In this document: piece after piece, positions 1 to 64,000 of the stretch
How the letters are laid out: each line of letters begins with the position of its first letter
Position numbering within the stretch: the first letter of the stretch is position 1
NCBI RefSeq assembly: GCF_050589625.1
Contig: NZ_JBNGOP010000003.1
Location: 87,023 to 151,022 of the forward strand
DNA: 64,000 nt
Source of the DNA: Maribacter sp. 2-571
Lineage (GTDB): Bacteria > Bacteroidota > Bacteroidia > Flavobacteriales > Flavobacteriaceae
Reading direction: 5' to 3'
Made by a program: the position numbers and the translations under genes
The notes under the pieces: model-generated
What the model was told of the DNA's origin: nothing
Databases searched by the model: none
The model's input: only the letters and a program-made list of their open reading frames with translations

Positions 1-1224
1 AATTTGGATGAGTCCAAACTTGCTCGGAGGCAATATTTTATGTTTGGCGCGGTCATCTTTCATTTCGTCCCGAAGATGTTCGAAAAGTCTTTTGCGATGC
101 TGGGGTTTTACCATATCGATAAAATCGATGACAATGATTCCTCCCATGTCCCTTAATCGCAATTGTCGGGCGATTTCCGAAGCGGCGAGCAAATTTACCT
201 CTAATGCGGTATCTTCTTGATTTTTCGCCTTGTTCGAACGGTTTCCGCTATTGACGTCGATGACGTGCAAGGCTTCGGTATGTTCGATAATCAAATAGGC
301 ACCCTTACTCATAGAGGCCGTACGACCGAAAGAAGTTTTGATCTGTCTTTCGATGCCATATTTTTCAAAAATCGGAACGGTAGACTTGTATAGCTTTACA
401 ATGGATTCTTTTCCTGGAGCAATTTCTTGGACATAGTCCTGTATTTGCTCGCAAAGCGTTTGGTTGTCGACATGGATTCCCGTAAAGGAGTCGTTGAAAA
501 CGTCCCTTAAAATAGACGAGGCCCGGTTTACTTCGACCAATACCTTGGAAGGAGTTTGTGCCCTGTATAGTTTTTTACACATTGCTGTCCATTTGGTCAG
601 CAAGTTTTCTAGATCTTTGTCGAGTTCAGCTACTTTTTTGCCTTCGGCGACCGTACGGATAATAACACCGAAACCTTTTGGTTTGATGCTCATTACCAAG
701 CGTTTTAAACGGTCTTTTTCTTCTTTGCTGCTTATTTTTTGAGAAACGGAAACCCGGTCGGAAAAGGGCACCATCACCAGATACCTTCCGGCAAAGGAAA
801 GTTCGGAACTTATTCGTGGTCCTTTGGTGGATATGGGTTCTTTTACGATTTGTACCAACAACGATTGGTTGGCCTTTATCACATCCGTAATCACTCCATT
901 TTTATCGATATCCTTTTCAAAAGGAAAACTTTTTAGATTATAATCCTTAAGTTTTCCGGTGCTTACACCTTTTATGAATTTTAGCATGGAGGCCAGTTGC
1001 GGCCCAAGGTCGTGGTAGTGTAAAAAGGCATCTTTTTCGTAGCCTACATTTACAAAAGCGGCGTTTAGTCCGGTGACAGGTTTACGGATTTTGGCTAAAA
1101 AAATATCACCTACCGAAAAATTGTTGTCATCTTCGTCCTTGTGCAATTCAGTGAGCTTTCCATTTTTAAGCAGGGCAAAATCAACGGCGTCTGAACTAGA
1201 TCTTACGATTAATTCTCTATTCAC
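1..1224 (-). CDS. Ribonuclease E/G family protein (RNase G-like), 3' end truncated by the window edge; GTG start at 1224
   Basis: Reverse-complement translation VNRELIVRSSSDAVDFALLKNGKL...VLVEVNRASSILRDVFNDSFTGIHVDNQ...ALEVNLLAASEIARQLRLRDMGGIIVIDFIDM matches the S1 and catalytic-domain signature of RNase E/G. Not in the ORF track because it runs off the window. Confidence 0.75.
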   Translation of the reverse strand, partial: MNRELIVRSSSDAVDFALLKNGKLTELHKDEDDNNFSVGDIFLAKIRKPVTGLNAAFVNVGYEKDAFLHYHDLGPQLASMLKFIKGVSTGKLKDYNLKSFPFEKDIDKNGVITDVIKANQSLLVQIVKEPISTKGPRISSELSFAGRYLVMVPFSDRVSVSQKISSKEEKDRLKRLVMSIKPKGFGVIIRTVAEGKKVAELDKDLENLLTKWTAMCKKLYRAQTPSKVLVEVNRASSILRDVFNDSFTGIHVDNQTLCEQIQDYVQEIAPGKESIVKLYKSTVPIFEKYGIERQIKTSFGRTASMSKGAYLIIEHTEALHVIDVNSGNRSNKAKNQEDTALEVNLLAASEIARQLRLRDMGGIIVIDFIDMVKPQHRKRLFEHLRDEMKDDRAKHKILPPSKFGLIQI

Positions 1225-1497
1225 CTGAATATATTTATAAATATCCCATTGGTTGTCGCAACTGCGACTTGTGGGATAAATAGATTAAACAATACCATAA
1301 ACAGATAGTACCTACCTGCCGAAACTCTTTTGGGAGTTTCTATGTCAAGGAACGTATTAAAACGAAAAAGTAGTCGAAAACAACTACTTTTTCTTGTGTC
1401 GGTTAGCTCTCCGGCGCTTCTTTCGCTTGTGGGTAGCTACCTTATGTCTTTTTCGTTTTTTACCGCTAGGCATAAAGTTATCCTTTTAAATTATTGA

Positions 1498-1788
1498 TTA
1501 TTTTACTAAAACGTTACTTTTCACACTTTCGACAAACACCTTGGCAGGTTTGAAGGCCGGAATGTTATGGGCAGCTATCTTGATCGTAGTGTTTTTTGAG
1601 ATATTTCTTCCGGTCTTTTCCGCTCTGGTCTTAATGATAAAACTTCCGAAACCTCTTAAATAAACGTTGTCACCATTTTCCAAGGAACTTTTCACTTCTT
1701 CCATAAAGGTTTCGACCGTCGCCTGAACCTCTCCTTTTTCCATTCCCAATTTCTCCGAAATCTTTGCTACAATTTCTGCTTTCGTCAT
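1498..1788 (-). CDS. HU family DNA-binding protein
   Basis: 96 aa; MTKAEIVAKISEKLGM...RGFGSF...KIAAHNIPAFKPAK is the typical HU/IHF fold signature. Confidence 0.85.
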   Translation of the reverse strand: MTKAEIVAKISEKLGMEKGEVQATVETFMEEVKSSLENGDNVYLRGFGSFIIKTRAEKTGRNISKNTTIKIAAHNIPAFKPAKVFVESVKSNVLVK

Positions 1789-1836
1789 CGTTAAATTATA
1801 TAGTTTGTTTTAAGGCTTGCAAATATATAAATTAAA

Positions 1837-2958
1837 TTGAATCTTTATTATCAAACGACTAATTTTAAGTCTATAAACCACTACTTTAGCGCATCTCGAA
1901 TGGATCTTATGTCGTTTTCAGAAAATATCTTGCTTTGGTATGCGGAGAATAAACGATCACTTCCTTGGCGCCGTACCACCGATCCCTATCATATTTGGCT
2001 TTCTGAAATTATGCTACAACAGACACGTGTGGCACAGGGCACGCCCTATTACCTTAAGTTTATAGCGCATTTTCCCAAGGTGGAAGATCTAGCGAACGCG
2101 TCGGAGGAGCAAGTGCTCAAATTATGGCAAGGTCTGGGGTATTATTCCCGTGCCCGTAACCTGCACGCTACCGCAAAACATGTGGCTTTTGAACTGGGAG
2201 GGCGGTTTCCAAATACCTATAAGGAACTATTGGCGTTAAAAGGGGTGGGCGACTATACGGCCAGTGCAATTGCTTCCATTTGCTTTAACGAGCCACAACC
2301 GGTGGTAGACGGTAATGTATATCGGGTGTTGGCCCGCTATTATGGGGTAGACCTTCCCATAAACACCCCCAAGGGAACCGCGTATTTTAAAAAATTGGCC
2401 CGCGAGGTAATGGCCGTTGAAAACGTTCGGGACTACAATCAGGGCATTATGGAATTCGGGGCGATACAGTGTGCCCCAAAAAAGCCCTATTGCCTGCACT
2501 GCCCTTTAAACGACAGTTGTGCGGCCCTGGCAAAGAACAGGGTGCGTGAGCTTCCGGTAAAACTGAAGAAAACCAAGGTGCGCAATCGGTACTTCAATTA
2601 TCTGGTGCCGGTATTGGCCTGTGACGGTGATACGCCCGAAACCTTGTTGCGCAAACGGGAGGGGAAAGGCATTTGGCAAAATTTATGGGAGTTTCCATTG
2701 TTCGAAACGGAGAACGAGGTGGATCTGGAAGCCATTAAAAGTCGGACCGAAGCCCTTGTCCCCATTAAGGGAACCCCCGAAATATCGCTTTTCAACGAGA
2801 AAATAGTAGTTCACAAATTATCGCACCAACACCTGCACACGCGCTTTTGGATCATACGCAGCAAAGAAACCGTTAGCGGGGCGATCCCTTTTGAACGTGT
2901 GCCCGATTATGCCGTGCCCGTTTTGATCGCCAATTTCCTAAAAACGTTCAAAATTTAG
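1837..2958 (+). CDS. mutY: A/G-specific adenine DNA glycosylase MutY (true start probably the internal Met near 1897)
   Basis: LPWRRTTDPYHIWLSEIMLQQTRV, HhH-GPD region GVGDYTASAI, 4Fe-4S Cys cluster CAPKKPYCLHCPLNDSC, and a C-terminal NUDIX-like domain. Confidence 0.85.
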   Translation: MNLYYQTTNFKSINHYFSASRMDLMSFSENILLWYAENKRSLPWRRTTDPYHIWLSEIMLQQTRVAQGTPYYLKFIAHFPKVEDLANASEEQVLKLWQGLGYYSRARNLHATAKHVAFELGGRFPNTYKELLALKGVGDYTASAIASICFNEPQPVVDGNVYRVLARYYGVDLPINTPKGTAYFKKLAREVMAVENVRDYNQGIMEFGAIQCAPKKPYCLHCPLNDSCAALAKNRVRELPVKLKKTKVRNRYFNYLVPVLACDGDTPETLLRKREGKGIWQNLWEFPLFETENEVDLEAIKSRTEALVPIKGTPEISLFNEKIVVHKLSHQHLHTRFWIIRSKETVSGAIPFERVPDYAVPVLIANFLKTFKI

Positions 2959-3033
2959 TATTTTTGACCCGGAATCCATTTCGGTTTTTTTACCAATTAA
3001 AAAAGGCTAAATGAGTTCCTTAATAAAACTGGT

Positions 3034-3507
3034 ATGAGCGGAACGTTAAATAAGGTGATGTTAATCGGACACCTCGGTGATGAGTTGAAAATGCACTATT
3101 TCGAGGGCGGGGGATGTATCGGACGTTTTCCATTGGCCACCAACGAAACCTATACGAATAAGCAAACGGGAGAGCGGGTTACCAATACCGACTGGCATAA
3201 TATTGTTGTGCGCAACAAAGCTGCTGAAATTTGCGAAAAGTATTTGAGCAAAGGGGACAAGGTGTACGTTGAGGGCCGCCTAAAAACCAGACAATGGCAA
3301 GGTGAGGATGGTAATATGCGCTATTCTACGGAAGTACAGGTACAGGACTTTACCTTTCTGACCACCAAAAAAGAAAGTATGGCCGCCGCGCAATCGCAGC
3401 AGGTTGCAGCTCCAAAAGCATCATCGGGTATGCCGGCGCAAACACCGAAACAGACCGCTCCCATACCATCGGCCCAACCTGAACAGGAGGACGATTTACC
3501 TTTCTAA
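3034..3507 (+). CDS. ssb: Single-stranded DNA-binding protein
   Basis: OB fold (VMLIGHLGDE...RLKTRQWQGEDGNMRYSTEV), a Q/P-rich linker and the acidic C-terminal tail DDLPF. Confidence 0.9.
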   Translation: MSGTLNKVMLIGHLGDELKMHYFEGGGCIGRFPLATNETYTNKQTGERVTNTDWHNIVVRNKAAEICEKYLSKGDKVYVEGRLKTRQWQGEDGNMRYSTEVQVQDFTFLTTKKESMAAAQSQQVAAPKASSGMPAQTPKQTAPIPSAQPEQEDDLPF

Positions 3508-3528
3508 AACCGAAAAGCTCCGTAAACG

Positions 3529-4857
3529 TTGGATCCCGACCCCTACAGTTCGCTATTACCTTTGATCGCCTTTACGAGTGCCTTTTTTGTAAAATTGGCG
3601 GTACTTTTCTTTTTGTTGATCTGTTCGGCCCTCATTTCGGGTGCCGAGGTTGCTTTTTTTGGGCTATCCTCTACGGACGTTAAGGGGCTACAGGAAGAAA
3701 AAACGACCAAGGCCGATGTCATCGTCACCCTTTTAGAGCGCCCCAAGAAGTTATTGGCCACTATCCTCATAGCCAACAACGCCATTAACATCGGAATCGT
3801 ACTGCTGTTCAGTGCCATTGGCGATACCTTGTTTTCGGGCATTACCTTTAAATTGTTCGGTTTTTTGTCGGTGCGTTTTTTATTGGAGGTCATCGTAGCT
3901 ACTTTTCTTATCCTGATGTTCGGGGAAATACTGCCCAAGGTATATGCCAATCGCAATCGCATGGATTTTTCGCATTTTATGGCCTTTCCCTTAAAGGTGT
4001 TGGACGTGTTGTTCTCGCCCCTTAGTCTGCCCATGCGCAAGGCCACGCTGTTCTTGCATACCCGACTGGGACGGGAAAAATCGAATTTGAGCGTCGATCA
4101 CCTATCCCAGGCACTGGAACTTACCTCGGAAGGGGATACCACCAAAGAGGAGCAAAAAATTTTGGAGGGCATCGTTTCCTTTGGGAATACCGACACCAAA
4201 CAGGTGATGCGTCCAAGGATCGATATTTTTGCCCTGAACGAGGAAATGAAGTTTTCCGAGGTGCTTGCCGAAATTAAAAAAAACGGGTATTCCCGTATTC
4301 CCGTGTTTTCGGAAAATATGGACAATGTTCTAGGGGTGCTTTATGTGAAAGACCTGTTGCCCTACATCGACCGCAAAACCTTTGCCTGGATGTCCCTGAT
4401 ACGCGAACCCTATTTTGTTCCCGAAAATAAAAAGCTCGACGATCTTTTGTTGGAATTCAAGGAAATGAAGAACCACCTTGCGGTAGTAGTGGACGAGTAT
4501 GGCGGTACTTCGGGTATTGTTACCTTAGAGGATATTATAGAGGAAATTGTCGGGGATATCAGCGATGAGTTCGACGATGAGGACCTTATTTTTTCCAAGT
4601 TGGACGATTTCAATTATGTTTTTGACGGGAAGACCGCGCTAAAGGATTTTTATAGGGTGGTGAAAATAGCGGATGAAGAGGGCTTTGAGGAGCAAAAGGG
4701 CGAATCGGAGACCATTGCCGGTTTTGTGTTGGAAATTGCCGGTAGCTTCCCCAAAAAGGGGGAGAAGGTCTGGTTTAACGAGTATCAGTTCATTGTAGAA
4801 AGTTTGGATAAAAAACGGCTCAAACAAATTAAAATTACGTTGCCCCATGATGTGTAA
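3529..4857 (+). CDS. gldE: Gliding motility protein GldE (CNNM/CorC family: DUF21 membrane domain, CBS pair, CorC_HlyC)
   Basis: Four N-terminal TM helices, CBS domains and a C-terminal transporter-associated domain. Conserved ssb-gldE-gldD synteny of Flavobacteriaceae. Confidence 0.75.
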   Translation: MDPDPYSSLLPLIAFTSAFFVKLAVLFFLLICSALISGAEVAFFGLSSTDVKGLQEEKTTKADVIVTLLERPKKLLATILIANNAINIGIVLLFSAIGDTLFSGITFKLFGFLSVRFLLEVIVATFLILMFGEILPKVYANRNRMDFSHFMAFPLKVLDVLFSPLSLPMRKATLFLHTRLGREKSNLSVDHLSQALELTSEGDTTKEEQKILEGIVSFGNTDTKQVMRPRIDIFALNEEMKFSEVLAEIKKNGYSRIPVFSENMDNVLGVLYVKDLLPYIDRKTFAWMSLIREPYFVPENKKLDDLLLEFKEMKNHLAVVVDEYGGTSGIVTLEDIIEEIVGDISDEFDDEDLIFSKLDDFNYVFDGKTALKDFYRVVKIADEEGFEEQKGESETIAGFVLEIAGSFPKKGEKVWFNEYQFIVESLDKKRLKQIKITLPHDV

Positions 4858-5401
4858 TAAATTTTTGATGCTTTTCGTTGTTCTTTTTTTGATGGCCTGT
4901 GGTGAAGAGACCCTTCCAAAACCGAATGCCGTATTGCGATTGGAATATCCAAAAGCGCAATGGGATACCTTAAGTGTGGGGCATTTTCAATTTCAGAAGA
5001 ACCGATTGGCCAAGGTAAAGGACCGTACTTCCGAGTCGTTGACCTTGGATTACCCCGCTATGAAGGGGACGATTTATTTGAACTATAAAAAAGTAGACGC
5101 TAATTTAGAGAAGTTATTGGTCGACGCACAAAAGTTCAGCTATGAGCATGCCGTAAAGGCCGACGCGATCGATACAAAAGTATTCCAGAACGAGGAGGAA
5201 CGGGTATACGGGCAGTTTTTTTCGGTCAGTGGCGATGCGGCGTCCCAGGCACAGTTTTATGCCACGGACAGCACCGATCATTTTGTGACCGGTTCGCTTT
5301 ACTTCTACGCGCGGCCCAATTATGACTCCATTTACCCCGCTGCCGTGTATTTGCAGAACGACATCCTTACGATAATGGAGAGTTTGAGGTGGAAGGAGTA
5401 A
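4847..5401 (+). CDS. gldD: Gliding motility lipoprotein GldD (putative)
   Basis: Lipobox LFLMAC, about 184 aa, overlaps the gldE stop (operon). Identified by position and size; no motif independently recognised. Confidence 0.55.
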   Translation: MMCNKFLMLFVVLFLMACGEETLPKPNAVLRLEYPKAQWDTLSVGHFQFQKNRLAKVKDRTSESLTLDYPAMKGTIYLNYKKVDANLEKLLVDAQKFSYEHAVKADAIDTKVFQNEEERVYGQFFSVSGDAASQAQFYATDSTDHFVTGSLYFYARPNYDSIYPAAVYLQNDILTIMESLRWKE

Positions 5402-5925
5402 ACTTTATATTTAATAATCTTAGTTTTTGGTTTTATGCGGTTGTCGCAATCGCTCTTGTTTTCTTTGGGCTTTGGGTGAAAAAAAGGAGTGTGAATCAAA
5501 ATTCGAGCGAATCCAAAAATGATTATCAAGAGGAACTGAAAAATTCCGGAAATCGGATTAGAGTTGTTTTCGACCACTGCCATATTAAACATCGCGAATA
5601 CGAGCAGGAAGTTATTTTGCGAAAAGACACGAGATATCAGAAACGGATTATAGTTCGTTATTCAGAGTGCGAAGTAATATTTGAACTTAAGACCGATAAA
5701 AAAGTGATTGCGTATACAAGCCCAACTCTGTATATGGAACTTATCAACCTTCGTTACAAACTGTATGAGAAAAAAGAAACCATTATTTATGTTTCTAATA
5801 AAAACAATTTCGAGGTTACGGATGAAGAGGGTTTTACCAGGGTAGTTTCCAATGATGGAGAACCATATTACTATTTTGATTTGGAATTTTTGGGAGACAA
5901 GGTATTTTCACGGCCAAAATATTGA
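5389..5925 (+). CDS. Hypothetical membrane-anchored protein (AT-rich islet)
   Basis: 178-aa ORF with an N-terminal TM helix (FWFYAVVAIALVFFGLWV); low GC; no recognisable domain. Confidence 0.4.
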   Translation: MEGVNFIFNNLSFWFYAVVAIALVFFGLWVKKRSVNQNSSESKNDYQEELKNSGNRIRVVFDHCHIKHREYEQEVILRKDTRYQKRIIVRYSECEVIFELKTDKKVIAYTSPTLYMELINLRYKLYEKKETIIYVSNKNNFEVTDEEGFTRVVSNDGEPYYYFDLEFLGDKVFSRPKY

Positions 5926-6258
5926 AGATGAAATTCACTTCATCGGAATATTTCACGAACAAATGGACCTAAAATAGAATGCTAGAGCAACAACTAATCC
6001 AGTAAAACTAAAAACAATACGGGCTTAGGTTTTAAACGAAAGGGTTATGTTTCTTTATAAGGTTCGAAAAGTATTTAGATTCAGAAAACATTACGCAACA
6101 CCGTGTACAATTCATTGCTAGGCATAGCTCGCAAAAGAGAATTTAAGCGGAATTTTCTATCTGTTATTATTTAGTAAGTTTTATTATAAACACCCAAAAA
6201 ACGGCACACGAGACTATTTTGAGTAATTCTTGGAGCAATTTTTGTTGTTTCAACAGAT

Positions 6259-6765
6259 ATGAAAAAATCAGCCTTTCTTCTAGTGATTTTTCTTGTGAAT
6301 GGACTCTCTACATATGGGCAGGAAAATGTAATTACCGAATTTGATTTATATGGTTGTTGGACTTTCCAACGTTCAAAAGATGGAGAACGGCTCGAAAAAG
6401 AGGTAAATCGATCCTGTCTTAAAACTGATGAAACACTTTTCCGTCAGAATTCAAAAATCAGGTTTATGGCCCACAATAAATGTGAGTTTCAGGCCGTAAT
6501 ACAAGATGCGGTTTGTCCGATAATATATAAAACTGTTGAGGGGACTTGGACTTATAGCGATACATCTGGAATAATAGAAATGTACTACCCTAAGAACTTT
6601 AAAGCAGAATTTTGGGAAAAAGTAAAAGAAGACTATCCTGAGTTAGAAATTCCTAACCCAAGACCATACATGAGGTTCGAGATTATTAGCTTAGACTTAA
6701 AAAGAATGGAAATAAAAAAACTACGTACCAAAATGGCTATGGCAAATAGGGGAAAAAGTGAGTAA
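6259..6765 (+). CDS. Hypothetical secreted protein
   Basis: Signal peptide MKKSAFLLVIFLVNGLSTYGQ; 168 aa; AT-rich. Confidence 0.45.
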   Translation: MKKSAFLLVIFLVNGLSTYGQENVITEFDLYGCWTFQRSKDGERLEKEVNRSCLKTDETLFRQNSKIRFMAHNKCEFQAVIQDAVCPIIYKTVEGTWTYSDTSGIIEMYYPKNFKAEFWEKVKEDYPELEIPNPRPYMRFEIISLDLKRMEIKKLRTKMAMANRGKSE

Positions 6766-6978
6766 ATTTTTGGCTTGGGCTTACTTATCAAGTCCGCCAA
6801 AGCTTATTGATTTAACTATATGATTTCTATTTTCGTTATGGAATTCGTGATAACGCTGCGTTAAGTTCGCAATGAAAAAAATAACTACGAAACAAAAGGC
6901 TATAGCCAACTGACCGGACGGAAACGAAAAGTTTCCTTGTCTCTGCTCGTACAACCATTGTAAGCAATTTAAGAATAC

Positions 6979-7392
6979 ATGAAAAAGTTCACCAATAAAG
7001 TAATTGTTATGACTATTTCTTTTATGGTCTTAACCATTGTCGTTGGATTTGTTATTTACAAAAATAATGTGCCGCAAACCGTGGTTTGTGCAACTCCCGA
7101 CCCTGTTTTATTCTGCGGAACAGAATCAAACTTCACGGAAACTGCTCTTAACGGAAGAAAAATTTTCAGAACCCATTGCGCCGCTTGCCATTCGATGCGC
7201 AGAAAAATGACTGGACCCGCTTTTGCAGAAATGGATTCAATAAAAATACGGGAATGGTTGACGAAGATGGAGGAAAAAATAGATAGCACCAAGTATTCAG
7301 AAATGGGAATTGATTTTCATAAAAATATGTGGGGTGATATTCTGAATGAAGAAGAAATCGGACAATTAATTGAGTACAACTGGACGAAATAA
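6979..7392 (+). CDS. Membrane-anchored c-type cytochrome domain protein
   Basis: N-terminal TM helix plus a single haem-binding CxxCH motif (THCAACHSM). Confidence 0.55.
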   Translation: MKKFTNKVIVMTISFMVLTIVVGFVIYKNNVPQTVVCATPDPVLFCGTESNFTETALNGRKIFRTHCAACHSMRRKMTGPAFAEMDSIKIREWLTKMEEKIDSTKYSEMGIDFHKNMWGDILNEEEIGQLIEYNWTK

Positions 7393-7492
7393 AACTGCGC
7401 CAAATAAAAATTAAGGCTCATACAGCCGCCGTGAAGGTCGGTAGCAAGATTTTGGTTTGTAATTTAGTCTAACACCTTGTCTGTCATAGCAA

Positions 7493-7864
7493 ATGAAAAG
7501 TAAGATTGTATTGGAGTTTAAAAGGTATAATTGGACTGTCGACTATTCGATAATTGAGGTTTCCGATAATTTTTATCGTATCATGTTTCCAAATTGTTTC
7601 ATTGAATACTATAAGAATCAGATGTACCATAGTATTGAATGTTGTATTGATATTGATGGAAAAAAGTACGACTTAGAAACTGCTCTGAGATTTAATAAAA
7701 GGAAGACAGGGTATTTGTATAACAACCATTCGGACTTAGAAATTGCAAGATTTATTGAGCAGTATACTGAAACGCTTTACTTTGAATTATTACATTTTAT
7801 CATCCATGATTTCTCTTGGGCCGATAGACAAGCCCATAATTCTCGGAATATAAATTGCATATAA
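7493..7864 (+). CDS. Hypothetical protein
   Basis: 123-aa ORF followed by a rho-independent terminator; no recognisable domain. Confidence 0.4.
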   Translation: MKSKIVLEFKRYNWTVDYSIIEVSDNFYRIMFPNCFIEYYKNQMYHSIECCIDIDGKKYDLETALRFNKRKTGYLYNNHSDLEIARFIEQYTETLYFELLHFIIHDFSWADRQAHNSRNINCI

Positions 7865-7865
7865 G

Positions 7866-7892
7866 CTCCTTTAAGGGGCTTTTTTCTTGGCC
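7866..7892 (+). terminator. Rho-independent terminator after 7493..7864
   Basis: GCTCC-TTTAA-GGGGC hairpin followed by TTTTTT. Confidence 0.55.
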
Positions 7893-8200
7893 GGTTAGAT
7901 GGCCGATTATGGTTTCCGGTGCTTTACGGAGCTATCCAACAGATTCTATAGGATGGCTTCGGGCCATACTGCTGAACACACAGGGAAGCCTTCACGAGCA
8001 TCTCCGCCTCGCTTTTCGAAGGTTTTTGTCCGAATTTCAGGCATTTCTTCAGGTGGTTATGTAGAAACAAAAAACTATTCCAAATGCAGAACAAAGCTGT
8101 TTATAAACGGAATGACAATCAATTTCACAGATGGTATCATCCAACAAAAAGGAAAAATGTTTAGTTTAATAGGATTTTAAAAACCGAAACCATAACAATA

Positions 8201-8833
8201 ATGAACAATGAAGCACAACATTCAACTGATGTAGGTCCTGATAAATTCACTTCAAAAGCAGAACACAATCCAGGACAAGACATGTATGACACTAAAAAAG
8301 AACCAAGAAAATCAATGGGGGTCTATTTGAAAAATCAAAATAGGCTCATAATGAATTCGATAGCGATCGCGGATAAAAAAGCGGCAATTTTAATTAGGAT
8401 AAACACTGCAATAATATCTGCTTTGATCGTATTTGAGAGTTATTTTAAAGGAAATACATCCTTTAATGAACAAATTATACCTGTTCTGATCATTGGGCTT
8501 TCCATTTCATTGATTTTTGCCATTCTCGCAGCAAAACCTTTTAGCTATATTATGTATAAGGTCTTTAATAAAATTGTCAAAAAGAAATATCCGAATTTAG
8601 AAGAAAACAACTTCATGATTTTTGAAGTACCGGAATTTGAGAAGTATGAATTGTCAATGCAGAAGGTTTTAAAGAGTCAAAACCTACAAATAGGGAACCT
8701 TACCAGATTTAACTATTTTATGAGCAAAAGCATCTCTAGGAACTACCTACAGCTAGAAATTGCGTACACTATTTTTTTAATTACGGTCATCGTCGTTGCT
8801 GGCCTATATATCGGTTCAAACTACTTTTGGTAA
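8201..8833 (+). CDS. Hypothetical membrane protein (3 predicted TM helices)
   Basis: 210 aa: K-rich soluble N-terminus, two central TM helices and one C-terminal TM helix; AT-rich. Confidence 0.45.
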   Translation: MNNEAQHSTDVGPDKFTSKAEHNPGQDMYDTKKEPRKSMGVYLKNQNRLIMNSIAIADKKAAILIRINTAIISALIVFESYFKGNTSFNEQIIPVLIIGLSISLIFAILAAKPFSYIMYKVFNKIVKKKYPNLEENNFMIFEVPEFEKYELSMQKVLKSQNLQIGNLTRFNYFMSKSISRNYLQLEIAYTIFLITVIVVAGLYIGSNYFW

Positions 8834-9196
8834 GAGGAAAAACATAACTTTCTGGATGGCCGCGATTAAATTTCACAACGCTCCATCGTATGATGCACCC
8901 AATTAACTCATGGATAATAACAACGGACTTATGGGTAATCAATTTCAATGGCAACAGCTATTTTATGGCGTTTTTGTTTAGGAATAAAAAGTCTCAGGCA
9001 AAACAACAATATGCAACACCCTTATCACAAAAAAAGATATTGATTCAAATGGATATCCGCCTAGTTACTGACCGCTATGGCGTTTTTTCAGAAATACATC
9101 GAATTCCAATGGTACCGCCTACGCCATGTCCTTTTCGGGAGGGCCCCTAAACTGAAAATCAGTTATATTTAAGAATCCTTATTTAATTCGGCCCAA

Positions 9197-11998
9197 GTGA
9201 GATTCTGTTTGATGATGCTATTATTGGTTCCTTTTGGGCTATTGGCCCAAGAACTGCCTCCTATCCAAACATTTTCGCCATCGGACTATCAGGGCGAAAA
9301 CCAAAATTGGGCCATTTCGCAATCGCTGGACAAGTTCATTTATGTGGCCAATGATCATAGCCTCATGGAGTTTGATGGTGTTCGGTGGAACAAATACGCC
9401 TCGCCGAACGGTTCCTCTATCAGAAATGTAAAGGTGGTCGGGAACAAGATATACACGGGATGCTATATGGAATTCGGGTATTGGACAAAGGATTCCACAG
9501 GGAAACTTAACTACACCTCGTTGGTGGATAAACTAAGCCGGCCCCTTTTGGAGGACGAGGAATTTTGGAACATCGTTGCCGTAGAAGATCGCATATTGTT
9601 CCAGTCGCTCCACAGGATCTATATCTACCCGCTTTCCAGAAAGGAGTTTCGAATTGTTGAAGCGGAGACCGATAAAGCGCAGCTGTTCAATTTAGAAAGT
9701 GGGGTGTATTTTCAAAGAAAAAACCAAGGGATATTCAAGATCACCGAAAATACTGCTCGCGCGATTACCCAAGATGAACGCATTAAAAACAAAACGGTAA
9801 TCGGGCTTTTCGAGGATACTAAAGGGTTGATTTATCTTACTTCGGATGCCGAGTGGTACCGTGAGGAAAAGGATGGCAAACTTGTCGCCTGGGACATTCC
9901 CGCCAATACCGGTCTTTCATCGCTCAATATTTACAGCAGTTTACAACTTGGGGACGGTAGTTTTATATTGGGCACCATCTCCAACGGAATGTATCAAATA
10001 TCAGAAGAAGGCAGTCTGATCAGAAAGATAGACCAACAACAGGGTTTGAACAACAATACCATACTGGCCATCTTCGAGGATAAAGATTCCAATGTATGGT
10101 TGGGGCACGATAACGGCTTGAGCGTAATCAACCTCGATTCCCATTTTAATGAATATATCGACAATGTGGGCAAATTGGGCGTGGTGTATGCATCAAAAGT
10201 TTTTGATGGTAAATTATACTTGGGTACCAATCAAGGGTTGTTTTGGACCGAAAAAGAGGGCGCTCCCAAATTTAAGCTGGTTCCCGGTACCGAAGGCCAG
10301 GTGTGGTGTCTTCCTCAAATCGGGGAAGCGCTTTTCTGTGGGCATCATAAAGGTACCTTTGTCATTGAAGGGGATATGGCAAAAATGATTTCCAAGTTTC
10401 CCGGTACATGGAATATTAAGCCGATAGCGGGCAAACCAAACTATTTGCTACAGGGCAACTATGGAGGGTTAAGCGTTTTGGAAAAATCGGACGGGCTATG
10501 GACGTTCCGAAACAAACTGAAAGGGTTCGATAATTCCAGCCGCTTTTTTGAATTCTCCGGTAAGGATACAATATATGTCAACCATGAGTTTAAAGGGGTA
10601 TTTGGATTAAAGATCGATGACGACCTCAGAAATGCAAAACTGCTATCCAAAGAAGAGGGAAAGGGAAAAGCATCCAGCTTGGTACGCTTCAACGATGCAC
10701 TTGTATACGCTACCGTTCATGCCGTTTTCGATATCGATACACAACGGAACCAATTTGTGGTAGATACCACCCTCACCAATATTTTTCACGAGGATCAAGG
10801 GGATGAACCGAGTATCTTAATTACAGATGGATCGGATAAAAAGTTGTGGCGGTTTGGAAAACAGGACATCATGTTCGCGGAACCCTCCAAGTTCGATGAT
10901 GGCTATAACCGAACCGTTATAGCGGTGCCGAGGGGCCTGCGCAATAATTTGGGTGTCTCGGGTTTTGAGAACATCGGCACTCTTGGTGACGAAAAATACC
11001 TTATCGGCGCTTCTAACGGGTATGTTACCTTGAACAGGTCCAAACTCAAACCGAGTACATACACCGTTCTTTTTAATGAGGTAAAAAAGTACCGTTACGG
11101 CGATTCTCCCGAAAACATCCCTTTGGACACTGTTGCTTCATTGAAAAACCAAGAAAACAGCCTGCTATTTTCCTATAGCGTTCCCGAATTTGACAAATAC
11201 AAAGCGGTAGCGTACCAATACAGGCTGATCGGAATGCACGAAGATTGGAGCGAATGGACCACCGTTCCCGAAGTTTCCTTTGAAAACCTACCCTTTGGGG
11301 AGTACACGTTCGTGGCAAGGGCAAAAGTGGGAAATACGATGACCGACAATGAAATTTCGTATACTTTTTCAATTGAAAGACCTTGGTATTGGTCCATAGT
11401 GGCCATAGCGTTTTATATTTTGGCTATTTTAGGATTTTCGGTGATGGTACACAAGCTGTACAAAAGGTATTATAAAAAGCAGCAGGCGAAAATAATGCGC
11501 GAGAACGAGCGAAAACTGAAACGTAAAAGAAACAAGGCCAAACGCAAAATAGTACAGATAAAAAATGAAAAGTTAAGAAATGAAATAGAGGCCAAAAATA
11601 GGGAGTTGGCCGTGGCGACCATGAGCATGATCAAAAAGAACGAGTTTTTGAATTCCATAAAATCACAATTGACCAAGACCGAGAACAATGCCGCCGTGGG
11701 GTCGGTCATTAAAATGATCGATCTTAACATTGACAATGAGGATGACTGGAAGTTTTTTGAAAAAGCCTTTAATAATGCGGATACCGGTTTTCTTAAGAAA
11801 ATAAAGGAACTGCACCCCGACCTTACGTCCAATGATCTAAAACTTTGTGCGTATTTGAGATTGAACCTTTCTTCCAAAGAAATTGCCCCATTGCTTAACA
11901 TTTCAGTGAAAAGCGTTGAGGTAAAACGTTACCGATTGCGAAAAAAAATGCAATTGGAGCACGAAAATAGCCTCACCGAGTACTTGCTCAATATCTAA
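9197..11998 (+). CDS. Two-component-regulator-propeller / Y_Y_Y domain one-component regulator with C-terminal LuxR-family HTH (PUL regulator)
   Basis: Signal peptide, beta-propeller repeats, Y_Y_Y domain (AVAYQYRLIGMHEDWSEWT), one TM helix, a coiled coil, and a LuxR/GerE HTH (DLKLCAYLRLNLSSKEIAPLLNISVKSVEVKRYRLRKK). No kinase domain. Confidence 0.8.
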   Translation: MRFCLMMLLLVPFGLLAQELPPIQTFSPSDYQGENQNWAISQSLDKFIYVANDHSLMEFDGVRWNKYASPNGSSIRNVKVVGNKIYTGCYMEFGYWTKDSTGKLNYTSLVDKLSRPLLEDEEFWNIVAVEDRILFQSLHRIYIYPLSRKEFRIVEAETDKAQLFNLESGVYFQRKNQGIFKITENTARAITQDERIKNKTVIGLFEDTKGLIYLTSDAEWYREEKDGKLVAWDIPANTGLSSLNIYSSLQLGDGSFILGTISNGMYQISEEGSLIRKIDQQQGLNNNTILAIFEDKDSNVWLGHDNGLSVINLDSHFNEYIDNVGKLGVVYASKVFDGKLYLGTNQGLFWTEKEGAPKFKLVPGTEGQVWCLPQIGEALFCGHHKGTFVIEGDMAKMISKFPGTWNIKPIAGKPNYLLQGNYGGLSVLEKSDGLWTFRNKLKGFDNSSRFFEFSGKDTIYVNHEFKGVFGLKIDDDLRNAKLLSKEEGKGKASSLVRFNDALVYATVHAVFDIDTQRNQFVVDTTLTNIFHEDQGDEPSILITDGSDKKLWRFGKQDIMFAEPSKFDDGYNRTVIAVPRGLRNNLGVSGFENIGTLGDEKYLIGASNGYVTLNRSKLKPSTYTVLFNEVKKYRYGDSPENIPLDTVASLKNQENSLLFSYSVPEFDKYKAVAYQYRLIGMHEDWSEWTTVPEVSFENLPFGEYTFVARAKVGNTMTDNEISYTFSIERPWYWSIVAIAFYILAILGFSVMVHKLYKRYYKKQQAKIMRENERKLKRKRNKAKRKIVQIKNEKLRNEIEAKNRELAVATMSMIKKNEFLNSIKSQLTKTENNAAVGSVIKMIDLNIDNEDDWKFFEKAFNNADTGFLKKIKELHPDLTSNDLKLCAYLRLNLSSKEIAPLLNISVKSVEVKRYRLRKKMQLEHENSLTEYLLNI

Positions 11999-12238
11999 GG
12001 CACTTAACAAACTTCTTTTTTACCACTACATTACCTATACAAACATGAAAATAGCGTGGTAATGTCGTCTTTTTTCATTTGGCTTTTGATTCGTTAAACC
12101 TGCGTTAAATACAGGCTTTCATTATGATTTTATCAAAAATTACCCAAAAAAATAGCGTTGTATGTTTTTTATATAGGTGAATATTAAGGATTTGTGATTT
12201 GGTGACGATAGTTTTGATTTTCGTAAAGAACGCACCAA

Positions 12239-15200
12239 ATGAAACAATTCTTATTTTTTATTTCATTCCTGTTTTTATGCACCACTACCATAGCGCAGAG
12301 CGTGAAGGTTTCCGGTACGGTGTACGACCAAACCACTTCCCAGCCTTTACCAGGGGCAAATGTGTTTGTTAAGAATACAAATACGGGCACCACGGCGGAC
12401 TTTGATGGAAATTTTGAACTATCGGACGTAGCTATCGGAGATGTGCTGGTGTTCTCCTATATTAGTTTTAAAAATCAAGAATACCCGATCGATGGTCCAC
12501 AAAGCGGCCTGGAAATTTTTTTAGAGGAGGATGTTGCGGCTCTGGACGAGGTGGTGGTCATTGGCTATGGGACACAGACCAAAAAGGAAATCACGGGAGC
12601 GGTGGCCGTTATAGGTGCCCAAACCATAGAAGAGCTCAACCCGACAAGAGTGGAACAGGCCCTACAAGGCCAAGTTGCCGGGGTGAATATTACGGCAGAG
12701 TCCGGTTCGCCAGGTAGTGGCTCCAGTATCCGTATTCGGGGAATATCCACAAACGGCGACAATAGGCCCTTGATTCTCGTGGACGGAAACGTTATTGAAG
12801 ACCTGAGCGTATTAAATCCGGGGGATATTGAAAGTATAAATGTGCTTAAAGATGCAACGGCAGGTATATATGGCGTACGGGCGGCAAATGGGGTAATTTT
12901 GATTACCACCAAGACGGGTAAAAGAAATTCGGAACTACGCTTCAGATATGATGCTTTCGGAGGTTTTCAGGAAACTTCGCGCACCATTCCGGTGCTCAAC
13001 GCTACGGAGTACGCCTTGCTGGTAAACGAAGCCTTTGCCGCAAATGGCAGCCCCAATCCATTTCCGAACCTATCCCAATTGGGCGCAGGTACCAATTGGC
13101 AGGACGAAGTTTTTGGTTCCGCACCAATATTTAACCATAACCTTACCGTGGATGGCGGTAGCGAAAAATCAACATATTCCTTGGGAGCTTCACTGCTAAC
13201 TCAAGATGGTATCGTGGGCGGTAACAAGGCAAACTTTAAACGGTACACCACCAGGTTCAACTTCAACACCGATATTCTTGAAAATCTAAAATTGACTACA
13301 AACCTTTTATATACGGGTACGGAAAGAAAAACACTGTCGGAGAACGCGATCGGGTCGGTATTGTTCAATGCGTTGAACAACGCCCCTACCTTTGCGGTAA
13401 AGGACGTGACAGGGAATTTTACGCTGGCCGAAGGACTGGGAAACGAAGTGATCAATCCCTTGGCGCAAATAGCCAATACCTTCAATAGCAACCGTGTAGA
13501 TCGATTGAGCGGTAAAATTGCGTTGAACTATCGCTTTTTAAATAATTTTAAGGTCGAGAGTAGTCTTCAGTTCAACTATGCAGAAGTGCAGGGACGCGGT
13601 TTTTCCCCTACGGTTTTCTTTGGTTCCGGAAAAGTGTTCAACAACCTAGGACGAAACTCCCTGACCGCAAACAAGGATATTTTTAGGGACTACACCTTTG
13701 ATACGTTTATCAATTACAATAAGCAGTTTGGGGAGGTGCACAACGTACAGGCCACTTTGGGTACTTCGGTATTTAAAACAACAGGATTGTTCTCCGGCAG
13801 TACCACTGGTTTCTTTGAAAACGAAGTCCCATTTGCCGAAGCCGATATCGCCAATACCGTGGATAGAAGAAATGGTTTAATAGATAGCGGTCTCAGCGGC
13901 AAATTTGATGAACGACTCTTATCCTACTTTACCAGGGTCCAATATGACTATAAGGGCAAATACCTGTTATCCGGTATTATTAGGCGCGATGGTTCTACGA
14001 AGTTCGGGCCTGAAAATAGGTTTGGGTATTTCCCTTCCGGTTCCGTGGGATGGATCGTTTCCGATGAGAATTTTTTAAGTAAGAGTAACATTATCGACTT
14101 TCTTAAGCTTAGGGGTAGCTATGGAATTTTGGGTAACGATCGTATCCCTTCAAACGGCTTTAGGGGAGTATTGAGCGGTGAAGCGGCTTATGTAGTGAAC
14201 GGGGAGTTGGTGTTCGGCCAGGCCGTAGGCGTCTTGCCCAATCCGTCGATCCAATGGGAAGAACAAAAAACCTTTGATGTCGGGGTGGACATCAAACTGT
14301 TCGATAATACGGTTGACCTTACGGCGGATTATTTCAATAAAACAACGGAAGGACTCCTACTACAACCACAGGTATCGGGAATTTTAGGGGCCTCCGCCCC
14401 AGGTGCCCAAGCGCCGGTGGTAAACGGCGGTACCGTCGTAAATTCAGGTGTGGAGTTCGCCATAGGCTACCAAAGCGACCGTGCCAAGGCGTTTAACTAT
14501 GGCATCAATTACAACGTTACCTTTTTAGAAAATGAGGTCACGCAGGTCAATAATGAGGCAGGATTTTTACAGGGCGGCTCTTTTGGTGTCGGCCAAGACC
14601 CACCGTCCAGAATGGAGGCAGGGAAACCTATAGGGTATTTCTTTGGATTGGAGACCGATGGAATTTTCCAAAATCAGGCCGAGATAGATGCGCACGCTAC
14701 CCAGGCGAACGCCGGCCCGGGAGACCTTCGCTTTAGGGACCAAAATGGCGATGGACAGATCGATGCCGATGACCGCGTGGATATTGGAAACCCGATTCCC
14801 GATGCTACCATGGGACTGAACCTATCCATCAACTATAAAAACTTCGATTTTGGGGCCTATACTTTTGCATCCATCGGAAATGAAATCGTACGAAACTATG
14901 AACGGAACCAACCGCTGGTCAACAGATCGGTGTTCACCATCGATCGCTGGACAGGGGAAGGAAGCACCAACACCTATCCCAGGGTAACTACCGGGGCGAC
15001 TTCCAACACCCTTTTTTCGGACTTTTTTGTGGAAGACGGTTCCTTTGTCAGAATTCAAAACGCCCAATTGGGCTATACCCTTCCCCAAAAGGCCATGGAA
15101 CGTTTTGGAGCGGACCAACTACGAATTTATGTGTCCGCCAACAACATATACACCTTTACCGAATACCGGGGATACGATCCCAGTGGTGCCTCGGGGCCTT

Positions 15201-15304
15201 CCGGAGGTACAAACGGAAACGGTTCGCCCATAGGGGCCGGTATAGACCAGGGTTTTTATCCTGTGCCAAGAACCTATTTGTTGGGTGTAAATCTAAAATT
15301 CTAA
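12239..15304 (+). CDS. susC: SusC/RagA-family TonB-dependent outer-membrane transporter
   Basis: Signal peptide, carboxypeptidase-regulatory-like N-terminal domain (VSGTVYDQTTSQPLPGANVFVKNTNTGT), TonB plug, a 1021-aa barrel, C-terminus ...LGVNLKF. Confidence 0.9.
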   Translation: MKQFLFFISFLFLCTTTIAQSVKVSGTVYDQTTSQPLPGANVFVKNTNTGTTADFDGNFELSDVAIGDVLVFSYISFKNQEYPIDGPQSGLEIFLEEDVAALDEVVVIGYGTQTKKEITGAVAVIGAQTIEELNPTRVEQALQGQVAGVNITAESGSPGSGSSIRIRGISTNGDNRPLILVDGNVIEDLSVLNPGDIESINVLKDATAGIYGVRAANGVILITTKTGKRNSELRFRYDAFGGFQETSRTIPVLNATEYALLVNEAFAANGSPNPFPNLSQLGAGTNWQDEVFGSAPIFNHNLTVDGGSEKSTYSLGASLLTQDGIVGGNKANFKRYTTRFNFNTDILENLKLTTNLLYTGTERKTLSENAIGSVLFNALNNAPTFAVKDVTGNFTLAEGLGNEVINPLAQIANTFNSNRVDRLSGKIALNYRFLNNFKVESSLQFNYAEVQGRGFSPTVFFGSGKVFNNLGRNSLTANKDIFRDYTFDTFINYNKQFGEVHNVQATLGTSVFKTTGLFSGSTTGFFENEVPFAEADIANTVDRRNGLIDSGLSGKFDERLLSYFTRVQYDYKGKYLLSGIIRRDGSTKFGPENRFGYFPSGSVGWIVSDENFLSKSNIIDFLKLRGSYGILGNDRIPSNGFRGVLSGEAAYVVNGELVFGQAVGVLPNPSIQWEEQKTFDVGVDIKLFDNTVDLTADYFNKTTEGLLLQPQVSGILGASAPGAQAPVVNGGTVVNSGVEFAIGYQSDRAKAFNYGINYNVTFLENEVTQVNNEAGFLQGGSFGVGQDPPSRMEAGKPIGYFFGLETDGIFQNQAEIDAHATQANAGPGDLRFRDQNGDGQIDADDRVDIGNPIPDATMGLNLSINYKNFDFGAYTFASIGNEIVRNYERNQPLVNRSVFTIDRWTGEGSTNTYPRVTTGATSNTLFSDFFVEDGSFVRIQNAQLGYTLPQKAMERFGADQLRIYVSANNIYTFTEYRGYDPSGASGPSGGTNGNGSPIGAGIDQGFYPVPRTYLLGVNLKF

Positions 15305-15308
15305 AAGG

Positions 15309-16790
15309 ATGAAAACGAGCAATAAAAACGTAAGACGTATGAAAAGAATTCTTTTTATCCTCCTTTCCAGCCTTGCAGTTTATGCCTGTACGGACGATTT
15401 TGTAGCGGTAGAATCCTTTAATGAGGATACCGAGAACTTTTTTAATTCGGAAGAGGATTATGAAAGTGCGCTCATTGCCGCATACGACCTGTTACAGTCG
15501 ACCTATCTGAATGTGCTGTTGGGGGAAATTGCTTCGGACAATACCTTGGCCGGAGGTGAAAGCGCCACGGACGTACAAGGCATTCAAGAGATAGACGATA
15601 TGGTACACACTCCGGTCAACCAACAATTAAGGGATGTTTGGAACTGGATGTTCGCGGGAGTGAACCGCGCCAACTATATTTTGGAATTTAAGGATAAAAC
15701 CGATTTTTCCAACAAAGGGGTGGTATTGGCGGAAGCAACTTTTTTACGGGCCTATTATTATTTTGAATTGGTAAAATGGTTTGGCGACGTGCCTTTGGCC
15801 GTAGATCAACGGTTACTGTTCGGCGACCAGAACACCATAGAACGTACAGCGGCTTCCGAAATATATGCCCAAATAGAACAAGACTTGATTTTTGCCGCCG
15901 CGAACCTGCCCAATACCCAGGATGAGCTCGGTAGGGCCACAAAGGGTGCGGCCCAAGCACTTTTAGGAAAAGCCTATTTGTATCAAGGCAAATTTCAAGA
16001 AGCGGCTACCGTATTGGATGAAGTGATCGCTTCCGGAGGTTACGATCTTGTAGCCGACTACACCACTATATTTGAAAATGACAACGAGAACAACATAGAA
16101 TCGGTTTTTGAGGTTCAGTATACCGATGTTGAGGGTGCCGGATTTGGTTGTTTGCAATGTAGCGAGGGCAACGTGGCCGTAGGATTTAATGGCATCCGCA
16201 ATTACTCCGGACCGCTTTTCGAATCCGGTTTTAGCTTTAACGTGCCCACCCAAGAAGTTTTTGATGCCTTTGAGGCTGGCGATGTGAGAAGAGCGGTCGC
16301 CATATTGGATATTGAGGCTTGGGCGTCCGCCAACACCGACGTTTCCTTTGTGGAAGGTTTTGAACACACCGGTTACTATAACAGAAAGTATATCGCCCGC
16401 CAGGGGGATTTGAATACCGGTGATGCAAACCTGACCAACCCCAACAATTATAGGGCGATCCGGTTTGCCGATGTCCTTCTTATGGCCGCCGAGGCCTATA
16501 GTCGCGGTGGTCTTGGCGACGCTACCGCACAGCAATACCTAAATCGGGTAAGAAATCGGGCAGGGTTGGGAAATGTGACGCTAACAGGAGGTGACCTTAC
16601 CGCAGCTATTTATCAAGAGCGAAGGGTGGAACTGGTCGGCGAGGGCCATCATTTCTTCGATCTGGTACGAACAGATCGTGCCGCGGCGGAGATAGACGGA
16701 TTTACGTCAGGAAAAAACGAAATTTTTCCGATTCCCAGTATAGAAATAGAATTGGCCGGTAACCGATGGAACCAAAACCCGGGCTACTAA
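15309..16790 (+). CDS. susD: SusD/RagB-family nutrient-binding outer-membrane lipoprotein
   Basis: Lipobox (LAVYAC), TPR-like helical SusD fold, immediately downstream of susC. Confidence 0.85.
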   Translation: MKTSNKNVRRMKRILFILLSSLAVYACTDDFVAVESFNEDTENFFNSEEDYESALIAAYDLLQSTYLNVLLGEIASDNTLAGGESATDVQGIQEIDDMVHTPVNQQLRDVWNWMFAGVNRANYILEFKDKTDFSNKGVVLAEATFLRAYYYFELVKWFGDVPLAVDQRLLFGDQNTIERTAASEIYAQIEQDLIFAAANLPNTQDELGRATKGAAQALLGKAYLYQGKFQEAATVLDEVIASGGYDLVADYTTIFENDNENNIESVFEVQYTDVEGAGFGCLQCSEGNVAVGFNGIRNYSGPLFESGFSFNVPTQEVFDAFEAGDVRRAVAILDIEAWASANTDVSFVEGFEHTGYYNRKYIARQGDLNTGDANLTNPNNYRAIRFADVLLMAAEAYSRGGLGDATAQQYLNRVRNRAGLGNVTLTGGDLTAAIYQERRVELVGEGHHFFDLVRTDRAAAEIDGFTSGKNEIFPIPSIEIELAGNRWNQNPGY

Positions 16791-16905
16791 CAAACCACCT
16801 CGGGGCAAGCCCGCGCGGTATTCGTGAAGAACAAGTTTTTAAATACGGGGCAAGCCTCGGGATCCTAAACCCTTTGGCGGTGCCAATAAAATTAAATGTT
16901 GAAAA

Positions 16906-19041
16906 ATGAGAAATGCTAAAAATTTTCTGATAACCCTATTCGTAGTGCTCTTCGCGGCCTGTGATGAAGATGAAACGACCTCCGTTGCACTACAGGACAT
17001 CTCCGCACCCACAAACGTAAACGCCGTTTTTGATATTTCCGATGACGATACTGGAACGGTCACCGTAACCCCAACGGGTACCGGGGCCTCGTCGTTCGAA
17101 ATATTCTTTGGCGATGTTGAAAATGAAACTGCGACCACCGCATCGCCGGGCGAAACCATAAGCAAGATCTATGGAGAAGGTACCTTTACCCTTCGTATTG
17201 TAGCAATAGGGGCTACAGGTCTGAAAAGTGAACTGGTCAGAATCGTCACCATATCCTTTACGCCACCAACCAATTTAGCGGCAACTATTACCGTATCGGA
17301 AACAGATCCCTTTGAGGTAACCGTAACTCCTTCTGCCGATGATGCCACGGTGTTCGATATTTTCTTTGGCGATGTAGAAGAGGAAACGCCTACTACGATT
17401 ATGGCCGGTGAAACCGCTACCAAAATATATGCGGAAACCGGGGATTATACCGTTCGGGTCGTGGCACGTGGAGCCGGATCGGCTACCATCGAACTTTCGG
17501 AAACGGTAACCATTACCGGATCGGATAACCCCATTGTATTGCCGATAACATTTGACGATGCTACCGTAAACTACGCGTTCGGAACCTTCAATGGTGCAAG
17601 CTACGAAGTGGTGGACAATCCGGACCTATCCGGTGCCAATACGGAGGCATCAAAGGTTGGGGCCATCACCAATTCGGGAAATGCCTTTGAGGGCGGGGCC
17701 TTTAATTTGGGTACTCCCGTCGATTTTAGCGGTACGGACAAAACCATCGCTATGAAGCTTTGGTCAACTTCCGCTGTGCCTGTTTTACTAAAATTCGAAG
17801 GTGGTGTCAATGGCGAAAGAGAAAATGAAGTTACCGTAAATCACGGAGGTACCGGTTGGGAGATCTTAACGTTCGATTTTGCCAACAATGCGGTCAAAAG
17901 TTTTATTGACGGCAGCCAGGGTGTGGGCGAAGCTTTCGTTCCGGATGGACAGTATGCTACCATTGTTATTTTCGTGGACGGGCCGGGTACTAGCGCGGGT
18001 ACGTTCTACCTGGACGACCTGGAACAATCCTTGGGAGCAATGGCAGCTTTGGAACTCCCTATGGATTTTGACGATCCCGACGTGGACTATGCCTTTGGAA
18101 CCTTTAACGGTGCAAGCTATGAGGTAGTGGACAACCCGGACCTATCAGGTGCCAATACGGAGGCATCAAAGGTTGGAGCGATCACCAACAGTGGGAATGC
18201 ATTTGAAGGAGGTGCCTTTGATTTGGGTACACCGGTGGATTTTATGACCGACAAGACCATTAGCATGAAATTTTGGGCCACTACTTCAGTACCCGTGCTA
18301 TTAAAATTTGAAAATGGGGTCAATGGCGAACGTGAAAATGAGGTCGTTGTTACCCATGGCGGTACCGGTTGGGAAGATCTTACGTTCGACTTCGCCAATG
18401 ATGCAACCAAGAGTTTTATTGACGGTTCCCAAGGGGTGGGCGAAGCTTTCGTGCCGGAAGGACAGTATGCGACCATGGTACTCTTTGTAGATGGTCCCGG
18501 AAATACGTCGGGTACGTTCTATGTAGATGCGATTGTGCAATCGGCACCGGACATGGGCGCGGCCGTTGTGCGCCTTCCCTTGGATTTTGAATCGACTACG
18601 CTGACATACAATTTTGTAGGTTTTGAGGGTGCTGATTCGGCTATTGAAGCGAATTCCGTTTCCGGCGGTATCAACACCAGTACACAGGTTATGAGGATCA
18701 CCAAAACCAATGGCGCCCAGTTTTTTGCGGGTACTTTTGTTGACCTGGAGGAGGCCATTGATTTTTCAGCCTCGCAAACCCTTCGGATGAAGACATACTC
18801 GCCAAAGGCCAATATTCCTATAAGAATGGCCTTGGAAAACTCCGAGGGCGGGGTCACTCAAATAGCGGTGGATGTCAATACCACGGTCACCGACCAGTGG
18901 GAAGAACTCACTTTTGATTTCAGCGGCGTTTTTGATGCTGACGCCTCATACAATCGGGTAGTCATTTTCTTTGAATTTATCGATGGGCTTGCCGGTGACG
19001 GTAGCACCTATTATTTTGACGATATCGCGTTGAGCAACTAA
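16906..19041 (+). CDS. Surface glycan-binding lipoprotein (PKD/Ig-like domains plus three tandem ~155-aa CBM-like modules)
   Basis: Lipobox LFAAC; N-terminal Ig-like repeats (TVTPTGTGASSFEIFFGD / FEVTVTPSADDATVFDIFFGD). Two ~85% identical nucleotide repeats at 17545-18010 and 18075-18540 plus a divergent third copy. Position is typical of SGBPs in laminarin PULs. Confidence 0.7.
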   Translation: MRNAKNFLITLFVVLFAACDEDETTSVALQDISAPTNVNAVFDISDDDTGTVTVTPTGTGASSFEIFFGDVENETATTASPGETISKIYGEGTFTLRIVAIGATGLKSELVRIVTISFTPPTNLAATITVSETDPFEVTVTPSADDATVFDIFFGDVEEETPTTIMAGETATKIYAETGDYTVRVVARGAGSATIELSETVTITGSDNPIVLPITFDDATVNYAFGTFNGASYEVVDNPDLSGANTEASKVGAITNSGNAFEGGAFNLGTPVDFSGTDKTIAMKLWSTSAVPVLLKFEGGVNGERENEVTVNHGGTGWEILTFDFANNAVKSFIDGSQGVGEAFVPDGQYATIVIFVDGPGTSAGTFYLDDLEQSLGAMAALELPMDFDDPDVDYAFGTFNGASYEVVDNPDLSGANTEASKVGAITNSGNAFEGGAFDLGTPVDFMTDKTISMKFWATTSVPVLLKFENGVNGERENEVVVTHGGTGWEDLTFDFANDATKSFIDGSQGVGEAFVPEGQYATMVLFVDGPGNTSGTFYVDAIVQSAPDMGAAVVRLPLDFESTTLTYNFVGFEGADSAIEANSVSGGINTSTQVMRITKTNGAQFFAGTFVDLEEAIDFSASQTLRMKTYSPKANIPIRMALENSEGGVTQIAVDVNTTVTDQWEELTFDFSGVFDADASYNRVVIFFEFIDGLAGDGSTYYFDDIALSN

Positions 19042-19046
19042 AACCT

Positions 19047-21161
19047 ATGACCATGAAAAGAGCAATCAGCTATTGTATCGGCTTCTATACGGCACTGACC
19101 CTATTAATTTCGTGTCAAGAAGACGAACCCACATTGGATGCCGTTATAGTACCTTCCAACCTCACGGTAAACACTTTGGTGGCGGACGACCAATCCGGTA
19201 ACGTAACCGTTACGCCATCAGCCGAAAATGCGCTTAATTTTCATGTCATTTTCAATCAAGGGGAAGACCCCGTCGTAATTTCAAATGGAGAATCGGCCAG
19301 TTTTAGATATACCCGGTCCGGGCAGTTCTCCACGCCCATTACGGTCATCGCTTTTGGTAAAGGAGGCGTAAGTTCAAGTACCACGGTCAATGTGGATATG
19401 GATGTGCGTTTGTTTATCGATGAGGAAACCCTAAGGCTGATCGGTGGCGATGGTGCCAAAAGATGGGTCTGGGACCGGACCGTAGGCGGTCATTTTGGAG
19501 TAGGTCCCTTGACAAATAGTTTTCCCGAATTCTTCAGTGCAGGCCCAAACCAATTAAATTCCTGTCTTTATGATGATGTTTTGGTGTTCAGTTATGATGA
19601 AAACGATAATTACGGGTACACCTTGGAACCTGGGGAAGGGAATGAAATATTTATGAACTGGACCGAGGTAAACCGATTTTTTCCGGATGCTACCCCCCAA
19701 CAATTTGCGGATGAATGCCGCGATATCACGGATCAAGCAGTTTTTGATACGAGTTTTGTAATCATCGAAAACGAAGATGGAACCCGTACGTTGGATGTCG
19801 GCAGTAGCTTTTTAAGCTATTGGTCGGTGATACCGGGGCAGTACGAAATATTGGAGCTTTCTGAGAACAGATTGGCCTTGCGTGGAATCAGCCAACCTTT
19901 CAATGGTGACGACCCACTTGCCTGGTACAGCGTTTTTGTACCGGAAGACCAAGGGGATACCGGAAGCGGAGAAGCGTTGGAAACCGTTTTTAATACCCTC
20001 GTATGGTCGGATGAGTTCGACGTTGACGGGGCTCCCGATCCTGCAAATTGGACCTACGATTTAGGAACGGGCGATAACGGTTGGGGCAATGAAGAGGCCC
20101 AAAGCTATACCAGTAATGCCGACAACGTTGTTGTTGAAAACGATCTTTTGAAGATAACCGCTAGGGCGACCGGAGGAGGCAGTGCGGCCGATGTTTATTA
20201 TTACGATAGTTTCCGACAGGCCGATGCTGGTGCAAATCCTATTCAGGAAGTACAGGATTTTGAGGGAACAGCTCCAGAATTCAATGGGTTCGAAGGGGCA
20301 AGCTCCGCGGTGGTCGGTAATCCCGATATTTCTGGCATCAATACTTCCGCGAACGTGGCATCGTTCACGAAGAATGCGGGTGCAGCCACCTTTGCGGGAA
20401 CATTTTTTGATTTGGATGCGCCTTTGGATTTTTCTGTAAACAACCGATTGCTTTTAAAGACCTGGTCCCCTAAATCGGGGGCCGTTGTTCGACTTAAGCT
20501 TGAAGATTCATCGGACGGTTCAAAATTTGTAGAGGTAGATGCGACCACAACGGTCGAAAACCAATGGGAAGAATTGACCTATGACCTAAGTGCCGCTCCG
20601 GGGTTCGATTACGATAGGATCGTAATTTTCTTTGACTTCGGGCTTGCAGGTCCAATGGGTTCCGCCTATACCTCGGCACGGATAAAAAGTGAGGGACTTC
20701 AGGAGTTTACCTACGGTAGGGTAGCGGCAAGGGCCAAGCTGCCCACGGGCGGAGGTACCTGGCCCGCAATTTGGATGTTGGGAGGGGATTACTTGACCAA
20801 CCCATGGCCAGCCGCGGGTGAAATGGATATTATGGAACATGTGGGCAACCAACAGGACATTGTTTTTGCCAGTACCCACGATCCCAATAATTTTGCGGGC
20901 AATGCCAGAACGGGATCGACGTTGGTCTCGGGCGTATCCGAGGAATTTCATATTTATGAAATGGAATGGACGCAGACCGAAATTAAATTTGCGGTAGACG
21001 GTACCGTATACCATACCGTTTCCAATGACGGTACCTTGCCCTTTAACAAGGACTTCTTTTTCATTTTAAATGTGGCCATGGGAGGCACCTTTGGTGGCGA
21101 TATCGATTCGAATTTTACCCAGTCGACCATGGAAGTTGACTATATCAGAATGTACCAATAA
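19047..21161 (+). CDS. Multidomain GH16 endo-beta-1,3-glucanase (laminarinase) lipoprotein with Ig-like and CBM-like domains
   Basis: Lipobox LLISC; a fourth copy of the CBM-like module (EFNGFEGASSAVVGNPDISGINTSANV...); C-terminal GH16 domain with catalytic ExDxxE (GEMDIMEHVG). Confidence 0.8.
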   Translation: MTMKRAISYCIGFYTALTLLISCQEDEPTLDAVIVPSNLTVNTLVADDQSGNVTVTPSAENALNFHVIFNQGEDPVVISNGESASFRYTRSGQFSTPITVIAFGKGGVSSSTTVNVDMDVRLFIDEETLRLIGGDGAKRWVWDRTVGGHFGVGPLTNSFPEFFSAGPNQLNSCLYDDVLVFSYDENDNYGYTLEPGEGNEIFMNWTEVNRFFPDATPQQFADECRDITDQAVFDTSFVIIENEDGTRTLDVGSSFLSYWSVIPGQYEILELSENRLALRGISQPFNGDDPLAWYSVFVPEDQGDTGSGEALETVFNTLVWSDEFDVDGAPDPANWTYDLGTGDNGWGNEEAQSYTSNADNVVVENDLLKITARATGGGSAADVYYYDSFRQADAGANPIQEVQDFEGTAPEFNGFEGASSAVVGNPDISGINTSANVASFTKNAGAATFAGTFFDLDAPLDFSVNNRLLLKTWSPKSGAVVRLKLEDSSDGSKFVEVDATTTVENQWEELTYDLSAAPGFDYDRIVIFFDFGLAGPMGSAYTSARIKSEGLQEFTYGRVAARAKLPTGGGTWPAIWMLGGDYLTNPWPAAGEMDIMEHVGNQQDIVFASTHDPNNFAGNARTGSTLVSGVSEEFHIYEMEWTQTEIKFAVDGTVYHTVSNDGTLPFNKDFFFILNVAMGGTFGGDIDSNFTQSTMEVDYIRMYQ

Positions 21162-21189
21162 AGCGCTGTTCGTCAAATTAGTTGTAACT

Positions 21190-21960
21190 ATGAAATACAT
21201 TATGCGTTTCGTACGCTTTCCTTTGATTTTACTTCTCATTATTTCATGCAATGCGCAAGAGGTATTGCTTTGGGAGGAGGACTTTTCAGGTACTGGCTTG
21301 AACAAGGAATATTGGAATTTTGAATTGGGTGACGGTTGTCCCGATCTGTGTGGCTGGGGGAATAACGAACCTCAGGTATACACAAAATCCAACCACAGAT
21401 TGGAAAATGGGTATCTGTACATTACCGTGGATAAAAAAGACTCGGTATATACTTCTACAAAAATCACTACCGAGAAGAAGTTCGAGTTCCAGTATGGTAG
21501 GGTAGAGGCACGGGCCAAACTACCGATAGGAAAAGGGATATGGCCGGCCTTTTGGATGCTTGGATCCAACCACAGAGAGGTCGGTTGGCCATTATGTGGG
21601 GAAATCGATATTCTGGAATACGTAGGGCGCGAACCCGATATGATCTTTAACTCCCTGCATACTGCCGATAGCCATGGTAAAACGGTAAACACCAAAAAAA
21701 GTACTATTGAGAATATAGAGGAAGGCTTTCATGTCTATGCAGCCAACTGGACACCCGATAAGATCGAATTTTTTGTGGATGGAGTGCTGTTGTACACATT
21801 TCAACCCGATAAAAAAGATGAAAAAATATGGCCCTTTGACCAACCTTTTTATCTCATTCTAAACGCGGCGATTGGCGGCGATTTTGGCGGGCATGATATC
21901 GATAATGACATACTGCCCCAAGAATTCGTTATTGACTATATTAAGGTATTCAAAAATTAA
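21190..21960 (+). CDS. GH16 family beta-glucanase (laminarinase) lipoprotein; true start 21190 (the ORF-track 21070 start overlaps the upstream gene)
   Basis: MKYIMRFVRFPLILLLIISC signal/lipobox; GH16 catalytic motif GEIDILEYVG; WPAFWMLG. Confidence 0.8.
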   Translation: MKYIMRFVRFPLILLLIISCNAQEVLLWEEDFSGTGLNKEYWNFELGDGCPDLCGWGNNEPQVYTKSNHRLENGYLYITVDKKDSVYTSTKITTEKKFEFQYGRVEARAKLPIGKGIWPAFWMLGSNHREVGWPLCGEIDILEYVGREPDMIFNSLHTADSHGKTVNTKKSTIENIEEGFHVYAANWTPDKIEFFVDGVLLYTFQPDKKDEKIWPFDQPFYLILNAAIGGDFGGHDIDNDILPQEFVIDYIKVFKN

Positions 21961-22176
21961 ATTGCGACAAGCTAATTTTACGATAGTGTCCAAGCCCGAA
22001 TAGTTGAAAAAATGGTACTAGAACAGGCCTGATGACCTAGTGGTTTCCAGGTGTTCCCCCCGAGTACCATTTTTCATTTTGTTTTGATCCAATTTCAAAG
22101 TTAAAACGGTATACTTTCCATCCGAAATAGATTTTTAGCGCTGAAGCGGGTTCAAAGGTCCTTTCCTTTTTGCAAT

Positions 22177-22345
22177 CAAAAAAATGCGCTAGTACACTTC
22201 CTTTTAAAGAAGGTGCCGGCGCATTCACCACTTGTTTACAGCGAAAATCTCTTTCAACTGTTTTACCATACCCCCGTTTCCGGAGACAGTTATCTTCTCC
22301 ATATTTTCTATCTCCTTCAACTTGAAGCGTAGTTCGTTTTCCCAA
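22177..22345 (-). pseudogene. Remnant copy (about 85-90% identical) of the 3' end plus terminator of the SPFH/band-7 gene at 31451..32557
   Basis: Direct nucleotide comparison with 31397-31590. Encodes ...KITVSGNGGMVKQLKEIFAVNK, the C-terminus of the intact gene; has a 20-bp deletion and keeps the terminator hairpin AATGCGC...GCGCATT. Confidence 0.7.
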
Positions 22346-22456
22346 TTTAGGTTCGCTATGAGGCTCTTCCCCATTCCATGGCGATGCGAAAAAATCCGCA
22401 ATTGCCAAGACCAAATCAATCAATACGAATGTAACCATAGTATGGTTTCCATGCGA

Positions 22457-25400
22457 TTACTTAAGAATTAGCTTGCCCGTATGTCGCTTAGATGTGGTGA
22501 TTGCCTCAATAATGTACATTCCGGATGGTATTGAACTTAAATCGATCTCTAACAGCTTTTTTTCGGAAGTGTTGATCGTTTCATAAACTAGTCTGCCATT
22601 CATATCAAGAATGCGTGCCGCTAAAATAGTCGTTTCTTCCTTGGGTATTTCCAACTTCAAAATCCTGTTTTTATTTGGATTGGGATAGAATGTTAGTTTT
22701 TCAATACCACTGATATCCAATAGGGGTCTACTAGCATCATGATCACAAATATTACCTATTCCGTCACCATCCTTATCTCCTTGATCGGCGTTGGGAGTTG
22801 TGGGACAGTTGTCATTTACATCAAATACGCCATCGCCATCGCTATCTTCACTTTGAAATTCGATAAAACCTTGACATAGCAATCTTTCAGAAAGCGCCCC
22901 TCCACAGCTATTGGTCTCGTTATTATAACTTCCGGTGTTTACTGCTTGTTGTTCTGCTTGTAAAATGGCATCATTTATGGAGATAAAATCTATTTGCAGG
23001 TTTTTGTCTTCACCATTTTCTTCAATGGATCCATCTAGGAATTCGATTCGTATGGGTGCATTTGGCGTAGGGAGAATGAACTCAAATTGCTGGTAGCTTT
23101 TGGTCACTTGTTGTGTAGCTCCTATTTGAGTACCCTCGACCAGTACGCGAAACATTTCTTTACCGCTGTCGCCTTTTGCCTTTACGACCAGTCTGTCACC
23201 GCCGGGCGTTCCAGAATCTTGGGTATCCTGCAAAAAATATCCGGAAAAGGCGATTAGGTAACCCATAACTTCGATATCCGGTTCATTTACCCAGTGTTTA
23301 TTGTATGCATCTATATACGCCTTAGCAGGTGGGGGTACGTTGTCATTGTAATTGCTGTTGAGATAACTTCTGTCGTGCGAAGGGCCTTTGACCGGAAGCC
23401 CGCTAGGTGCAGCATCACTAATACTAAAAGGCCTAAAATGCGGGGTTGTCACAGGAGAACTGCCTACACCGGTAATGAACACCTTGCCTAGCGCGTTTCT
23501 ACCCAATAGGATATGAAATTGATCTAACGCTACATTCTTATATTTGATATCTCCTGTAATCTGATAAGCACCCATCAAAGTCCATGCTTTGTGAAGCATG
23601 TTTCCAATGGTATGCCGGTGCTCCCAATACTTCTCTGGCAATATATTGCCATAACCGTCCGAAGTATTTTGAGCCATGTAAGAACCAAGTTGCGCCTTCA
23701 TCGCATTGATGATATCATTTTTAATGGTAGCATTAACGGCCCTATTCTCAATAAGGCAATAGCGCTGCAGTACCTGTAAAAGATTCTCGATACGCATAGA
23801 ATGTGTATTTGGGTTTTCTTCCGGGAAGGGATAATTTAGTTTGCTGTAGCTGTTATAGATAGCAACAAATTTGTCGTGATATTTCTGTTCCCCTGTGTTG
23901 ATGTATAATTCCATGGAGAGCCAAAGGAAATCTTCCTGGTAGGTAAAGTCAAAACGATATGCCTCGACCGTATCCGCAGATCCTGTCCTTCCATTCGCGT
24001 TTAAAAAATTCCATGCTGCTATTGCCTTTTGCTGACAGCGATTCGCAAATGGCGTGTCGTAGTCTTTAAATACACGATTTGCTCTGGCCAATACGGCCCC
24101 TACTTTACCCGTGTTTGTGGAGTATACATCCCCGATCAGGTATTCCGTATCATCGTTCTGAGGAGGAACCCGGCTTGGATGACTGTCTTGAACCGGGCCG
24201 AGACCAATGGAAACACCGCCGTCATCGTTCATCATCTTTATCATCCAATCCAGCCCCCATTTTGCCTCAATCAGCAAATCGGGCATACCGGAAATACGCT
24301 CATTTGAAGCTAAAGAAGAGGGGATTTCATCAAATTCACGGGGAAACAACTCTGCTATTTCCAACATTCTATTGACCGCCTGGGCATGGCTCATCGTGGA
24401 TCTTCTGTAATCGCCTCCATTATGCCAGCCACCTTCAACATTTCTATTGTCCGCAATGTAGTTACCATCTACATATCGCTGTTTGCCGGCATGCAAGTGG
24501 CATTTAGGATGCCCTACAACCTCATGTTGAACGGCATAACTACAACGGCTGGAATAGATCCCCCTTAACGAAGTACGGAACAACTCCTGGTACACTCGAT
24601 CACCAATAACAAAAGCAGGAGAGGTTTGTTCATTTACCTTGACCCTGTACCTACCAGGGGTGGTAAAATCTGAAAAATCACCTTTGAAGACGTTTTCATT
24701 GGCGTATTTATCGTATTTGGAATCAGACATGTTTCCCGTAAACACTACGTTGTTATCAGTATCCAATAACTGGAAAGAAGCCGCTGAAAAATTGGTCCTA
24801 AAGTCTTTGGGATGTAAGGTTTCGTAACCTACTTGATTTACATGTATTTTGTCCGTCGCATTTCCTGTGGCATTGGAATCGCTTGATCTTGGGTCGTAAT
24901 CGGTTTGTATGTTCAAAGGCGTATTACCGGCGTTTGCTATGGCATCCCATTTTACAAATTTGTAACGTGAAATTTGATTTGCCACTCCATCGTGGGCCAA
25001 AAACATGCCTTTCGCGAAATCGCCTCCTAAATTCACGTTGGTGACATCAATGCCATCTGTATTTTGAACATCGGTCAGTGCAAAGCTTTTGAGGTATTTG
25101 TTTTTTGCCTGACTATCTGCAAAGGCTCTTTCGAAAACCGCGTACTGATTTTTTCCCTGGACCGATGCTATTAAATATCCATTTCCCGAGTTTCCGTAAT
25201 ACAACGTTAACCCCTCCACATCTGCAGCAAGGTTGGCATTACCGGAGACGGTAGCGACGGTCACTCTTTCATTCATAAGTACACCGTCGCCGTTGGTAGG
25301 GTACCGATAAATACCTTTGTCCTCAGCGGCGATATAGATGACGTTTTTCTCGTCATCCGCCACAATTCCCTCAACTTCAGTTCCGTTGCCACTAACATCT

Positions 25401-26053
25401 ATTACCGTTGTTACCCGTACCCCTTTGATACGGTCTTCTTCCGCACCTGACAGGTTGGGTTCCAATCGATATTGCGCTACTTTTCCCGCCTTATCACTAA
25501 CAATAACGTAATGGATGTCTTTGGCTTTGTTATGGAACATGGCCAGGCCATAGGGGGCATCGCCTCCGGACAAGAAGCCATTTCCCAGCGCTATTTCACC
25601 GACTTTTTCTAGGGTAACAAAATCGCCACTGGTATTCTTGTTGACCTTAAAAACATCTATTTCCTCATCCGATCTGTTTGAAACGCATACAATATCCCAA
25701 AGTTGCTGACCGGTATCAAAGTTGTATTTGATATCAATGTTGTTATAGCGTTCGCCTTTTTCAAAAAGATTGATTCCTTCTTGCCAAGTGTTTTGCCTTA
25801 CAGATTTCCCATCCAATTTAAAGGCGTAGATGCCGCCGACGTCCGTTTTACTTTTATTCACTCCTAAGACCACACTTTTGCTTGGTGTATAGGGGTGGAT
25901 CCAGATACAGGGGTCATCTGCCTTATCCCCATTTCCCAACATGGGTTCCGAGGTTATGGTTGGACGTATCACTGGAATGTTTTGCGCAAGTGCATTGCGG
26001 GACGTAAATAGCAATAGAAACAGTAAAATGGGGAGTGTATTTTTCGTATTCAT
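22457..26053 (-). CDS. T9SS-secreted multidomain protein: phytase-like beta-propeller (BPP) domain, Ig-like CelD_N, GH9-like (alpha/alpha)6 domain, CBM-like module, thrombospondin-3-like Ca-binding repeats, T9SS C-terminal sorting domain
   Basis: Signal peptide; ADDPCIWIHP (BPP DDPAIW-type motif); GGWHNGGDYRRS (compare GH9 GGWYDAGDH); DSDGDGVFDVNDNCPTTPNADQGDKDGDGIGNICD; C-terminal LTFYPNP...GMYIIEAITTSKRHTGKLILK. Confidence 0.65.
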   Translation of the reverse strand: MNTKNTLPILLFLLLFTSRNALAQNIPVIRPTITSEPMLGNGDKADDPCIWIHPYTPSKSVVLGVNKSKTDVGGIYAFKLDGKSVRQNTWQEGINLFEKGERYNNIDIKYNFDTGQQLWDIVCVSNRSDEEIDVFKVNKNTSGDFVTLEKVGEIALGNGFLSGGDAPYGLAMFHNKAKDIHYVIVSDKAGKVAQYRLEPNLSGAEEDRIKGVRVTTVIDVSGNGTEVEGIVADDEKNVIYIAAEDKGIYRYPTNGDGVLMNERVTVATVSGNANLAADVEGLTLYYGNSGNGYLIASVQGKNQYAVFERAFADSQAKNKYLKSFALTDVQNTDGIDVTNVNLGGDFAKGMFLAHDGVANQISRYKFVKWDAIANAGNTPLNIQTDYDPRSSDSNATGNATDKIHVNQVGYETLHPKDFRTNFSAASFQLLDTDNNVVFTGNMSDSKYDKYANENVFKGDFSDFTTPGRYRVKVNEQTSPAFVIGDRVYQELFRTSLRGIYSSRCSYAVQHEVVGHPKCHLHAGKQRYVDGNYIADNRNVEGGWHNGGDYRRSTMSHAQAVNRMLEIAELFPREFDEIPSSLASNERISGMPDLLIEAKWGLDWMIKMMNDDGGVSIGLGPVQDSHPSRVPPQNDDTEYLIGDVYSTNTGKVGAVLARANRVFKDYDTPFANRCQQKAIAAWNFLNANGRTGSADTVEAYRFDFTYQEDFLWLSMELYINTGEQKYHDKFVAIYNSYSKLNYPFPEENPNTHSMRIENLLQVLQRYCLIENRAVNATIKNDIINAMKAQLGSYMAQNTSDGYGNILPEKYWEHRHTIGNMLHKAWTLMGAYQITGDIKYKNVALDQFHILLGRNALGKVFITGVGSSPVTTPHFRPFSISDAAPSGLPVKGPSHDRSYLNSNYNDNVPPPAKAYIDAYNKHWVNEPDIEVMGYLIAFSGYFLQDTQDSGTPGGDRLVVKAKGDSGKEMFRVLVEGTQIGATQQVTKSYQQFEFILPTPNAPIRIEFLDGSIEENGEDKNLQIDFISINDAILQAEQQAVNTGSYNNETNSCGGALSERLLCQGFIEFQSEDSDGDGVFDVNDNCPTTPNADQGDKDGDGIGNICDHDASRPLLDISGIEKLTFYPNPNKNRILKLEIPKEETTILAARILDMNGRLVYETINTSEKKLLEIDLSSIPSGMYIIEAITTSKRHTGKLILK

Positions 26054-26275
26054 GATTTTATAGGATTAAGAAGGAACGTATTTAATAGTATTTAGGTAAC
26101 CATAATGCGGAATATCCGGGTGGGGGCTATGTCAGAAAGCGCAAAATGAAAGGTCTATAGAAGCTATTGAAAAACTATCTTGGTTTGATATTTCAACAAC
26201 TATTTAGGGGGCTCTTTATCGATAAAAACAAAAATGGGGCGGTAAACGATAGTTCACCACCCCCTATTGTATTGT

Positions 26276-29200
26276 TTAATGCCGTATGATGATTTTGCCG
26301 CTTTGCTTATGGCCATTTACGTAGACAACGGACAGTATGTAAGTGCCATCTTTCAACTCGGACACATCGATACTCCTGTCTTCGAAGGTGGTAATCTGTT
26401 TCAGCAATGCTCCCGAAAGCGTATAAACATTCACATAAAGAATGTCTTCTTGGCTGTCCAAGGTCACGGTGCTTTGGGCCGGATTTGGATATAGTTGTAA
26501 CTCCTTGTCCTTGGCCGCCACATTATCTGCTTGCAGTCTCGTACTACCATTGCCATTGCAACCCATAAATTGTATTTCGTTTAACTTGAGGTCTTTTTTG
26601 GTCCAGTTCTTCAGGTCGGTTAATTCCTGGCCACCAATGGAAACACAATCAAAGGTGATGTTCTGGGGGAAAATGGTATTGCTATACCCTAAGAACCTGC
26701 TTTTAAGTCCTCCATCGGCCGCCACGGTCCAGTTCCTAAATGTGATATTCCTGAATTTTGCACTTACCAAGCGCTCACCCGAATTTTTGCCTGGTTGCAT
26801 CTTCAGGTCAAAAAGTCGTTTATTTAGGTCTTTGTCCTCTACCCGTATATTTTCCAACAGAATATTTTCGATAACAGCGTCGGATTTCAGGCCTTGCAAA
26901 TCAATGACATTTCCGCCCGATGTATTGTTTACGTTGCCGCGATGGTAAAGGATATCGGCATCACGAACAACACAATTTTTTCCGCCCGCGTAAGCGGTAA
27001 AAATAAAGGCAGAACCATTCCCGTCATTCCATGATGAAATGCGCCGTATCGTAACGTCGTCCATAGAGCTGGCAACATAGTAACCATCATCTTGTGTACG
27101 GGTGAAACAGTCTTCGACCAAGGCATAACCCGATACATGTATCCCATCTCCATTGGGGCGCCAACTCATGATCTTAACCCGTCGTATTTCATTAGGTGCA
27201 GCGGCAGAACCGTCACCAATGGTCAAGGAATGGTGCGAGGGGTCTTCAATGGTAATATCCTCGATCTTTAGATTGCTACTGCCTCTTAACCATTTAATTG
27301 CAGCTTGCGCTTGTTTTGTTCCGTTGATAAACCTGGGTAAATGTGCACCTGAAAGGATCCCCAAGCCAAAAACTCTTATGTTGTTGTATTCCACCTCTTT
27401 TTCAAACGTACCTTTCACAAAAGCACCGTTGGCAAAGTAGTAGTTTACGCCATCCTTTACCTTGTAATTGAGTCCCATATTATGTGTCCCAGGTTTAAAA
27501 ACTACCGTTTGCCCCGCAGTGAGATTGGACGCTTTGGGCATGCCGGTACCAGGTTGTACTACAACGAGATTGTTCGTGGGGGCGTCGATGAACGGATTGG
27601 CAAAAATACCAAGGGTATTTTCTAATTGTGCCTTTCCTCCGGACAGTGGCACTACGGAAAGATAAGCTGTTTTCAGATATGCAGTGGTAGGGGCTTGCAC
27701 GCGTATCTTGGCGACACGCTTGTCGTTTTCGGTTACGTACTTGACCGCTGCTCCTTTTTTACTGGGACGAACTTCCAGGTTTGAAATATTGCCATTTTTC
27801 TTCACAACTTTCACCCATGCTCCTTGATCACCAAACTCAAAATTCACATAACCCATCTTATACCCCCGTAAGAAGTGGTCACCCGTATTTGAATATCCAG
27901 GTTTGATGGTGTTGTTCTTCGCAAGGGTATGATGTACATGCGCCTCTTCGTAAGGGCCATTTTCATTGACCGAAACAAATACCTGATATTCATTTGATCT
28001 GGGAATATCGTTGCGAGGTGGCAATACCCTTATACCGCCTGTTTCGGTGTCATCTTCGTCTTTTGACGGGATGGTGATCGTTTGCTTGTTGGATGTCGCC
28101 ACGGCTACCTCATTTAACATGGGTCTTACAACATACGTATACTCGGCATTAGGTTCTGGATTTGTGTCGGTAAATGTAAGCGTGTTTGCTGCAACGTCGC
28201 CAATATTGTCCACATCATCCCCTCTAAACCGACGAACCCGATAGCCTGTTTCCCCTGCAACATCGCTCCAGTTTAAGGTTACACCACTTTCGGTATAGGT
28301 GGCCTTCAAATCGGTGATATTGGGCAGTGTTTCATCACCGGGGTCTGTATTGCATGAGATCATTGCATTGAACAGTCTATTGCCCGCCTTCCTGATGGCA
28401 ACGGCATCCCAATGAATGGGTTCATTGTCAACTCTGGTAGTAAGATCAATGGTACTGACATAAGAAGTGGTAGCAGCATTGTTCGCGGCATATTCCTGCA
28501 TCGCATGGGCAACATCTAGGTCTAATTGCCCGGCAAATGTATAGGCCGGTTCCATCAAAACTACTTTCATCGAATTTGCCTGGCCGGGAAGTAAATTTTC
28601 AATATCGGCCTTTAGGTCGCTAAGCATAGTTCTCAGTAGCGCACGATATTGATTTTTGGACATTGCTTTATCCGCTTCGCCCTGTTGCCAGCCAAAACCG
28701 ACCAGATTAATGGTTTTGTTGGCTTGCTTTAGTGCGGTTACTTCCCTGGTAATTCGCGCAAGAAAGTCGTCGTACATGCGTTCTCCTTTTTGCCAAATTT
28801 CAATAGAGGTTCCGCCAGAAGCCCCATTGATCAGGGCCAACTTTGTTTGTCCACAATCATATAGTTTGCGGGCCAGCGGTACGTGCATTCCATAATTTCT
28901 TACTTCAACCCCTGTATTTTTTAATTTGTGTAGGTGGGGCGATAAAGCCTTAAAATCACCAATACTTCTCGAAACCCCGATTACATTGGAATTGTTGCTC
29001 AAAAGTACGCCCACATCCGTTTCGGCCGGGTGGTTCCTGGGGACTCGTTCAGACCAAAGTGCCCTACCTCGCATATTTGACTGCCCTGCCAATAGTACAA
29101 GGTCATAAACCTCTGACTCTTTCTCCGTTTTATCCTGACTAGAGTTTATGTTCGAGTCGGATAGGTTGATCATGGTTCCACCGTATGAGGCAGTATGCAG

Positions 29201-29347
29201 TTGGTTTTCCATTTCTGGTGTCGCATCAACCGGATTCCCTTTCGCGGTGGTCGTTTTTTTAGAAAAGGCGGTAGTGATACAAAATGCGCAGAGCGCTAGC
29301 AAAATGTTGGTTTTCAATTTTATAAAGTAAGTGTCATTTTTTTTCAT
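26276..29347 (-). CDS. T9SS-secreted multidomain protein: SASA/DUF303-type carbohydrate esterase (SGNH-like), FN3 domain, right-handed parallel beta-helix (pectate-lyase-like) domain, T9SS C-terminal sorting domain
   Basis: LLAGQSNMRGR (GQSNM esterase motif); FN3 (TYTESGVTLNWSDVAGETGYRVRRF); beta-helix repeats (NGDGIHV..., SSWNDGNGSAFIF); C-terminal LQLYPNPAQSTVTL...GKIIIRH. Confidence 0.65.
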   Translation of the reverse strand: MKKNDTYFIKLKTNILLALCAFCITTAFSKKTTTAKGNPVDATPEMENQLHTASYGGTMINLSDSNINSSQDKTEKESEVYDLVLLAGQSNMRGRALWSERVPRNHPAETDVGVLLSNNSNVIGVSRSIGDFKALSPHLHKLKNTGVEVRNYGMHVPLARKLYDCGQTKLALINGASGGTSIEIWQKGERMYDDFLARITREVTALKQANKTINLVGFGWQQGEADKAMSKNQYRALLRTMLSDLKADIENLLPGQANSMKVVLMEPAYTFAGQLDLDVAHAMQEYAANNAATTSYVSTIDLTTRVDNEPIHWDAVAIRKAGNRLFNAMISCNTDPGDETLPNITDLKATYTESGVTLNWSDVAGETGYRVRRFRGDDVDNIGDVAANTLTFTDTNPEPNAEYTYVVRPMLNEVAVATSNKQTITIPSKDEDDTETGGIRVLPPRNDIPRSNEYQVFVSVNENGPYEEAHVHHTLAKNNTIKPGYSNTGDHFLRGYKMGYVNFEFGDQGAWVKVVKKNGNISNLEVRPSKKGAAVKYVTENDKRVAKIRVQAPTTAYLKTAYLSVVPLSGGKAQLENTLGIFANPFIDAPTNNLVVVQPGTGMPKASNLTAGQTVVFKPGTHNMGLNYKVKDGVNYYFANGAFVKGTFEKEVEYNNIRVFGLGILSGAHLPRFINGTKQAQAAIKWLRGSSNLKIEDITIEDPSHHSLTIGDGSAAAPNEIRRVKIMSWRPNGDGIHVSGYALVEDCFTRTQDDGYYVASSMDDVTIRRISSWNDGNGSAFIFTAYAGGKNCVVRDADILYHRGNVNNTSGGNVIDLQGLKSDAVIENILLENIRVEDKDLNKRLFDLKMQPGKNSGERLVSAKFRNITFRNWTVAADGGLKSRFLGYSNTIFPQNITFDCVSIGGQELTDLKNWTKKDLKLNEIQFMGCNGNGSTRLQADNVAAKDKELQLYPNPAQSTVTLDSQEDILYVNVYTLSGALLKQITTFEDRSIDVSELKDGTYILSVVYVNGHKQSGKIIIRH

Positions 29348-30245
29348 GGGGAATATTTTGAATTCATGTTAATTTTTTGGGGTTTCTATCAACTTTTCAA
29401 ACGGCTCTTTTACGCTATGATCCAGATGTACACATGCCCGCCACTGGTGCGTTTTACCAAGGCTTGCCTTGAGTTTTACGCGTACGCTTGTATGCATGGG
29501 ATTGTACCAAGGATGTTAGCGAAAATTTGGTTTTGGAAAGTGAATGCTACCTGTGAATGCCATGGTATCGCACCAGCTATTACAAAGCTGACATGAACAC
29601 CAATACGCATATCGGGGCATTTCTAAGCTATGGCGGCGGATCGGAGAAACGGCGCAGTAGCATCGATTGGAATACAAGAAAGATTTTTAAAAAAATCTGA
29701 AAAAAGTAGGTTCTACCACAAAGGCAACGTTCAATCATAACATGTATATAATTTTGGGTTACTTAAAAAAATACATGTTGGTTTGGCCATATATTGACAC
29801 GGTCATTGCTTGGGGCATTTTAAAAACAATGTACCCGTACCAAATATAAGAAGTGGTAAAAGTACTTGTAATTAGCTAGTTATAACTGCTAATTTGCAAA
29901 TTTGGATAACAAATATGAAGACCGTTGGCATTAAAAACCAGGGTTTGGAAAACTGGTTTTTACGGATATTCCCTTATTCTATAACCGATAGCAGATGAAT
30001 TTGAAACAGCGGTAGTTACGTGTAGATTATGATTTTTTTGACCTTAGGGAAGGTACTAAAGAGACCACCAAAAGAAGGGTCTTGTTCTCCAAAACCAGGA
30101 TTTCTTGCGATAATTAACCTATTTCAGTCATAATAACTGGCAAGTTTTGGTTCAAAATGCCAAGGTCGGCAGTAGTAAAGTCGGCTTACCCGTAATGGCA
30201 CAAACTCAAAAAACCAAGACTATCCATTTTAATTAAGCGATACCC

Positions 30246-31346
30246 CTAATAATTTAAAAATTGTTTTTTGTACTGATTCGGTGTCATTCCAGTAGCTTCC
30301 TTAAAATTGGCGTAGAAGCTCGACTCTGATTTGAAACCACTGTCTATGGCAATGGAAAAAATTGTTAGATTTTGATTTTCAGATTTTTGCAATAACTTCT
30401 TGGCTTCTTCGATTCTTTTTTCTTTTATAAACTGGCTAAAGCTTTTCCCCAGTTCATCGTTCAAAAACTTTGACAATAAGTAGGGTCGAATATCGAGTTT
30501 TTGAGCCAGTTTATGTTCGTTAAGTTCTGTATCCAAATAGAGCTTTTTTTCATTTATCTGCTCCAACACAAGGGACATTTCCTCGGAGAGGGGGGGATTG
30601 TGAGCATTTAAACCAGTTTGAAAATTAGGAAACCCGGCAAGTATACGCGGATATCTTATGAAGAGATAGCTACTAATAAAAAGTATGAAACAAGTAAATA
30701 TGATATAATTGAGATGCGTTATCGGCCTTATCATCATTAACGAGCTCTTGGTAGTTATTAGTACCTCGCTTAGAATGGAGAAGAGTAGATTAAAAAAACT
30801 GATATAGGTAATCACCGCTAAAAAAATAATCAAGGTTTTGGGCCACGTCAAGAGTTTTCTGTATTTATTCTTAAAAGATGTTTTAGCCAAACGAAAATCC
30901 GGTAGCATCTTCAATAGCAAAATTAATTTCCATCCAAAGACTACGATTAAACTTCCCTTATGTAGCCGCGTTCCGATGTAATCATGAAAATCAAGGTCGT
31001 TTTTAAAACAAACAAAACCCAACAGCAATAAGGACCAAATAAGACAGGGTGCAAAAAGTATTCGATAATCTATGGTGAGATTTTTGTTGAATATCTTTTT
31101 TAAGTAAATATAAAGTAGGGTAGGAAGCAGTAAATCTAAAATATCGGGCACCACCAATAATTGTGGGGTATTAAACTTAACTTCTGTAAACCGCAAAACA
31201 TATTGAAACGTGATATTAGTAGATATCACAAAAAAGATAAATGACAAAAGGTAATTGCCATACCCCTTTTTTACTAGGGGGATTACAATACCAACCAATA
31301 CACTTTGAATTATTCCCCAGATGAATAAGGCAATAGTCATCCTCAA
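30246..31346 (-). CDS. Membrane-embedded AraC-family transcriptional regulator
   Basis: About 7 N-terminal TM helices; C-terminal AraC HTH (LAQKLDIRPYLLSKFLNDELGKSFSQFIKEKRIEEAKKLL ... SIAIDSGFKSESSFYANFKEATGMTPNQYK). Confidence 0.75.
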   Translation of the reverse strand: MRMTIALFIWGIIQSVLVGIVIPLVKKGYGNYLLSFIFFVISTNITFQYVLRFTEVKFNTPQLLVVPDILDLLLPTLLYIYLKKIFNKNLTIDYRILFAPCLIWSLLLLGFVCFKNDLDFHDYIGTRLHKGSLIVVFGWKLILLLKMLPDFRLAKTSFKNKYRKLLTWPKTLIIFLAVITYISFFNLLFSILSEVLITTKSSLMMIRPITHLNYIIFTCFILFISSYLFIRYPRILAGFPNFQTGLNAHNPPLSEEMSLVLEQINEKKLYLDTELNEHKLAQKLDIRPYLLSKFLNDELGKSFSQFIKEKRIEEAKKLLQKSENQNLTIFSIAIDSGFKSESSFYANFKEATGMTPNQYKKQFLNY

Positions 31347-31396
31347 ATATAATCATCAAATATTAAAGGATTTAAATGAGGTTTAAATAGCATGAC

Positions 31397-31448
31397 TAAA
31401 AAAAAAATGCGCTAGTACACTTCTTTTTAAAGAAGGTGCCGGCGCATT
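31397..31448 (-). terminator. Rho-independent terminator of the SPFH gene (also present in the duplicated copy at 22177-22225)
   Basis: Minus strand: AATGCGC...(loop)...GCGCATT followed by a T9 run. Confidence 0.6.
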
Positions 31449-31450
31449 CA

Positions 31451-32557
31451 CTACTTGTTTACAGCAAAAATCTCTTTTAACTGTTTGACCATACCCCCGT
31501 TCCCGGAGACGGTGATCTCACCAATCTTTTCGGCGATTTTCTCCACATATTCCATCTCTTTCAACTTGAAGAGCATTTCGTTTTCTTCCATTAGTTTAGC
31601 GGTGTTCAGCAAACTTCGGGTAGAAGCGGTCTCTTCACGTCGTGTAATGGTATTGGCCTGTGCCTGTTTTTGTGCCACAAGCACTTGGTTCATGATAGCC
31701 TTCATTTCACCCGTTAAGATGACATCTCGGATACCACAGTTCAGTACTTGTACGCCCAGGTCGGCCGCTGTTGTCTTGATTTCGGAAAATACCGCATCGG
31801 CGATGCGTTCCTTTCGCTCTAACAGCTCATCCAAGGTATAGGTGCCTATGTAGGCACGCAATACCAATTGAATGGCAACATATAACTGCTTTTCGTAGTC
31901 TTTGTTTTCCAACAAGGCCTTTTCAATAGCAACTACTTTATACTGGGTATAGCAGTTGATTCGAATAGCGGCCTTGTCCTTGGTCAACAATTCTTGCCCT
32001 GAGATCTCGAGTTGCAATTGTCGCATATCGGCGCGTGCAATCTTTACCGAGGTATCGTTTTTCCAGAAGTGGTATACCCCACTGTCCAGAACCTTCACGA
32101 AGGTATCCTCGACCAGTAACAGCGCTTTTTCGTATGCCAAAATCTCCAATACACGAATGTAAGGGCGCAGCAACGGATGGCCTAGCAGCATTTTGCCAAT
32201 GGGTTCGGTGATGTAGATTTTACTTAAATCGGCCATCACGAACTCATAATTGATCAATCCTTTCCAGAAAGCATATTTACCGGCTGCAAGCACTTTTTTC
32301 AAAGTCCCGTTTTCAGATACCAATGCCAACTCCGCATCTTTTACCTCGATAACGTGCAATAGTGCCTCCAAACCTTGGTCCTGTAGCAAAATCTCCAATG
32401 CTATCGGGGCCACAAAGGCTTTGGTGAGGTCGTATACCATGACCATGTTTCGTAGGCCTACCCAGTGTGTGCCTTGGGTAATAACGTTTTGGTAATCTCC
32501 ATTTTTGAAGACCAAACCTACTTTTCCTGCATTGATTCGTACTCGTTTCATCATCAT
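31451..32557 (-). CDS. SPFH/band-7 (slipin/flotillin-like) domain protein
   Basis: 368 aa; band-7 core followed by a long coiled-coil C-terminal region (VAQKQAQANTITRREETASTRSLLNTAKLMEENEMLFKLKEMEYVEK). Confidence 0.75.
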   Translation of the reverse strand: MMMKRVRINAGKVGLVFKNGDYQNVITQGTHWVGLRNMVMVYDLTKAFVAPIALEILLQDQGLEALLHVIEVKDAELALVSENGTLKKVLAAGKYAFWKGLINYEFVMADLSKIYITEPIGKMLLGHPLLRPYIRVLEILAYEKALLLVEDTFVKVLDSGVYHFWKNDTSVKIARADMRQLQLEISGQELLTKDKAAIRINCYTQYKVVAIEKALLENKDYEKQLYVAIQLVLRAYIGTYTLDELLERKERIADAVFSEIKTTAADLGVQVLNCGIRDVILTGEMKAIMNQVLVAQKQAQANTITRREETASTRSLLNTAKLMEENEMLFKLKEMEYVEKIAEKIGEITVSGNGGMVKQLKEIFAVNK

Positions 32558-32940
32558 TTTAAATTTGTGTCCGCCTCGCCGGTGACGGACGAACGGGTTA
32601 AACTATCATCATATATTTTAGTTGTTTCTTTTGTTTAAAAAACCGCAGCTGTGGTTCATCCATCGACTACGGAAATATTGGTTTTTGAAGTGTCGGATGA
32701 TTTGTTTTTTAGTATGCTTCCATCGGCTTTGCCAAAGGTGTTCATTGGTTTTTTCCAAGGGAGGGATATTCAAAAAGAAATGACCTTCCACATCAAATAG
32801 TCAACATTTCAAGGTAGTATTAAGACTGTTTGCCTTTCCGAAGAAAAGCCGACCGATCCATAACTACGGTTTTTTGTCATTTTAAGTCTAACAGGACTTG
32901 GAGACCAGTTTTAAAAGATGGTCGGCTTTAGAAAATGGAT

Positions 32941-33115
32941 TTTCAGTCCATATCCCACGTTATGAGCGTGGTGCTCTACCAACTGAGCTATCCCGATGCT
33001 GGCGGGAGCAGGAGTCGAACCTGCGCATCCTTCTGTTGTTCTAACCTAACTGAACTACGGTTCCAAATAGAACCGACGGGATTCGAACCCGTGACCGACA
33101 GATCTGAGACCATTT
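32941..33115 (-). pseudogene. Cluster of scrambled tRNA gene fragments (Asp-type 3' half, Asp-type 5' half, a 3' T-arm/acceptor fragment, an anticodon-CAT tRNA lacking a matching 3' acceptor)
   Basis: Minus strand reads ...GGTCACGGGTTCGAATCCCGTCGGTTCTA-TTT-GGAACCGTAGTTCAGTTAGGTTAGAAC-AACAGAAGGATGCGCAGGTTCGACTCCTGCTCCCGCCA-GCATCGGGATAGCTCAGTTGGTAGAGCACCACGCTCATAACGTGG... The acceptor halves do not pair within any unit. Confidence 0.6.
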
Positions 33116-33159
33116 TTTGGAAAACAGCCGAAACCTTCAAGTCAAGTTGTATATGAAGA

Positions 33160-34500
33160 CCTAATACTTCTCAGTAAGACTTCACACAATAGTGCTATAC
33201 AGAAACACCCAACAAGACCCGCTTGATACTTTATTCCCGCGAAGGCGGGAATCTTTTACGATTTCCCTATGCGAAGCGTAGGCCTCGCCATGGAATCTTA
33301 TCTTTCAATGAACTTTAATAAACCTGGCAACACGCCTTGTTGCTGCGAGGCACCCCCGCAAACCACGATAAGCTGCGGTTTGCACTATATTTTAAAAAAA
33401 CGTGCTGGGAATACCCACGCTTATGGACAAGCTTTCGTAGGAGTATGGCGAACGCTTTCCCTACTTTTCCACGCGCCTTCCGTTGCTTTGGAAATTGCGT
33501 ACCTGTCCGATGCCAAATACATTGTAGCCGTTCGGCAACTTAGACCCGGCCTGCATAGCGGTTTTTGGCCGCGCTTTGCAATTACGGGGGTTGGCTCCCC
33601 CACCGTTCACAGGTGTCCCCTTGCGGGGCGACCTATTGGAATGTTCACCGCATGGTATCGGCTTGCGACCGCTACCACCCCATATGTTACAATGGGTTTA
33701 GGCAACTACTAGCTGCTACAATGCCCGAAGTCTTTCGCTTTTTATGTTCTATAAAATTTTGGAAAAAAGTCTAGTAACAATTAATCATTTGACCTGGAAG
33801 AAGGGCTTCGAGAATGGCTCCGTAGATTTTGGCCTACAAAATACCAACCTTCTTCCTGTAAGCTTCCCAGCTTACGGCAGTTCCAGCCACCGAACAGTTT
33901 ACCTGTCGGGTTACTTTTATGCTGTAATCGGCACCGTTAAATCGGATGGTTTAAGCGTTACCGAGAACTACAACTTTTCCTGTTGGTGTCTCCACCGCAA
34001 GCCTACTTTTGGTCGGCTATATTTTTCTAAGGCCTCTCAGCGGTCGCCCCTGAGGCCTTGTAAAAATATGTTGGTTGCTTGCTTACCTGTACTCCCCCCG
34101 AAGGGGATAGTCTCCATTTGCGAGGCCCGCAAATAGATTTATCCTTGTTACCAAGTTTATCTAAGGACGATAAGCCGCCCCGTCATTTACAAGAAATGAC
34201 GATTTTTTTCGTAGAAGCCCATGATATGGACTCCTTTTTATTTCAATGAACTTTAGTTGAGCCTCACAACACTCCTAGTTGCTGCGAGGCACGCTCACAA
34301 ACCTCTTTTTAAAAGGCTTGTTTTTAAATACTGGGCAAAATTGAATCATAACTACGCAATTATTATGCGTAGATATTTTTTTTCATCGCATTACTTCTGC
34401 GTCGTCACGCTGAGCCTGTCGAAGCGCATTTCATTTTTGCTCGCCCCTCGACAAGCTCGGACTGACAATGCGTTGTTCATTTGACCATCTTTATTGCGGT
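33160..34500. other. ORF-free, hairpin-dense region of about 1.3 kb containing a duplicated ~90-nt motif (TTTCAATGAACTTTA...GTTGCTGCGAGGCAC) at ~33294 and ~34225, each followed by a plus-strand terminator-like hairpin
   Basis: No credible ORF. Many perfect hairpins (ggcctctcag...ctgaggcc, gtaagcttcccagcttac, ccccgaagggg). Terminator-like hairpins at 33365-33405 and 34352-34384 on the plus strand. Confidence 0.4.
34352..34384 (+). terminator. Rho-independent terminator (plus strand) inside the noncoding region
   Basis: CTACGCAATTATTATGCGTAG hairpin followed by ATATTTTTTTT. Confidence 0.5.
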
Positions 34501-34509
34501 CTTTTCTTT

Positions 34510-34594
34510 GGGTGTACTCCGGTCCCGACGCTTCGGGAGAACCCTGTTCTTCCCATTCACAGTGGGACGCTTTACCAGATAAGCTAGAGACACC
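34510..34594 (-). ncRNA. tRNA-like element, anticodon GTG (His-like), T-loop replaced by a TCCCGA-AGCG-TCGGGA hairpin; the most degenerate member
   Basis: Manual fold: acceptor GGTGTCT/GTACACC (one mismatch); anticodon arm TCCCA-CTGTGAA-TGGGA; then GTTC plus hairpin. Confidence 0.35.
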
Positions 34595-34599
34595 ATTTG

Positions 34600-34671
34600 A
34601 AGATCCGAAAGGAGTTGAACCTTTACGCCAAGGATCAAAACCTTGTATGCTAACCGTTACATCACGGATCT
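34600..34671 (-). tRNA. tRNA-Gln (anticodon TTG)
   Basis: AGATCCG-TG-ATGT-AACGGTTA-GCAT-A-CAAGG-TTTTGAT-CCTTG-GCGT-AAAGG-TTCAACT-CCTTT-CGGATCT-T; all stems pair. Confidence 0.8.
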
Positions 34672-34676
34672 ATTTG

Positions 34677-34748
34677 TACTCCATAAGGGAATCGAACCCT
34701 TGTCTTCCGATAGAAAGTCGGATGCACTAGCCACTATGCTAATGGAGC
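34677..34748 (-). tRNA. tRNA-Glu (anticodon TTC)
   Basis: GCTCCAT-TA-GCAT-AGTGGCTA-GTGC-A-TCCGA-CTTTCTA-TCGGA-AGAC-AAGGG-TTCGATT-CCCTT-ATGGAGT-A. Confidence 0.8.
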
Positions 34749-34754
34749 ATTTCT

Positions 34755-34848
34755 TCTGAGAAGCAACCCCGATGCTTCGGGGGAACTTGCGACCTCCCGC
34801 TTCCAAAGCGGGTAAACATCTCCCGAAGCTTCGGGATTATCTTCCCAG
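34755..34848 (-). ncRNA. tRNA-like element, anticodon TGG (Pro-like); both the D-arm (TCCCGAAGCTTCGGGA) and the T-loop (CCCCGAAGCATCGGGG) are replaced by palindromic hairpins
   Basis: Acceptor CTGGGAA/TTCTCAG; anticodon arm CCCGC-TTTGGAA-GCGGG; T region GCAA-G-TTC-hairpin-TTGC. Confidence 0.4.
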
Positions 34849-34852
34849 TTTG

Positions 34853-34936
34853 CAGTACCGACGGCCCCGAAACTTCGGGGGAACCCGTACCTTCCCGATA
34901 GACAGTCGGGCGCTCTAGCCTTTGAACTACGGTACT
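34853..34936 (-). ncRNA. tRNA-like element, anticodon GTC (Asp-like), canonical acceptor/D/anticodon arms, T-loop replaced by the CCCCGA-AGTT-TCGGGG hairpin
   Basis: AGTACCG-TA-GTTC-AAAGGCTA-GAGC-G-CCCGA-CTGTCTA-TCGGG-AAGGT-ACGG-G-TTC-[CCCCGAAGTTTCGGGG]-CCGT-CGGTACT-G; acceptor stems perfectly complementary. Confidence 0.5.
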
Positions 34937-34939
34937 TTG

Positions 34940-35010
34940 CGCGTCCGTAAGGATTCGAACCTCAATCCTAGGTTTTGGAGACCCAGATGCTGCCATTACA
35001 CCACAGACGC
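34940..35010 (-). tRNA. tRNA-Trp (anticodon CCA)
   Basis: GCGTCTG...TGGGT-CTCCAAA-ACCTA-GGATT-GAGG-TTCGAAT-CCTTA-CGGACGC-G; short D-arm but all stems pair. Confidence 0.75.
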
Positions 35011-35014
35011 GTTG

Positions 35015-35108
35015 TGGAAGCAGTAGCCCCGACACTTCGGGGGAACCTACATGTCATTTCTGAACCTGATTTACAGTCAGGCGAGCCAGCCAGTTGCTCA
35101 ATGCTTCC
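35015..35108 (-). ncRNA. tRNA-like element, anticodon GTA (Tyr-like, type II with long variable arm), T-loop replaced by the CCCCGA-AGTG-TCGGGG hairpin
   Basis: GGAAGCA-TT-GAGC-AACTGGCTG-GCTC-G-CCTGA-CTGTAAA-TCAGG-[variable arm]-GTAG-G-TTC-[hairpin]-CTAC-TGCTTCC-A; acceptor and D-stems perfect. Confidence 0.55.
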
Positions 35109-35117
35109 AAAATTTCA

Positions 35118-35243
35118 GAGACAAGGATGAGATTACTCACGCTATCTCTATTCTTTCTTAAGTAGTTCGTGAATGCTTTGCATTTCGAACTTATAAAAAA
35201 TGGTTTTGCAGGCCATTGCCTTAACCATTCAGCCACCTTGTCT
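35118..35243 (-). ncRNA. Degenerate tRNA-like element (possible GCA/Cys-like anticodon) with a ~75-nt hairpin-rich insertion in place of the T-arm
   Basis: Acceptor AGACAAG/CTTGTCT pairs perfectly; D-arm GGCT...; anticodon region AATGG-CCTGCAAAA-CCATT; remainder is nested hairpins. Confidence 0.25.
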
Positions 35244-35249
35244 ATTTGG

Positions 35250-35346
35250 CGGAGGGTAAAGCCCCGACGCTTCGGGGGAACCTTCACTACCTTTGGTAGA
35301 CTCGCTTAGCAGGCGAGCGCAACAAACCAGTATTTGCCTACCCTCC
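35250..35346 (-). ncRNA. tRNA-like element, anticodon GCT (Ser-like, type II long variable arm CTACC-AAA-GGTAG), T-loop replaced by the CCCCGA-AGCG-TCGGGG hairpin
   Basis: Acceptor GGAGGGT/ACCCTCC perfect; anticodon arm CTCGC-CTGCTAA-GCGAG; T region GAAG-G-TTC-hairpin-CTTT. Confidence 0.5.
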
Positions 35347-35527
35347 AGTCACTTCAGCCGTGGCCCCGACACTTCGGGGGAACCCACACGAGACTGGTTA
35401 CTCCGAAAACTTTTAACTCCATCATTTCTACTTTCATAGGTCTCGTTGAATTCGCAAGCTCATTTCAAGAGTGTGGCCACCGCCCTTTGGCTTGCCCTTC
35501 CTTTTTTCAAAAAATAATGCGCATAAA

Positions 35528-35557
35528 AAAAGCATCTCTTTATCGGAGATGCTTTGT
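35528..35557. terminator. Bidirectional rho-independent terminator hairpin
   Basis: AAAAAAAGCATCTC-TTTATCG-GAGATGCTTTGTATAT: 7-bp GC-containing stem flanked by an A-run and a T-run. Confidence 0.5.
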
Positions 35558-35759
35558 ATATATGTGAATGTTGTCTATGACGTCAACACATGATACACGT
35601 ATTTCTCCTTTGTTTACAAATGGACAGTTGATGACTATAAAACCGTTCAAACCATTTCGGCGAACAGCGATGTAGTTCCGCTAATTGTATATGTCTTTTT
35701 AAAAATTCCATTTGTAATAGATTTATACTTTATGACGATGCAAACCTAAAAATGATTTT

Positions 35760-35997
35760 TAGATTACACAAGAAAAAATCAATTTAATTTATTGATAATC
35801 AGGTAGTTATAATTAAAATTTGAGTAATAAGGTTCCTGTCCGTCATATTGCGGATTTTGAATATTTTACACAATCGCCTGTCTACCAATTGTTTCGTGTT
35901 TCAACTAGCTATTCTTGTATTTTTCTACTTCTCATTCAATGGTTAAAATTATTCCATAAAAAAAGCGTCCAATTCAAATTGGACGCTTTCTTTTTAT
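35760..35997 (+). repeat. Copy 1 of a ~230-bp intergenic repeat (promoter-like TTG...TAnnTTTG, ~170 nt, terminator hairpin AGCGTCCAATT/AATTGGACGCT)
   Basis: Direct nucleotide similarity to 39990-40225 (shared ...AATCAATTTAATTTATTGATAATCAGGTAGTTATAATT..., CCTGTCCGT, CAAATGG, CATAAAAAAAGCG-CCAAT...TTGGACGCT). The ORF-track ORF 35820..36008 contains the terminator and is probably not coding. Confidence 0.6.
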
Positions 35998-36170
35998 CGC
36001 TTAATTAAGTCATTTCATAGAATCAACTACTGGATAAAGTCACAAAACGCCCGTTTCGTTCACTATATTCCGAACGAAAATGGTCAAGGCTGAGCCCTAT
36101 ATGTGGGGTGATATGTAACTTTCTCTGTTTCATTTGTACTACAAAGATGTAATTTTTAAACGTTTCGATA

Positions 36171-36719
36171 TTAATTTTTATGCTTTTTCTTTCTCTTTTT
36201 TGAAGAGTACTGCCTCTTTTTTACTTTGGATTTATCCCATTTCAACTTCTTCTTGACCCTGTTCTCCTCTTCTTCGATAAAGGAAAAGTAATCATCATTG
36301 AAAGCATGTTTTTTGGCCTTCTTCAGTTGTTTTATAGCAGCCTTATAATCTTGTTTGGTTTCCGCCGCATACGCGGAAAGCCAAAATAGACTTCCTTTTG
36401 CTATTCCCTTTATACTGAAAGCAAAGGCGATAAGTTTTGCTGCTCTATCGATTTCATCGGCCCAAATAAGGTATTTTGTATAAACAGGATAAACAGTTGT
36501 ATAATCACTGTTTATTGCGATTACTTTATCAAAACAGGCAAAAGCTTCGGCATACCGATTCAAGTTACCAGCATATACTTCCCCCAAAAGGCAAAGTGCC
36601 GCACAATGGTTTTCATCGTAAGACAGGGCATAATTTAATGATTCACAAACTTCGTCCCAGTCATAACCCGATGCCGCCTTGGCTTTTAAATAATAGGTGT
36701 CGGCTATTGTCAATCCCAT
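36171..36719 (-). CDS. TPR-like repeat protein with a highly basic C-terminal tail ([16 protein letters not shown])
   Basis: 182 aa, helical repeats; start overlaps the prfH stop by 10 nt (translational coupling). Confidence 0.55.
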
Positions 36720-37402
36720 TGTTGTTTTTTTAGATTGTTCTTATACTTCTGCCGTATGGCTTTAAAGCTTTTGTTCTTTTTTTGATGTTTGAAGTCGGTT
36801 CCTTTAAAGACCCGAACCGGATTTCCCCGTTGTAGCTTCAAATGATTTTCCCATTGGTCCGATATACTGTTTTTCAACTGCCGAAGGTTGGCCTCGTTCA
36901 CCTTTTCCTGTAACCGGGTTTTTGCCAGTTTTTTATTTTGGTGCTGCGACCTGTTATCCATGGCAACGACCTGAATTCCCGTCGGATGATGAGTGGCCCT
37001 AACCGCAGAGTTGACCTTATTTACATGCTGCCCACCAGGCCCTGTGCTTCTCATGGTTTGAAAAGAGATATCGTTATCCTTAATTGCTGTAGGGTTCAAC
37101 AGTTTCAGTTCAAAAACGCCGATGAACCAGTTTTTTCGTTTATGGTACTTTCGAAAATTTGAGGTGCCGATCCATTGAATGGTTCCTAACCACGTTGCTA
37201 AAAAAGTATTTAGGGTACTCCCTGTCAGCCCAATGGTGACCGATTGTACCGTGCCGTTTTGAGAACCTTTTTCCTGATGAAGTATGGCATATTGCAATCC
37301 TTCTGCCTTTACTTCCTGCAAGAATAGCTTTAGCACTTGGGAAACGACCCAGCAACATTCTGCCGGGCCTCTTCCTGCTGTAATTTGTAATATCTTTTCC
37401 AT
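36710..37402 (-). CDS. prfH: Peptide chain release factor H (PrfH; RF2-like, lacking domain 1)
   Basis: 230 aa with the GGQ motif ([25 protein letters not shown]), immediately downstream of the RtcB gene, as in the classical prfH-rtcB pair. Confidence 0.75.
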
Positions 37403-37426
37403 TGTTTTTAGTTTTATTAGGTATTA

Positions 37427-37525
37427 AGTACTGAGTACTTAGTACAAAGTATTTTGAATACCTTCTCAATACTCAATACTCAATACTCAATACTCAATAC
37501 TCAATACTCAATACTCATATCTCAC
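37427..37525. repeat. Heptanucleotide microsatellites in the rtcB-prfH intergenic region: (AGTACNN)x4 followed by (TCAATAC)x7-8
   Basis: agtactgagtacttagtacaaagtatt ... tcaatactcaatactcaatactcaatactcaatactcaatactcaatactcatatc. Confidence 0.85.
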
Positions 37526-37532
37526 TACTATT

Positions 37533-38924
37533 TCATTTATCCATTCGTACTATTTTAGGGGTAAAGGTTCCAAGTACTTCAACCAATTCTTGTTGATTCG
37601 CCATGACTTTTTCTATGTTTTTATAGGCCATCGGCGCTTCGTCTATTCCCCCGCCAATGAGGGTTACTTCATTGGCGTTCAATTGTTTTTTAATCTCGTT
37701 TTGGGTAAAGGTCTCCTTACACTTTCGTCTTGAAAAAAGACGCCCTGCACCGTGGGAGGCGGATTGTAAGCTCGCTGCATTTCCCAAACCTTTTACGATG
37801 TAACCCGGTGCCGTCATAGATCCGGGAATGATTCCCAGTTCGCCTTTTGCAGCCGGAGTCGCTCCTTTTCTGTGTACGATACACTCCTCACCGTTTACCT
37901 CTTGTTTCCAGGCAAAATTGTGATGGTTCCGTATCTTGACTATTGGTTTTGCTCCTAAAAGCTTGGCCAGCCTAGTATGAATATCATCGTGGCATGCGGT
38001 AGCGTAATCGCCCGCCAAACGCATCGCCAACCAATATTCCTGTCCGTCATGAGTATTTAAATCCAACCATGCCAAATGCTGTACGTGTTTGGGCAAGGGA
38101 CATTGCTTAGTGGCCAAATACGTGTACTGTTTTGCAATGTTCGCACCAAGGCCACGCGACCCGCTATGGGAAAGTAGACCGAGATATTCCCCCGATTTAA
38201 GTCCCCATTCGTTATCGTCGTCCGTAAGGGTTACCGTACCGAATTCAACAAAGTGGTTTCCTCCACCTGAGGTTCCCAACTGCTTGTACGCCTTGTCCTT
38301 TAGTCTTTTTACGAACGGTATATTTTTAAATTCTTCTCGCTCAAAGATTTCATGGTCATGCTTTATCCGATGCGTTTCCCGCATTCCGAACTTGGTATGT
38401 TCGGAAAGCATGTTCGCCAATTGATGCTTCTTTCCTTTAAGGTAGGAAACCGCAATAGGATAAACGGTCAAACACATACTACAGCCAATATCGACTCCTA
38501 CACCATAGGGGATTACCGCATTATGGGTCGCCAAAACACCCCCGATCGGCAGGCCATACCCGCTATGGGCATCCGGCATTAGAGCACCAGCTACGGAAAT
38601 CGGTAATTTTAGGGCATCGTACAATTGATACTTGGCTTGTTGCTCAATTTCATTTTCACCGTATATCCGAAAAGGAGCGCGTACCGTTTTGAGTTCCTGT
38701 TTTTTAACGATGACCGGGTCCAATAAACTTTCGGCTATCTTTCCCCACACGGCATCACCGCTATAGTCTTCGGGGTGCAACAACACTTTTTTGGCTTCCG
38801 TCAATACCTGCGCTTTCTTTTTTCGCTTATGGTACCTGTTGATCTGGCCCAAGGTGATGTTTATACTATTGTTCTTTGGAAAACCTAATTTGATCAGGTC
38901 CTTCCCGCTTAATTTTTTTCCCAT
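37533..38924 (-). CDS. rtcB: RtcB-family RNA 3'-phosphate ligase (release-factor-H-coupled RtcB2 type)
   Basis: 463 aa; conserved RtcB motifs MPDAHSGYG, GGGNHF, NHHNF and SHGAGR (metal and GTP-binding His/Cys residues). Confidence 0.8.
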   Translation of the reverse strand: MGKKLSGKDLIKLGFPKNNSINITLGQINRYHKRKKKAQVLTEAKKVLLHPEDYSGDAVWGKIAESLLDPVIVKKQELKTVRAPFRIYGENEIEQQAKYQLYDALKLPISVAGALMPDAHSGYGLPIGGVLATHNAVIPYGVGVDIGCSMCLTVYPIAVSYLKGKKHQLANMLSEHTKFGMRETHRIKHDHEIFEREEFKNIPFVKRLKDKAYKQLGTSGGGNHFVEFGTVTLTDDDNEWGLKSGEYLGLLSHSGSRGLGANIAKQYTYLATKQCPLPKHVQHLAWLDLNTHDGQEYWLAMRLAGDYATACHDDIHTRLAKLLGAKPIVKIRNHHNFAWKQEVNGEECIVHRKGATPAAKGELGIIPGSMTAPGYIVKGLGNAASLQSASHGAGRLFSRRKCKETFTQNEIKKQLNANEVTLIGGGIDEAPMAYKNIEKVMANQQELVEVLGTFTPKIVRMDK

Positions 38925-39694
38925 GATATTTCGTCTTTTAGTAATTGGTGAATGGAATATTTTCTAAGGTTTTGGACATCTTTTTTAATTTTTCTGTTCC
39001 GTTTTTTCACTTCTTCTACCTTCCACCAATCGTTCCATTTGTCTAGTTTTTCATTCGTTTCGTAATAGCCATGCTTTTTCATTTGCTGTCCCAATAGCGC
39101 ACTTTCACTTTCCAGTTTTGGGTCAATGCGTTTGCTATGGGTGATAAAGGCTCTGGTAAATCGGATCCGATATGCCCCTCTCGGGATTTTTACATAGTAC
39201 CGGAGTCTCAATTTTTTACTTTCCACCATATAGTGGAAAGGCATGCACAGTAATTTTGCTTTATCGCTCAATCGATTGTACTGTTTTTTGCTAATGGTCG
39301 GAATTTCCTTGTTGATCAAATATTTTGAAGTTTGATGACGCCACTTTTTTTCCGCTTCTTCTTTGGTGCGTCCCCAAAATAGTTTTTCCACCTTATCGTA
39401 CACCTCTCTTATAGCGGCACCATTTTTATAGTGCTCCACGCCATGGGTGATGATAATTTCTTTAAACCAACCATGTCGAATAGGCTTCTTTAACTCGATA
39501 AACCCCAGTGCATTTTTTTCTGCCCATAGTTGACCTAGTCTCTTTCGAATACGACGAATTTCTTTCGCTCTTTTACATTTGATATGTGGGGGTTTCACGA
39601 CACATCCGTTTTTAGGGTTGCATTTTTTTAAAATCAGGTTGCTGCATCGTTCGATGCCAAAATCGTTTGCGCAATGGCATTGATTTTGTTTCAA
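38909..39694 (-). CDS. Hypothetical Cys-rich, highly basic protein translationally coupled to rtcB
   Basis: 261 aa; N-terminal CHC...C...C..C...C (CHCANDFGIERCSNLILKKCNPKNGCVVKPPHIKC) zinc-ribbon-like cluster; Lys/Arg/Trp-rich; 16-nt overlap with the rtcB start. Confidence 0.5.
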   Translation of the reverse strand: MKQNQCHCANDFGIERCSNLILKKCNPKNGCVVKPPHIKCKRAKEIRRIRKRLGQLWAEKNALGFIELKKPIRHGWFKEIIITHGVEHYKNGAAIREVYDKVEKLFWGRTKEEAEKKWRHQTSKYLINKEIPTISKKQYNRLSDKAKLLCMPFHYMVESKKLRLRYYVKIPRGAYRIRFTRAFITHSKRIDPKLESESALLGQQMKKHGYYETNEKLDKWNDWWKVEEVKKRNRKIKKDVQNLRKYSIHQLLKDEISWEKN

Positions 39695-39989
39695 AACCCG
39701 GTTTTATCGCATTTTCGACCCTTAGGACGAAAATTTTGTATGTAAACTGGGTTAAATGATCCTAGTATAAATCCCGGAAAGTCCTGCCTTTAAAAATCAG
39801 GCATAAAAAAAGTCCGAAACGTTTGGGCTTCGGACTTTCGATCATAGGCTATGGTGGCATTATGTATTGTAGAAGTCCTGAAGCGACACCAATAAAGCAC
39901 CTGGTGCTTTTAGTGTTTTTCGATATGTATTTATAAAAGTCATACTACTTCAGTTAAAAATGGGAGTGATTAATTTTGATGCAAATCTA

Positions 39990-40228
39990 AAACGCTTTTT
40001 TGGATTTACCAAATTAAAATCGATTTAAATTACTGATAATCAATTAGTTATATTTAGGTCAAGACACAGCTGTCCCTGTCCGTTTTGGAACGGATAGCAG
40101 CATATTTCATGAATTTGCTGTTTATCAAACGATTAGCTTTCAAATGGCATCCTTTTGAAATTTGGAGAATTCCCAAAAAAAATTACATAAAAAAAGCGCC
40201 CAATTTCTTGGACGCTCCAGTTATGTAT
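39990..40228 (+). repeat. Copy 2 of the ~230-bp intergenic repeat (promoter-like element, ~170 nt, terminator hairpin AGCGCCCAA/TTGGACGCT)
   Basis: See copy 1. The ORF-track ORF 40085..40327 overlaps it and is probably not coding. Direct orientation relative to copy 1, so together they bracket the rtcB-prfH cassette. Confidence 0.6.
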
Positions 40229-40367
40229 CAGTTTTCAATAGTACCTACCCATCAATTTGATGCAATCCCAGCTTTTCGGCGTCCGATATGTGATGAAAAC
40301 AATTTGGCATGTACTATATTTTTATAATTAACTTTTAAAATTCAACGATTAAAATGTGGCATGGCAC

Positions 40368-40655
40368 CTATAATATCGCTATTACTTTACCATACACATT
40401 TTTGGTCCATCCATTAATTCTACCGTGATTGTTGCCAATAAGCAGACCACGTTTGTTGTTTTTCCCTTTAACAAGATGTGTAAAGACGTTTCCACGTACT
40501 TTACAATACACAATGTCACCTACCTCACAATCTTCCCAACCAATGGGCGCAATGCGCACCGCTTGTTTCGATTTTAAAAGGGGCAACATAGAATTGCCGG
40601 GTTCTTTTGAAATGATGGTCTCACCATCCTGTAATTTTTGAATTTTCCAATTCAT
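40368..40655 (-). CDS. Small S24/S26-family peptidase-like protein (LexA/UmuD-like catalytic domain only)
   Basis: 95 aa; GNSMLP (compare the GDSMEP Ser-nucleophile motif) and a downstream Lys (KVRGN). Confidence 0.4.
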   Translation of the reverse strand: MNWKIQKLQDGETIISKEPGNSMLPLLKSKQAVRIAPIGWEDCEVGDIVYCKVRGNVFTHLVKGKNNKRGLLIGNNHGRINGWTKNVYGKVIAIL

Positions 40656-40941
40656 TGTATCGATTTTAAAAGTTATGCACCTCCTTATGGAAGTACATAT
40701 CCCTTAAATCGTCAAAAGAACATTTTCAATGAACTGCCGCAAAGATGCGGATTATATGCCAACGGTCAAAAAAAATCCGGTCGTTACGAGGGTTTTCATA
40801 GTTAAAGTTACCGATTGCCGTTGGGCTCCTTTCCGATCGCAACGAATTCTAGTTTACCCCCAACGAATTCTAAAAGCACCGGATACGCCGTACGGACCAC
40901 CATTACATTTGATCAAAATAAAACCTTCTAAAACTAAAATT

Positions 40942-43095
40942 ATGAAATACGTATACACACTGCTTCTTTACTGTACCATTGCTTTTGGCTACGCCCAAGA
41001 ACACAATAGTCCCTATTTATCGGTAACTACGGAAGATGCCGAGGTTCCTTTAATGGCTTCCAAGACTGACGTGCAAATTTCCGGTGCTATTGCACATGTA
41101 CGGGTTTCCCAAGTATATCAAAATAACGGTAATCAAGCTATCGAGGCCAAATATGTATTTCCGCTCTCCACCCGAGCGGCGGTACATAAAATGCAGATGA
41201 CAGTGGGCGACCGAATCGTAAATGCGAAGATCTTTGAAAAACAAGAAGCCCAAAAAGTATATGAGACCGCGTTGCGCGAAGGCAAGCGGGCGGCAAAACT
41301 GGATCAAGATCGCCCCAATGTATTTCAAATGAATGTCGGTAACATTATGCCGAACGATGAAGTAACAATAGCCATTTATTATACCGAAATGTTGGTGCCC
41401 GTAAATGGGGAGTATCAGTTTGTAGCTCCGGCAGTTGTCGGGCCGCGGTTTACGGGAGAAAGCTCGGAAGGTTCAGCTAGTTTTCATATGCCGTATACGG
41501 CAGAGGGAATTTCGGATACGTTCGCTTTTGATATGACGGTGTCCATCAATGCCGGAATGATCATTCAACGTGTTGCCAGTAATAGTCACAATGTAAAGGT
41601 TACCTACCCGGACGCCATGACCGCTGAGGTTTTTTTGTCGCAAAACAACGAGAACCCCTCCAATAGGGACTTTATCCTGAACTATAACCTTCGTGGGAAC
41701 ACCATACAATCGGGAATGCTTTTGTACGAAGGAGAAGATGAGAACTTTTTCACCTTTCAAATGGAACCGACAAAAAGCGTGGCCTTGGAAGATATTCCCG
41801 CTCGGGAGTACCTTTTTATTGTGGATGTTTCCGGTTCCATGAACGGCTACCCCTTAGCGGTTTCCAAAGAACTGATGCGCAACCTGCTCTGCGGCCTAAG
41901 GTCGACCGACACCTTTAATGTACAACTGTTCGCTTCCAGTTCCACCGTATTCAGTGCCACACCGGTAGAAACGAACGAGCAGAATATTGAAGCGGCCATT
42001 CGGTTTCTTTCCGAAGAACAAGGGGGCGGGGGTACGCAATTGCTGAACGCTTTACAAGAGGCCTATAAACTTCCTAGAAAAAACCCTGCCAATGCCCGTT
42101 CTATGGTCGTCATTACCGATGGTTATGTAAGCGTGGAAAAAGAGGCGTTCGAATTGATCAAAAACAATTTGGACCAAGCCAATGTATTCACTTTCGGAAT
42201 CGGTTCCAGCGTCAATCGGTATTTGGTAGAGGGCATGGCCAAGGTAGCCAAAAGCGAATCTTTTATCGCTACGTCTAAAAAGGAAGCTTTTGAAGTGGCC
42301 AAAAAATTTGAAGCGTATATCGCCACACCCTTATTGACCCAGGTAAAAATAGAAGCAAAAGGTTTTGATATGTATGCTACTGCCCCGAGCAGTATTCCCG
42401 ATGTTTTTGCGGCAAGACCGGTAACCGTATATGGCAAATATCATGGTAAGCCGGAAGGCAAAATTATCGTAACCGGCTATCAGGGCGGTAAACGGTTCAG
42501 GCAAACGTTCAATGTTTCGGAAGGCCGTTTGAGCAAGACCAACAAAGCCTTACCGTATTTATGGGCACGAAAACGAATAGCGGAACTCGACGATTACAAT
42601 ACCCTGTTCAATGAGGATGTAAAAGATAGCGTCATCGCCTTGGGACTCCGATATCATTTGGCCACCAAGTATACCTCTTTCGTTGCCGTGGATCAAGCGG
42701 TGGTGAATAGGGATGGTGCTATGCGTATGGTAAAACAGCCGCTGCCCATGCCCCAAAATGTCAATAATTCCGCGGTAGGGGCCGAGGCCGAAGTAAAGGA
42801 ACGTACAACATACAAGCCTTCCTACAGTATCGTGTTCAATGAAAAGATGGATAAAACCACAAAAAGAAAAATAACAATGGAATTTAAGATGATCTATACA
42901 AAACTGGTCGATACGTATTTGGAAAAGTATGAAGGACTCCGAATAAAATTCAATGCGAAGGGCCAGGTAATGAGCATTGAAAAAATGGAAAACGGAAAAT
43001 GGGTCTCGGATTCTGGTCTGATCCATGAGTTTGAGGCGTTTTCCACAAGAAAAATGAGGTTGGACCAAGAGATGATCTTGACATTGAAAAAATAG
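40942..43095 (+). CDS. VIT (vault/inter-alpha-trypsin) and VWA domain-containing secreted protein; start at MKYVYTLLLY (the ORF-track start at 40729 is upstream read-through)
   Basis: Signal peptide; VIT domain; VWA MIDAS region LFIVDVSGSMNGYPL...ITDGYVS. Confidence 0.7.
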   Translation: MKYVYTLLLYCTIAFGYAQEHNSPYLSVTTEDAEVPLMASKTDVQISGAIAHVRVSQVYQNNGNQAIEAKYVFPLSTRAAVHKMQMTVGDRIVNAKIFEKQEAQKVYETALREGKRAAKLDQDRPNVFQMNVGNIMPNDEVTIAIYYTEMLVPVNGEYQFVAPAVVGPRFTGESSEGSASFHMPYTAEGISDTFAFDMTVSINAGMIIQRVASNSHNVKVTYPDAMTAEVFLSQNNENPSNRDFILNYNLRGNTIQSGMLLYEGEDENFFTFQMEPTKSVALEDIPAREYLFIVDVSGSMNGYPLAVSKELMRNLLCGLRSTDTFNVQLFASSSTVFSATPVETNEQNIEAAIRFLSEEQGGGGTQLLNALQEAYKLPRKNPANARSMVVITDGYVSVEKEAFELIKNNLDQANVFTFGIGSSVNRYLVEGMAKVAKSESFIATSKKEAFEVAKKFEAYIATPLLTQVKIEAKGFDMYATAPSSIPDVFAARPVTVYGKYHGKPEGKIIVTGYQGGKRFRQTFNVSEGRLSKTNKALPYLWARKRIAELDDYNTLFNEDVKDSVIALGLRYHLATKYTSFVAVDQAVVNRDGAMRMVKQPLPMPQNVNNSAVGAEAEVKERTTYKPSYSIVFNEKMDKTTKRKITMEFKMIYTKLVDTYLEKYEGLRIKFNAKGQVMSIEKMENGKWVSDSGLIHEFEAFSTRKMRLDQEMILTLKK

Positions 43096-43360
43096 GTTGT
43101 AGTTATACCATTTTAACTTTGAAATGGTATTAACAGGGTATTCGTTAGTGTTTGGTTGGTTTCCCTTTTCGGGGGAAGAGGGCCTGTAAGTGTCGAAAGC
43201 GCTTGCGGGCCTTTCTTTTTTAACCTGACAGGCTTAAGAAAGATGCCTAGAGCTACGGATTCTAGTTTAACCGCTACGGATACTAGAACCGCCCCAAAAA
43301 GCGGCCATAGGCACATTACTTTTAGGGTATAGAAACAAAACAACAACAAAAACTAGCATT

Positions 43361-43933
43361 ATGAAAAGTAGCATTCTTTTATTCCTATTCCTGTTATTGG
43401 CCGTCTTTTTAGGCAACGCCCAAGAATTTACACTTACGGAAAAGTATACGTTCGTCAATCAACGGACCTGGGGCCCGGAAGAGGAAGATCGGTCACTGGT
43501 AGACCTAGTGGCTTCCGAAGATTCCTCCACAATTGTTGCCACCCTGGGAATTACCTCCATGGAATTGTTGGAAGATGTACGTATTACGGTACTTCCAAAT
43601 CCCGGACTTGAAGCGGTCAAGGAAGTTGTAAAAGTTACGTTTGAATACATTGCCTGCTGTGCCAATACCGAAACCTATTACTTTTTGGTCGACCATGACA
43701 ATCAGTATACGGCCTTACCGAAAATTGACAACCTGTATTGCGATACCGCCGAATCCGATGAGCACTATGTTTTTCCGAGTCAGGCCTTCGGTAAGGAAGG
43801 TATCATCGTAAGGGCCGAACTGCGGTATTCGGCAACCAACGGCTCCATTAAAAATATTCATGTACTTCAAAGCCATGTCTGGAACGACGATGACTTCGAA
43901 TACCAAGACGCTATAACAGCGATCGAACCGTAA
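43361..43933 (+). CDS. Hypothetical secreted protein
   Basis: Signal peptide MKSSILLFLFLLLAVFLGNAQ; 190 aa. Confidence 0.5.
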   Translation: MKSSILLFLFLLLAVFLGNAQEFTLTEKYTFVNQRTWGPEEEDRSLVDLVASEDSSTIVATLGITSMELLEDVRITVLPNPGLEAVKEVVKVTFEYIACCANTETYYFLVDHDNQYTALPKIDNLYCDTAESDEHYVFPSQAFGKEGIIVRAELRYSATNGSIKNIHVLQSHVWNDDDFEYQDAITAIEP

Positions 43934-43971
43934 TAGGTTCATTTATTAATAACCCTTTAAAACATAAGATT

Positions 43972-44859
43972 ATGAAAAATTTGAAAAAAAGTGCTTTGAT
44001 GATTTGCTTGTTCGCCTTCGCGCAACTGTTTGCCCAAAATACTCCAGAAGTACAGTTTGAAACGATGCACACCGAAACACCGGAAGCAGAACTTCAGTAT
44101 GAATACCTGATGGCACACAAGGTTTTTCTTCGCGCAAAACCGTCCGTAAAAGGAAAAAAAATTGGGATTCTGAATATAGGAACACCAATGGTATTGTGGG
44201 AAAAAAGTAAAAACACCGAACAGCTAAACGGTATCAAGAGCAATTGGTACCGTGTAACGGCAGGTACGCAGACCGGATGGGTGTGGGGCGGTATGATCGC
44301 TCAAAAAGCATTCGGTAGCGAGGCCGATTACCGGGTAAAGTTCGTTTATGGCTTAGAGGCCAGTAGTATAAATGAGCATGGTATTGCAGAAAACAGGTAT
44401 CAGTTGCGCGCCTTCAAAAATGGGCATCAGTTGGATAAGATTGTACTCGATAGTTTGGTATCGACCCCATGCGCTGTGGAAAACATCGGAAACAAAGGAC
44501 TGTTCAATGTAGAGGACATTATAAAATTGGATGTTGCGGATAAGCATACCGGTGCCAATATTGGAAAAAGCTATGTGTTTTGGAACAATGGTAAGTTTAC
44601 GAACATCGCGAATTTAATGGACTATTCCGATGCCTTTTACACCAAAACGGAATCCTTCGTTTTTCCTTCCGATATGGAGGGAACCAGAAGTACAGTTGCC
44701 TTAAAAACGGTTATTGTGGATAACAATATGGTTCCTGAAAGTGGTTTGCTCGCCTCGCAGAAACGGCATATTACCACGGCATACGGCTGGAACGGTTACA
44801 AGTTGAGCAAAAAAGGCGATCATAGGATGTCCAACACTTCGGTCGCAAGCACCAATTAA
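43972..44859 (+). CDS. Secreted bacterial SH3-like (SH3b) domain protein
   Basis: Signal peptide; SH3b-like region (VFLRAKPSVKGKKIGILNIGTPMVLWEKSKNTEQLNGIKSNWYRVTAGTQTGWVWGG). Confidence 0.5.
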   Translation: MKNLKKSALMICLFAFAQLFAQNTPEVQFETMHTETPEAELQYEYLMAHKVFLRAKPSVKGKKIGILNIGTPMVLWEKSKNTEQLNGIKSNWYRVTAGTQTGWVWGGMIAQKAFGSEADYRVKFVYGLEASSINEHGIAENRYQLRAFKNGHQLDKIVLDSLVSTPCAVENIGNKGLFNVEDIIKLDVADKHTGANIGKSYVFWNNGKFTNIANLMDYSDAFYTKTESFVFPSDMEGTRSTVALKTVIVDNNMVPESGLLASQKRHITTAYGWNGYKLSKKGDHRMSNTSVASTN

Positions 44860-45085
44860 TACCATTTCAAAGTAAATGGTAAGAATAATAGGATTAGCAT
44901 CATACAAAAGGGTAGGGCAATACCATTATTGGGCCGTACCCTTTTTGGTGATTGGTCATGGCAATTGAAAAGTGTAATCCACTTCAATATCGCGTCGCCT
45001 GTAAAAGCGCCTTTTTTGCGTTATTTCAAGACCAGATATTTGTAAAAACTCATGGGGCGAGGGTACCCGTCCAAAAAAATCAAAA

Positions 45086-46117
45086 ATGAAAAAGCTCCAT
45101 ACGTTAGTATTCGTTTTGGTATTGTTGTTAGGTTATGGCAAACCATTGTCGCAAACTTTAGGGACGATTGCCCCTATGCCTGTGTTAGCGAATGAAACAA
45201 AGAGATCGGTGGTGTTCATAACCGGTTTTGATGAAGGTGACAATACGTATTATACCAATGCGGAAAACTACTTTGTGGAGCAAGGCCTGCCCGTAGTAAA
45301 AGGGCTCTTTTCCCTGGAGGAGGTCATCACTTGGTTGAACCGATCGGCCCAAATAAATTTTGATGAGGTACATATTGTTAGCCATAGCAATGCATGGATG
45401 GGAATGTCCCTAAAAACCACAAAGAACGGGCAACGTATAACGGTAAAAACCTTACTGCAGGCCAAAGGGGAACATAAAATACCGGAACTGAAAAGGGGAA
45501 TACACCCAGAAACTAAAGTAATGTTCCATTCCTGTGGATTGGGCGAGAATGTAAAGCTGCTACAGGAATTAAAAAGAACCTTGAGTGGTACGGTTTCGCC
45601 AAAGGTCTATGCTTCTGCCTACTTTAACGTATTTGGCGGAAAGTTTGCAGGGCATTATTTGGCCAAACCCTATTATGGGTATTACCCCACTGCGGAATCT
45701 CCCGGACCGTTGGCGCTTACCAAAGCGTTCCGATCGGCTTACCCGGAAACAAAAATTGATTGGCGCAAAGCCATGAAAACCCGTCGTGAAGCTACCCTTG
45801 GGGAAGCATACAGTTTTAAGTTCAACATTCCCGTTACCTGGGAATTTAGTTTCGATACGGTTTCGGAAGTGCCCGTACTGGACGGCCGCGAGGCCATTAT
45901 GGATTGGGTGGCGGAATCCCCGGAAATGGCCGAAGTCCTTTTGGAATTGAATATCCCTCTGGAAAAGTTCCGTTGGAAGAGCGAAGTTCAAGGAAAAAAA
46001 ATGACGATCAAAGCAAAAACGACCGTGCTTTGTGTACTGGAGCCGGTTTTGAGTCATTGTAACGAAGAGTACCGTATGCCAGTAGCCGAAGAGACAACGC
46101 TATATCAAATATTATAG
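45086..46117 (+). CDS. Hypothetical secreted protein
   Basis: Signal peptide; 343 aa; no recognisable domain. Confidence 0.5.
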   Translation: MKKLHTLVFVLVLLLGYGKPLSQTLGTIAPMPVLANETKRSVVFITGFDEGDNTYYTNAENYFVEQGLPVVKGLFSLEEVITWLNRSAQINFDEVHIVSHSNAWMGMSLKTTKNGQRITVKTLLQAKGEHKIPELKRGIHPETKVMFHSCGLGENVKLLQELKRTLSGTVSPKVYASAYFNVFGGKFAGHYLAKPYYGYYPTAESPGPLALTKAFRSAYPETKIDWRKAMKTRREATLGEAYSFKFNIPVTWEFSFDTVSEVPVLDGREAIMDWVAESPEMAEVLLELNIPLEKFRWKSEVQGKKMTIKAKTTVLCVLEPVLSHCNEEYRMPVAEETTLYQIL

Positions 46118-46165
46118 CCTTATTTTCGTTTAATCTACGGTCCAACTAATGGAAATTCTAGTCTT

Positions 46166-49100
46166 TTGAACCAGAGCCTAACATACCTTTTTTTGTGTTT
46201 ATGTTTCGTATATGCGGAACAGTTAGTCGCACAAAATAGCCAGTTGCGCCCGTATACGATAGCCGAGGGCTTGCCCCAGTCGCAGGTGTACGATGTGGCA
46301 CAGGACGAAAAAGGGTTTTTATGGTTAGGAACCCAAGGGGGCGGCCTCGCAAATTTCGATGGCGAAACCTTTTCGGTATGGAACGAGAATGATGGACTGC
46401 TTTCCAACTATATCCATGCCCTGCACAGCGCCAACGATTCGGTGTTCGTTGGAGCCAACAGAGGACTTTCCATAAAAACAAAGCGTGGTTTTACCAATTA
46501 TGAAATTCCTTTAATACAGCAGTTCTATCGGTATAAAAACAACCTATATCTCGCAACACGAAAAGGCATATATGCCTATTCCCAAAAATCGGGACCCAAA
46601 AAAATACCGATACATCCTGAAATAGATGCCAGTAGCATCAACACCATTTATTTTGATGGGGACCATTTTTGGTTGGCCACCGATAACGGACTCTGGAAAT
46701 GCAATGCGTTGAACGCTACCGCCGGTGAAATCAGCAAATTGGAGTCCAATAATTTTACCGCGGTACTACAGCATAACAAAAAGATCATTGCGGCTACTTT
46801 TGATGATGGGGTGTTCGTTATGGATCAAGAAAACCCCAAGAATACGTTTCTGATGCCCGAGCCGCTCGGTGTCAACAGCATGTCCGTTTACAAAAACCAG
46901 TTATGGATGGCTACCCATAATGGAGTTTCGGTTATCGAAACCAAAAATTTTGATGTGGTAAAACAATTGCACACCGGTAACGGTTTGGCGGCACCCCACG
47001 TTCGAAAAGTGTTTTGCGATTCCCGAAACAATCTTTGGATCGCTACCTCCGGAGGGGGACTGTACAAGTACTTCCAAAACAATTTTGTGCATTATGACAA
47101 ACGCAACGGTTTAAAGGGAAACCGTATTTACGCGGTACACCGCGCAAAGGATGAGATCTGGTTGTCCAGCTCGGAGGCCGGACTTACAAAAATAGACTCC
47201 TCGGGCATACATCCGTTACCCAATAAAAACCCTTTTTACAAGGTAAAGATCAAGACCATTGCCAGTGACGCAAATGGGAACATCTGGGCCGGATCCGACG
47301 ATAGGGGCATCCTTTTCCGCGAAACAAAAACCACGGATAGTTTAGTGCTCCGATCCCGAAATTCCTTTCAAATTCAAATAGACACCATACCGGTAACCCG
47401 GACCACCGAACATAGTATTGACGAACGCAAGGGTTTTCCTTCCGACTGGATCCGAAAACTGGTCGTTGACGATGAATACGTATGGGCGGCTACCTATGCC
47501 AACGGAATTGTAAAGTTCAATTACTTTTCGGGCAATGACAGTCTGGTAATCCGCAAAACCTTCGGAAAACGGGAGGGAATGACCGATCTGCTGCTCAAGG
47601 ATATGGTAAAAGATGAAAGTGGTCGGTTATGGTTCTCCTCTCAGAACGGACATTTGGGCTATATTGAAGCGGGTAAGTTGACCATGCTCGATACGCCGCT
47701 GGAAGGGCTTACGGCCATAGGAACGGTGCGCTTCCATAACGACAGGTTGTTCCTCGGAACTTCAGGGAAAGGTATTTGGTATTCCAATAGCGGCACACCC
47801 GATAATTTTCAGCAACTCAAGGGTGCAAAAAACAGCGCTTCCAATAACATTTACCAACTTATTTTTGATGATGAAGGAAATTTATGGGCAGGCACCGAAA
47901 AGGGTGTGGATAAGATAGTGTTGAACGCCTCCAACGAAATTATGGAGGTATACCACTTTGGTAGGAACGATGGTTTTTTAGGGATAGAAACCTGTTTGAA
48001 CGCCGTGGACAAGGACGGGAAGGGCAACCTTTGGTTCGGTGCGATCTACGGATTGACCAAACACATCCCTAGTCAAAACACCAGAACATCCTTACCCCCG
48101 AGGGTTTATTTTACAGGGGTAGAAGAAGCGTATAAGGCCATTGACTCCATTGATCTGAGGCAATGGACCAACAGTAACAAGGTACTACAGCTGAACCCCG
48201 ATCAAACGCAATTGGGCTTTTCCTTCAGGACCGTAGACTTGGACCATCCGAACGCCATTGCATATCGTTTCAAGTTGGACGATAACGAATGGAGCCCTTG
48301 GAGCGCGTCGCGACAGCAAAATTTTGCCGGTCTGGCCTATGGGCCACATACCTTTTCCGTACAGTCCCGAAACCACAGCTGGGAAGAGAGCGACCCCATA
48401 GCGTTCCGCTTTTTTATCGATAGTCCGCTGTACAAGAAAAATTGGTTTCAATGGACCGTACTGGCATCGGTGCTTATGGTGCTATTAAGTTTGGTATGGT
48501 GGTACGTTCAAAAATTAAAATCCAAAAACAGGGCGGCACAGGCACGTTTGAAAACGCAAAATTACCTGCTCACCTTGGAGCAAAAAGCATTGCGCCTGCA
48601 AATGAACCCGCATTTTATTTTTAACGTGCTCAACGGAATCAAAGCGATGGCGACCGATAAACCGGAAAAAATGAATACCACCATAAACAGTTTTGCGGTG
48701 TTGCTTCGGGATACGCTAACCAATTCCCGAAAGGAAACGATTGCCCTGGACCAAGAAGTAAAAACGCTGGAACATTATATCGCTGTAGAAAAGTTAATGG
48801 CCCCAAAGCCGTTTACCCATTCCATAGACGTAAAAACAACGCCCGGTGCCGAGGAAATTTTGATTCCGCCAATGCTGATACAGCCTTTTGTGGAAAATGC
48901 CATCAGGCATGGCATACTAAAAGGAACTAGGGAAGGGGTATTGCAAGTAGCCTTCCATACCACCGATACCCATTTGCATTGCACGGTTTCGGATAACGGT
49001 ATGGGCATTTTTTCGTCCCAACAAAAAAAGGCGAAAACCGACCACCAGTCCATGGCATTGGTAGTAACAAAAGAACGTTTGGAGTCCATATCCGGAAAGG

Positions 49101-49192
49101 AAAGCTTACAGATCGATGAAGTAAAAAAAGAAGATGGGACGGTCGGAGGAACGCGCATTGCCTTTGCCATTCCCCTGGTGACCGACTTTTAA
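46166..49192 (+). CDS. Two-component sensor histidine kinase: periplasmic beta-propeller repeats and Y_Y_Y domain, TM helix, LytS/YehU-type His_kinase (PF06580-like) and HATPase
   Basis: Signal peptide; Y_Y_Y (AIAYRFKLDDNEWSPWS); TM (VLASVLMVLLSLVWWYV); H-box LQMNPHFIFNVLNGIKA; C-terminal GHKL ATPase. Confidence 0.8.
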   Translation: MNQSLTYLFLCLCFVYAEQLVAQNSQLRPYTIAEGLPQSQVYDVAQDEKGFLWLGTQGGGLANFDGETFSVWNENDGLLSNYIHALHSANDSVFVGANRGLSIKTKRGFTNYEIPLIQQFYRYKNNLYLATRKGIYAYSQKSGPKKIPIHPEIDASSINTIYFDGDHFWLATDNGLWKCNALNATAGEISKLESNNFTAVLQHNKKIIAATFDDGVFVMDQENPKNTFLMPEPLGVNSMSVYKNQLWMATHNGVSVIETKNFDVVKQLHTGNGLAAPHVRKVFCDSRNNLWIATSGGGLYKYFQNNFVHYDKRNGLKGNRIYAVHRAKDEIWLSSSEAGLTKIDSSGIHPLPNKNPFYKVKIKTIASDANGNIWAGSDDRGILFRETKTTDSLVLRSRNSFQIQIDTIPVTRTTEHSIDERKGFPSDWIRKLVVDDEYVWAATYANGIVKFNYFSGNDSLVIRKTFGKREGMTDLLLKDMVKDESGRLWFSSQNGHLGYIEAGKLTMLDTPLEGLTAIGTVRFHNDRLFLGTSGKGIWYSNSGTPDNFQQLKGAKNSASNNIYQLIFDDEGNLWAGTEKGVDKIVLNASNEIMEVYHFGRNDGFLGIETCLNAVDKDGKGNLWFGAIYGLTKHIPSQNTRTSLPPRVYFTGVEEAYKAIDSIDLRQWTNSNKVLQLNPDQTQLGFSFRTVDLDHPNAIAYRFKLDDNEWSPWSASRQQNFAGLAYGPHTFSVQSRNHSWEESDPIAFRFFIDSPLYKKNWFQWTVLASVLMVLLSLVWWYVQKLKSKNRAAQARLKTQNYLLTLEQKALRLQMNPHFIFNVLNGIKAMATDKPEKMNTTINSFAVLLRDTLTNSRKETIALDQEVKTLEHYIAVEKLMAPKPFTHSIDVKTTPGAEEILIPPMLIQPFVENAIRHGILKGTREGVLQVAFHTTDTHLHCTVSDNGMGIFSSQQKKAKTDHQSMALVVTKERLESISGKESLQIDEVKKEDGTVGGTRIAFAIPLVTDF

Positions 49193-49265
49193 AATGGTGT
49201 TTTTTCAAAGTTAAAGTGGTATAATGTAATTTTCAATATAGACCGATATAACAACTAGAAGCCCT

Positions 49266-50015
49266 ATGCTAACCGCCATTATTGTAGAAGACATGTCCGA
49301 TGCCCTTGCCCTTTTGAAAAAGGACATTGAAACCCGACATCCCGAAATCGAAATTATCGCAACGGCCCAAAGCGTGGTAGAAGCGGCGAAAGTACTACGG
49401 AAAAACCAACCGGATATTTTATTTTTGGACATTATGCTCGGCGACGGTACCGGTTTTGATGTGTTGGAAATTTTCCCGGAACTTACATCAAAGATTATTT
49501 TCGTCACGGCCAGTGATGAGTACGCCATACGGGCCTTTAAGTTTGCGGCCATCGATTATGTATTGAAACCCTATGATCAAAACGACCTTGGATTGGCCAT
49601 TGCGCGGGCAAAGGAACAGTTACGGCCCAACGGGGAACGTCTGCAAATACTAAAGGATACCATTTCGGCCCCGGAACAAAAGCCGGATAAAATATCGTTG
49701 CACACGCTGGATCAGATTATTATTGTAAGTCTTGACGATATTGTACGCTGTGCATCGGACAGCAACAATACCATTTTTCACCTACGGGACAAACGCAAGA
49801 TATTTGTCACCAAAACCTTAAAGTACTTCTCCGAAATGTTGAAGGCCTACGATTTTGTGCGCATTCACCAAAGTCACTTGGTAAACCTACAATACATTAG
49901 TGCCTATATAAAAACGGACGGGGGGTACCTCATGCTCAAAAATGGGGAGAACGTTCCGGTTTCCGTTCGAAAAAAAGCCGAGATCATCGATATTTTAGAC
50001 CGTATGCACCGGTAG
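49266..50015 (+). CDS. LytTR-family two-component response regulator
   Basis: REC domain (phospho-acceptor context ILFLDIMLGDGTGFD) plus C-terminal LytTR DNA-binding domain. Confidence 0.85.
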   Translation: MLTAIIVEDMSDALALLKKDIETRHPEIEIIATAQSVVEAAKVLRKNQPDILFLDIMLGDGTGFDVLEIFPELTSKIIFVTASDEYAIRAFKFAAIDYVLKPYDQNDLGLAIARAKEQLRPNGERLQILKDTISAPEQKPDKISLHTLDQIIIVSLDDIVRCASDSNNTIFHLRDKRKIFVTKTLKYFSEMLKAYDFVRIHQSHLVNLQYISAYIKTDGGYLMLKNGENVPVSVRKKAEIIDILDRMHR

Positions 50016-50501
50016 TTCTTGTAGAGCACACTAATGCCCTGTATCACCGTTTACAGATTACCTGTATTGTTCGTTTGGCGCCGACACCTGTATGAAAGCG
50101 AAGTCCTTTAATTACTAAAATGGAGCATCGCGCTTAGCATGGTATTTACTTTAGTAAACTCCTTTTGTGAGGCGCTACTATGTTAAACCCGCATTATGCA
50201 TTAAAAAATCTATTATAGCTTGAAGATGCTTCAAATCCTAAGCTTCGCAACATTTTCAAATTTAACCAGAGCGATGCTCTGCAAAAACTTGTAAAATGTT
50301 AGGCTTTATTGCATTTTCAACCTTCATAACGAAGTTTTAATACATAATCCGGGTTAAAATATCAGTTAAGGCGTTTTTAATCTCATTTTTGATCAACTAC
50401 CTCTAACTATAGTCAACTTGTATTGCTTTGGATTGGCCAACTTGCGCTCTAATACGAATGGTCCGGCATTGAGGTCGACTATAAACCCTAAAACTTTTAA
50501 A

Positions 50502-51344
50502 ATGAAAACAAAGAATTTACTTGTAATCGGTATGGCATTGTTCCTGGTAACGGCCTGCCAAAAAGAAGAAGAAACCCCAAGCGTGGAAACCGCTCAAGAA
50601 ACGGAGCTGACCGTAAAATATATTGCGGAGAATTATTATAACCCAGATTTAACGGAAGAAGAAAAGACAAAAGTGGCAAACGCATACCTTGAGCTAGATG
50701 TAGAGGAGATGAAAGCGTATTTTCAAATGAGGGCCGAAATCATGAAGGCTGAAGGTTCGGACACTAAAGATGTTGACGCAAAATTGGAGCTTTTACTTGA
50801 AGTGAACGATGAAATATTTCAGGAAACAGGTAAGTCATATAGCCAAGCAGATGTCGCTAAGGTCAGTGCGCGCTACTATGAAAAGCTAGTAGAAGCAAAT
50901 CTGGACGAAAAAGGGCAAGAGGTTGCTCGTAATTCATCTTGCAGTAATTGGTATAAAACGACAAACTGGCGCTTTTATAGGTACCAAGGTCCTGCAACGG
51001 CCGCACAATATCATGCTATGTACTTCGTAGGATTTCGGAATTTTGGTGGAAATTCTCCTGATTGCGATATGATGTTTCGATCGACGCGATATGTAGAGAG
51101 TCGCAGGACAAATTATTTGGTGGCCAGTACCGCGGCGGCAATGAATGCCATGACGGGAACTTTTCTAGGTATTTATAGCAAGAATGCCACGGAAGTTCTG
51201 GGAAGGGAAGTATGGTACAGTTCATCTAGAAGAAGCCTGTACGCAGAAGTAGGCATAGGAGCCGATAGAATTAACGTTAACTACCCCCTTGGAGGTGCGA
51301 ATACCTTTGCAAGACAGATTTGGGTAACTTCTTTTGCATACTAA
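50502..51344 (+). CDS. Hypothetical lipoprotein, paralogue A (start at MKTKNLLVIG)
   Basis: Lipobox LVTAC; shares its N-terminus, a helical middle region and a C-terminal region (FGGNS.DCD..FRS...YLVASTxxAxNAMxG...YxSSSRR) with 51817..52671. Confidence 0.6.
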   Translation: MKTKNLLVIGMALFLVTACQKEEETPSVETAQETELTVKYIAENYYNPDLTEEEKTKVANAYLELDVEEMKAYFQMRAEIMKAEGSDTKDVDAKLELLLEVNDEIFQETGKSYSQADVAKVSARYYEKLVEANLDEKGQEVARNSSCSNWYKTTNWRFYRYQGPATAAQYHAMYFVGFRNFGGNSPDCDMMFRSTRYVESRRTNYLVASTAAAMNAMTGTFLGIYSKNATEVLGREVWYSSSRRSLYAEVGIGADRINVNYPLGGANTFARQIWVTSFAY

Positions 51345-51816
51345 CATTTACCAAACGAAAGAGGTCCATTAGAAAGATTGTTGAAATATAGAAGTAGGGT
51401 TTTTATCAACTTGGTTTAAGCTGATAATAGCCCTATTTCGTTTGTTCTCCCGTGAGCATATTATTTTTCTGCATATGTTGCCTATGCATGTCCAAGGATT
51501 TTTCAATAGCGCTTTCTGGTTGTATGATAACTCAAACTCATAACGCTAAAGTAGCAACCCCTTTTCATACGTTTTAAGAACGTATCCGATTCATAAATCG
51601 GTGTTCCAATTTGAAGGAAATCCTATTGGCATGCAATTTTTTGGAGGGTGTTGGATGTTCGTTTCATCTTAAATTAATGGAACCCTCATTTAATCGCAAT
51701 TTTCAGAAAGGACCGTACATTTTTGTGAATGGTTGTTGCCGAATATTGAGAACCTTGCACCATAATCTAACTGGAACTGTACAGATTCCAAAATTGTAAC
51801 CCCTAAACTTTTAAAA

Positions 51817-52671
51817 ATGAAAACAAAAAATCTATTAATTATCGGCATGACAGTGTTCATAGCGGGCTCATGCCAAAAAGAGGAGGAAACGGTAAATATG
51901 GAAGCCGTGAACGACACGGAATACACGGTGAAGTACATTGCGGAAAACTACGACAATCCCGACCTGGATCGGGGCGAAATGAATGAAATTGCGGATGCAT
52001 ATCTGACCTTGGATAGTGAACAAATGAAAGAATTTTTTAAGTTGCGGGGTGAAATAATGAAGGGCCGTGGCATGGATGCTGCCGAAGTTGATACCCGGGT
52101 GGCCATGCTATTGGAGGTCAACAATAATCTACAGGAAGAAACTGGAAAATCGTACGCGCAAGCGCAATCTGAAAAACTAGGTACTGCATTCGATGGTGTC
52201 GCCACAGAGGAAAAGTACAAATCGGAAAACTTCGAAATGGGAAGAGGCGCCTATTGCCCTAGTGGAACATGGGATAATCGTGGGACGTATCCATTTTATA
52301 GATATAGACGCTCCTCTGTAGATAGATATACCAGTTATTATGGCATTGGATATGTAGGACGCGTCAATTTTGGGGGAAATTCCTCAGATTGCGACTTTTT
52401 ATTCCGTTCAAATAGTTACCCTGCTTCGAAAAGAGGGCAGTACTTGGTGGCCTCTACTTCAAGAGCAATAAATGCCATGCGCGGCTATGTACGAGGAATC
52501 TCCAATGGAAATGAAACAAAGGTGCCAGCAAAACAATATTATACAAGCTCTTCCAGAAGATTCATAAAATCTGAAGTTGGAGTAGGTTTTGGTAGAGTTG
52601 TTGGAAATTATCCATTCGGGGGCGCACCTGGTTTTGCAAGTGAAATTTGGGTCGCTACCAGGGATCAATAA
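51817..52671 (+). CDS. Hypothetical lipoprotein, paralogue B
   Basis: Lipobox IAGSC; paralogous to 50502..51344, and the ~45 nt upstream (aacccctaaacttttaaaaatgaaaacaaa) is also conserved. Confidence 0.6.
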   Translation: MKTKNLLIIGMTVFIAGSCQKEEETVNMEAVNDTEYTVKYIAENYDNPDLDRGEMNEIADAYLTLDSEQMKEFFKLRGEIMKGRGMDAAEVDTRVAMLLEVNNNLQEETGKSYAQAQSEKLGTAFDGVATEEKYKSENFEMGRGAYCPSGTWDNRGTYPFYRYRRSSVDRYTSYYGIGYVGRVNFGGNSSDCDFLFRSNSYPASKRGQYLVASTSRAINAMRGYVRGISNGNETKVPAKQYYTSSSRRFIKSEVGVGFGRVVGNYPFGGAPGFASEIWVATRDQ

Positions 52672-52761
52672 AACCATTCCGTATCTCCAAACAAAATGGA
52701 AAATTGATAAACTATGCGTTTATAAGAAGGGTTGTATCCGTTAGGTTACAACCCTTTTTTA

Positions 52762-54204
<1,443 letters not shown>

Positions 54205-54284
54205 CTACAGGAAGTCGGCGAACTGGCTTCTTTATGATTCCGGTACAAACTTCACATCTTTCTGCGCAATCATTTTGCGTAGTT

Positions 54285-54935
54285 ATGAAATACACTATCT
54301 TTAAGTCAAAGGATCAAATGAATTTGGAGCAAAGGTTTAGGTCATTACATACGATTTGGGTAACCGATGAAACTCGTGTAGATAACCTATGGATCGAGTT
54401 GACCAACAAGTATAACGAAACACATAGGCACTATCACAATCTGGAGCATATAAGGGCGTTGTTCGCTTATTATGATGACTATAACACCGAGTTAAAGTAT
54501 CCAAATGAGGTGGCTTGCGCCCTGTTTTATCATGATATTATCTATGATATATGGAGTAAAAAGAACGAGTTGAAGAGTGCGGAACTTGTGAGAGCCCATT
54601 TGGAATCATATCGGTTGAACGATAGCTGTATCGATCGTATTTGTAATCTTATTATGGTCACCAAAGATCATAAGCCCAAGGATAATGAAGATGAAAAATG
54701 GATGATCGACTTTGATATTGGTATTTTGGGTCGGTCTTGGGACCGATATCATGTATACACCCAACAAATACGAAAAGAGTATAGTGCCGTTCCCGGTTTT
54801 ATATATCGCAAGGGTAGGAAAAAGGTGCTTGATCACTTTTTGGAAAAGGATTTTATCTATAGCACCAAATTTTTCCGTGATCGATTTGAAATCAAAGCGC
54901 GGAGCAATATTAAAAAAGAACTAGAAACGCTTTAA
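54285..54935 (+). CDS. HD-superfamily metal-dependent phosphohydrolase (COG4339-like)
   Basis: H..H...HD-type motifs (HRHYHNLEHI...ALFYHDIIYD); divergent from the second RtcB gene. Confidence 0.6.
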   Translation: MKYTIFKSKDQMNLEQRFRSLHTIWVTDETRVDNLWIELTNKYNETHRHYHNLEHIRALFAYYDDYNTELKYPNEVACALFYHDIIYDIWSKKNELKSAELVRAHLESYRLNDSCIDRICNLIMVTKDHKPKDNEDEKWMIDFDIGILGRSWDRYHVYTQQIRKEYSAVPGFIYRKGRKKVLDHFLEKDFIYSTKFFRDRFEIKARSNIKKELETL

Positions 54936-54936
54936 A

Positions 54937-55956
54937 ATGGCCCTTAACAAAAATGCCCTTATCCGATACAAGACCATTGACAAGTGCCTACAGAACCGGT
55001 ATCGCCAATGGACGCTTGACGATTTGATCGAAGCCTGTTCAGATGCCCTATATGAGTATGAGGACAGGGATATCAATGTAAGCAAGCGTACCGTACAATT
55101 GGACATTCAACTGATGCGCAGCGACAAATTGGGGTATAATGCGCCTATAGAAGTCTATCGGAAAAAGTACTACCGTTATGCGGATGATGGTTTTTCCATC
55201 ACCAATATTCCCATAACGGAAAACGATATGGACGTACTTTCCGAAACGGTGGAAATGTTAAAACAGTTCAAGGACTTTTCGCTGTTTTCCGAACTGGGCG
55301 GTATCATTCAACGCTTGGAAGATACCGTGTATACCGAAAAGACCCACCAGTCGGCCATCATCCACCTGGACAAAAATGAAAACCTAAAAGGGCTACATTG
55401 GTTGGACGAGCTTTATCGCGCGATTCAAAAAAAGGTGGTATTGGATATCACCTACCAATCCTTTAAGGCGAAAAAGCCCAGTATTATTAAGTTCCATCCT
55501 TACTTGTTAAAAGAGTTCAATAACCGCTGGTTTTTGATCGGGGCCGATGATAAGGGCAAGGTTATCTTGAATTTTGCGTTGGATCGAATTCTGGCATTGG
55601 ACCTGGATTTTCAAACCGACTACGCTGTTGGTAATTTTGATGCCGATACCTTTTATATGGATGTGGTGGGTGTTACGGTAAACCGGGAAAGGCCTTCCGT
55701 GGTAAAGGTATGGGTCGATAAGGGCAACGCTCCATATGTGGTAACAAAACCCTTACACCACTCCCAGCGCGTTGTTAAGGAAAACGAGGACGGCAGCATT
55801 GAAGTTACGCTATTGGTAAAGCTCAACTACGAACTTGAACGGTTATTGTTAGGTTTTGGAGAGGCCTTGGAAGTATTGAAGCCCGAGCGGTTGCGGAAAC
55901 GAATTCGGATAAAACTGAATCGGGCGGCCACCCGTTATGGGGAAGATTTGCCTTAA
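54937..55956 (+). CDS. HTH plus WYL-domain transcriptional regulator
   Basis: N-terminal wHTH (DeoR-like); WYL-type motif region FHPYLLKEFNNRWFLIGADDKGKVILNFALDRILAL; C-terminal WCX-like region. Confidence 0.65.
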   Translation: MALNKNALIRYKTIDKCLQNRYRQWTLDDLIEACSDALYEYEDRDINVSKRTVQLDIQLMRSDKLGYNAPIEVYRKKYYRYADDGFSITNIPITENDMDVLSETVEMLKQFKDFSLFSELGGIIQRLEDTVYTEKTHQSAIIHLDKNENLKGLHWLDELYRAIQKKVVLDITYQSFKAKKPSIIKFHPYLLKEFNNRWFLIGADDKGKVILNFALDRILALDLDFQTDYAVGNFDADTFYMDVVGVTVNRERPSVVKVWVDKGNAPYVVTKPLHHSQRVVKENEDGSIEVTLLVKLNYELERLLLGFGEALEVLKPERLRKRIRIKLNRAATRYGEDLP

Positions 55957-56246
55957 ATTGCTTTTTATGAAATGAGCATAAACTTTTTTAAGCATACCCT
56001 ACCGAGATGATTAAAATAAGTTTATGCGAATTACTGAATTTGCAGAAATTTTTAGTTTCTTCATTTCCAGCAGACTACAAAATTTTAAAAAGATGAAAAG
56101 GATTAGTAAATGATGCGGTAAGATGCCGCTTCGCTTAGGATAAACCAAGAAGGAGGAGATCGGTCTACAGTGCAGTTGCCCTGTTTTGCCGGTATGTCAC
56201 CCTATCCATCGTTATTAAAGTTGCTACTTTTGAAAAAAGAAGTTCA

Positions 56247-57194
56247 ATGAACGCGCAAACCCTAATAGACTGCCACACCCGCATCAAACCCTACGTTCAT
56301 AATACCCAAGTATTGTCATCCCGTCTGATCAACAAAGAAGTAGGTGCCGAGGTATATTTTAAGTGTGAAAACTTTCAACGGGCCGGGGCCTATAAAATGC
56401 GCGGTGCTACCAATGCAATGCTACAATTGACCGAAAAGCAACGAAGCAAAGGGGTGGTTACCCATTCTTCGGGGAATTTTGCCCAAGCAGTGGCCTTGGG
56501 AGCACAAAGCTTGGGGATTACCGCCCATATTGTAATGCCCACCTCCGCGCCACAGGTTAAAAAAATCGGGGTGTTGGAATATGGTGGGCGTATTTATGAA
56601 TGCGAACCCACTTTGGAAGCCCGTCAGAACATGGCGGATACCATTGCAAAGGATACCGGTGCTACTTTTTTACACCCCTCAAATCAATTGAACGTTATTA
56701 TTGGTCAGGGCACCGCGGCAATGGAGTTGTTGGAAGAGCGCCCCAATTTAAATGCAATTTTTTGTCCGGTAGGCGGTGGTGGACTTATTGCAGGGTCGGC
56801 CCTTGCGGCACATTATTTTGGAAATGGATGCAAGGTGTTCGGAGGGGAGCCTTTTGAAGCGGACGATGCCTATCGCTCTTTGCAAAGCGGCATCCTGGAA
56901 GGTAACGAAACCACTAACACCATCGCAGACGGATTGCGGACCACCTTGGGCGATGTAAACTTTCCCATTATTCAACAACATGTTACCGGCATTGTTCGGG
57001 TTGCCGAGGAGGAAATCATTACCGCCATGCGCTTGGTGTGGGAACGTATGAAGATCATTATAGAACCTTCAAGCGCCGTCACCGTTGCCGCTTTGCTTCG
57101 CGAGCGATCGGTTTTTAAAAATCAAAAAGTGGGAATCGTTATTTCGGGCGGTAATGTAGATTTAGCTAACTTGCCCTTTCATGCGTCGCGTTAA
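56247..57194 (+). CDS. PLP-dependent threonine/serine dehydratase family enzyme (serine racemase-like)
   Basis: PLP-binding Lys context FQRAGAYKMRGATNA; GGGGL glycine-rich loop; 315 aa. Confidence 0.75.
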   Translation: MNAQTLIDCHTRIKPYVHNTQVLSSRLINKEVGAEVYFKCENFQRAGAYKMRGATNAMLQLTEKQRSKGVVTHSSGNFAQAVALGAQSLGITAHIVMPTSAPQVKKIGVLEYGGRIYECEPTLEARQNMADTIAKDTGATFLHPSNQLNVIIGQGTAAMELLEERPNLNAIFCPVGGGGLIAGSALAAHYFGNGCKVFGGEPFEADDAYRSLQSGILEGNETTNTIADGLRTTLGDVNFPIIQQHVTGIVRVAEEEIITAMRLVWERMKIIIEPSSAVTVAALLRERSVFKNQKVGIVISGGNVDLANLPFHASR

Positions 57195-58317
57195 AAAAAT
57201 ACTTCAAAAAATGGGATGGTTCTTATTGGGATTGGTGGTGTTTATAACCATTGCGACAGTACTCTTTATGTATATCAGTCCGCAATTTGGGGGTTCCCCG
57301 ACCAAAGCGGAAAAAGAACGTTATGCCCGATCTGAAAATTATACGGACGGCGTATTCGTAAACAGGAACAATGTTCAAATGGAAATGGGAATTGGAAAAA
57401 TGTTCAAAGGCCTAAAAGGCTATTTTGGCCCTACTCCCAATACACAACCTGACAAGGATGTAGCGGTCCAGAAAATTGACTCGGTTACCATAGCGGATTA
57501 CGAAGGGCCTACCCGTATGATCTGGTTTGGCCATTCGGCCTTTCTTCTTCAAATAAACGGAAAGAATTTACTTCTTGACCCCATGTTCGGAAAAGTGCCA
57601 GCACCCCATCCTTGGTTGGGAAACAATCGTTTTAGCACCGAATTGCCCATTGAAATAGAGAAGTTGCCCAAGATCGATGCAGTGCTCTTCTCGCACGATC
57701 ACTATGATCATTTGGATTATGAATCCATTCAATTGATCAAGGATAAAGTAGGTGTCTTTTATGTGCCCTTGGGCGTAGGGCCATACCTGAGAGATTGGGG
57801 AATAGCGGACAAAAAAATCATGGAGCTCGATTGGTGGGAGCAAACACCTTTCCAAGACCTAAAATTCGTATGCACACCGGCACAACACTTTTCAGGACGT
57901 GGATTTCGGGATCGAGGAAAAACCTTATGGAGCTCTTGGATCATAGCCTCTGAAACCGAAAATATCTTTTTTAGCGGCGATAGCGGGTATGGAGACCACT
58001 TTAAGGAAATCGGTAAAAAATACGGTCCCTTCGATTTTGCCATGATGGAATGCGGACAGTATAATGAACTGTGGAAGGAGATCCATATGATGCCGGAAGA
58101 GACCGCGCAGGCAGGCGTTGATGTTGGAGCAAAAAAAATAATGCCCATTCATTGGGGAGCTTTTAAATTAGCGATGCATCCATGGACGGAACCGGTAGAA
58201 CGGGTAACCCAAAAAGCGGCCGAATTGGGCGTGCCGGTAACGGTTCCGGAAATCGGGGAAGCTATCTATTTAAATACGGAACAGCTTTCCAAAAACGATT
58301 GGTGGTCCAAGTTCTAG
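57181..58317 (+). CDS. Membrane-anchored MBL-fold metallo-hydrolase (NAPE-PLD-like)
   Basis: N-terminal TM helix; HxHxDH motif (FSHDHYDHLD). Confidence 0.7.
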   Translation: MRRVKKILQKMGWFLLGLVVFITIATVLFMYISPQFGGSPTKAEKERYARSENYTDGVFVNRNNVQMEMGIGKMFKGLKGYFGPTPNTQPDKDVAVQKIDSVTIADYEGPTRMIWFGHSAFLLQINGKNLLLDPMFGKVPAPHPWLGNNRFSTELPIEIEKLPKIDAVLFSHDHYDHLDYESIQLIKDKVGVFYVPLGVGPYLRDWGIADKKIMELDWWEQTPFQDLKFVCTPAQHFSGRGFRDRGKTLWSSWIIASETENIFFSGDSGYGDHFKEIGKKYGPFDFAMMECGQYNELWKEIHMMPEETAQAGVDVGAKKIMPIHWGAFKLAMHPWTEPVERVTQKAAELGVPVTVPEIGEAIYLNTEQLSKNDWWSKF

Positions 58318-58405
58318 AACAAGTGTTTTTTAAATTCAAAAAGAACAAAGAGCCAAGTGGTCAGTAGTAGTGGGCAATAATCGACCAAATTTAGTTTATC
58401 CGTTT

Positions 58406-58912
58406 TGAGTTTGCATTGGAGGTTGCGCTTGAGCTTGCCACTTGAACTTTTTTAGTCTTTTTTCTTTCAGCGAAGCGGTCTTTTTTCAATTAGCAATTGA
58501 CGGTGGTTTATTGGATGGTAGAAGCAATTAGTGAATAGTATGGTCTGAAATTTGCGCTTGAAGTTGAATTTATTTTTTCATCGACCAACCACCAACCACC
58601 AACCACCAACCACGAACCACCAACCACTAACCACTAACCACTTTTTAGTACCCAGTACCTAGTATTCAGTATCAAGTACCTTACTGGCTACTACGGTTCA
58701 ATAAAAGTGCTCCCTCTTTAACCTGAGTTTGATTTTGTGCTTGAACTTGCCACTTGAACTTGAACTTTTTTAATCTTTTGTCCTTTTTCTTTCAGCGAAG
58801 CGGTCTTGTTTCAATTAGCAATTCAAGGTGGCTCATCGGATGGTAAAAGCAATTAGTGAATAGTTTAGTCCTGAATTTGCGCTTGAACTTGACACTTGAG
58901 CTTGAACTTTTT
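58406..58912. repeat. Composite intergenic repeat: two ~185-bp direct repeats (58406-58585 and 58724-58912) separated by heptamer microsatellites (CCAACCA)x8 (58585-58642) and (AGTAYYN)x5 (58646-58681)
   Basis: Both copies share ...ttgccacttgaac...tttctttcagcgaagcggtctt..ttcaattagcaatt.a.ggtgg...tggatggta.aagcaattagtgaatag.....tg.a.tttgcgcttgaa.ttga...; the microsatellite is a near-perfect accaacc array. Confidence 0.8.
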
Positions 58913-58949
58913 TTAGCACCCAATAGCACCCAGAACTCCCACACCTGCA

Positions 58950-60008
58950 CTAGGCCTTTTTTATCCACGCAACAACTTCCTCCGTTACTTCTTGTGTCGA
59001 TGCATTCCCCCCAAGGTCGCGGGTAAGAACCTTTCCTTCGGAAGTCAACGCTTCTATGGCATTTAAGATCAATAGGGCACCTTCCGTTTCTCCAAGATGA
59101 TCGAGCATCATGGCCCCGGTCCAAAAACAAGCAATAGGGTTGGCCAAATTTTTACCCGCAATATCGGGGGCACTACCATGTACCGGTTCGAACATACTCG
59201 GGTATTCTTTTTCTGGATTGAGGTTGGCACCGGGCGCAATTCCCATACCACCTGCGATGGCCGGCCCAAGATCGGATAAAATATCCCCAAAAAGGTTGCT
59301 GGCAACCACTACGTCGAAAGTACTCGGCCGACCCACAAAATGCGCACTAAGGATATCGATATGAAATTGGGATTGCTCCACTTCGGGATATGCTTTACCG
59401 ACTTCGCGAAAACGTTCGTCCCAAAAGGGCATGGTATGTACGATTCCGTTCGATTTTGTGGCACTTGCCAGTTTTTTGTTCCGTTTCGCTGCCAAGGTAT
59501 AGGCATATTTCATAACGCGATCGACGCCCCTTCGCGTAAATACACTTTCCTGTACCACCATCTCGTGTTCGGTGCCTTCGTTCAAACGACCTCCAATAGA
59601 AGAGTATTCCCCCTCGGTGTTTTCGCGGACGATATAAAAATCGACATCCCCAGGATTTTTTAATGGGGAGTCCACACCCTTTAAAAGCCGTACGGGCCTG
59701 AGGTTGATGTACTGTTGAAACGTTCTGCGAATGGGTACGAGCAAACCCCATAACGAAACATGGTCGGGTACGCCCGGGTAGCCTACCGCCCCAAGAAAAA
59801 TACCGTCACTGTCACGAAGCCGCTCCAAGCCGTCCGCTGGCATCATGGCCCCGGTTTTTTTATAGTGTTCACAGGAAAAGTCGTGGTTGGTATAGTTCAT
59901 TTGAAAGCCGCAACTTGCGCCTACGGCATCCAACACCTTAAGAGATGCGGGAATGACTTCATTGCCGATCCCATCTCCGGGAACGGTCGCTATTTGATGT
60001 GTTCTCAT
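58950..60008 (-). CDS. Isocitrate/isopropylmalate dehydrogenase family enzyme (tartrate/D-malate dehydrogenase-like)
   Basis: MRTHQIATVPGDGIGNEV...; 352 aa; conserved IDH/IMDH fold motifs (NLFGDILSDL). Confidence 0.75.
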   Translation of the reverse strand: MRTHQIATVPGDGIGNEVIPASLKVLDAVGASCGFQMNYTNHDFSCEHYKKTGAMMPADGLERLRDSDGIFLGAVGYPGVPDHVSLWGLLVPIRRTFQQYINLRPVRLLKGVDSPLKNPGDVDFYIVRENTEGEYSSIGGRLNEGTEHEMVVQESVFTRRGVDRVMKYAYTLAAKRNKKLASATKSNGIVHTMPFWDERFREVGKAYPEVEQSQFHIDILSAHFVGRPSTFDVVVASNLFGDILSDLGPAIAGGMGIAPGANLNPEKEYPSMFEPVHGSAPDIAGKNLANPIACFWTGAMMLDHLGETEGALLILNAIEALTSEGKVLTRDLGGNASTQEVTEEVVAWIKKA

Positions 60009-60139
60009 ATATGTGTTTTTTAGTAATCGGTAGCTCCCAATATTTCAGATGGGAACGATGAATAGGTTTTTATTTTTTGATATCTGAACGGGAATCCGTT
60101 CTTGTTGGTCCATTGCGTTATATCGGTCCGTCTTTTCTA

Positions 60140-61012
60140 TTAGCCAAAAAATTGGATAAAGGCATCCAGGGTTTGATCGGGTGCTTCCTCCGGTAAATAG
60201 TGTCCGCAGGGCAATGCATATCCGGTGACCTCGTCGGCCCATTTTTTCCATTCTTTTACAACATTATATTTTTTGCCTACATAACCCTTTTCGCCCCATA
60301 GACAGAGTGTTTCGCAAGGTGTTTTTTTCCCGCTGTCGATATCCGATTGGTCATGTTCAAGGTCTATCGATGCCGAGGCCCTATAATCTTCGCAACTGGC
60401 GTGTATAGTCTCCGGGGTCAGGCAACGTCGGTATTCGGCCATGGCGGCTTCGGTAAATGCACCGCTATCCCTTCCCCATTGTCCAAATTTTTTCAATAGG
60501 AAGTACTCAGGATCTGCGCCGATCATTTTTTCCGGAATGTCCGCGGGCTGAATTAGAAAAAACCAATGAAAGTATGCCGTTGCGAACTCCATATCGGTCG
60601 TCTTATACATGGTGTAGGTCGGGGCAATATCCAACACGGCCAGTTTCGTTATCGCCTGTGGATGATCTAAGGCCATCCGATGAGCCACTCGGCCACCGCG
60701 ATCATGCCCCGCCACGAAAAAAGAATCGAAGCCCAGGGCTTGCATTAACAACACTTGGTCTTTGGCCATTTCCCTTTTTGAATACGAACTGTGGTCGGGA
60801 ACCGTGGCGGGCTTGCCGCTGTCACCGTATCCTCGGAGGTCGCTTGCCACAACGGTGTAGCGCTCGGCCAAAAATGGGGCTATTTTATGCCATATGACAT
60901 GGCTTTGGGGGTATCCGTGCAATAATAATAAGGGTTTTCCTTTTCCACCTATCCGGTAATGGATGGTTGTGCCGTTAACCGTTGCCTTTTTTGTAGTAAA
61001 CCCTTCAAACAT
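60140..61012 (-). CDS. Alpha/beta-fold hydrolase (haloalkane dehalogenase / epoxide hydrolase-like)
   Basis: LLLHGYPQSHVIWHKIAP; nucleophile elbow GHDRGG; 290 aa. Confidence 0.7.
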   Translation of the reverse strand: MFEGFTTKKATVNGTTIHYRIGGKGKPLLLLHGYPQSHVIWHKIAPFLAERYTVVASDLRGYGDSGKPATVPDHSSYSKREMAKDQVLLMQALGFDSFFVAGHDRGGRVAHRMALDHPQAITKLAVLDIAPTYTMYKTTDMEFATAYFHWFFLIQPADIPEKMIGADPEYFLLKKFGQWGRDSGAFTEAAMAEYRRCLTPETIHASCEDYRASASIDLEHDQSDIDSGKKTPCETLCLWGEKGYVGKKYNVVKEWKKWADEVTGYALPCGHYLPEEAPDQTLDAFIQFFG

Positions 61013-61015
61013 AAT

Positions 61016-62485
61016 TTATGGTTTTAGTTTTTCTGGAAATTTGTCAATGGTAATATCCCAAAGTTCGGGCAACACATAATAAACGAAACCCGTTAGGATT
61101 ACTATGGAGATGATGTTCATAAACAGTCCCTTTTGTACCATATCCGGTATACGGAGATATCCTGAACCGAATACCACGGCATTGGGTGGTGTAGCTACGG
61201 GCAGCATGTACGCGCAAGATGCCGCGACCGCGGTTCCTACCATTAAAACAAAGGGATGGATATCTATGGTCAGGGCCATGGGTGCCAGAACGGGGAGCAA
61301 CATGGCGGTAGTTGCCAGGTTGGAGGTGATTTCCGTGAGAAAATTGACCGCGGTTATCAGAACCAAGATCAAAAGCAAAAAGGGCAGGTCGGTAAGCGAG
61401 GTCATTTGGTTTCCGATCCAATTGGCCAGTCCGCTTACTTCAAAACCTTTGGCCAATGCCATGCCTCCACCGAACAGTAAGATGATGCCCCAAGGCATTT
61501 TTACGGCTTCTTCCCAACCGATTAGGGCCCCTTTTTTATTTTTAGCGGGAATCAGAAAAAGCACAATGGCAAATACCATGGCGATAATGGTATCGTCCAA
61601 TTGCGGTAGTATTTTTTGAAGCAGAAAAGAACGGGTAATCCAACAGAAAGCGGTGCTGGCAAAAACGATCGCCACCAGTTTTTCCTCATAGGTGATCTTG
61701 CCCAGGTTGGCCAACTGCTTTTTAATTTCGTCCTTTCCGCCGGGAAAATTTTCTTGGTCGAACGTAAAGGCAAAACGGGTTAAATACACCCAACAGATAA
61801 AGAGTAACAGAATGGCAATGGGAAGCCCAAAAGCGAACCATTGCATAAAGGTAATCTCGTACCCATAGGTGTCCAAGACCACTCCTGCCAAAACAAGATT
61901 GGGGGGCGTGCCGATCAAGGTCGCTATGCCTCCGATGGATGCACTGTAGGCGATGGATAGCATCAGGGCCTTTCCGAAGATGGTGTTTTCGTTTTTTACC
62001 GTTCCCGGATTGTCCTGCAATTGTTTTATGATCGCAATACCGATGGGCAACATCATTACCGAGGTGGCCGTGTTGGAAATCCACATGGATAAAAAGGCGG
62101 TGGCGACCATGAACCCCAAGATGATCTTTCGAACGTTGGACCCGATAATCTTTATAATATTCAGGGCTATACGCCTATGGAGGTTCCATTTTTCTATGGT
62201 GATGGCAATAATAAAGCCGCCCATATACAGAAAAATGTACTTGTGCCCAAAGGAGCCCGAAGTACTGGGGAGATCCAAACCTCCCGATAAGGGAAAAAGG
62301 ACCAAGGGCAGCAGCGCTGTGGCGGCAATGGGGATGGCCTCCGTAATCCACCAAACGGCGATCCAGGCGGTGGTGGCCAAAATGGCGTTCGCCTCCTTTG
62401 ACAAGCCTTCCGGATGAAAAAAGTTAAGAATGATCAAAAACAGTAAGGGTCCTAGAAAGAGACCGATTTTTTTGGTTGTGGGCAT
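61016..62485 (-). CDS. DASS/SLC13-family Na+-coupled di/tricarboxylate or anion symporter
   Basis: 489 aa polytopic protein with duplicated hairpin-motif regions typical of SLC13/DASS. Confidence 0.7.
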   Translation of the reverse strand: MPTTKKIGLFLGPLLFLIILNFFHPEGLSKEANAILATTAWIAVWWITEAIPIAATALLPLVLFPLSGGLDLPSTSGSFGHKYIFLYMGGFIIAITIEKWNLHRRIALNIIKIIGSNVRKIILGFMVATAFLSMWISNTATSVMMLPIGIAIIKQLQDNPGTVKNENTIFGKALMLSIAYSASIGGIATLIGTPPNLVLAGVVLDTYGYEITFMQWFAFGLPIAILLLFICWVYLTRFAFTFDQENFPGGKDEIKKQLANLGKITYEEKLVAIVFASTAFCWITRSFLLQKILPQLDDTIIAMVFAIVLFLIPAKNKKGALIGWEEAVKMPWGIILLFGGGMALAKGFEVSGLANWIGNQMTSLTDLPFLLLILVLITAVNFLTEITSNLATTAMLLPVLAPMALTIDIHPFVLMVGTAVAASCAYMLPVATPPNAVVFGSGYLRIPDMVQKGLFMNIISIVILTGFVYYVLPELWDITIDKFPEKLKP

Positions 62486-62486
62486 A

Positions 62487-63392
62487 TCAACAAATTAAAT
62501 AATACAATAGCATTAGGGTGCCGACGGATAGGGGAATGCCCACTCCTGGCATTAAAAGGGCCAGTTTTGGCCTCGGGTTTAACGATACGGCAACGATCGC
62601 TATAGTGTTCATAGAACCGATGCCGGCCCCAAGAATACATATTTTTGCGATAAGCGTGTGTTGAAGCCCCAAAAAAAAGAAAAGCATATAAATGAGTACA
62701 GGTGCCAAAACCAGTTTGTAAAACTGGCCCAACCAAAGAAACTTCCGGTTTTCCCCAAATCCCTTGAGCTGTACTTGGAGCCCTATGGTGAAAAGGGCCA
62801 AAACGGAAAAAGGACTACTCAGAAAGGTCAACACCGATTTGGTGGAGCTGTGGTGTTCATAATCGAAAAAGAGGAGCAACATGGCTATGAACATTGCTAT
62901 AAACGGTGGGAACTGTACTATTTTCTTGACTATTACGGATGGTTTTGGCTGTTCTTGTGCGTACCAATACCCCGTTAAAATACCTACCGAATTGCATACG
63001 ACAAGGGTGCCTGCAATACTCATTACAATACCATAGGAAAGCCCTTCATCGCCATAGAACAACTTAAAAAATGGAAATCCGACAAAAGAGATACTGCCGA
63101 TACCGGAGGTCATGATCAATGCCGCCCTAACTTTTTTGGGAATGGGCGTAAGTTGGTGTACCGCCTCAAAAAAAAGAAGGGAGCACCCGTAAATGATCCA
63201 GGGCGTGATGAGCAACCAAATATGGACGATATCGAATTTAAATTGGCTCAGATGCAGCAATATAAGCACCGGTAAAAAAAAGTAGATGAGTGTTTTATTG
63301 AGCGATAGCGCAAAATTGGATGGCAATACGCTGAGGTTTCTTAGCAGATAACCGAGGGTAAAAGATGAGAAGAGAACAAAGTGATTTTCCAT
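62487..63392 (-). CDS. AEC-family (auxin-efflux-carrier-like / malate permease-like) transporter
   Basis: 301 aa, about 10 TM helices, 2-nt spacing to the DASS gene (operon). Confidence 0.65.
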   Translation of the reverse strand: MENHFVLFSSFTLGYLLRNLSVLPSNFALSLNKTLIYFFLPVLILLHLSQFKFDIVHIWLLITPWIIYGCSLLFFEAVHQLTPIPKKVRAALIMTSGIGSISFVGFPFFKLFYGDEGLSYGIVMSIAGTLVVCNSVGILTGYWYAQEQPKPSVIVKKIVQFPPFIAMFIAMLLLFFDYEHHSSTKSVLTFLSSPFSVLALFTIGLQVQLKGFGENRKFLWLGQFYKLVLAPVLIYMLFFFLGLQHTLIAKICILGAGIGSMNTIAIVAVSLNPRPKLALLMPGVGIPLSVGTLMLLYYLIC

Positions 63393-63461
63393 GCCATTTT
63401 AAAACAGAGGCCCCGCTGGGCGGAGCCTCTATAAACTAACTCAAACCAAACAAAAAACTAC

Positions 63462-64000
63462 TTAAAAAGTAACGTTCAAACCCGTAAAGTAATAGGAGCC
63501 GTTGAACCCGAACTGATTGGAATTCCTGGAATACGGAATTTGCCCGTTCGCGTACGAACTGGCTTGGCCAACAAAACCATCCGCGGTATTGTTGTACTTG
63601 TCGGGGTATACATCAAAAATATTGTTCGCTCCCAGTGTGAAGCGGAAATTTTCGCTTAGGGCATAAGAAACGCTAAGGTCCGTTATGGCCTTCGCGGCAA
63701 AGGTCTGTATGTTGTTGGGTCCCGCTCCTGCCGATACGTTGGAATCGGCGAGGTCGAGCCCCCTACTGGAAGCTTGTACGGATCCAAAATTGGTGAGCCT
63801 GCCCGTTATGCCAAAACGCCCGGTATTGTAGTTGACGTTCATGAGCAGTTTGTTTCGGGGTTGTGCCACTTCGATCAGTTCGGTGGCGACCGCCCCTAAA
63901 AGTTTCTGACCTTGAAACTCCTCGGCTGCCCCGGCCAATATTTCGGCAGGTGTATCCTTTTGGCTTTTTACCTTGGTTTCGTTTATGGTAAAGGCAATAC
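63462..64000 (-). CDS. TonB-dependent receptor, C-terminal portion (5' end beyond the window)
   Basis: C-terminal barrel strands ending ...YYFTGLNVTF (aromatic terminal residue); the frame stays open to the window end. Confidence 0.65.
   Translation of the reverse strand, partial: IAFTINETKVKSQKDTPAEILAGAAEEFQGQKLLGAVATELIEVAQPRNKLLMNVNYNTGRFGITGRLTNFGSVQASSRGLDLADSNVSAGAGPNNIQTFAAKAITDLSVSYALSENFRFTLGANNIFDVYPDKYNNTADGFVGQASSYANGQIPYSRNSNQFGFNGSYYFTGLNVTF

What the first reader, a model, noticed from the sequence alone, without database searches (positions are those of the whole stretch)
22177..31590. 9.2-kb island bounded by a duplicated 3' end and terminator of the band-7/SPFH gene: signature of site-specific integration, but no integrase present
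A ~150-bp segment comprising the last ~30 codons of the SPFH gene (..ITVSGNGGMVKQLKEIFAVNK), its stop codon and its rho-independent terminator hairpin occurs twice in direct orientation: next to the intact gene (31397-31590) and as a diverged copy (about 85-90% identity with a 20-bp deletion) at 22177-22345. Between them lie only an AraC regulator and two giant T9SS-secreted enzymes. A gene whose 3' end is intact at one boundary while a partial duplicate sits at the other is the classic attL/attR footprint of integrative elements that target gene 3' ends, yet no recombinase remains, suggesting an old, domesticated island. The left boundary also carries a 12-bp inverted repeat with a 45-nt structured loop (22003-22078).
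Basis: seen in the sequence. Interest (0 to 1): 0.6.

Follow-up and report, generated by a model that had tools for sequence, protein, structure and literature searches.

The report
Displaced gene tail flanking a CAZyme islet
A three-gene enzyme cassette in a marine Maribacter sits between a conserved membrane-protein gene and a decaying spare copy of that gene's tail and terminator; it appears to spread between species by ordinary homologous recombination rather than by an integrase, which makes it a tidy but fairly ordinary case of island evolution.

Summary
The repeat is real. Window 22178-22345 and 31401-31590 match at 88.7% with one 21-nt gap. The distal copy is a dead 3' fragment of the slipin/SPFH gene plus a complete intrinsic terminator. 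Between the copies lie only an AraC regulator, a SASA esterase and a phytase-GH9 fusion.

The cassette is an insertion: in the related loci L002 and L005, SPFH directly abuts an NAD-salvage cluster. Only four genomes carry it. These are the window (Maribacter sp. 2-571), two conspecific strains and one genome of another species.

In that other species the flanking genes are 70-83% identical to the window, but SPFH plus the cassette are 97-99.5% identical. The shared block stops at the last T of the distal terminator and includes the whole SPFH gene.

No genome has a recombinase. The two copies swap sequence patches and terminator haplotypes. Similarity falls from 98% at the terminator to random at the fragment's 5' end.

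Best reading: an integrase-free islet. The displaced tail now terminates the GH9 gene and serves as a homology arm for RecA-type transfer. How the first insertion happened is unresolved. The attL/attR reading is only partly supported, and interest is modest.

Seen in passing: a GOLLD-like RNA beside tRNA arrays and RtcB, just upstream of SPFH.

The parts
31451..32557 (-). Intact slipin/SPFH (Band 7) gene. The start called in relatives corresponds to 32551 (366 aa).
   Evidence: Pfam Band_7, E 5e-25. 391 relatives were found, and the C-terminal 80 aa are nearly invariant. NCBI names relatives 'slipin family protein'.
31398..31450 (-). Proximal intrinsic terminator of SPFH: hairpin 31405-31449 and U-run 31398-31407. 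This is haplotype A.
   Evidence: Fold of -19.4 kcal/mol followed by U10. The consensus structure has 17 pairs, 4 of them compensatory, across 8 copies.
31401..31590 (-). Proximal copy of the direct repeat: the last ~46 codons of SPFH, its stop codon and its terminator.
30246..31346 (-). AraC-family regulator with an N-terminal membrane domain. It has low GC (34%).
   Evidence: Pfam HTH_18 and HTH_AraC; GC. The nearest homologues outside the four-genome cluster (47-56% identity) sit inside polysaccharide-utilisation loci.
29348..30245 (.). A 0.9-kb non-coding spacer at 38% GC. It holds no gene remnant.
   Evidence: No ORF exceeds 76 aa, and there is no Pfam hit at E<0.1. Rfam reported nothing in this stretch.
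26276..29347 (-). SASA-type carbohydrate esterase with a T9SS sorting domain. Its own terminator-like site is at 26236-26263.
   Evidence: Pfam SASA and Por_Secre_tail; terminator scan.
22457..26053 (-). Fusion protein: phytase, CelD_N, GH9, CBM60, TSP3 and a T9SS sorting domain.
   Evidence: Pfam. Its 90%-identity cluster has four members, and the next relative matches at 62% over 30% of the protein.
22228..22345 (-). Distal pseudogene fragment of the SPFH 3' end. It has a 21-nt in-frame deletion, substitutions at family-invariant residues, and TAG changed to TGG at the stop.
   Evidence: L081 carries the same deletion plus a +2 frameshift.
22178..22227 (-). Distal copy of the SPFH terminator, now the only hairpin-plus-U-run site downstream of the phytase-GH9 gene. 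The window/L081 shared block ends at 22178.
   Evidence: Fold of -19.8 kcal/mol; covariation; the homology break with L081 falls exactly here.
22003..22078 (+). Long hairpin followed by a T-run, probably the terminator of the convergent GH16 gene (stop at 21960). It belongs to the flank, not the islet.
   Evidence: Conserved in L082 and L083 and absent from L081.

Best explanation
The structure is an integrase-free accessory islet (AraC regulator, SASA esterase, phytase-GH9). It is lodged in a hypervariable slot between the conserved slipin/SPFH gene and gldD/gldE. It is bracketed on one side by the intact SPFH 3' end and terminator, and on the other by a displaced, decaying copy of them.

Shown:
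- The distal copy is a pseudogene fragment with an intact terminator.
- The islet is an insertion relative to other genera.
- SPFH plus the islet recently crossed a species boundary as one block, which ends at the last base of the distal terminator.
- The two copies exchange sequence.

Inferred, how it works now:
1. The distal hairpin terminates transcription of the phytase-GH9 gene, so it is kept intact.
2. The distal tail and terminator act as a homology arm. When DNA carrying SPFH, islet and fragment enters a relative that has only SPFH, one crossover falls in or upstream of SPFH. The other falls between the donor's distal fragment and the recipient's own SPFH tail. This inserts the islet and leaves the recipient's own tail and terminator as the new distal end.
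3. Repeated transfers and intragenomic gene conversion renew the 3' part of the fragment more often than the 5' part. That would produce the 98% > 90% > 79% > random identity gradient.

Inferred and unresolved: the very first insertion. It could have been homology-facilitated illegitimate recombination, another recombinase-independent duplication, or an integrase since lost.
For: 1. Transfer across species. Window vs L081/L001 flanking genes, nt identity: RtcB 83%, PrfH-like 75%, TPR 76%, gldD 70%. That is the same distance as to L002. Yet SPFH is 98.5%, AraC 99.5%, and SASA and GH9 97.0%. L082 and L083 are conspecific with the window (96.5-97.5% across flanks).
2. Block boundaries. The window/L081 homology runs 22178-34254 and ends at the T-run of the distal terminator, after which the sequences are unrelated. 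On the other side there are 0 mismatches across 32451-32550 and then 12-34 per 50 nt from 32551.
3. L081's distal copy is a chimera. Its 5' part, with the same 21-nt deletion, is nearly identical to the window's. Its tail is about 23% different and keeps the outgroup Ser codon TCC, where the other seven copies have GCT.
4. Ectopic exchange. Terminator haplotype A is at window proximal and distal, L082 proximal, and L081 proximal and distal. Haplotype B/B' is at L082 distal, L083 distal and L083 proximal. L083's distal copy carries a ~35-nt patch with its own proximal allele's private states (TCTGGC, ATCGGCGA).
5. The hairpin is conserved at both positions, with 4 compensatory pairs.
6. No recombinase in the three genes, the spacer or the neighbours in four genomes.
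7. Genus-level empty site and hotspot. In L002 and L005 the NAD cluster abuts SPFH. L081 has that cluster beyond the distal repeat. Content downstream of SPFH differs in nearly every genus.
8. Precedent for displaced 3' ends without an integrase: PMC5361080. Definition of homology-facilitated illegitimate recombination: PMC3240628.
Against: - No donor/recipient pair or species-level empty site is available, so the crossover positions are inferred from only four genomes.
- L081's distal tail has more disabling changes (5 non-synonymous, a frameshift and a lost stop in 22 codons) than expected if it was functional until a very recent transfer. This requires an older first import followed by later homogenising exchanges, or a pre-existing fragment in that species.
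- The right boundary is mosaic. Identity breaks at the SPFH start, resumes at 33101-33650 and ends at 34254, so more than one event is needed.
- The L081 distal terminator is closer to haplotype A (~94-96%) than its tail is, which the simple 'resident tail' story does not predict.
- Terminator function and competence or conjugation in these bacteria were not tested.
Confidence: 0.6

Rival explanations
1. This is the decayed remnant of a site-specific integrative element, of the e14/phage-21 type. An element carrying its own copy of the SPFH 3' end integrated into the gene. It supplied a replacement tail and terminator, displaced the host's tail to the far end as attR, and later lost its integrase and mobility genes.
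For: - The architecture is exactly that of icd / e14 / icdC (PMC13626634): an intact gene at one end and a 3' pseudogene fragment at the other.
- The cassette is inserted relative to other genera.
- The differences in the last 21 codons are all synonymous apart from the stop codon.
- AraC has deviant GC, and the islet genes have lower GC3 than the core genes.
Against: - There is no recombinase, excisionase, transfer or phage gene, and no remnant of one, in any of the four genomes. AraC starts ~55-110 nt after the terminator and the GH9 stop codon is ~110 nt from the fragment. That leaves no room next to either att-like site.
- The block shared between species includes the entire SPFH gene and more. 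Integration at the 3' end would not carry that.
- Both copies share the lineage-specific expanded terminator, so an element-borne copy would have to come from the same narrow lineage.
- The AraC homologues are PUL regulators, not element genes.
Confidence: 0.2
2. The duplication is a purely local accident, either a tandem duplication followed by deletion or a long target-site duplication at insertion. It was inherited vertically, and the fragment plays no part in transfer. It persists only because its terminator is useful. Under this view the sharp break at 22178 merely marks where a neighbouring variable region begins.
For: - The region between gldD and SPFH is variable in every genus, so a break next to any conserved element is expected.
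- The terminator is structurally conserved.
- At 4 of 6 synonymous differences the distal copy keeps the outgroup state, as expected if both copies descend from one resident gene.
Against: - It does not explain why L081, as distant as another genus in its flanks, carries SPFH and the islet at 97-99.5% identity.
- It does not explain why L081's distal tail has a different ancestry from its 5' part.
- It does not explain the graded rather than uniform decay.
Confidence: 0.15
3. The repeat is a coincidence of similar terminators or low-complexity sequence.
For: Relatives use a related AATGCGYC...GRCGCATTTTT terminator motif.
Against: - About 120 nt of the repeat is in-frame SPFH coding sequence.
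- The expanded hairpin form is specific to these genomes.
- The same fragment with the same deletion is present in four assemblies.
Confidence: 0.01

Closest known systems
e14 / phage 21 integration into icd of E. coli (icd ... prophage ... icdC pseudogene)
   Same: A gene stays intact because the inserted DNA is followed or preceded by a second copy of its 3' end. A C-terminal pseudogene fragment sits at the far end in direct orientation. The differences between the copies are mostly synonymous, and recombination between the copies would delete the insert and make a chimeric gene (PMC13626634).
   Different: e14 encodes its own integrase and excises at a defined core on SOS induction. Here there is no recombinase and no phage or ICE genes. 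The cargo is three genes, the terminator is duplicated too, and the horizontally shared block includes the whole target gene.
Orphan or displaced 3' regions at Rhs, CDI and T6SS effector-immunity loci, attributed to homology-facilitated illegitimate recombination
   Same: A conserved 5' gene region acts as the anchor. Incoming DNA brings a new 3' end plus cargo. The old 3' end is pushed downstream and decays. No integrase is involved, and homologous recombination is frequent afterwards (PMC5361080; mechanism defined in PMC3240628).
   Different: In those systems the 3' ends are polymorphic toxin domains under diversifying selection, and arrays of several orphans build up. Here the 3' end is one of the most conserved parts of the protein. 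There is a single fragment, the cargo is carbohydrate-active enzymes, and the displaced piece includes a working terminator.
Flexible genomic islands or hotspots replaced by homologous recombination in conserved flanking genes
   Same: The anchors are conserved: gldE/gldD on one side and SPFH / GOLLD-like RNA / tRNAs / RtcB on the other. Gene content between them differs in each lineage. Recombination tracts end where homology ends. The comparison with this class rests on my own knowledge; no paper was read for it.
   Different: One of the two homology arms is not a core gene. It is a ~170-nt pseudogene copy that travels with the islet.

Membership tests
Integrative element with attL/attR (e14/icd type) | Direct repeats of the target's 3' end at both ends of the inserted DNA | tested here: met
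   88.7% identity over 168 aligned nt plus one 21-nt gap; 9.2 kb apart.
Integrative element with attL/attR (e14/icd type) | A site-specific recombinase gene, or a recognisable remnant, inside the element | tested here: not met
   Pfam finds only AraC, SASA and phytase-GH9. The spacer ORFs have no hit. Gene calls in L081, L082 and L083 show the same three genes.
Integrative element with attL/attR (e14/icd type) | Horizontally shared DNA begins and ends at the att repeats | tested here: not met
   The distal end coincides with the repeat at 22178. The proximal end does not: the whole SPFH coding sequence, and patches up to 34254, are shared at 92-100%.
Integrative element with attL/attR (e14/icd type) | An empty attB in strains that lack the element | tested here: inconclusive
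   Only genus-level relatives lack the cassette (L002 and L005, where SPFH abuts the NAD cluster). All four genomes with SPFH at 90% identity or more carry it. Two metagenome scans found nothing.
Integrative element with attL/attR (e14/icd type) | Excision and circularisation | not testable with these tools
   This needs sequencing reads or PCR across the junctions.
Displaced 3' end made by homology-facilitated illegitimate recombination | Conserved anchor gene, then new 3' end and cargo, then the old 3' fragment downstream, with no recombinase | tested here: met
Displaced 3' end made by homology-facilitated illegitimate recombination | An illegitimate junction with microhomology, seen by comparison with a donor that has the native arrangement | not testable with these tools
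   No genome has SPFH-AraC-SASA-GH9 without the fragment.
Island exchanged by homologous recombination (flexible island or hotspot) | Identity much higher inside the block than in flanking core genes, with tract ends in shared sequence | tested here: met
   97-99.5% inside against 70-83% in the flanks; boundaries.
Island exchanged by homologous recombination (flexible island or hotspot) | Dependence on RecA and on a DNA uptake or transfer route | not testable with these tools
   This needs an experiment.
Rho-independent terminator | GC-rich hairpin followed by a U-run, with the structure conserved | tested here: met
   -19 to -26 kcal/mol plus U6-10 in all 8 copies. There are 17 consensus pairs, 4 with compensatory changes. 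Termination itself was not tested.

The most novel reading that the evidence does not exclude
The displaced SPFH tail and terminator form a portable homology arm. It makes a recombinase-free cassette self-targeting to the 3' end of a very conserved gene. At each transfer the crossover falls inside the fragment. The new host's own tail then becomes the new distal end, while the older 5' stub travels on with the cassette. If so, the graded decay of the fragment records successive host jumps, and the islet is a minimal mobile unit that needs only the host's RecA.
Probability: 0.3. Interest if true: 0.5.

Novelty: new member of a known kind. Interest (0 to 1): 0.3.

Why it matters
It is a clean natural example of secreted carbohydrate-active enzyme genes moving between co-occurring marine Flavobacteriia without any mobile-element machinery. 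It also shows that a direct repeat of a gene's 3' end need not be an att site.

For annotation, the practical lesson is that a 3'-end duplication with no integrase should be tested against recombination-tract data before it is called a degraded integrative element.

If the homology-arm reading holds, graded decay of such fragments could be used to detect and order past transfers. The biological stakes are otherwise modest, because the mechanisms involved are known: homologous recombination, gene conversion and displaced 3' ends.

Tried and rejected
- Exact look-up of the 368-aa SPFH ORF found nothing, probably because public gene calls give a 366-aa product, two codons shorter than this ORF.
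- tblastx of the 0.7-kb L001 flank against all loci and the window found nothing. Fetching L081 solved this.
- I looked for SPFH homology 5' of 22346. The local alignment score was no better than shuffled sequence (21 against a mean of 18.3; 44 of 300 shuffles scored as high). The fragment is therefore about 170 nt and does not extend to the GH9 stop codon.
- I tried to assign L081's divergent distal tail to a particular SPFH allele among 83 loci and found no clear source. Only the shared Ser codon with the outgroups is informative.
- Two metagenome scans, one for the window-type flank and one for the tail/terminator junction, returned nothing. No empty site or further carriers were found.
- Searches for the cassette's origin were uninformative. 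The phytase-GH9 fusion and the AraC regulator each have a four-member cluster and then drop to 62% and 56% identity. The AraC relatives sit in ordinary PULs with no SPFH or integrase.
- I considered selection on a translated distal tail, because all differences there are synonymous. I rejected it. At 4 of 6 sites the distal copy simply keeps the outgroup state, so the changes lie on the functional gene's branch. L081's copy is also frameshifted.
- I considered the 22003-22078 hairpin as a REP or MITE element or an island boundary. I rejected that, because it is single-copy and tied to the GH16 flank.
- GC content does not discriminate: the islet is 42.1% against 43.6% for the window, and only AraC (34%) stands out.
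Full report
**1. The observation**

The direct repeat exists as described. Window 22178-22345 aligns with 31401-31590. Of 168 aligned bases, 149 are identical, and there is one 21-nt gap in the left (distal) copy.

The right (proximal) copy is the last ~46 codons, the stop codon and the terminator of an intact slipin/SPFH gene (31451-32557, minus strand; Pfam Band_7).

The distal copy reads in the same frame as ...NELRFKLKEIENMEK-ITVSGNGGMVKQLKEIFAVNKW*. Compared with 80 orthologues, whose C-terminal 80 residues are almost invariant and none of which has the 7-residue deletion, it carries substitutions at invariant positions. It has also lost the stop codon (TAG to TGG). It is therefore a pseudogene fragment.

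Both copies end in the same hairpin plus U-run. The start of that hairpin occurs exactly, only at these two places in the window.

Identity is graded:
- hairpin and U-run: 98%
- last 23 codons: 90%
- next 52 nt: 79%
- beyond 22346: indistinguishable from random

Between the copies lie only three genes, a 0.9-kb spacer with no gene remnant and a short gap between the last two genes:
- an AraC-family regulator
- a SASA esterase with a T9SS sorting domain
- a phytase-CelD_N-GH9-CBM60-TSP3 fusion with a T9SS sorting domain

**2. Who else has it**

The window is Maribacter sp. 2-571: the phytase-GH9 protein is 100% identical to WP_430906031. Among about 15 billion proteins, the 90%-identity clusters of the phytase-GH9 fusion, the AraC regulator and this SPFH allele each contain the same four genomes.

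- L082 and L083 are conspecific with the window. They are 96.5-97.5% identical right through the flanks and have the same GH16 PUL next to the distal repeat.
- L081 (the same contig as L001) is a different species. Its flanking genes match the window at RtcB 83%, PrfH-like 75%, TPR 76% and gldD 70% nt. These values equal those for L002, which represents another lineage.
- Yet L081's SPFH is 98.5% identical, AraC 99.5%, and SASA and phytase-GH9 97.0%. Identity is 99-100% over 29.2-31.9 kb.

This is the same level of variation seen among the conspecific strains. SPFH plus the cassette has therefore crossed a species boundary recently.

**3. It is an insertion in a hotspot**

In L002 and L005 the SPFH terminator is followed within 60-105 nt by a convergent NAD-salvage cluster (Tpt1, LDcluster4, PRT, NAMPT, NrtR). 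In L081 that same cluster lies beyond the distal repeat, after a beta-lactamase-family gene and a metallophosphoesterase gene.

Farther out, both L081 and the window reach gldD/gldE. What lies between gldD and SPFH differs in almost every genus. In the window species it is a GH16 PUL.

This gives an empty-site comparison at genus level. No species-level empty site exists in the data.

**4. Boundaries of the shared block**

Window/L081 homology stops at 22178, the last T of the distal terminator's U-run. After that the sequences are unrelated.

On the other side there are no mismatches across 32451-32550. From 32551, at the SPFH start, there are 12-34 mismatches per 50 nt. High identity returns at 33101-33650 and ends by 34254.

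The shared block therefore contains the whole target gene. A site-specific integration into the gene's 3' end would not carry it. Homologous replacement would.

**5. The copies are not frozen**

Aligning the four proximal and four distal copies shows the following.

- The distal 5' part, with the 21-nt deletion, is almost identical in all four genomes. It travels with the cassette.
- Two terminator haplotypes occur at both positions. Haplotype A is at window proximal and distal, L082 proximal, and L081 proximal and distal. Haplotype B/B' is at L082 distal, L083 distal and L083 proximal.
- L083's distal copy carries a ~35-nt patch with private states of L083's own proximal allele. This patch also changes the position of the deletion.
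- L081's distal tail is about 23% different from the others and frameshifted. It keeps the outgroup Ser codon TCC where the seven other copies have GCT.

The tail's divergence matches the ~19% nt divergence expected for SPFH at that species distance (81.5% identity for L002).

All variants keep the same hairpin, with four compensatory pairs.

These patterns mean there has been ectopic exchange between the repeats. At least one recombination junction lies inside the distal fragment.

**6. Mechanism**

The best-supported reading has three parts.

- The distal hairpin is retained because it terminates the phytase-GH9 gene. It is the only hairpin-plus-U-run site I saw downstream of that gene. The simple terminator scan reports no site between the GH9 stop and the flank hairpin at 22050-22068, which lies outside the islet.
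- The distal tail and terminator serve as the second homology arm when SPFH, cassette and fragment recombine into a genome that has only SPFH. This would leave the recipient's own tail, terminator and flank distal to the crossover. That accounts for the sharp outer boundary, the different flanks in the two species and the chimeric L081 fragment.
- Crossovers and conversions at varying positions renew the 3' end of the fragment more often than its 5' end. That accounts for the identity gradient.

All three parts are inferences. What is shown is the transfer, the boundaries, the mosaicism and the absence of a recombinase.

The first insertion remains unresolved. Homology-facilitated illegitimate recombination produces exactly this architecture at Rhs and T6SS loci (PMC5361080, PMC3240628). 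An integrase-bearing element of the e14/icd type does so too (PMC13626634). No donor arrangement or integrase relic is available to decide between them.

Weak points:
- L081's distal tail is more decayed than a very recent displacement would predict.
- L081's distal terminator is closer to haplotype A than its tail is.
- The right-hand boundary is mosaic.
- Together these require several events rather than one.

**7.

- The synonymous-only differences in the last 21 codons do not need an element-borne gene copy. At four of the six sites the distal copy keeps the outgroup state, so those changes lie on the branch of the functional gene, where only synonymous changes survive.
- GC content is unremarkable apart from AraC at 34%.
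- The hairpin at 22003-22078 sits 43 nt after the GH16 stop codon and is followed by a T-run. It is single-copy, conserved in L082 and L083, and absent from L081. It is the GH16 terminator, not an island end.

**8. Verdict**

The integrative-element interpretation is only partly supported. The structure is a new member of a known kind: an accessory islet with a displaced gene 3' end, maintained and spread by homologous recombination. Interest is modest, about 0.3.

**9. Side observation**

The spacer upstream of SPFH is an RNA locus. It holds a full-length but sub-threshold GOLLD match. Next to it are tRNA-like and YrlA-like pieces, a tRNA array of very variable size, and RtcB with a PrfH-like protein. 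The locus is conserved in L001, L002 and L003. It may deserve more attention than the island itself.

Noticed in passing
window 33402-33856 (-); also L003 8714-9188, L001 8659-9133, L002 8694-9171: There is a full-length match (model positions 1-416 of 416) to the GOLLD RNA family RF02032. It scores 138 bits with E = 4e-37, just under the gathering score of 150. The match is conserved upstream of SPFH in three related loci at 117-129 bits. The '+'-strand ORFs 33269-33712 and 33744-34136, which have no Pfam hit, are therefore probably not genes.
   Followed up: partly
window 32927-33138 (-): Between the GOLLD-like RNA and SPFH there is a tRNA-like element at 32927-32997 (36 bits, above the gathering score of 29, but not called by ARAGORN). 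Partial YrlA / Y-RNA-like and tmRNA-like matches lie beside it. This stretch is the most divergent part of the window/L081 comparison (25-40% mismatches). L002 and L003 have similar YrlA-like hits.
   Followed up: partly
window 34599-35010 (-) and 36710-38924 (-); L002 5067-6919, L003 6737-8037, L001 5540-7398: The tRNA array next to the GOLLD-like RNA varies greatly in size. The window has 3 tRNAs, against about 10, 12 and 20 tRNA hits in L001, L003 and L002. Directly beyond the array lie RtcB (RNA ligase) and an RF-1-domain, PrfH-like protein. Together this looks like a conserved RNA-repair and RNA locus.
   Followed up: no
window 22457-26053 (-): The phytase, GH9, CBM60, TSP3 and T9SS-tail fusion appears to be unique. 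Only four near-identical sequences exist among about 15 billion proteins. The next relative covers only the phytase part, at 62% identity over 30% of the protein.
   Followed up: partly
window 29178-30177: The 5' end of the SASA gene and the spacer are more divergent within the species (80-91% against L082) than between species (97-100% against L081). This is a further sign of mosaic recombination inside the islet.
   Followed up: no
window 17551-18520 (+): The 711-aa PKD-like protein gene of the GH16 PUL contains an internal ~458-nt tandem duplication at ~77% identity. It showed up as off-diagonal BLAST hits against L082 and L083.
   Followed up: no
window 19047-21960 (+): Two adjacent GH16 genes share an 81-nt stretch at 72% identity (20703-20783 and 21484-21564). 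As mechanical ORFs they overlap by ~90 nt. Gene calls in L082 and L083 give a 252-253-aa product, so the second gene probably starts near 21199.
   Followed up: no
window 8201-8833 (+): This 210-aa ORF, between gldD and the PUL regulator, has a weak match below the curated cut-off to the Pycsar effector transmembrane domain (PF18967, E = 2e-4).
   Followed up: no

What the first reader, a model, noticed from the sequence alone, without database searches (positions are those of the whole stretch)
34510..35346. Tandem tRNA array in which canonical tRNAs alternate with tRNA-like genes whose T-loop is replaced by a conserved GTTC-CCCCGA-N4-TCGGGG hairpin
On the minus strand, three canonical tRNAs (Gln-TTG, Glu-TTC, Trp-CCA) are packed with 3-7-nt spacers, four of the five well-defined ones beginning CAA. 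Between them are units that fold as tRNAs in the acceptor, D and anticodon arms: Tyr-GTA and Ser-GCT with proper long variable arms, Asp-GTC, Pro-TGG and His-GTG. In all of these the 7-nt T-loop is replaced after a 4-bp stem and G-TTC by a 6-bp/tetraloop hairpin (CCCCGA-AGNN-TCGGGG; seven copies in about 900 bp). The Pro-like unit also has a palindromic hairpin in place of its D-arm. A sixth degenerate unit may carry a Cys-like anticodon. Acceptor stems of the variants are perfectly complementary, so these look maintained rather than randomly decayed. I know of no bacterial tRNA class with this architecture. They could be tRNA mimics or decoys, substrates for the adjacent RNA-repair enzymes, or targets of a T-loop-specific insertion element. 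Three of the anticodons (Tyr, His, Asp) belong to the queuosine-family tRNAs cleaved by colicin E5-type anticodon nucleases, but Ser, Pro and Cys do not fit that pattern.
Basis: seen in the sequence. Interest (0 to 1): 0.88.

Follow-up and report, generated by a model that had tools for sequence, protein, structure and literature searches.

The report
Hairpin insertions in spare tRNA genes
A cluster of spare tRNA genes next to RNA-repair genes in a marine Maribacter has had part of one loop in six genes replaced by the same 16-base hairpin, which looks like a previously undescribed tiny insertion element of Bacteroidota that targets tRNA gene loops, not a new kind of tRNA.

Summary
On the minus strand, 35501-34481 holds an 11-unit tRNA array: three canonical tRNAs (Trp, Glu, Gln) and six units whose T-loop positions 57-61 are replaced by a 16-nt hairpin, YCCCGA-AGNN-TCGGGR. 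There are seven hairpin copies, all inside the array (0.31 pattern matches expected by chance). The "new tRNA class" reading fails. Orthologous arrays in related Flavobacteriaceae RtcB-PrfH islands have the same gene order and are fully canonical. The window's hairpin tRNA-Asp is identical to a relative's canonical gene except GAGTC versus the hairpin. Hairpin status differs between close strains. The hairpin occurs in more than 118 stretches of Bacteroidota genomes. Most copies mark partial tRNA duplicates beside an intact copy, often in tandem cassettes with a 93-95 aa GIY-YIG nuclease. It also sits in D-loops, a terminator loop, its own loop and a MITE. Best explanation: a small loop-targeting palindromic insertion, possibly GIY-YIG-linked, has riddled a redundant accessory tRNA array. 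The hairpin copies are probably inactive. The insertion mechanism is unresolved, and I found no prior description. Also noted: a GOLLD-like RNA and Y-RNA-like modules lie beside the array.

The parts
35348..35501 (-). Disrupted tRNA-Ser-TGA unit. It has a T-loop hairpin (35379-35364), a 48-nt insertion after the anticodon (35462-35415) and a replaced 3' acceptor strand.
   Evidence: Alignment to the canonical orthologues L061 7629-7541 and L121 19527-19615. The insertion was located by BLAST.
35247..35346 (-). tRNA-Ser-GCT body with encoded CCA. T-loop AATTC is replaced by the hairpin CCCCGAAGCGTCGGGG (35277-35262).
   Evidence: ARAGORN after the hairpin swap. The orthologues in L061 and L121 have a canonical T-loop.
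35119..35242 (-). tRNA-Cys-GCA unit with a 51-nt insertion inside the T-loop (35185-35135). It has no hairpin.
   Evidence: Alignment with the canonical Cys gene in L121. The same insertion is present in L061.
35014..35108 (-). tRNA-Tyr-GTA body. T-loop GAGTC is replaced by the hairpin CCCCGAAGTGTCGGGG (35042-35027).
   Evidence: The hairpin is also present in L061 with a different tetraloop, and the gene is canonical in L121.
34939..35010 (-). Canonical tRNA-Trp-CCA.
   Evidence: ARAGORN and Rfam, 54.8 bits. The unit is absent from L061.
34852..34936 (-). tRNA-Asp-GTC body. T-loop GAGTC is replaced by the hairpin CCCCGAAGTTTCGGGG (34880-34865).
   Evidence: Identical to the canonical tRNA-Asp of L061 (7200-7127) except for the T-loop.
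34755..34848 (-). Pro-TGG-like unit with the hairpin in the D-arm (TCCCGAAGCTTCGGGA, 34836-34821) and in the T-loop (CCCCGAAGCATCGGGG, 34782-34767).
   Evidence: The L121 orthologue has a canonical T-loop and a small D-arm. In the MFE fold the two hairpins pair with each other.
34676..34748 (-). Canonical tRNA-Glu-TTC.
   Evidence: ARAGORN and Rfam, 66.5 bits.
34599..34671 (-). Canonical tRNA-Gln-TTG.
   Evidence: ARAGORN and Rfam, 57.5 bits.
34510..34594 (-). tRNA-His-GTG body. T-loop GAATC is replaced by the hairpin variant TCCCGAAGCGTCGGGA (34538-34523).
   Evidence: The unit scores 25.8 bits against Rfam tRNA, below the gathering score of 29. It is canonical in L121.
34481..34503 (-). 5' remnant of a tRNA-Phe unit. 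L061 has the full unit, with the hairpin.
   Evidence: Alignment.
35529..35555 (-). Intrinsic-terminator-like hairpin with a T-run. It closes the RtcB-PrfH-TPR operon just upstream of the array.
36171..39694 (-). Operon upstream of the array: a 261-aa protein of unknown function (39694-38909), RtcB (38924-37533), PrfH (37402-36710) and a TPR protein (36719-36171).
   Evidence: Pfam. NCBIfam TIGR03072 release_prfH scores 245.6 bits against a cutoff of 166.65. The same order is seen in L120-L125.
33402..33856 (-). GOLLD-like large RNA immediately downstream of the array.
   Evidence: Rfam RF02032: 138 bits, E = 1.2e-37, full model length, gathering score 150. The orthologue in L124 scores 124 bits.
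32927..33100 (-). Y-RNA-like (YrlA-type) tRNA-mimic modules and a degenerate tRNA-like element with a CAT anticodon.
   Evidence: Rfam YrlA hits of 37.7 and 32.0 bits, both below the gathering score, and a tRNA hit of 36.2 bits. tRNA-like hits sit just upstream of the Band_7 gene in L122, L124 and L125 too, and BLAST similarity to this region is seen in L061, L122 and L124.

Best explanation
The region is an accessory (spare) tRNA gene array. It belongs to a conserved Flavobacteriaceae RNA-repair island with this order: unknown protein, RtcB, PrfH, TPR, terminator, tRNA array, then (in Maribacter) a GOLLD-like RNA, Y-RNA-like modules and SPFH. In this strain, six of the eleven units have had tRNA positions 57-61 of the T-loop precisely replaced at the DNA level by a fixed 16-nt hairpin module, YCCCGA-AGNN-TCGGGR. 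One of those units also carries the module in its D-arm.

Shown: these are recent, strain-variable derived alleles of genes that are canonical in relatives. Also shown: the module is a low-copy palindromic mini-element found across Bacteroidota in loops of tRNA genes (T-loop far more often than D-loop), and occasionally in a terminator loop, in its own loop and in a MITE. In housekeeping loci it marks partial tRNA duplicates that flank an intact gene, typically in tandem cassettes with a 93-95 aa single-domain GIY-YIG nuclease.

Inferred: a nuclease acting in trans, with the GIY-YIG protein as the best candidate, cuts or nicks loop DNA of tRNA genes, and repair installs the hairpin. The hairpin destroys the T54-A58 and G53-C61 interactions and so probably inactivates that copy. 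This is tolerated here because the array tRNAs are redundant. The array has therefore become an accumulation site for these insertions.
For: 1. Derived state. The L121 array (Ser-TGA, Ser-GCT, Cys, Tyr, Trp, Asp, Glu, Lys, Leu, Leu, Arg, Gln, His) has the same gene order as the window and every ARAGORN-called tRNA in it is canonical. The arrays next to RtcB-PrfH in L122 and L125 are also canonical. Aligned positions are 88.9-90.8% identical between the window, L061 and L121.
2. Polymorphism. tRNA-Asp is identical in the window and L061 except GAGTC versus the hairpin. Ser-TGA, Ser-GCT and Asp carry the hairpin only in the window. Phe and a Lys fragment carry it only in L061. Glu and Lys carry it only in L124.
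3. Precision. All six window events replace exactly positions 57-61. The same is true at 36 fragment/tRNA pairs elsewhere.
4. Spread. More than 118 stretches in species-representative genomes carry the motif, almost all Bacteroidota, against 1 hit in 2.9 million viral contigs.
5. Most copies are partial tRNA duplicates beside an intact copy. Near-full-length hairpin copies outside the arrays always sit next to a canonical copy of the same tRNA and have degenerate acceptor ends.
6. GIY-YIG link. 35 of the 118 motif-selected loci have the nuclease gene directly upstream of the fragment. All 4 family members chosen without reference to the motif sit beside hairpin-marked tRNA fragments, with hairpin sequence variants that differ between these genomes.
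7. Sites other than T-loops. D-loops in the window's Pro-like unit, L061 Ser-GCT, L248 and L084; the terminator loop in L246; a hairpin inside a hairpin in L074; a Saprospiraceae MITE.
8. Decay in the same array. The window has 48-nt and 51-nt insertions, four deleted units and a truncated Phe. L061's hairpin-bearing Tyr and His have C.A mismatches in stems.
9. Precedent. The GIY-YIG endonuclease SegB cuts within tRNA gene clusters and drives tandem amplification of tRNA plus nuclease units (PMC13096335).
Against: No enzyme or mechanism is demonstrated. No GIY-YIG gene of this family lies in the window or in the related islands. No transposase or integrase lies within 2.5 kb of four GIY-YIG cassettes. 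There is no target-site duplication. Beyond GGTTC there is no flanking homology that could explain how one fixed module enters tRNA genes with different T-stems. Four hairpin-bearing units (Ser-GCT, Tyr, Asp, His) keep otherwise intact tRNA bodies, so their loss of function is inferred from general tRNA structural knowledge and was not shown. The high density of hairpins in arrays that sit beside RNA-repair genes could reflect selection rather than tolerance. My genome scan required GTTC plus the exact stem, so the apparent T-loop preference and the sequence conservation are partly ascertainment effects.
Confidence: 0.6

Rival explanations
1. The elbow remodelling is adaptive. On this view the hairpin T-arms (and D-arms) are selected because they make array tRNAs useful to the RtcB-PrfH island. 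They could be non-translating decoys or sentinels that still present authentic anticodon loops to anticodon nucleases and feed RtcB or its WYL regulator. Alternatively, they could be tRNAs resistant to an elbow- or T-loop-directed toxin or processing enzyme.
For: The array sits directly after RtcB-PrfH-TPR. The island also holds a second RtcB with a WYL regulator, a GOLLD-like RNA and Y-RNA-like tRNA mimics. Four hairpin units keep perfect acceptor, D and anticodon arms. The replacement is precise, and it keeps the T-stem and GTTC. Hairpins sit at the two loops that form the tRNA elbow. The stem shows compensatory C-G to U-A changes (11 of 180 copies) and the loop is an asymmetric AGNN. Hairpin density is high in three Maribacter-group arrays.
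Against: Orthologous arrays in three other genera are fully canonical. Hairpin status differs gene by gene between close strains. The same module marks truncated tRNA fragments, a terminator loop, its own loop and a MITE, where no tRNA-like function is possible. Hairpin copies at housekeeping loci are never the sole copy. Hairpin-bearing units in L061 have acquired stem mismatches. Other units in the same array are plainly broken.
Confidence: 0.2
2. The hairpins are scars of site-specific recombination. On this view the hairpin T-arm is the recombination site of small circular cassettes, analogous to an integron attC or a phage attP, which integrate into the 3' part of tRNA genes through a recombinase encoded elsewhere. 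Full-length hairpin tRNAs would arise when a cassette excises through the alternative crossover.
For: The structure canonical tRNA, trailer and terminator, cargo (GIY-YIG), then variable loop/T-stem/hairpin/3' end/trailer/terminator is what integration of a circle carrying a hairpin-marked tRNA 3' mimic would give. Tandem cassette arrays occur in L052, L071 and L249. Foreign DNA abuts the hairpin in L061's Lys unit and in the window's Ser-TGA unit.
Against: Each array tRNA keeps its own T-stem on both sides of the hairpin. Every target would therefore need its own matching cassette. No integrase lies near four cassettes or in the islands. Many units have no cargo at all and a period of only 79-94 nt. 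The D-loop, terminator-loop and nested copies do not fit an att-site model.
Confidence: 0.12
3. The hairpins are T-loop mini-introns, removed from the RNA by an endonuclease and resealed by the adjacent RtcB ligase to give normal tRNAs.
For: RtcB is the tRNA-splicing ligase of archaea and animals and lies about 2 kb upstream. Archaeal tRNA introns can sit in T-loops (my own knowledge, not tested here).
Against: The five nucleotides 57-61 are missing from the gene. No excision of all or part of the 16 nt can restore a T-loop with A58 and the G53-C61 pair (sequence logic). There is no bulge-helix-bulge motif. The same hairpin occurs in truncated fragments and in non-tRNA sites.
Confidence: 0.03
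4. The pattern is a chance similarity or an assembly artefact.
For: None.
Against: There are seven copies, against 0.31 pattern matches expected by chance. The same structures appear in independent assemblies of other strains and genera.
Confidence: 0.01

Closest known systems
REP elements and their RAYT transposases (tetranucleotide-tagged palindromic repeats; PMC3733652)
   Same: Both are short GC-rich stem-loops directly preceded by a fixed tetranucleotide, GTTC here and GTAG or CGTC in REPs. Both are strain-variable, can be transcribed as RNA hairpins, can lie inside genes, and have a small dedicated nuclease gene flanked by copies.
   Different: Copy number here is low: about 8 exact-pattern sites across six contigs in the best-sampled genome. 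The tag is GTTC and comes from the tRNA T-loop itself. The partner gene is a GIY-YIG nuclease, not an HUH/Y1 transposase. The element replaces 5 nt rather than simply inserting, and its targets are tRNA gene loops. The REP survey I read does not report GTTC tags or tRNA targets.
Free-standing GIY-YIG homing endonucleases in tRNA gene clusters (T4/T6 SegB; PMC2330249, PMC13096335)
   Same: Both involve a GIY-YIG nuclease gene embedded beside tRNA genes, with tandem units of tRNA sequence plus nuclease gene. SegB cuts tRNA-containing DNA and drives recombination-dependent segmental amplification.
   Different: SegB is a phage protein and is described as a site-specific homing endonuclease. The Bacteroidota protein is a 93-95 aa single-domain UPF0213-like protein and is chromosomal. 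No conserved hairpin that replaces T-loops is reported for SegB.
Horizontally transferred tRNA gene arrays (tRNA islands) with GOLLD RNA (PMC6582537, PMC8421152, PMC12286853)
   Same: Both are dense arrays of non-housekeeping tRNA genes. They have a GOLLD RNA adjacent, contain pseudo-tRNAs, and vary by whole units between strains.
   Different: This array is chromosomal in Flavobacteriaceae and syntenic with an RtcB-PrfH ribosome and RNA repair operon. Its pseudo-tRNAs arise from one recurrent, precise hairpin substitution.
Mobile GC-rich palindromes that invade genes, including RNA genes (yeast mitochondrial GC clusters, Rickettsia palindromic elements)
   Same: Both are very small palindromic insertions with presence/absence polymorphism, tolerated inside structured RNA or protein genes.
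   Different: The comparison rests on my own knowledge and was not tested here. Those elements are larger (30-150 bp) and are not specific for tRNA loops.
Bacterial Y RNA (YrlA) tRNA mimics in Rsr/RtcB operons
   Same: Both are tRNA-like RNAs encoded beside RtcB. YrlA-like modules occur 1.4 kb away in this window.
   Different: The hairpin units retain anticodon arms and have canonical orthologues. They show no YrlA hit and no Ro-binding stem.

Membership tests
Canonical bacterial tRNA (Rfam RF00005) | 7-bp acceptor stem, D-arm, and a 5-bp anticodon stem with a 7-nt loop | tested here: met
   ARAGORN calls Ser-GCT, Tyr-GTA, Asp-GTC and His-GTG once the T-loop is restored in silico. The Pro-like, Cys-like and Ser-TGA units fail even then.
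Canonical bacterial tRNA (Rfam RF00005) | 5-bp T-stem and 7-nt T-loop (T54 Psi55 C56 R57 A58) with the G53-C61 pair, and a score at or above the gathering score of 29 bits | tested here: not met
   Positions 57-61 are replaced by 16 nt. The unmodified units are not called by ARAGORN or by Rfam at the gathering score. The best sub-threshold scores are 25.8 bits (His-like) and 21.5 bits (Asp-like).
Accessory tRNA gene array / tRNA island | Many tightly spaced tRNA genes of different identities, non-housekeeping, variable between strains, often with GOLLD | tested here: met
   The window has 11 units in about 1 kb. Orthologous arrays hold 7-15 tRNAs. Units are gained and lost between strains. A GOLLD-like RNA is adjacent.
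REP/RAYT (REPtron) | Tetranucleotide-tagged imperfect palindrome | tested here: inconclusive
   The form matches (GTTC followed by a 6-bp/4-nt hairpin). However, GTTC is the T-loop's own sequence, and the D-loop and terminator-loop copies lack it.
REP/RAYT (REPtron) | High genomic copy number and an associated HUH/Y1 (RAYT) transposase | tested here: not met
   There are 7 copies in 64 kb, all in one array. The best-sampled genome has about 8 exact-pattern sites across six contigs. The associated gene is GIY-YIG. No transposase was seen in the flanks. Whole genomes were not searchable.
tRNA intron (archaeal bulge-helix-bulge or group I) | Excision restores a canonical mature tRNA, and the intron has a BHB motif or a ribozyme core | tested here: not met
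   Nucleotides 57-61 are absent, so no excision product has A58 or C61. The 16 nt cannot hold a ribozyme, and no BHB motif is present.
MITE | Terminal inverted repeats, a target-site duplication, and many dispersed copies | tested here: not met
   The module is itself a palindrome, but it has no target-site duplication and it deletes 5 nt. A true MITE of about 200 nt with roughly 37-bp terminal inverted repeats in a Saprospiraceae genome merely contains the module.
Free-standing GIY-YIG homing endonuclease locus (Seg-like) | A GIY-YIG catalytic domain encoded beside its target | tested here: inconclusive
   This is met in related loci (Pfam PF01541, E = 8e-16; 35 of 118 loci; 4 of 4 unbiased loci). 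It is not met in the window or in the RtcB-PrfH islands. The protein has no separate DNA-binding domain (93 aa), and its nearest solved relatives are UPF0213 proteins.
Free-standing GIY-YIG homing endonuclease locus (Seg-like) | Site-specific cleavage of the allele that lacks the element, and immunity of the allele that carries it | not testable with these tools
   This needs in vitro cleavage of canonical versus hairpin T-arm DNA.
RtcB2-PrfH ribosome rescue and repair operon | Adjacent rtcB and prfH genes, with the PrfH equivalog HMM above its cutoff | tested here: met
   Pfam RtcB E = 1e-82. TIGR03072 scores 245.6 bits against a cutoff of 166.65. At 230 aa the protein falls in the size range of the Flavobacteriia PrfH-CT subfamily (PMC12829566). 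This row concerns the neighbouring genes, not the hairpin units.
YrlA / bacterial Y RNA | A Ro-binding stem plus a tRNA-like domain that lacks an anticodon arm | tested here: not met
   No YrlA hit falls on any hairpin unit at E <= 10. The YrlA-like hits lie at 32973-33100 only.

The most novel reading that the evidence does not exclude
The hairpin is the signature of a previously unknown site-specific DNA-editing system in Bacteroidota. In this reading a minimal GIY-YIG nuclease, working in trans, installs a 16-nt module into the elbow loops of tRNA genes. In the RtcB-PrfH islands this would be exploited rather than merely tolerated. It would convert spare tRNA genes, reversibly at the population level, into elbow-blocked tRNA decoys or sentinels that keep authentic anticodon loops for anticodon nucleases but stay out of translation.
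Probability: 0.12. Interest if true: 0.85.

Novelty: new variant of a known kind. Interest (0 to 1): 0.62.

Why it matters
If the comparative picture holds, this would be one of the smallest site-specific insertion elements known to me. It is a 16-nt module that precisely replaces five nucleotides of the tRNA T-loop in many different tRNA genes, across a whole phylum, and it is linked to a minimal GIY-YIG nuclease. This raises a concrete mechanistic question: how does a fixed hairpin get into loops that share only GGTTC? The finding also explains a class of tRNA pseudogenes and tRNA-fragment repeats in Bacteroidota genomes that standard tRNA finders miss or miscall. In addition, it shows that Flavobacteriaceae RtcB-PrfH repair islands carry a conserved spare-tRNA array, with GOLLD-like and Y-RNA-like RNAs beside it in Maribacter. 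That array is directly testable as a back-up against tRNA-cleaving toxins. Finally, it removes a tempting but unsupported claim of a new tRNA architecture.

Tried and rejected
- **Pedo-repair RNA motif (RF01715).** I recalled this as an RtcB-linked motif in Pedobacter. It gave no hit in the region even at E <= 10. The source paper only lists it.
- **Intron reading.** Rejected on sequence logic: positions 57-61 are absent.
- **Phage origin of the hairpin.** There was 1 hit in 2.9 million viral contigs, and it was not in a tRNA.
- **Metagenome scan.** The pattern was anchored only on tRNA-Phe T-stem flanks (CCTGGTTC N14-20 CTGGAGG) to sample inserts without bias.
- **Test for insertion into loops of existing stems.** An enclosing stem of at least 4 bp was found in 36.5% of observed sites against 34% of mismatched-flank controls. 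The test was poorly discriminating, so the idea rests on individual cases only.
- **Strand test, sense G.U versus C.A pairs in the stem.** The counts were 6 versus 2, too few to decide between an RNA-level and a DNA-level constraint.
- **GIY-YIG gene near the arrays.** None was found in the window, L061, L040 or L120-L125.
- **Literature.** Searches combining RtcB/PrfH with tRNA-like RNAs, GIY-YIG with tRNA genes and T-loops, COG2827/UPF0213, tRNA pseudogenes with T-loops and palindromes, and GIY-YIG with tRNA-Phe and Flavobacteriia found no description of this hairpin. The library does not cover most subscription journals, so absence is not proof.


Full report
**What is in the sequence**

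On the minus strand, ARAGORN and Rfam (at gathering score) call only three tRNAs in the flagged region: Trp-CCA 35010-34939, Glu-TTC 34748-34676 and Gln-TTG 34671-34599. The core CCCGAAGNNTCGGG gives 12 matches counted over both strands at up to one mismatch, which correspond to seven sites. All lie between 34524 and 35378 and none lies elsewhere in the 64 kb. Shuffles give a mean of 0.31 matches.

I replaced each GTTC+hairpin in silico with a canonical T-loop (GTTCGAATC). ViennaRNA folds the Tyr-like unit into a cloverleaf with a 4-bp T-stem, a GUUC bulge and a 6-bp hairpin with a tetraloop.
- The array runs from 35501 to about 34481 and has eleven units. These include a disrupted Ser-TGA unit (35501-35348) that carries the seventh hairpin, and a tRNA-Phe 5' remnant.
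- The Cys-like unit is broken by a 51-nt insertion inside its T-loop, not by the hairpin.
- The hairpin replaces exactly five nucleotides, tRNA positions 57-61. It does not replace the whole loop.

**Genomic setting**

The window comes from Maribacter sp. 2-571: its PrfH protein is 100% identical to the protein NCBI names for that strain. Upstream on the same strand lie a 261-aa protein of unknown function, RtcB, PrfH and a TPR protein. PrfH scores 245.6 bits against NCBIfam TIGR03072, whose cutoff is 166.65. A strong terminator at 35555-35529 closes this operon, and the array starts right after it.

Downstream of the array lie three further RNA features and then an SPFH gene.
- A GOLLD-like RNA at 33856-33402 scores 138 bits (E = 1e-37) over the full model length, just under the gathering score of 150.
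- YrlA-like tRNA-mimic modules lie at 33100-32973.
- A degenerate tRNA-like element lies at 32997-32927.

A second RtcB with a divergently transcribed WYL-WCX regulator lies at 52762-55956. GOLLD next to tRNA arrays is already known from phages and from Mycobacterium arrays (PMC6582537 and PMC12286853).

**The decisive comparison**

I retrieved PrfH homologues and their genomic contexts. Allomuricauda (L121), Kordia (L122), Flavivirga (L125) and a Maribacter-group strain (isolate 2-697; L124, same contig as L040) all have a tRNA array downstream of RtcB-PrfH. In L122, L124 and L125 it lies between PrfH-TPR and the SPFH gene, as in the window. In L121 it lies about 9 kb downstream, beyond intervening genes.

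L121 reads Ser-TGA, Ser-GCT, Cys, Tyr, Trp, Asp, (Pro-like), Glu, Lys, Leu, Leu, Arg, Gln, His. That is the window's order. All 13 tRNAs that ARAGORN calls there are canonical, and the Pro-like unit also has a canonical T-loop. L122 and L125 are canonical too. A three-way alignment of the window, L061 (Maribacter sp. 515-3Z) and L121 is 88.9-90.8% identical at aligned positions.

The alignment shows, unit by unit, that the hairpin is a derived state.
- **Asp:** identical in the window and L061 except GAGTC versus CCCCGAAGTTTCGGGG.
- **Hairpin only in the window:** Ser-TGA, Ser-GCT and Asp.
- **Hairpin in both the window and L061:** Tyr, the Pro-like unit and His, with different tetraloops.
- **Hairpin only in L061:** Phe, and a Lys 3' fragment.
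- **Hairpin only in L124:** Glu and Lys.

Whole units also come and go. Trp is missing in L061, and Lys, Leu, Leu and Arg are missing in the window. All six T-loop events in the window replace exactly positions 57-61 (GANTC, or AATTC in Ser-GCT). Because AATTC also becomes ...GA...TC..., this is a true replacement by a fixed module and not an expansion of the original loop. This rules out an old, maintained tRNA class.

**The hairpin elsewhere**

Almost all are Bacteroidota, mainly Flavobacteriaceae, but also Saprospiraceae, Chitinophagaceae, Roseivirga and Draconibacterium. Viral contigs gave a single hit that is not in a tRNA.

Only 14 of 169 copies sit in a full tRNA body. Most are 3' fragments made of the variable loop, T-stem, GTTC, hairpin, T-stem and acceptor 3' strand, often followed by the trailer and terminator. 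They duplicate the 3' end of a canonical tRNA gene lying 16-564 nt upstream. The left match is 7-17 nt and the right match reaches up to 99 nt. In 36 measured pairs the replaced pentamer is again positions 57-61. Some fragments are tandem arrays, such as six copies with a 94-nt period in L073.

Outside the accessory arrays, near-full-length hairpin copies (Val, Cys, Pro) always lie next to a canonical copy of the same tRNA and have degenerate acceptor ends. The hairpin copy is therefore never the only gene, which argues that it cannot replace a normal tRNA.

**Link to a GIY-YIG nuclease**

In L052 a canonical tRNA-Phe is followed by tandem 370-nt units. Each unit holds a terminator, a 93-aa ORF and a hairpin-bearing tRNA-Phe fragment. 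The ORF is a GIY-YIG domain protein (Pfam E = 8e-16). Its nearest solved relatives are single-domain UPF0213 proteins, at weak E-values. Of the 118 motif-selected loci, 35 have this gene directly upstream of the fragment.

I then took four family members chosen without reference to the motif. All four sit beside a canonical tRNA and hairpin-marked partial tRNA copies.
- **Flavobacterium (L246, L247):** the T-loop hairpin is the variant TCCCGAAGCCTCGGGA. In L246 an inverted copy also sits in the loop of the duplicated terminator.
- **Winogradskyella (L248):** three upstream tRNA-Phe 5' fragments carry the hairpin in the D-loop.
- **Fluviicola (L249):** two tandem GIY-YIG genes, with a distinct variant TTCCGACGCTTCGGAA present eight times in 5 kb, in T-loops and in other contexts.

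No integrase or transposase lies within 2.5 kb of these four cassettes. No GIY-YIG gene of this family lies in the window or in the related islands. Isolate 2-697 does carry a cassette on another contig (L036).

**Sites other than T-loops**
- D-loops: the window's Pro-like unit, L061 Ser-GCT, L248 and L084.
- A terminator loop: L246.
- The loop of another copy of the hairpin: L074.
- A MITE of about 200 nt in a Saprospiraceae genome, some copies of which have an extra, polymorphic TCCCGA...TCGGGA insertion.

The stem sequence is strongly conserved: 168 of 180 basal pairs are C-G, 11 are compensatory T-A and one is T-G. The loop is AGNN, usually with a pyrimidine third base. My search pattern biases these numbers.

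**Interpretation**

*Shown.* The hairpin units are recent, strain-variable, derived alleles of canonical accessory tRNA genes. The module is a Bacteroidota-wide small palindromic element tied to tRNA gene loops. It is strongly associated with a minimal GIY-YIG nuclease and with partial tRNA duplications.

*Inferred.* The module is installed at the DNA level by a nuclease-initiated process acting in trans. It inactivates the tRNA, because T54-A58, G53-C61 and the normal elbow cannot form; this rests on established tRNA structural knowledge. It accumulates in this array because the array is redundant.

The array shows other decay as well: the 48-nt and 51-nt insertions, deleted units and a truncated Phe. 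L061's hairpin-bearing Tyr and His have acquired C.A mismatches in stems. A mechanistic precedent is SegB, a GIY-YIG homing endonuclease. It cuts tRNA-containing DNA and drives recombination-dependent tandem amplification of tRNA plus nuclease units (PMC13096335).

*Unexplained.* I cannot say how one fixed 16-nt module enters genes that share only GGTTC at the site, without a target-site duplication. I also cannot say why the duplicated segments run from the variable loop to the end of the terminator.

**Rivals**
- **Adaptive reading** (elbow-blocked decoys or sentinels for the repair island, or toxin-resistant tRNAs). It is not excluded. Four bodies are intact, the context is suggestive, and the two loops hit form the tRNA elbow. 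It conflicts with canonical orthologues, with gene-by-gene polymorphism and with the presence of the module in fragments and non-tRNA sites.
- **Cassette or att-site model.** It fits the GIY-YIG loci but not the array, where each tRNA keeps its own T-stem on both sides of the hairpin.
- **Intron model.** It fails because positions 57-61 are simply absent from the gene.
- **Chance or assembly artefact.** Excluded by the shuffle result and by independent assemblies.

**Novelty and score**

Literature searches found no description of a hairpin substituting for T-loops or of GIY-YIG/tRNA-fragment cassettes in Flavobacteriia. The REP survey I read covers GTAG and CGTC tags only. The library is incomplete, so this is not proof of novelty.

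I classify the finding as a new variant of a known kind: a small palindromic mobile element with a partner nuclease. What is unusual is its size, its precision and its target. I score interest at 0.62. It remains substantial because the element and its spread are unexpected and open to experiment.

Noticed in passing
window 33402-33856 (-): A GOLLD-like large RNA scores 138 bits (E = 1.2e-37) over the full Rfam model length, just below the gathering score of 150. It lies in a chromosomal RtcB-PrfH island directly downstream of the tRNA array. The plus-strand ORFs 33269-33712 and 33744-34136, which have no Pfam hits, overlap it and are probably spurious. An orthologue is present in L124 (124 bits) but none was detected in Kordia or Flavivirga.
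   Followed up: partly
window 32927-33100 (-): Two YrlA-like (Y-RNA-like) tRNA-mimic modules score 37.7 and 32.0 bits, below the gathering score. A degenerate tRNA-like element with a CAT anticodon scores 36.2 bits. All lie between the GOLLD-like RNA and the SPFH gene. tRNA-like hits sit just upstream of the Band_7 gene in L122, L124 and L125 as well. No Ro/TROVE protein turned up among the proteins I scanned.
   Followed up: partly
window 52762-55956: A second, divergent RtcB paralogue (28% identical to the first) is paired with a divergently transcribed WYL-WCX regulator. In relatives this module also carries RlaP and PolyA_pol (CCA-adding-like) genes (L120-L122, L125).
   Followed up: partly
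window 38909-39694 (-), and L123 7877-8566, L125 7936-8625: A 229-261 aa ORF with no Pfam or NCBIfam match overlaps the start of rtcB in the window, L123 and L125. A conserved 175-183 aa protein, TPR-like in some genomes, follows prfH in all of L120-L125. Both look like uncharacterised members of the RtcB-PrfH operon in Flavobacteriaceae.
   Followed up: no
window 34500-35110 (-), inter-tRNA spacers: Every unit's discriminator base is followed by CAA rather than CCA. Only Ser-GCT encodes CCA. The spacers are 3-7 nt. Whole-unit deletions between strains have CAA-type spacer sequence at both edges.
   Followed up: no
window 35415-35462 and 35135-35185 (-): Two other insertions disrupt array tRNAs. 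One is 48 nt, after the Ser-TGA anticodon; its first 24 nt match L125 at 12073-12096. The other is 51 nt, inside the Cys T-loop, and is shared with L061. The T-loop is therefore hit by more than one kind of insertion.
   Followed up: partly
window 22231-22356 (-): A 49-aa stretch 69% identical to the C-terminus of the SPFH protein (31451-32557) lies about 9 kb away. It looks like a gene fragment.
   Followed up: no
L040/L124 versus window: Isolate 2-697 is 93.5% identical to the window at the DNA level from the SPFH side up to window position 34251, with SPFH proteins 98.6% identical. Its PrfH protein is only 75% identical and its array differs. This suggests a recombination breakpoint at the array and exchange of the island.
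   Followed up: partly
L006, L021, L034, L038, L039, L043, L090, L116 (Saprospiraceae MAG and others): A MITE of about 200 nt has roughly 37-bp terminal inverted repeats (TAAGTACGTAACCCTATTTATCTGGACATTTTGACAG...). It carries the GTTC-hairpin internally. Some copies have an additional, polymorphic hairpin insertion of about 25 nt.
   Followed up: partly
L023 1161 and 1490 (isolate 2-697 NODE_25): Two hairpin-bearing GC-rich structured units lie 329 nt apart downstream of a tRNA-Asp. They read ...GGGCGTCGGCGTTC-hairpin-CCGTCCGGACCGC. They do not look like tRNA-Asp fragments and I could not identify them.
   Followed up: no

Follow-up and report, generated by a model that had tools for sequence, protein, structure and literature searches.

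Gene Repertoire and Conservation of the Locus

An ORF check of the window, the whole 64,000-nt stretch of Maribacter DNA under analysis, recovers four co-oriented genes on the minus strand, A, RtcB, PrfH and TPR (table 1). An earlier note on this DNA had called the same quartet, and all four reading frames lie where it placed them and are conserved. Its description of the first product as a Cys-rich protein at 38909-39694 is, however, an artefact of ORF extension. The true start is the GTG at 39598 (135 homologues, almost all of 229 aa and beginning MKP.HIK), and the Cys-bearing 32 N-terminal residues of the longer ORF (39599-39694) fall in the leader and lack conservation among homologues. 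The HMM searches that the note had advised match RtcB to PF01139, PrfH to TIGR03072 (246 bits; cutoff 167) and the TPR protein to TPR_8. RtcB has a conserved N-terminal extension of ~80-90 aa; on the "release_rtcB" model it reaches 152 bits against a cutoff of 272, and thus it may act on a different substrate from Escherichia coli RtcB2. PrfH aligns with the solved Capnocytophaga PrfH (chain 9mor_A; E 1e-81) through residue 225, tail included.

Table 1. Features of the locus, in window coordinates
Feature	Position	Strand	Remarks
U copy of ~255-nt promoter module	39966..40221	-	nhmmer E 2e-49
Operon leader, read as attenuator	39804..39975	-	uORF, seg1-seg4, terminator
Gene A	38909..39598	-	229-aa very basic protein of unknown fold, GTG start; recurrent third RtcB/PrfH partner
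RtcB-family 3'-phosphate/5'-OH RNA ligase, 463 aa	37533..38924	-	PF01139 E 1e-82
Heptamer tandem repeat CTCAATA x 9.3	37465..37529	.	inside rtcB-prfH spacer
PrfH, 230 aa, GGQ motif, basic C-terminal tail	36710..37402	-	tail-bearing PrfH-CT subfamily
TPR protein, Lys-rich C-terminal tail	36171..36719	-	TPR_8 E 8e-6, just above cutoff
D copy of promoter module	35727..35991	-	nhmmer E 5e-54
Leader of tRNA array	35522..35734	-	uORF, GGAGA segment, terminator
Remodelled tRNA array	34520..35400	-	Ser(GCT), Cys, Tyr, Trp, Asp, Pro, Glu, Gln, His; all except Trp, Glu and Gln with a hairpin replacing T-loop nucleotides 57-60, or degenerate
GOLLD-like large RNA, ~890 nt, divergent	33382..34269	-	3' half 33402-33856 matches RF02032
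Conserved RNA region, ~400 nt, permuted tRNA-like (YrlA-like) modules	32840..33240	-	conserved in at least 25 loci
Band-7/SPFH protein	31451..32557	-	conserved co-oriented downstream neighbour (25 loci)

The genes were said to overlap each other, which holds for A and rtcB (16 nt) and for prfH and TPR (10 nt), but rtcB and prfH are 130 nt apart, and in relatives accessory genes are inserted in this spacer. A single operon is nonetheless probable, as proposed: a synteny survey finds the order A-RtcB-PrfH-TPR in ~65 of 80 Flavobacteriaceae species genomes from more than 12 genera, and by this comparison the four genes form one conserved unit. Distant homologues of A (~25-30% identity) again adjoin RtcB and/or PrfH in other arrangements (RtcB-PrfH-A, PrfH-A, A-RtcB), and a Band-7/SPFH gene also adjoins a distant A homologue. 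TPR proteins are already known as RFH-RtcB accessories; the 2019 list of such genes includes one together with a charged protein without homologues (Burroughs and Aravind; PMC6514570), and the latter is probably protein A.

The operon lies upstream of, and in the same orientation as, an array of tRNA and tRNA-like genes, as the note had it. Of 72 loci for which no less than 3 kb downstream was available, 33 have an array of 5-19 tRNAs in the same orientation, and 32 show none within the examined sequence. The link between prfH-rtcB and tRNA arrays is thus not unique to this strain; uniqueness was what the note had itself named as counting against its proposal.

The tRNA Array and Associated Large RNAs

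Only three to four members of the array, which the note described as a bank of tRNA-like genes, are canonical tRNAs (Trp at 34939-35010, Glu at 34676-34748, Gln at 34599-34671). Since most members in the window are non-canonical, simple tRNA replenishment is not the whole story here. In six members of the array the T-loop bears one and the same 16-nt hairpin, precisely at positions 57-60, and their proximity to an RNA ligase gene could indicate intron-like inserts which are cut out and re-ligated by RtcB. Removal of the hairpin would, however, leave a nonfunctional T-loop of 3-4 nt; in relatives that share the operon the tRNAs are ordinary, with only one T-loop hairpin in 80 loci, and the motif is widespread in metagenomes with no RtcB, PrfH or A nearby. 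We therefore hold it highly improbable that these genes are RtcB substrates.

Two large RNAs are predicted past the array. The GOLLD-like RNA scores 138 bits on RF02032 (E 2.6e-37) against a gathering score of 150. The YrlA match of the second region is likewise below the gathering score (37.7 bits, E 1.4e-5); its modules comprise a T-arm, a loop-closed acceptor stem and a D-arm, and the region ends in a terminator-like hairpin.

A Duplicated Promoter Module

The earlier note had reported the same ~230-bp element in direct orientation on both sides of the genes. Two direct copies, upstream (U) and downstream (D), are indeed present, but the element measures ~255 nt and the copies are only ~75% identical, with indels. 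Chance is excluded for this repeat by the nhmmer E-values (~1e-49 and ~1e-54) and by recurrence in ~72 related loci. To judge from its sequence, the module combines a terminator hairpin that is invariant with two conserved boxes and a -33/-7 promoter of the Bacteroidota sigma-A type. In U, the hairpin (GGAGCGTCCAA..TTGGGCGC) and its T-run occupy 40193-40218, followed by the boxes ATCCG..CGGACAGG and TAACTAATTGATTATCA, a -33 TTTG (40010-40013) and a -7 TAGATTTG (39982-39989), with a predicted transcription start near 39975. D has its hairpin at 35962-35989, a -33 TTG at 35769-35771 and a -7 TAGGTTTG at 35741-35748, with transcription presumably starting near 35734. U is found upstream of gene A in ~72 of 80 related loci, with or without an array. 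The module stands upstream of the array in ~37 loci; D precedes all 33 arrays of at least five tRNAs, exactly where the array starts, and no further copies occur in the 20-kb loci or the 64-kb window. Counterpart copies are 85% identical between genomes versus 75% for U and D within the window. D is a second, anciently diverged copy of the module.

Two readings of the repeat had been offered, a mobile cassette and coordinated promoter control. In the first, the repeats would be the ends of a 4-kb element carrying rtcB-prfH, transposable or mobilised by recombination; they do bracket the four genes directly, and the prfH-rtcB unit is sporadic in distribution and thought to spread horizontally (PMC6514570). 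Yet each copy resembles its counterparts elsewhere more than the other copy in the window, U occurs in loci without D, and D tracks the array start, sometimes 3-5 kb past the TPR gene. In addition, no integrase or transposase was found nearby, the segment between the repeats is missing from none of the 80 relatives, and protein A, searched for in viral contigs, is absent from them. A mobile cassette is hence very unlikely. The evidence favors promoter control, each copy holding a terminator and a -33/-7 promoter, then its own leader, at the starts of gene A and of the array.

Leaders with Upstream Open Reading Frames

The operon leader contains a uORF of 27 codons from an ATG at 39943 to a TAA at 39860 (MTFINTYRKTLKAPGALLVSLQDFYNT), preceded by seg1 (CTGAAGT, 39947-39953) and enclosing seg2 (GCTTCAGGACTT, 39873-39884); seg3 (39827-39838) and seg4 (39809-39820) form the terminator, with a T-run to 39804. 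None of the 60 aligned AT-rich sequences departs from the ATG or interrupts the frame, whereas stops interrupt the other two frames in 52/60 and 45/60. Length is 27-28 codons in 54 of the 60, and the stop codon falls 21-32 nt ahead of the terminator arm. RNAalifold recovers seg1:seg2 and the terminator. The competing seg2:seg3 helix, the antiterminator, is 97% paired and shows compensatory changes; alignment column 141 covaries both with column 91 (antiterminator) and with column 172 (terminator), a three-way covariation that fits attenuation by sensing of stalled ribosomes. The pairing scores are reached by 0/500 shuffles, and slid controls collapse. Median duplex energies are -7.8 (1:2), -14.4 (2:3) and -14.5 kcal/mol (3:4). 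When a ribosome is positioned at codon 8, 58/60 nascent transcripts form the antiterminator; the free leader at equilibrium adopts the terminator state in only 46/60 sequences, and a simple codon-8 footprint mask does not by itself favor the antiterminator. The attenuation model needs kinetic and steric arguments.

The array leader has a uORF of 42 codons (ATG 35711 to TGA 35583, MEFLKRHIQLAELHRCSPKWFERFYSHQLSICKQRRNTCIMC) and, at 35529-35555, a terminator with a T-run behind it. This uORF measures 38-44 codons in 32 of 38 loci, with its stop 28-33 nt ahead of a covarying terminator. By-eye inspection indicates that the GGAGA segment could pair with the 5' arm of the terminator, as a candidate antiterminator. 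The design of uORF plus terminator is common to the two leaders, whose sequences differ.

In an alternative scenario the leaders are not leader-peptide attenuators but structured regulatory RNAs or small RNAs in which binding of a ligand, a protein or another RNA (for instance protein A, a tRNA fragment or a T-box-like contact) decides between terminator and antiterminator, or else stand-alone sRNAs of ~170-210 nt. The operon uORF peptide is poorly conserved, the tested codon-position periodicity and third-position bias were not seen in this uORF, and a hairpin inside it covaries at all five pairs; thus the leader could be a factor-bound structured RNA rather than translation dependent. The conserved boxes of the module suggest additional protein control, and in Salmonella tRNA fragments are reported to induce rtcBA through RtcR (PMC7790460). 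Against this scenario stand the invariant ATG, the fixed-length open frame with the other frames closed, the fixed spacing from stop to terminator, the bulged antiterminator nucleotide at an Arg wobble position, and the same design in an unrelated leader; nor does an Rfam search match either leader to any family. We consider it unlikely, though deserving of some weight, and retain a leader-peptide switch that probably turns on operon and array when ribosomes stall.

A Putative Translation-Damage Response Unit

We put forward, as a probable though by no means secure reading, that Flavobacteriaceae carry here a chromosomal unit for responding to translation damage, composed of two transcription units whose control regions are paralogous, with stall-sensing leaders and co-made products. 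Each unit would begin with the ~255-nt module, its hairpin acting as an insulating terminator ahead of boxes and promoter, followed by the leader with its uORF and intrinsic terminator. In healthy translation the lead ribosome at the uORF stop would cover segment 2, so that the terminator forms and transcription stops. An early stall in the uORF, brought about by tRNA cleavage, decoding-centre damage or inhibitors, would let segment 2 pair with the 5' arm of the terminator, and RNA polymerase would read through. Unit 1 would supply protein A, the RtcB RNA ligase, PrfH-CT and the TPR protein; here the biochemical role of RtcB is taken from the literature, as is that of PrfH-CT, peptide release from ribosomes stalled by a 16S rRNA cut or a truncated mRNA. 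Unit 2 would be the long tRNA array, in this strain remodelled and followed by the GOLLD-like RNA and a tRNA-mimic RNA. We infer uORF translation and conditional termination, as well as the parts played by protein A, the TPR protein, the array and the large RNAs.

Operon and array might instead be functionally uncoupled, the shared element being a strong promoter duplicated once. The array-linked loci are all from Flavobacteriaceae, and so part of the synteny may reflect inheritance rather than selection; moreover, nearly half of the loci are without an array in the examined sequence and the two leaders differ. However, ~255 nt, including non-promoter boxes and the invariant hairpin, are held in both copies across genera, and both units have acquired the uORF-plus-terminator logic. 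Furthermore, in a phage-like contig the neighbours of a distant A homologue are an array of 10 tRNAs and a protein of the 2H-phosphoesterase / 2'-5' RNA-ligase family, and co-regulation of rtcB with a tRNA array has been demonstrated in cyanobacteria (PMC8421152). Mere inherited synteny is thus improbable in our view.

The claim that this configuration was undescribed is overstated. TPR and charged-helix accessories of RFH-RtcB were already listed in 2019, a ribosome-bound structure of the tail-bearing PrfH (PrfH-CT) from Flavobacteriia is available (PMC12829566), and in Anabaena rtcB and a long tRNA array are co-regulated through shared promoter operators and induced by translation stress (PMC8421152, PMC10272220). 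In P. aeruginosa, the leader peptide PA5471.1 places armZ and the adjacent PA5470, annotated as prfH, under stalling-dependent attenuation (PMC12057347), similarly to what is predicted here for the operon. If the preferred reading of a damage response unit is correct, a stall would cause read-through in both units, and rescue and ligation proteins would be made together with spare tRNAs. The core enzymes are already known; the new part would be the wiring common to both units.

The operon and its link to tRNA arrays

The observation that prompted this analysis, an rtcB-prfH cassette next to unusual tRNA genes, proved largely real, although partly mis-described. All four co-oriented minus-strand ORFs of the earlier note were recovered at the positions it had given. 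An alignment scan of species-representative genomes with protein A, the product of the first gene, returned 80 loci, all from Flavobacteriaceae or unclassified Bacteroidota MAGs. The order A-RtcB-PrfH-TPR is found in approximately 65 of these, and in seven others A-PrfH-TPR occurs without RtcB in between. Downstream sequence of 3 kb or more was available for 72 loci: in 33 of them an array of 5-19 tRNA genes follows in the orientation of the operon, in seven there are 1-4 tRNAs, and in 32 no tRNA appears within the sequence available. The proposed association of prfH-rtcB with tRNA arrays thus holds beyond the window strain; the juxtaposition recurs in relatives and is therefore not a peculiarity of one genome, and all array-linked loci come from a single bacterial family, the Flavobacteriaceae. 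The window array itself is composed of 3-4 canonical tRNAs and some six remodelled ones. Further downstream, a co-oriented Band-7/SPFH gene is found in 25 loci, array-less loci included. Our literature search retrieved no report linking PrfH to tRNA arrays or describing the operon and array leaders, and what pairs a tRNA gene array with the term Flavobacteri is a virus-genome survey. The conserved physical link between the operon, long tRNA arrays and orphan RNAs is new.

A separate observation concerns a 95-aa protein encoded just upstream of the promoter module; its resemblance to S24 peptidases, with a GNSMLP motif, is weak (E 0.05). At 80-97% identity across genera, it is more conserved than the operon proteins. 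Some 20 of the 80 loci have the gene no more than approximately 1 kb upstream of gene A, and about 10 others have it at another place in the locus.

Features of the locus and their positions in the window
Feature	Position	Strand	Remark
S24-peptidase-like gene	40368-40655	-	95 aa
Promoter module, upstream copy	39966-40221		opening hairpin and T7 at 40193-40218
Operon leader	39804-39975		terminator 39838-39804
Gene A	38909-39598	-	GTG start at 39598
rtcB	37533-38924	-	
Heptamer repeat	37465-37529		directly after rtcB stop codon
prfH	36710-37402	-	
TPR gene	36171-36719	-	last ORF of the operon
Promoter module, downstream copy	35727-35991		opening hairpin at 35962-35989
Array leader	35522-35734		terminator 35555-35522
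tRNA array	34520-35400		
16-nt hairpin copies	34523-35383		at 34523, 34767, 34817, 34865, 35027, 35262, 35364
GOLLD-like RNA	33382-34269	-	3' half matching RF02032 at 33402-33856
Repeat bracketing the GOLLD-like RNA	33323-33364 and 34262-34303		
tRNA-mimic region	32840-33240	-	YrlA matches at 32973-33100
Band-7/SPFH gene	31451-32557	-	

PrfH and RtcB

With the PrfH equivalog model TIGR03072, whose cutoff is 166.65 bits, the window PrfH reaches 245.6 bits (model positions 2-200 of 200), and its translation contains the GGQ motif (GPGGQH). Residues 2-225 of its 230 aa align, basic C-terminal tail included, to the 231-aa chain 9mor_A (E 1.2e-81), the Capnocytophaga gingivalis PrfH (CgPrfH) solved on ribosomes (PMC12829566). 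This end-to-end alignment assigns the predicted protein to the PrfH-CT subfamily, which is typical of Flavobacteriia and comprises proteins of 225-250 aa with an extra basic C-terminal tail of approximately 26 residues (PMC12829566). PrfH-CT rescues both 16S-damaged and non-stop ribosomes, peptide release on the two having been shown for CgPrfH only (PMC12829566).

The rtcB gene lies on the same strand upstream of prfH, and the pairing is kept in approximately 70 loci. The window protein is a clear RtcB (PF01139, E 1e-82), but differs from the published RtcB2 in a conserved N-terminal extension of 80-90 aa and in falling below the cutoff of the PrfH-associated model TIGR03073 'release_rtcB' (151.9 versus 271.8 bits). 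Its best profile match is the phage-type phrog_1075 (E 1e-98). A recent phage origin was nevertheless rejected, since protein A is absent from the viral contigs searched and actual phage RtcBs are merely ~35% identical to the window protein.

Protein A and the accessory genes

The first ORF had been described as Cys-rich. However, the Cys-rich stretch, its 32 N-terminal residues, is untranslated leader: nearly all of 135 homologues are 229 aa long and begin with MKP.HIK, and the true start is therefore the GTG listed in the table. Protein A, a very basic protein, matches nothing in Pfam, NCBIfam, PHROG or PADLOC, and a PDB structure search with its confident AlphaFold model (pLDDT 85) returned no significant structural neighbour. 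An exhaustive profile search recovered a family of 202 cluster representatives, all of approximately 215-250 aa. We looked up the genomic context of nine distant members, at roughly 20-30% identity. Four of them adjoin RtcB and/or PrfH, in the arrangements RtcB-PrfH-A (with overlapping codons), PrfH-A-A, PrfH-A and A-RtcB. Another, on the phage-like contig L084, stands beside a 10-tRNA array and a 2H-phosphoesterase/2'-5' RNA-ligase-family protein, and independently connects the A family to tRNA arrays and to RNA-end chemistry. One more (locus L089), without RtcB or PrfH, neighbours a Band-7 gene whose product is 56% identical to the Band-7 protein of the window. Thus, protein A is a recurrent partner of RNA-repair genes. 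As to the layout of L084, a metagenome contig, positions 3523-8526 hold the tRNA array, several small ORFs, a 294-aa A homologue and a 524-aa protein with GP88, 2'-5' RNA ligase (2H) and Acb1-like domains.

The last ORF gives a marginal TPR match and ends in a Lys-rich tail. The four ORFs had been reported to overlap throughout, which is so for A and rtcB (16 nt) and for prfH and the TPR gene (10 nt), whereas rtcB and prfH are separated by 130 nt. This spacer contains 9.3 tandem copies of CTCAATA, a heptamer that reads TATTGAG on the coding strand; no such repeat was found in the rtcB-prfH spacer of relatives, which carries accessory genes instead. Spacer length varies between 12 nt and 2.2 kb across loci, the long spacers holding extra co-oriented genes. 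These are variable (loci L006, L009, L048, L069 and others) and include a Pol-beta-like nucleotidyltransferase (~182 aa), an Ntn-hydrolase (~313 aa; PF03417 AAT, 4e-12) and Zn-ribbon proteins of 150-200 aa.

A survey of RFH-RtcB systems has already listed their accessory genes, among them a TPR protein, a Pol-beta nucleotidyltransferase, charged-helix Zn-ribbon proteins and a charged-helix protein without detectable homologues (Burroughs and Aravind 2019; PMC6514570). The listed TPR protein corresponds to the TPR gene found here, the spacer genes of relatives likewise match the list, and the charged-helix protein without homologues is probably protein A. The "two additional unstudied partners" of the earlier note are therefore already on record as gene-neighbourhood observations, and remain unstudied. 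In the passages of the survey consulted, neither tRNA arrays, GOLLD and Band-7 nor an Ntn-hydrolase accessory gene, a duplicated promoter module or leader uORFs are mentioned.

A duplicated promoter module

The repeat said to flank the cassette does exist in two copies, but it is approximately 255 nt long rather than 230, and the copies are ~75% identical, with indels. Iterated nhmmer searches place the module, at full length, upstream of gene A in approximately 72 loci (E 1e-30 to 1e-55). A second copy occurs in approximately 37 loci, always downstream of the operon, and precedes all 33 arrays of at least five tRNAs; no further copies were detected by these searches in the related loci or in the 64-kb window. 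This distribution supports the suggestion of coordinated promoter control. The repeats are a shared control region and not the boundary of an element, so that the alternative suggestion of a mobile cassette falls. A mobile element with direct repeats is also at odds with the divergence of the copies, with the lack of recombinase domains in the flanking genes and with the presence of the segment in 80 of 80 relatives.

Read along the operon strand, the module is built of four blocks. It opens with an almost invariant hairpin, AGCGTCCAA-N4-TTGGACGC, followed by T7; then come a conserved box, ATCCG..CGGACAGG, a second conserved box containing TGATTATCA, and finally TTG, 19-20 nt and TAnnTTTG, which we take to be the -33/-7 architecture of Bacteroidota housekeeping promoters. 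A sigma-54 promoter, as in E. coli rtcBA, was considered and rejected on inspection, the TTGCA at the module end lacking a GG 12 nt upstream. The downstream copy of the window is 85% identical to its counterpart in the related locus L001, compared with ~75% to the upstream copy of the window. That the copies are closer to their counterparts in other genomes than to each other argues for a duplication that is old and has been maintained. Such an anciently duplicated promoter module is a new element.

The terminator hairpin that opens the module shows 85-97% sequence conservation across genera, without covariation, which is unusual for a plain terminator. This perfect palindrome could also be a protein-binding site.

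The leaders

Both leaders end in intrinsic terminators that are conserved in sequence, and no Rfam family matches either leader. In the operon leader an invariant ATG opens a short upstream ORF (uORF) of 27-28 codons in 56 of 68 loci, with its stop 21-32 nt before the terminator arm. The array leader has a uORF of its own, of 38-44 codons in 32 of 38 loci, which stops 28-33 nt before a covarying terminator.

RNAalifold predicts that a first segment of the operon leader (seg1), just 5' of the ATG, pairs with a second (seg2) formed by the Leu-Arg codons of the conserved LRDF motif, and also recovers the terminator, seg3:seg4. An alternative helix, seg2:seg3, would act as antiterminator; it is 97% paired and shows compensatory changes. 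For instance, column 141 changes from G to A in eight sequences, in which columns 91 (antiterminator) and 172 (terminator) both change from C to U. Just one nucleotide bulges out of the antiterminator; it is the Arg-codon wobble base, and all four bases occur there. Predicted stabilities are equal for terminator and antiterminator (-14.5 and -14.4 kcal/mol), seg1:seg2 being weaker (-7.8 kcal/mol). When a nascent-transcript model is run with a ribosome halted at codon 8, 58 of 60 transcripts form the antiterminator; in static MFE folding the ribosome footprint mask alone did not switch the operon leader, so the switch appears in the nascent-transcript model only. In the array leader, a GGAGA-type segment varies between clades in a way that keeps its match to the 5' arm of the terminator, as judged by eye. 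Covariation thus supports mutually exclusive terminator and antiterminator helices in the operon leader, while in the array leader the terminator covaries and the by-eye match provides a candidate antiterminator.

The nature of the operon uORF deserves caution. Its frame is open in all 60 aligned sequences, with stops in the other two frames in 52 and 45 of them, as expected if its translation operated the switch. In the same alignment no codon-position periodicity was detected, the peptide is not conserved beyond LRDF, and a hairpin internal to the uORF covaries. The missing periodicity and the covarying hairpin therefore keep a live alternative, in which the operon leader is a factor-binding RNA rather than a switch governed by uORF translation.

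Ribosome-mediated attenuation at both units is, nevertheless, the simplest reading of these alignments and folds. Under ribosome-mediated attenuation, efficient translation up to the uORF stop would cover seg2 and lead to termination, while a ribosome delayed early in the uORF would leave seg2 free to sequester the terminator arm. The common uORF logic and the common promoter module together predict joint induction of both units, by which damage to translation would bring up the PrfH-CT rescue factor, the RNA ligase with its two accessory proteins, and the tRNA bank. The two putative uORF attenuators are new elements of the locus.

Remodelled tRNAs and the downstream RNAs

Apart from T-loop positions 57-60, which a 16-nt hairpin, CCCCGAAGnnTCGGGG, replaces, six tRNA-like genes of the window array (Ser-GCT, Tyr, Asp, Pro, His and one more) hardly differ from canonical tRNAs of the related locus L003; the Pro gene has a further copy in its D-loop. 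Seven copies in the window compare with 0.02 expected. A single copy of the hairpin was found in the 80 related loci. The motif GTTC plus hairpin recurs in at least 120 metagenome stretches, often within 500 nt of a tRNA, and among the matches listed there was no Rfam family and no RtcB or PrfH nearby. The T-loop hairpin is a separate phenomenon, unrelated to RtcB/PrfH, and on both counts (the single copy among related loci and the listed metagenome matches) we rejected the idea that hairpin-bearing tRNAs are splicing substrates of RtcB.

After the array lies an RNA of approximately 890 nt. Its 3' half matches the whole GOLLD model RF02032 (positions 1-416) at 138 bits (E 2.6e-37), yet falls short of the gathering score, 150. 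Only four relatives (L001, L003, L048 and L051) have a homologue, and all of these fall short of it too. The RNA looks like a divergent, flavobacterial GOLLD subtype. We found no paper naming both GOLLD and RtcB. A direct repeat of approximately 42-65 nt, 83% identical, brackets this RNA, and in the relative L002, where GOLLD is absent, the repeat sequence occurs once; this suggests insertion or loss of GOLLD between duplicated sites.

A further region of ~400 nt holds two tandem permuted tRNA-like modules, each with T-arm, loop-closed acceptor stem and D-arm. One module keeps an anticodon arm with CAT, and there is one tRNA match of 36 bits. At least 25 loci conserve this region, which in array-less ones comes directly after tRNA-Tyr. 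The Salmonella rsr-yrlBA-rtcBA operon, regulated by RtcR and sigma-54, also has Y-RNA-like tRNA mimics beside RtcB. The likeness lies in tRNA-mimic modules near rtcB; here, however, the YrlA (RF02553) matches reach 37.7 and 32 bits, far below the gathering score of 69, and cover the tRNA-like core only (model 23-89).

Comparison with known systems

The PrfH-RtcB core is known biology, and its accessory genes have been noted before. As in E. coli rtcB2-prfH and C. gingivalis PrfH-CT-RtcB, a GGQ-bearing PrfH is encoded beside RtcB; according to published work, the peptide is released when a ribosome has been cut at A1493 or has stalled on a truncated mRNA, and the 16S rRNA is then re-ligated (Tian et al. 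2022, PMC9304027; PMC12829566, 2026). The published rtcB2-prfH is a two-component operon, in contrast to the four genes described here (up to seven in relatives), with a putative attenuator leader and a linked array.

A parallel to the paired units is the trn L-array and rtcB of Anabaena, in which promoter-proximal elements are also common to a tRNA array and rtcB, and which are induced together via TrcR upon impaired translation or translation inhibitors (PMC8421152; PMC10272220). The TrcR regulon includes a slipin (Band-7) gene (PMC8421152; PMC10272220), and a Band-7 gene is present at the window locus too. In Anabaena, however, the genes are unlinked (megaplasmid versus chromosome) and a ribbon-helix-helix repressor acts on 9-nt repeats. 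Here the units are adjacent, share the ~255-nt element, include PrfH and apparently use uORF attenuation, and the two conserved module boxes differ from the published TrcR site.

A short leader peptide upstream of an operon with a PrfH-annotated rescue factor is also found in Pseudomonas aeruginosa, where termination ahead of armZ and PA5470, the latter annotated prfH, is relieved when translation of the leader peptide PA5471.1 is impaired or ribosomes stall (PMC12057347). That system belongs to another phylum, its sequences are unrelated, an efflux anti-repressor rather than RtcB, A and TPR lies downstream, and there is no paired tRNA array. The papers retrieved that treat PrfH together with a leader peptide concern Pseudomonas or general stress responses. 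Finally, a large ornate RNA within a tRNA cluster recalls the GOLLD (RF02032) of phage and mycobacterial tRNA clusters (PMC6582537; PMC12286853). Unlike these, the GOLLD-like RNA is chromosomal in Flavobacteriaceae, scores below gathering, and resides in a locus with PrfH and RtcB.

Implications

A more encompassing reading, which we put forward as a rather improbable one, is that everything from the upstream module to the Band-7 gene forms one regulon triggered by ribosome stalling, in which the RNAs are working repair parts and not passengers: spare and remodelled tRNAs would serve as replacements or as decoys for anticodon nucleases, and the GOLLD-like and tRNA-mimic RNAs as scaffolds or substrates of RtcB-A-TPR. 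If so, this would be the first functional context for GOLLD, and protein A would be a third core component of PrfH-RtcB repair. Independently of that reading, protein A should rank high for biochemical work, since it occurs with RtcB/PrfH in several lineages and in varied gene orders, and the GOLLD-like RNA and tRNA mimic are now placed in a defined, culturable setting (Maribacter, Tenacibaculum, Aquimarina).

To our knowledge, no system other than PrfH-RtcB combines the rescue of ribotoxin-cleaved ribosomes with their repair. Apart from the Pseudomonas PA5471.1 leader, our literature search found no description of its on-switch. The locus offers a testable candidate sensor, in which the translation status of a leader ORF would set the choice between terminator and antiterminator. 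This should interest researchers in the fields of ribosome rescue, of RNA repair and of large non-coding RNAs, the locus being directly testable. Algal and animal surfaces are home to several of the carrier genera, and competition by means of toxins is plausible there. With a like putative sensor before the tRNA array, repair proteins and spare tRNAs would be deployed together.
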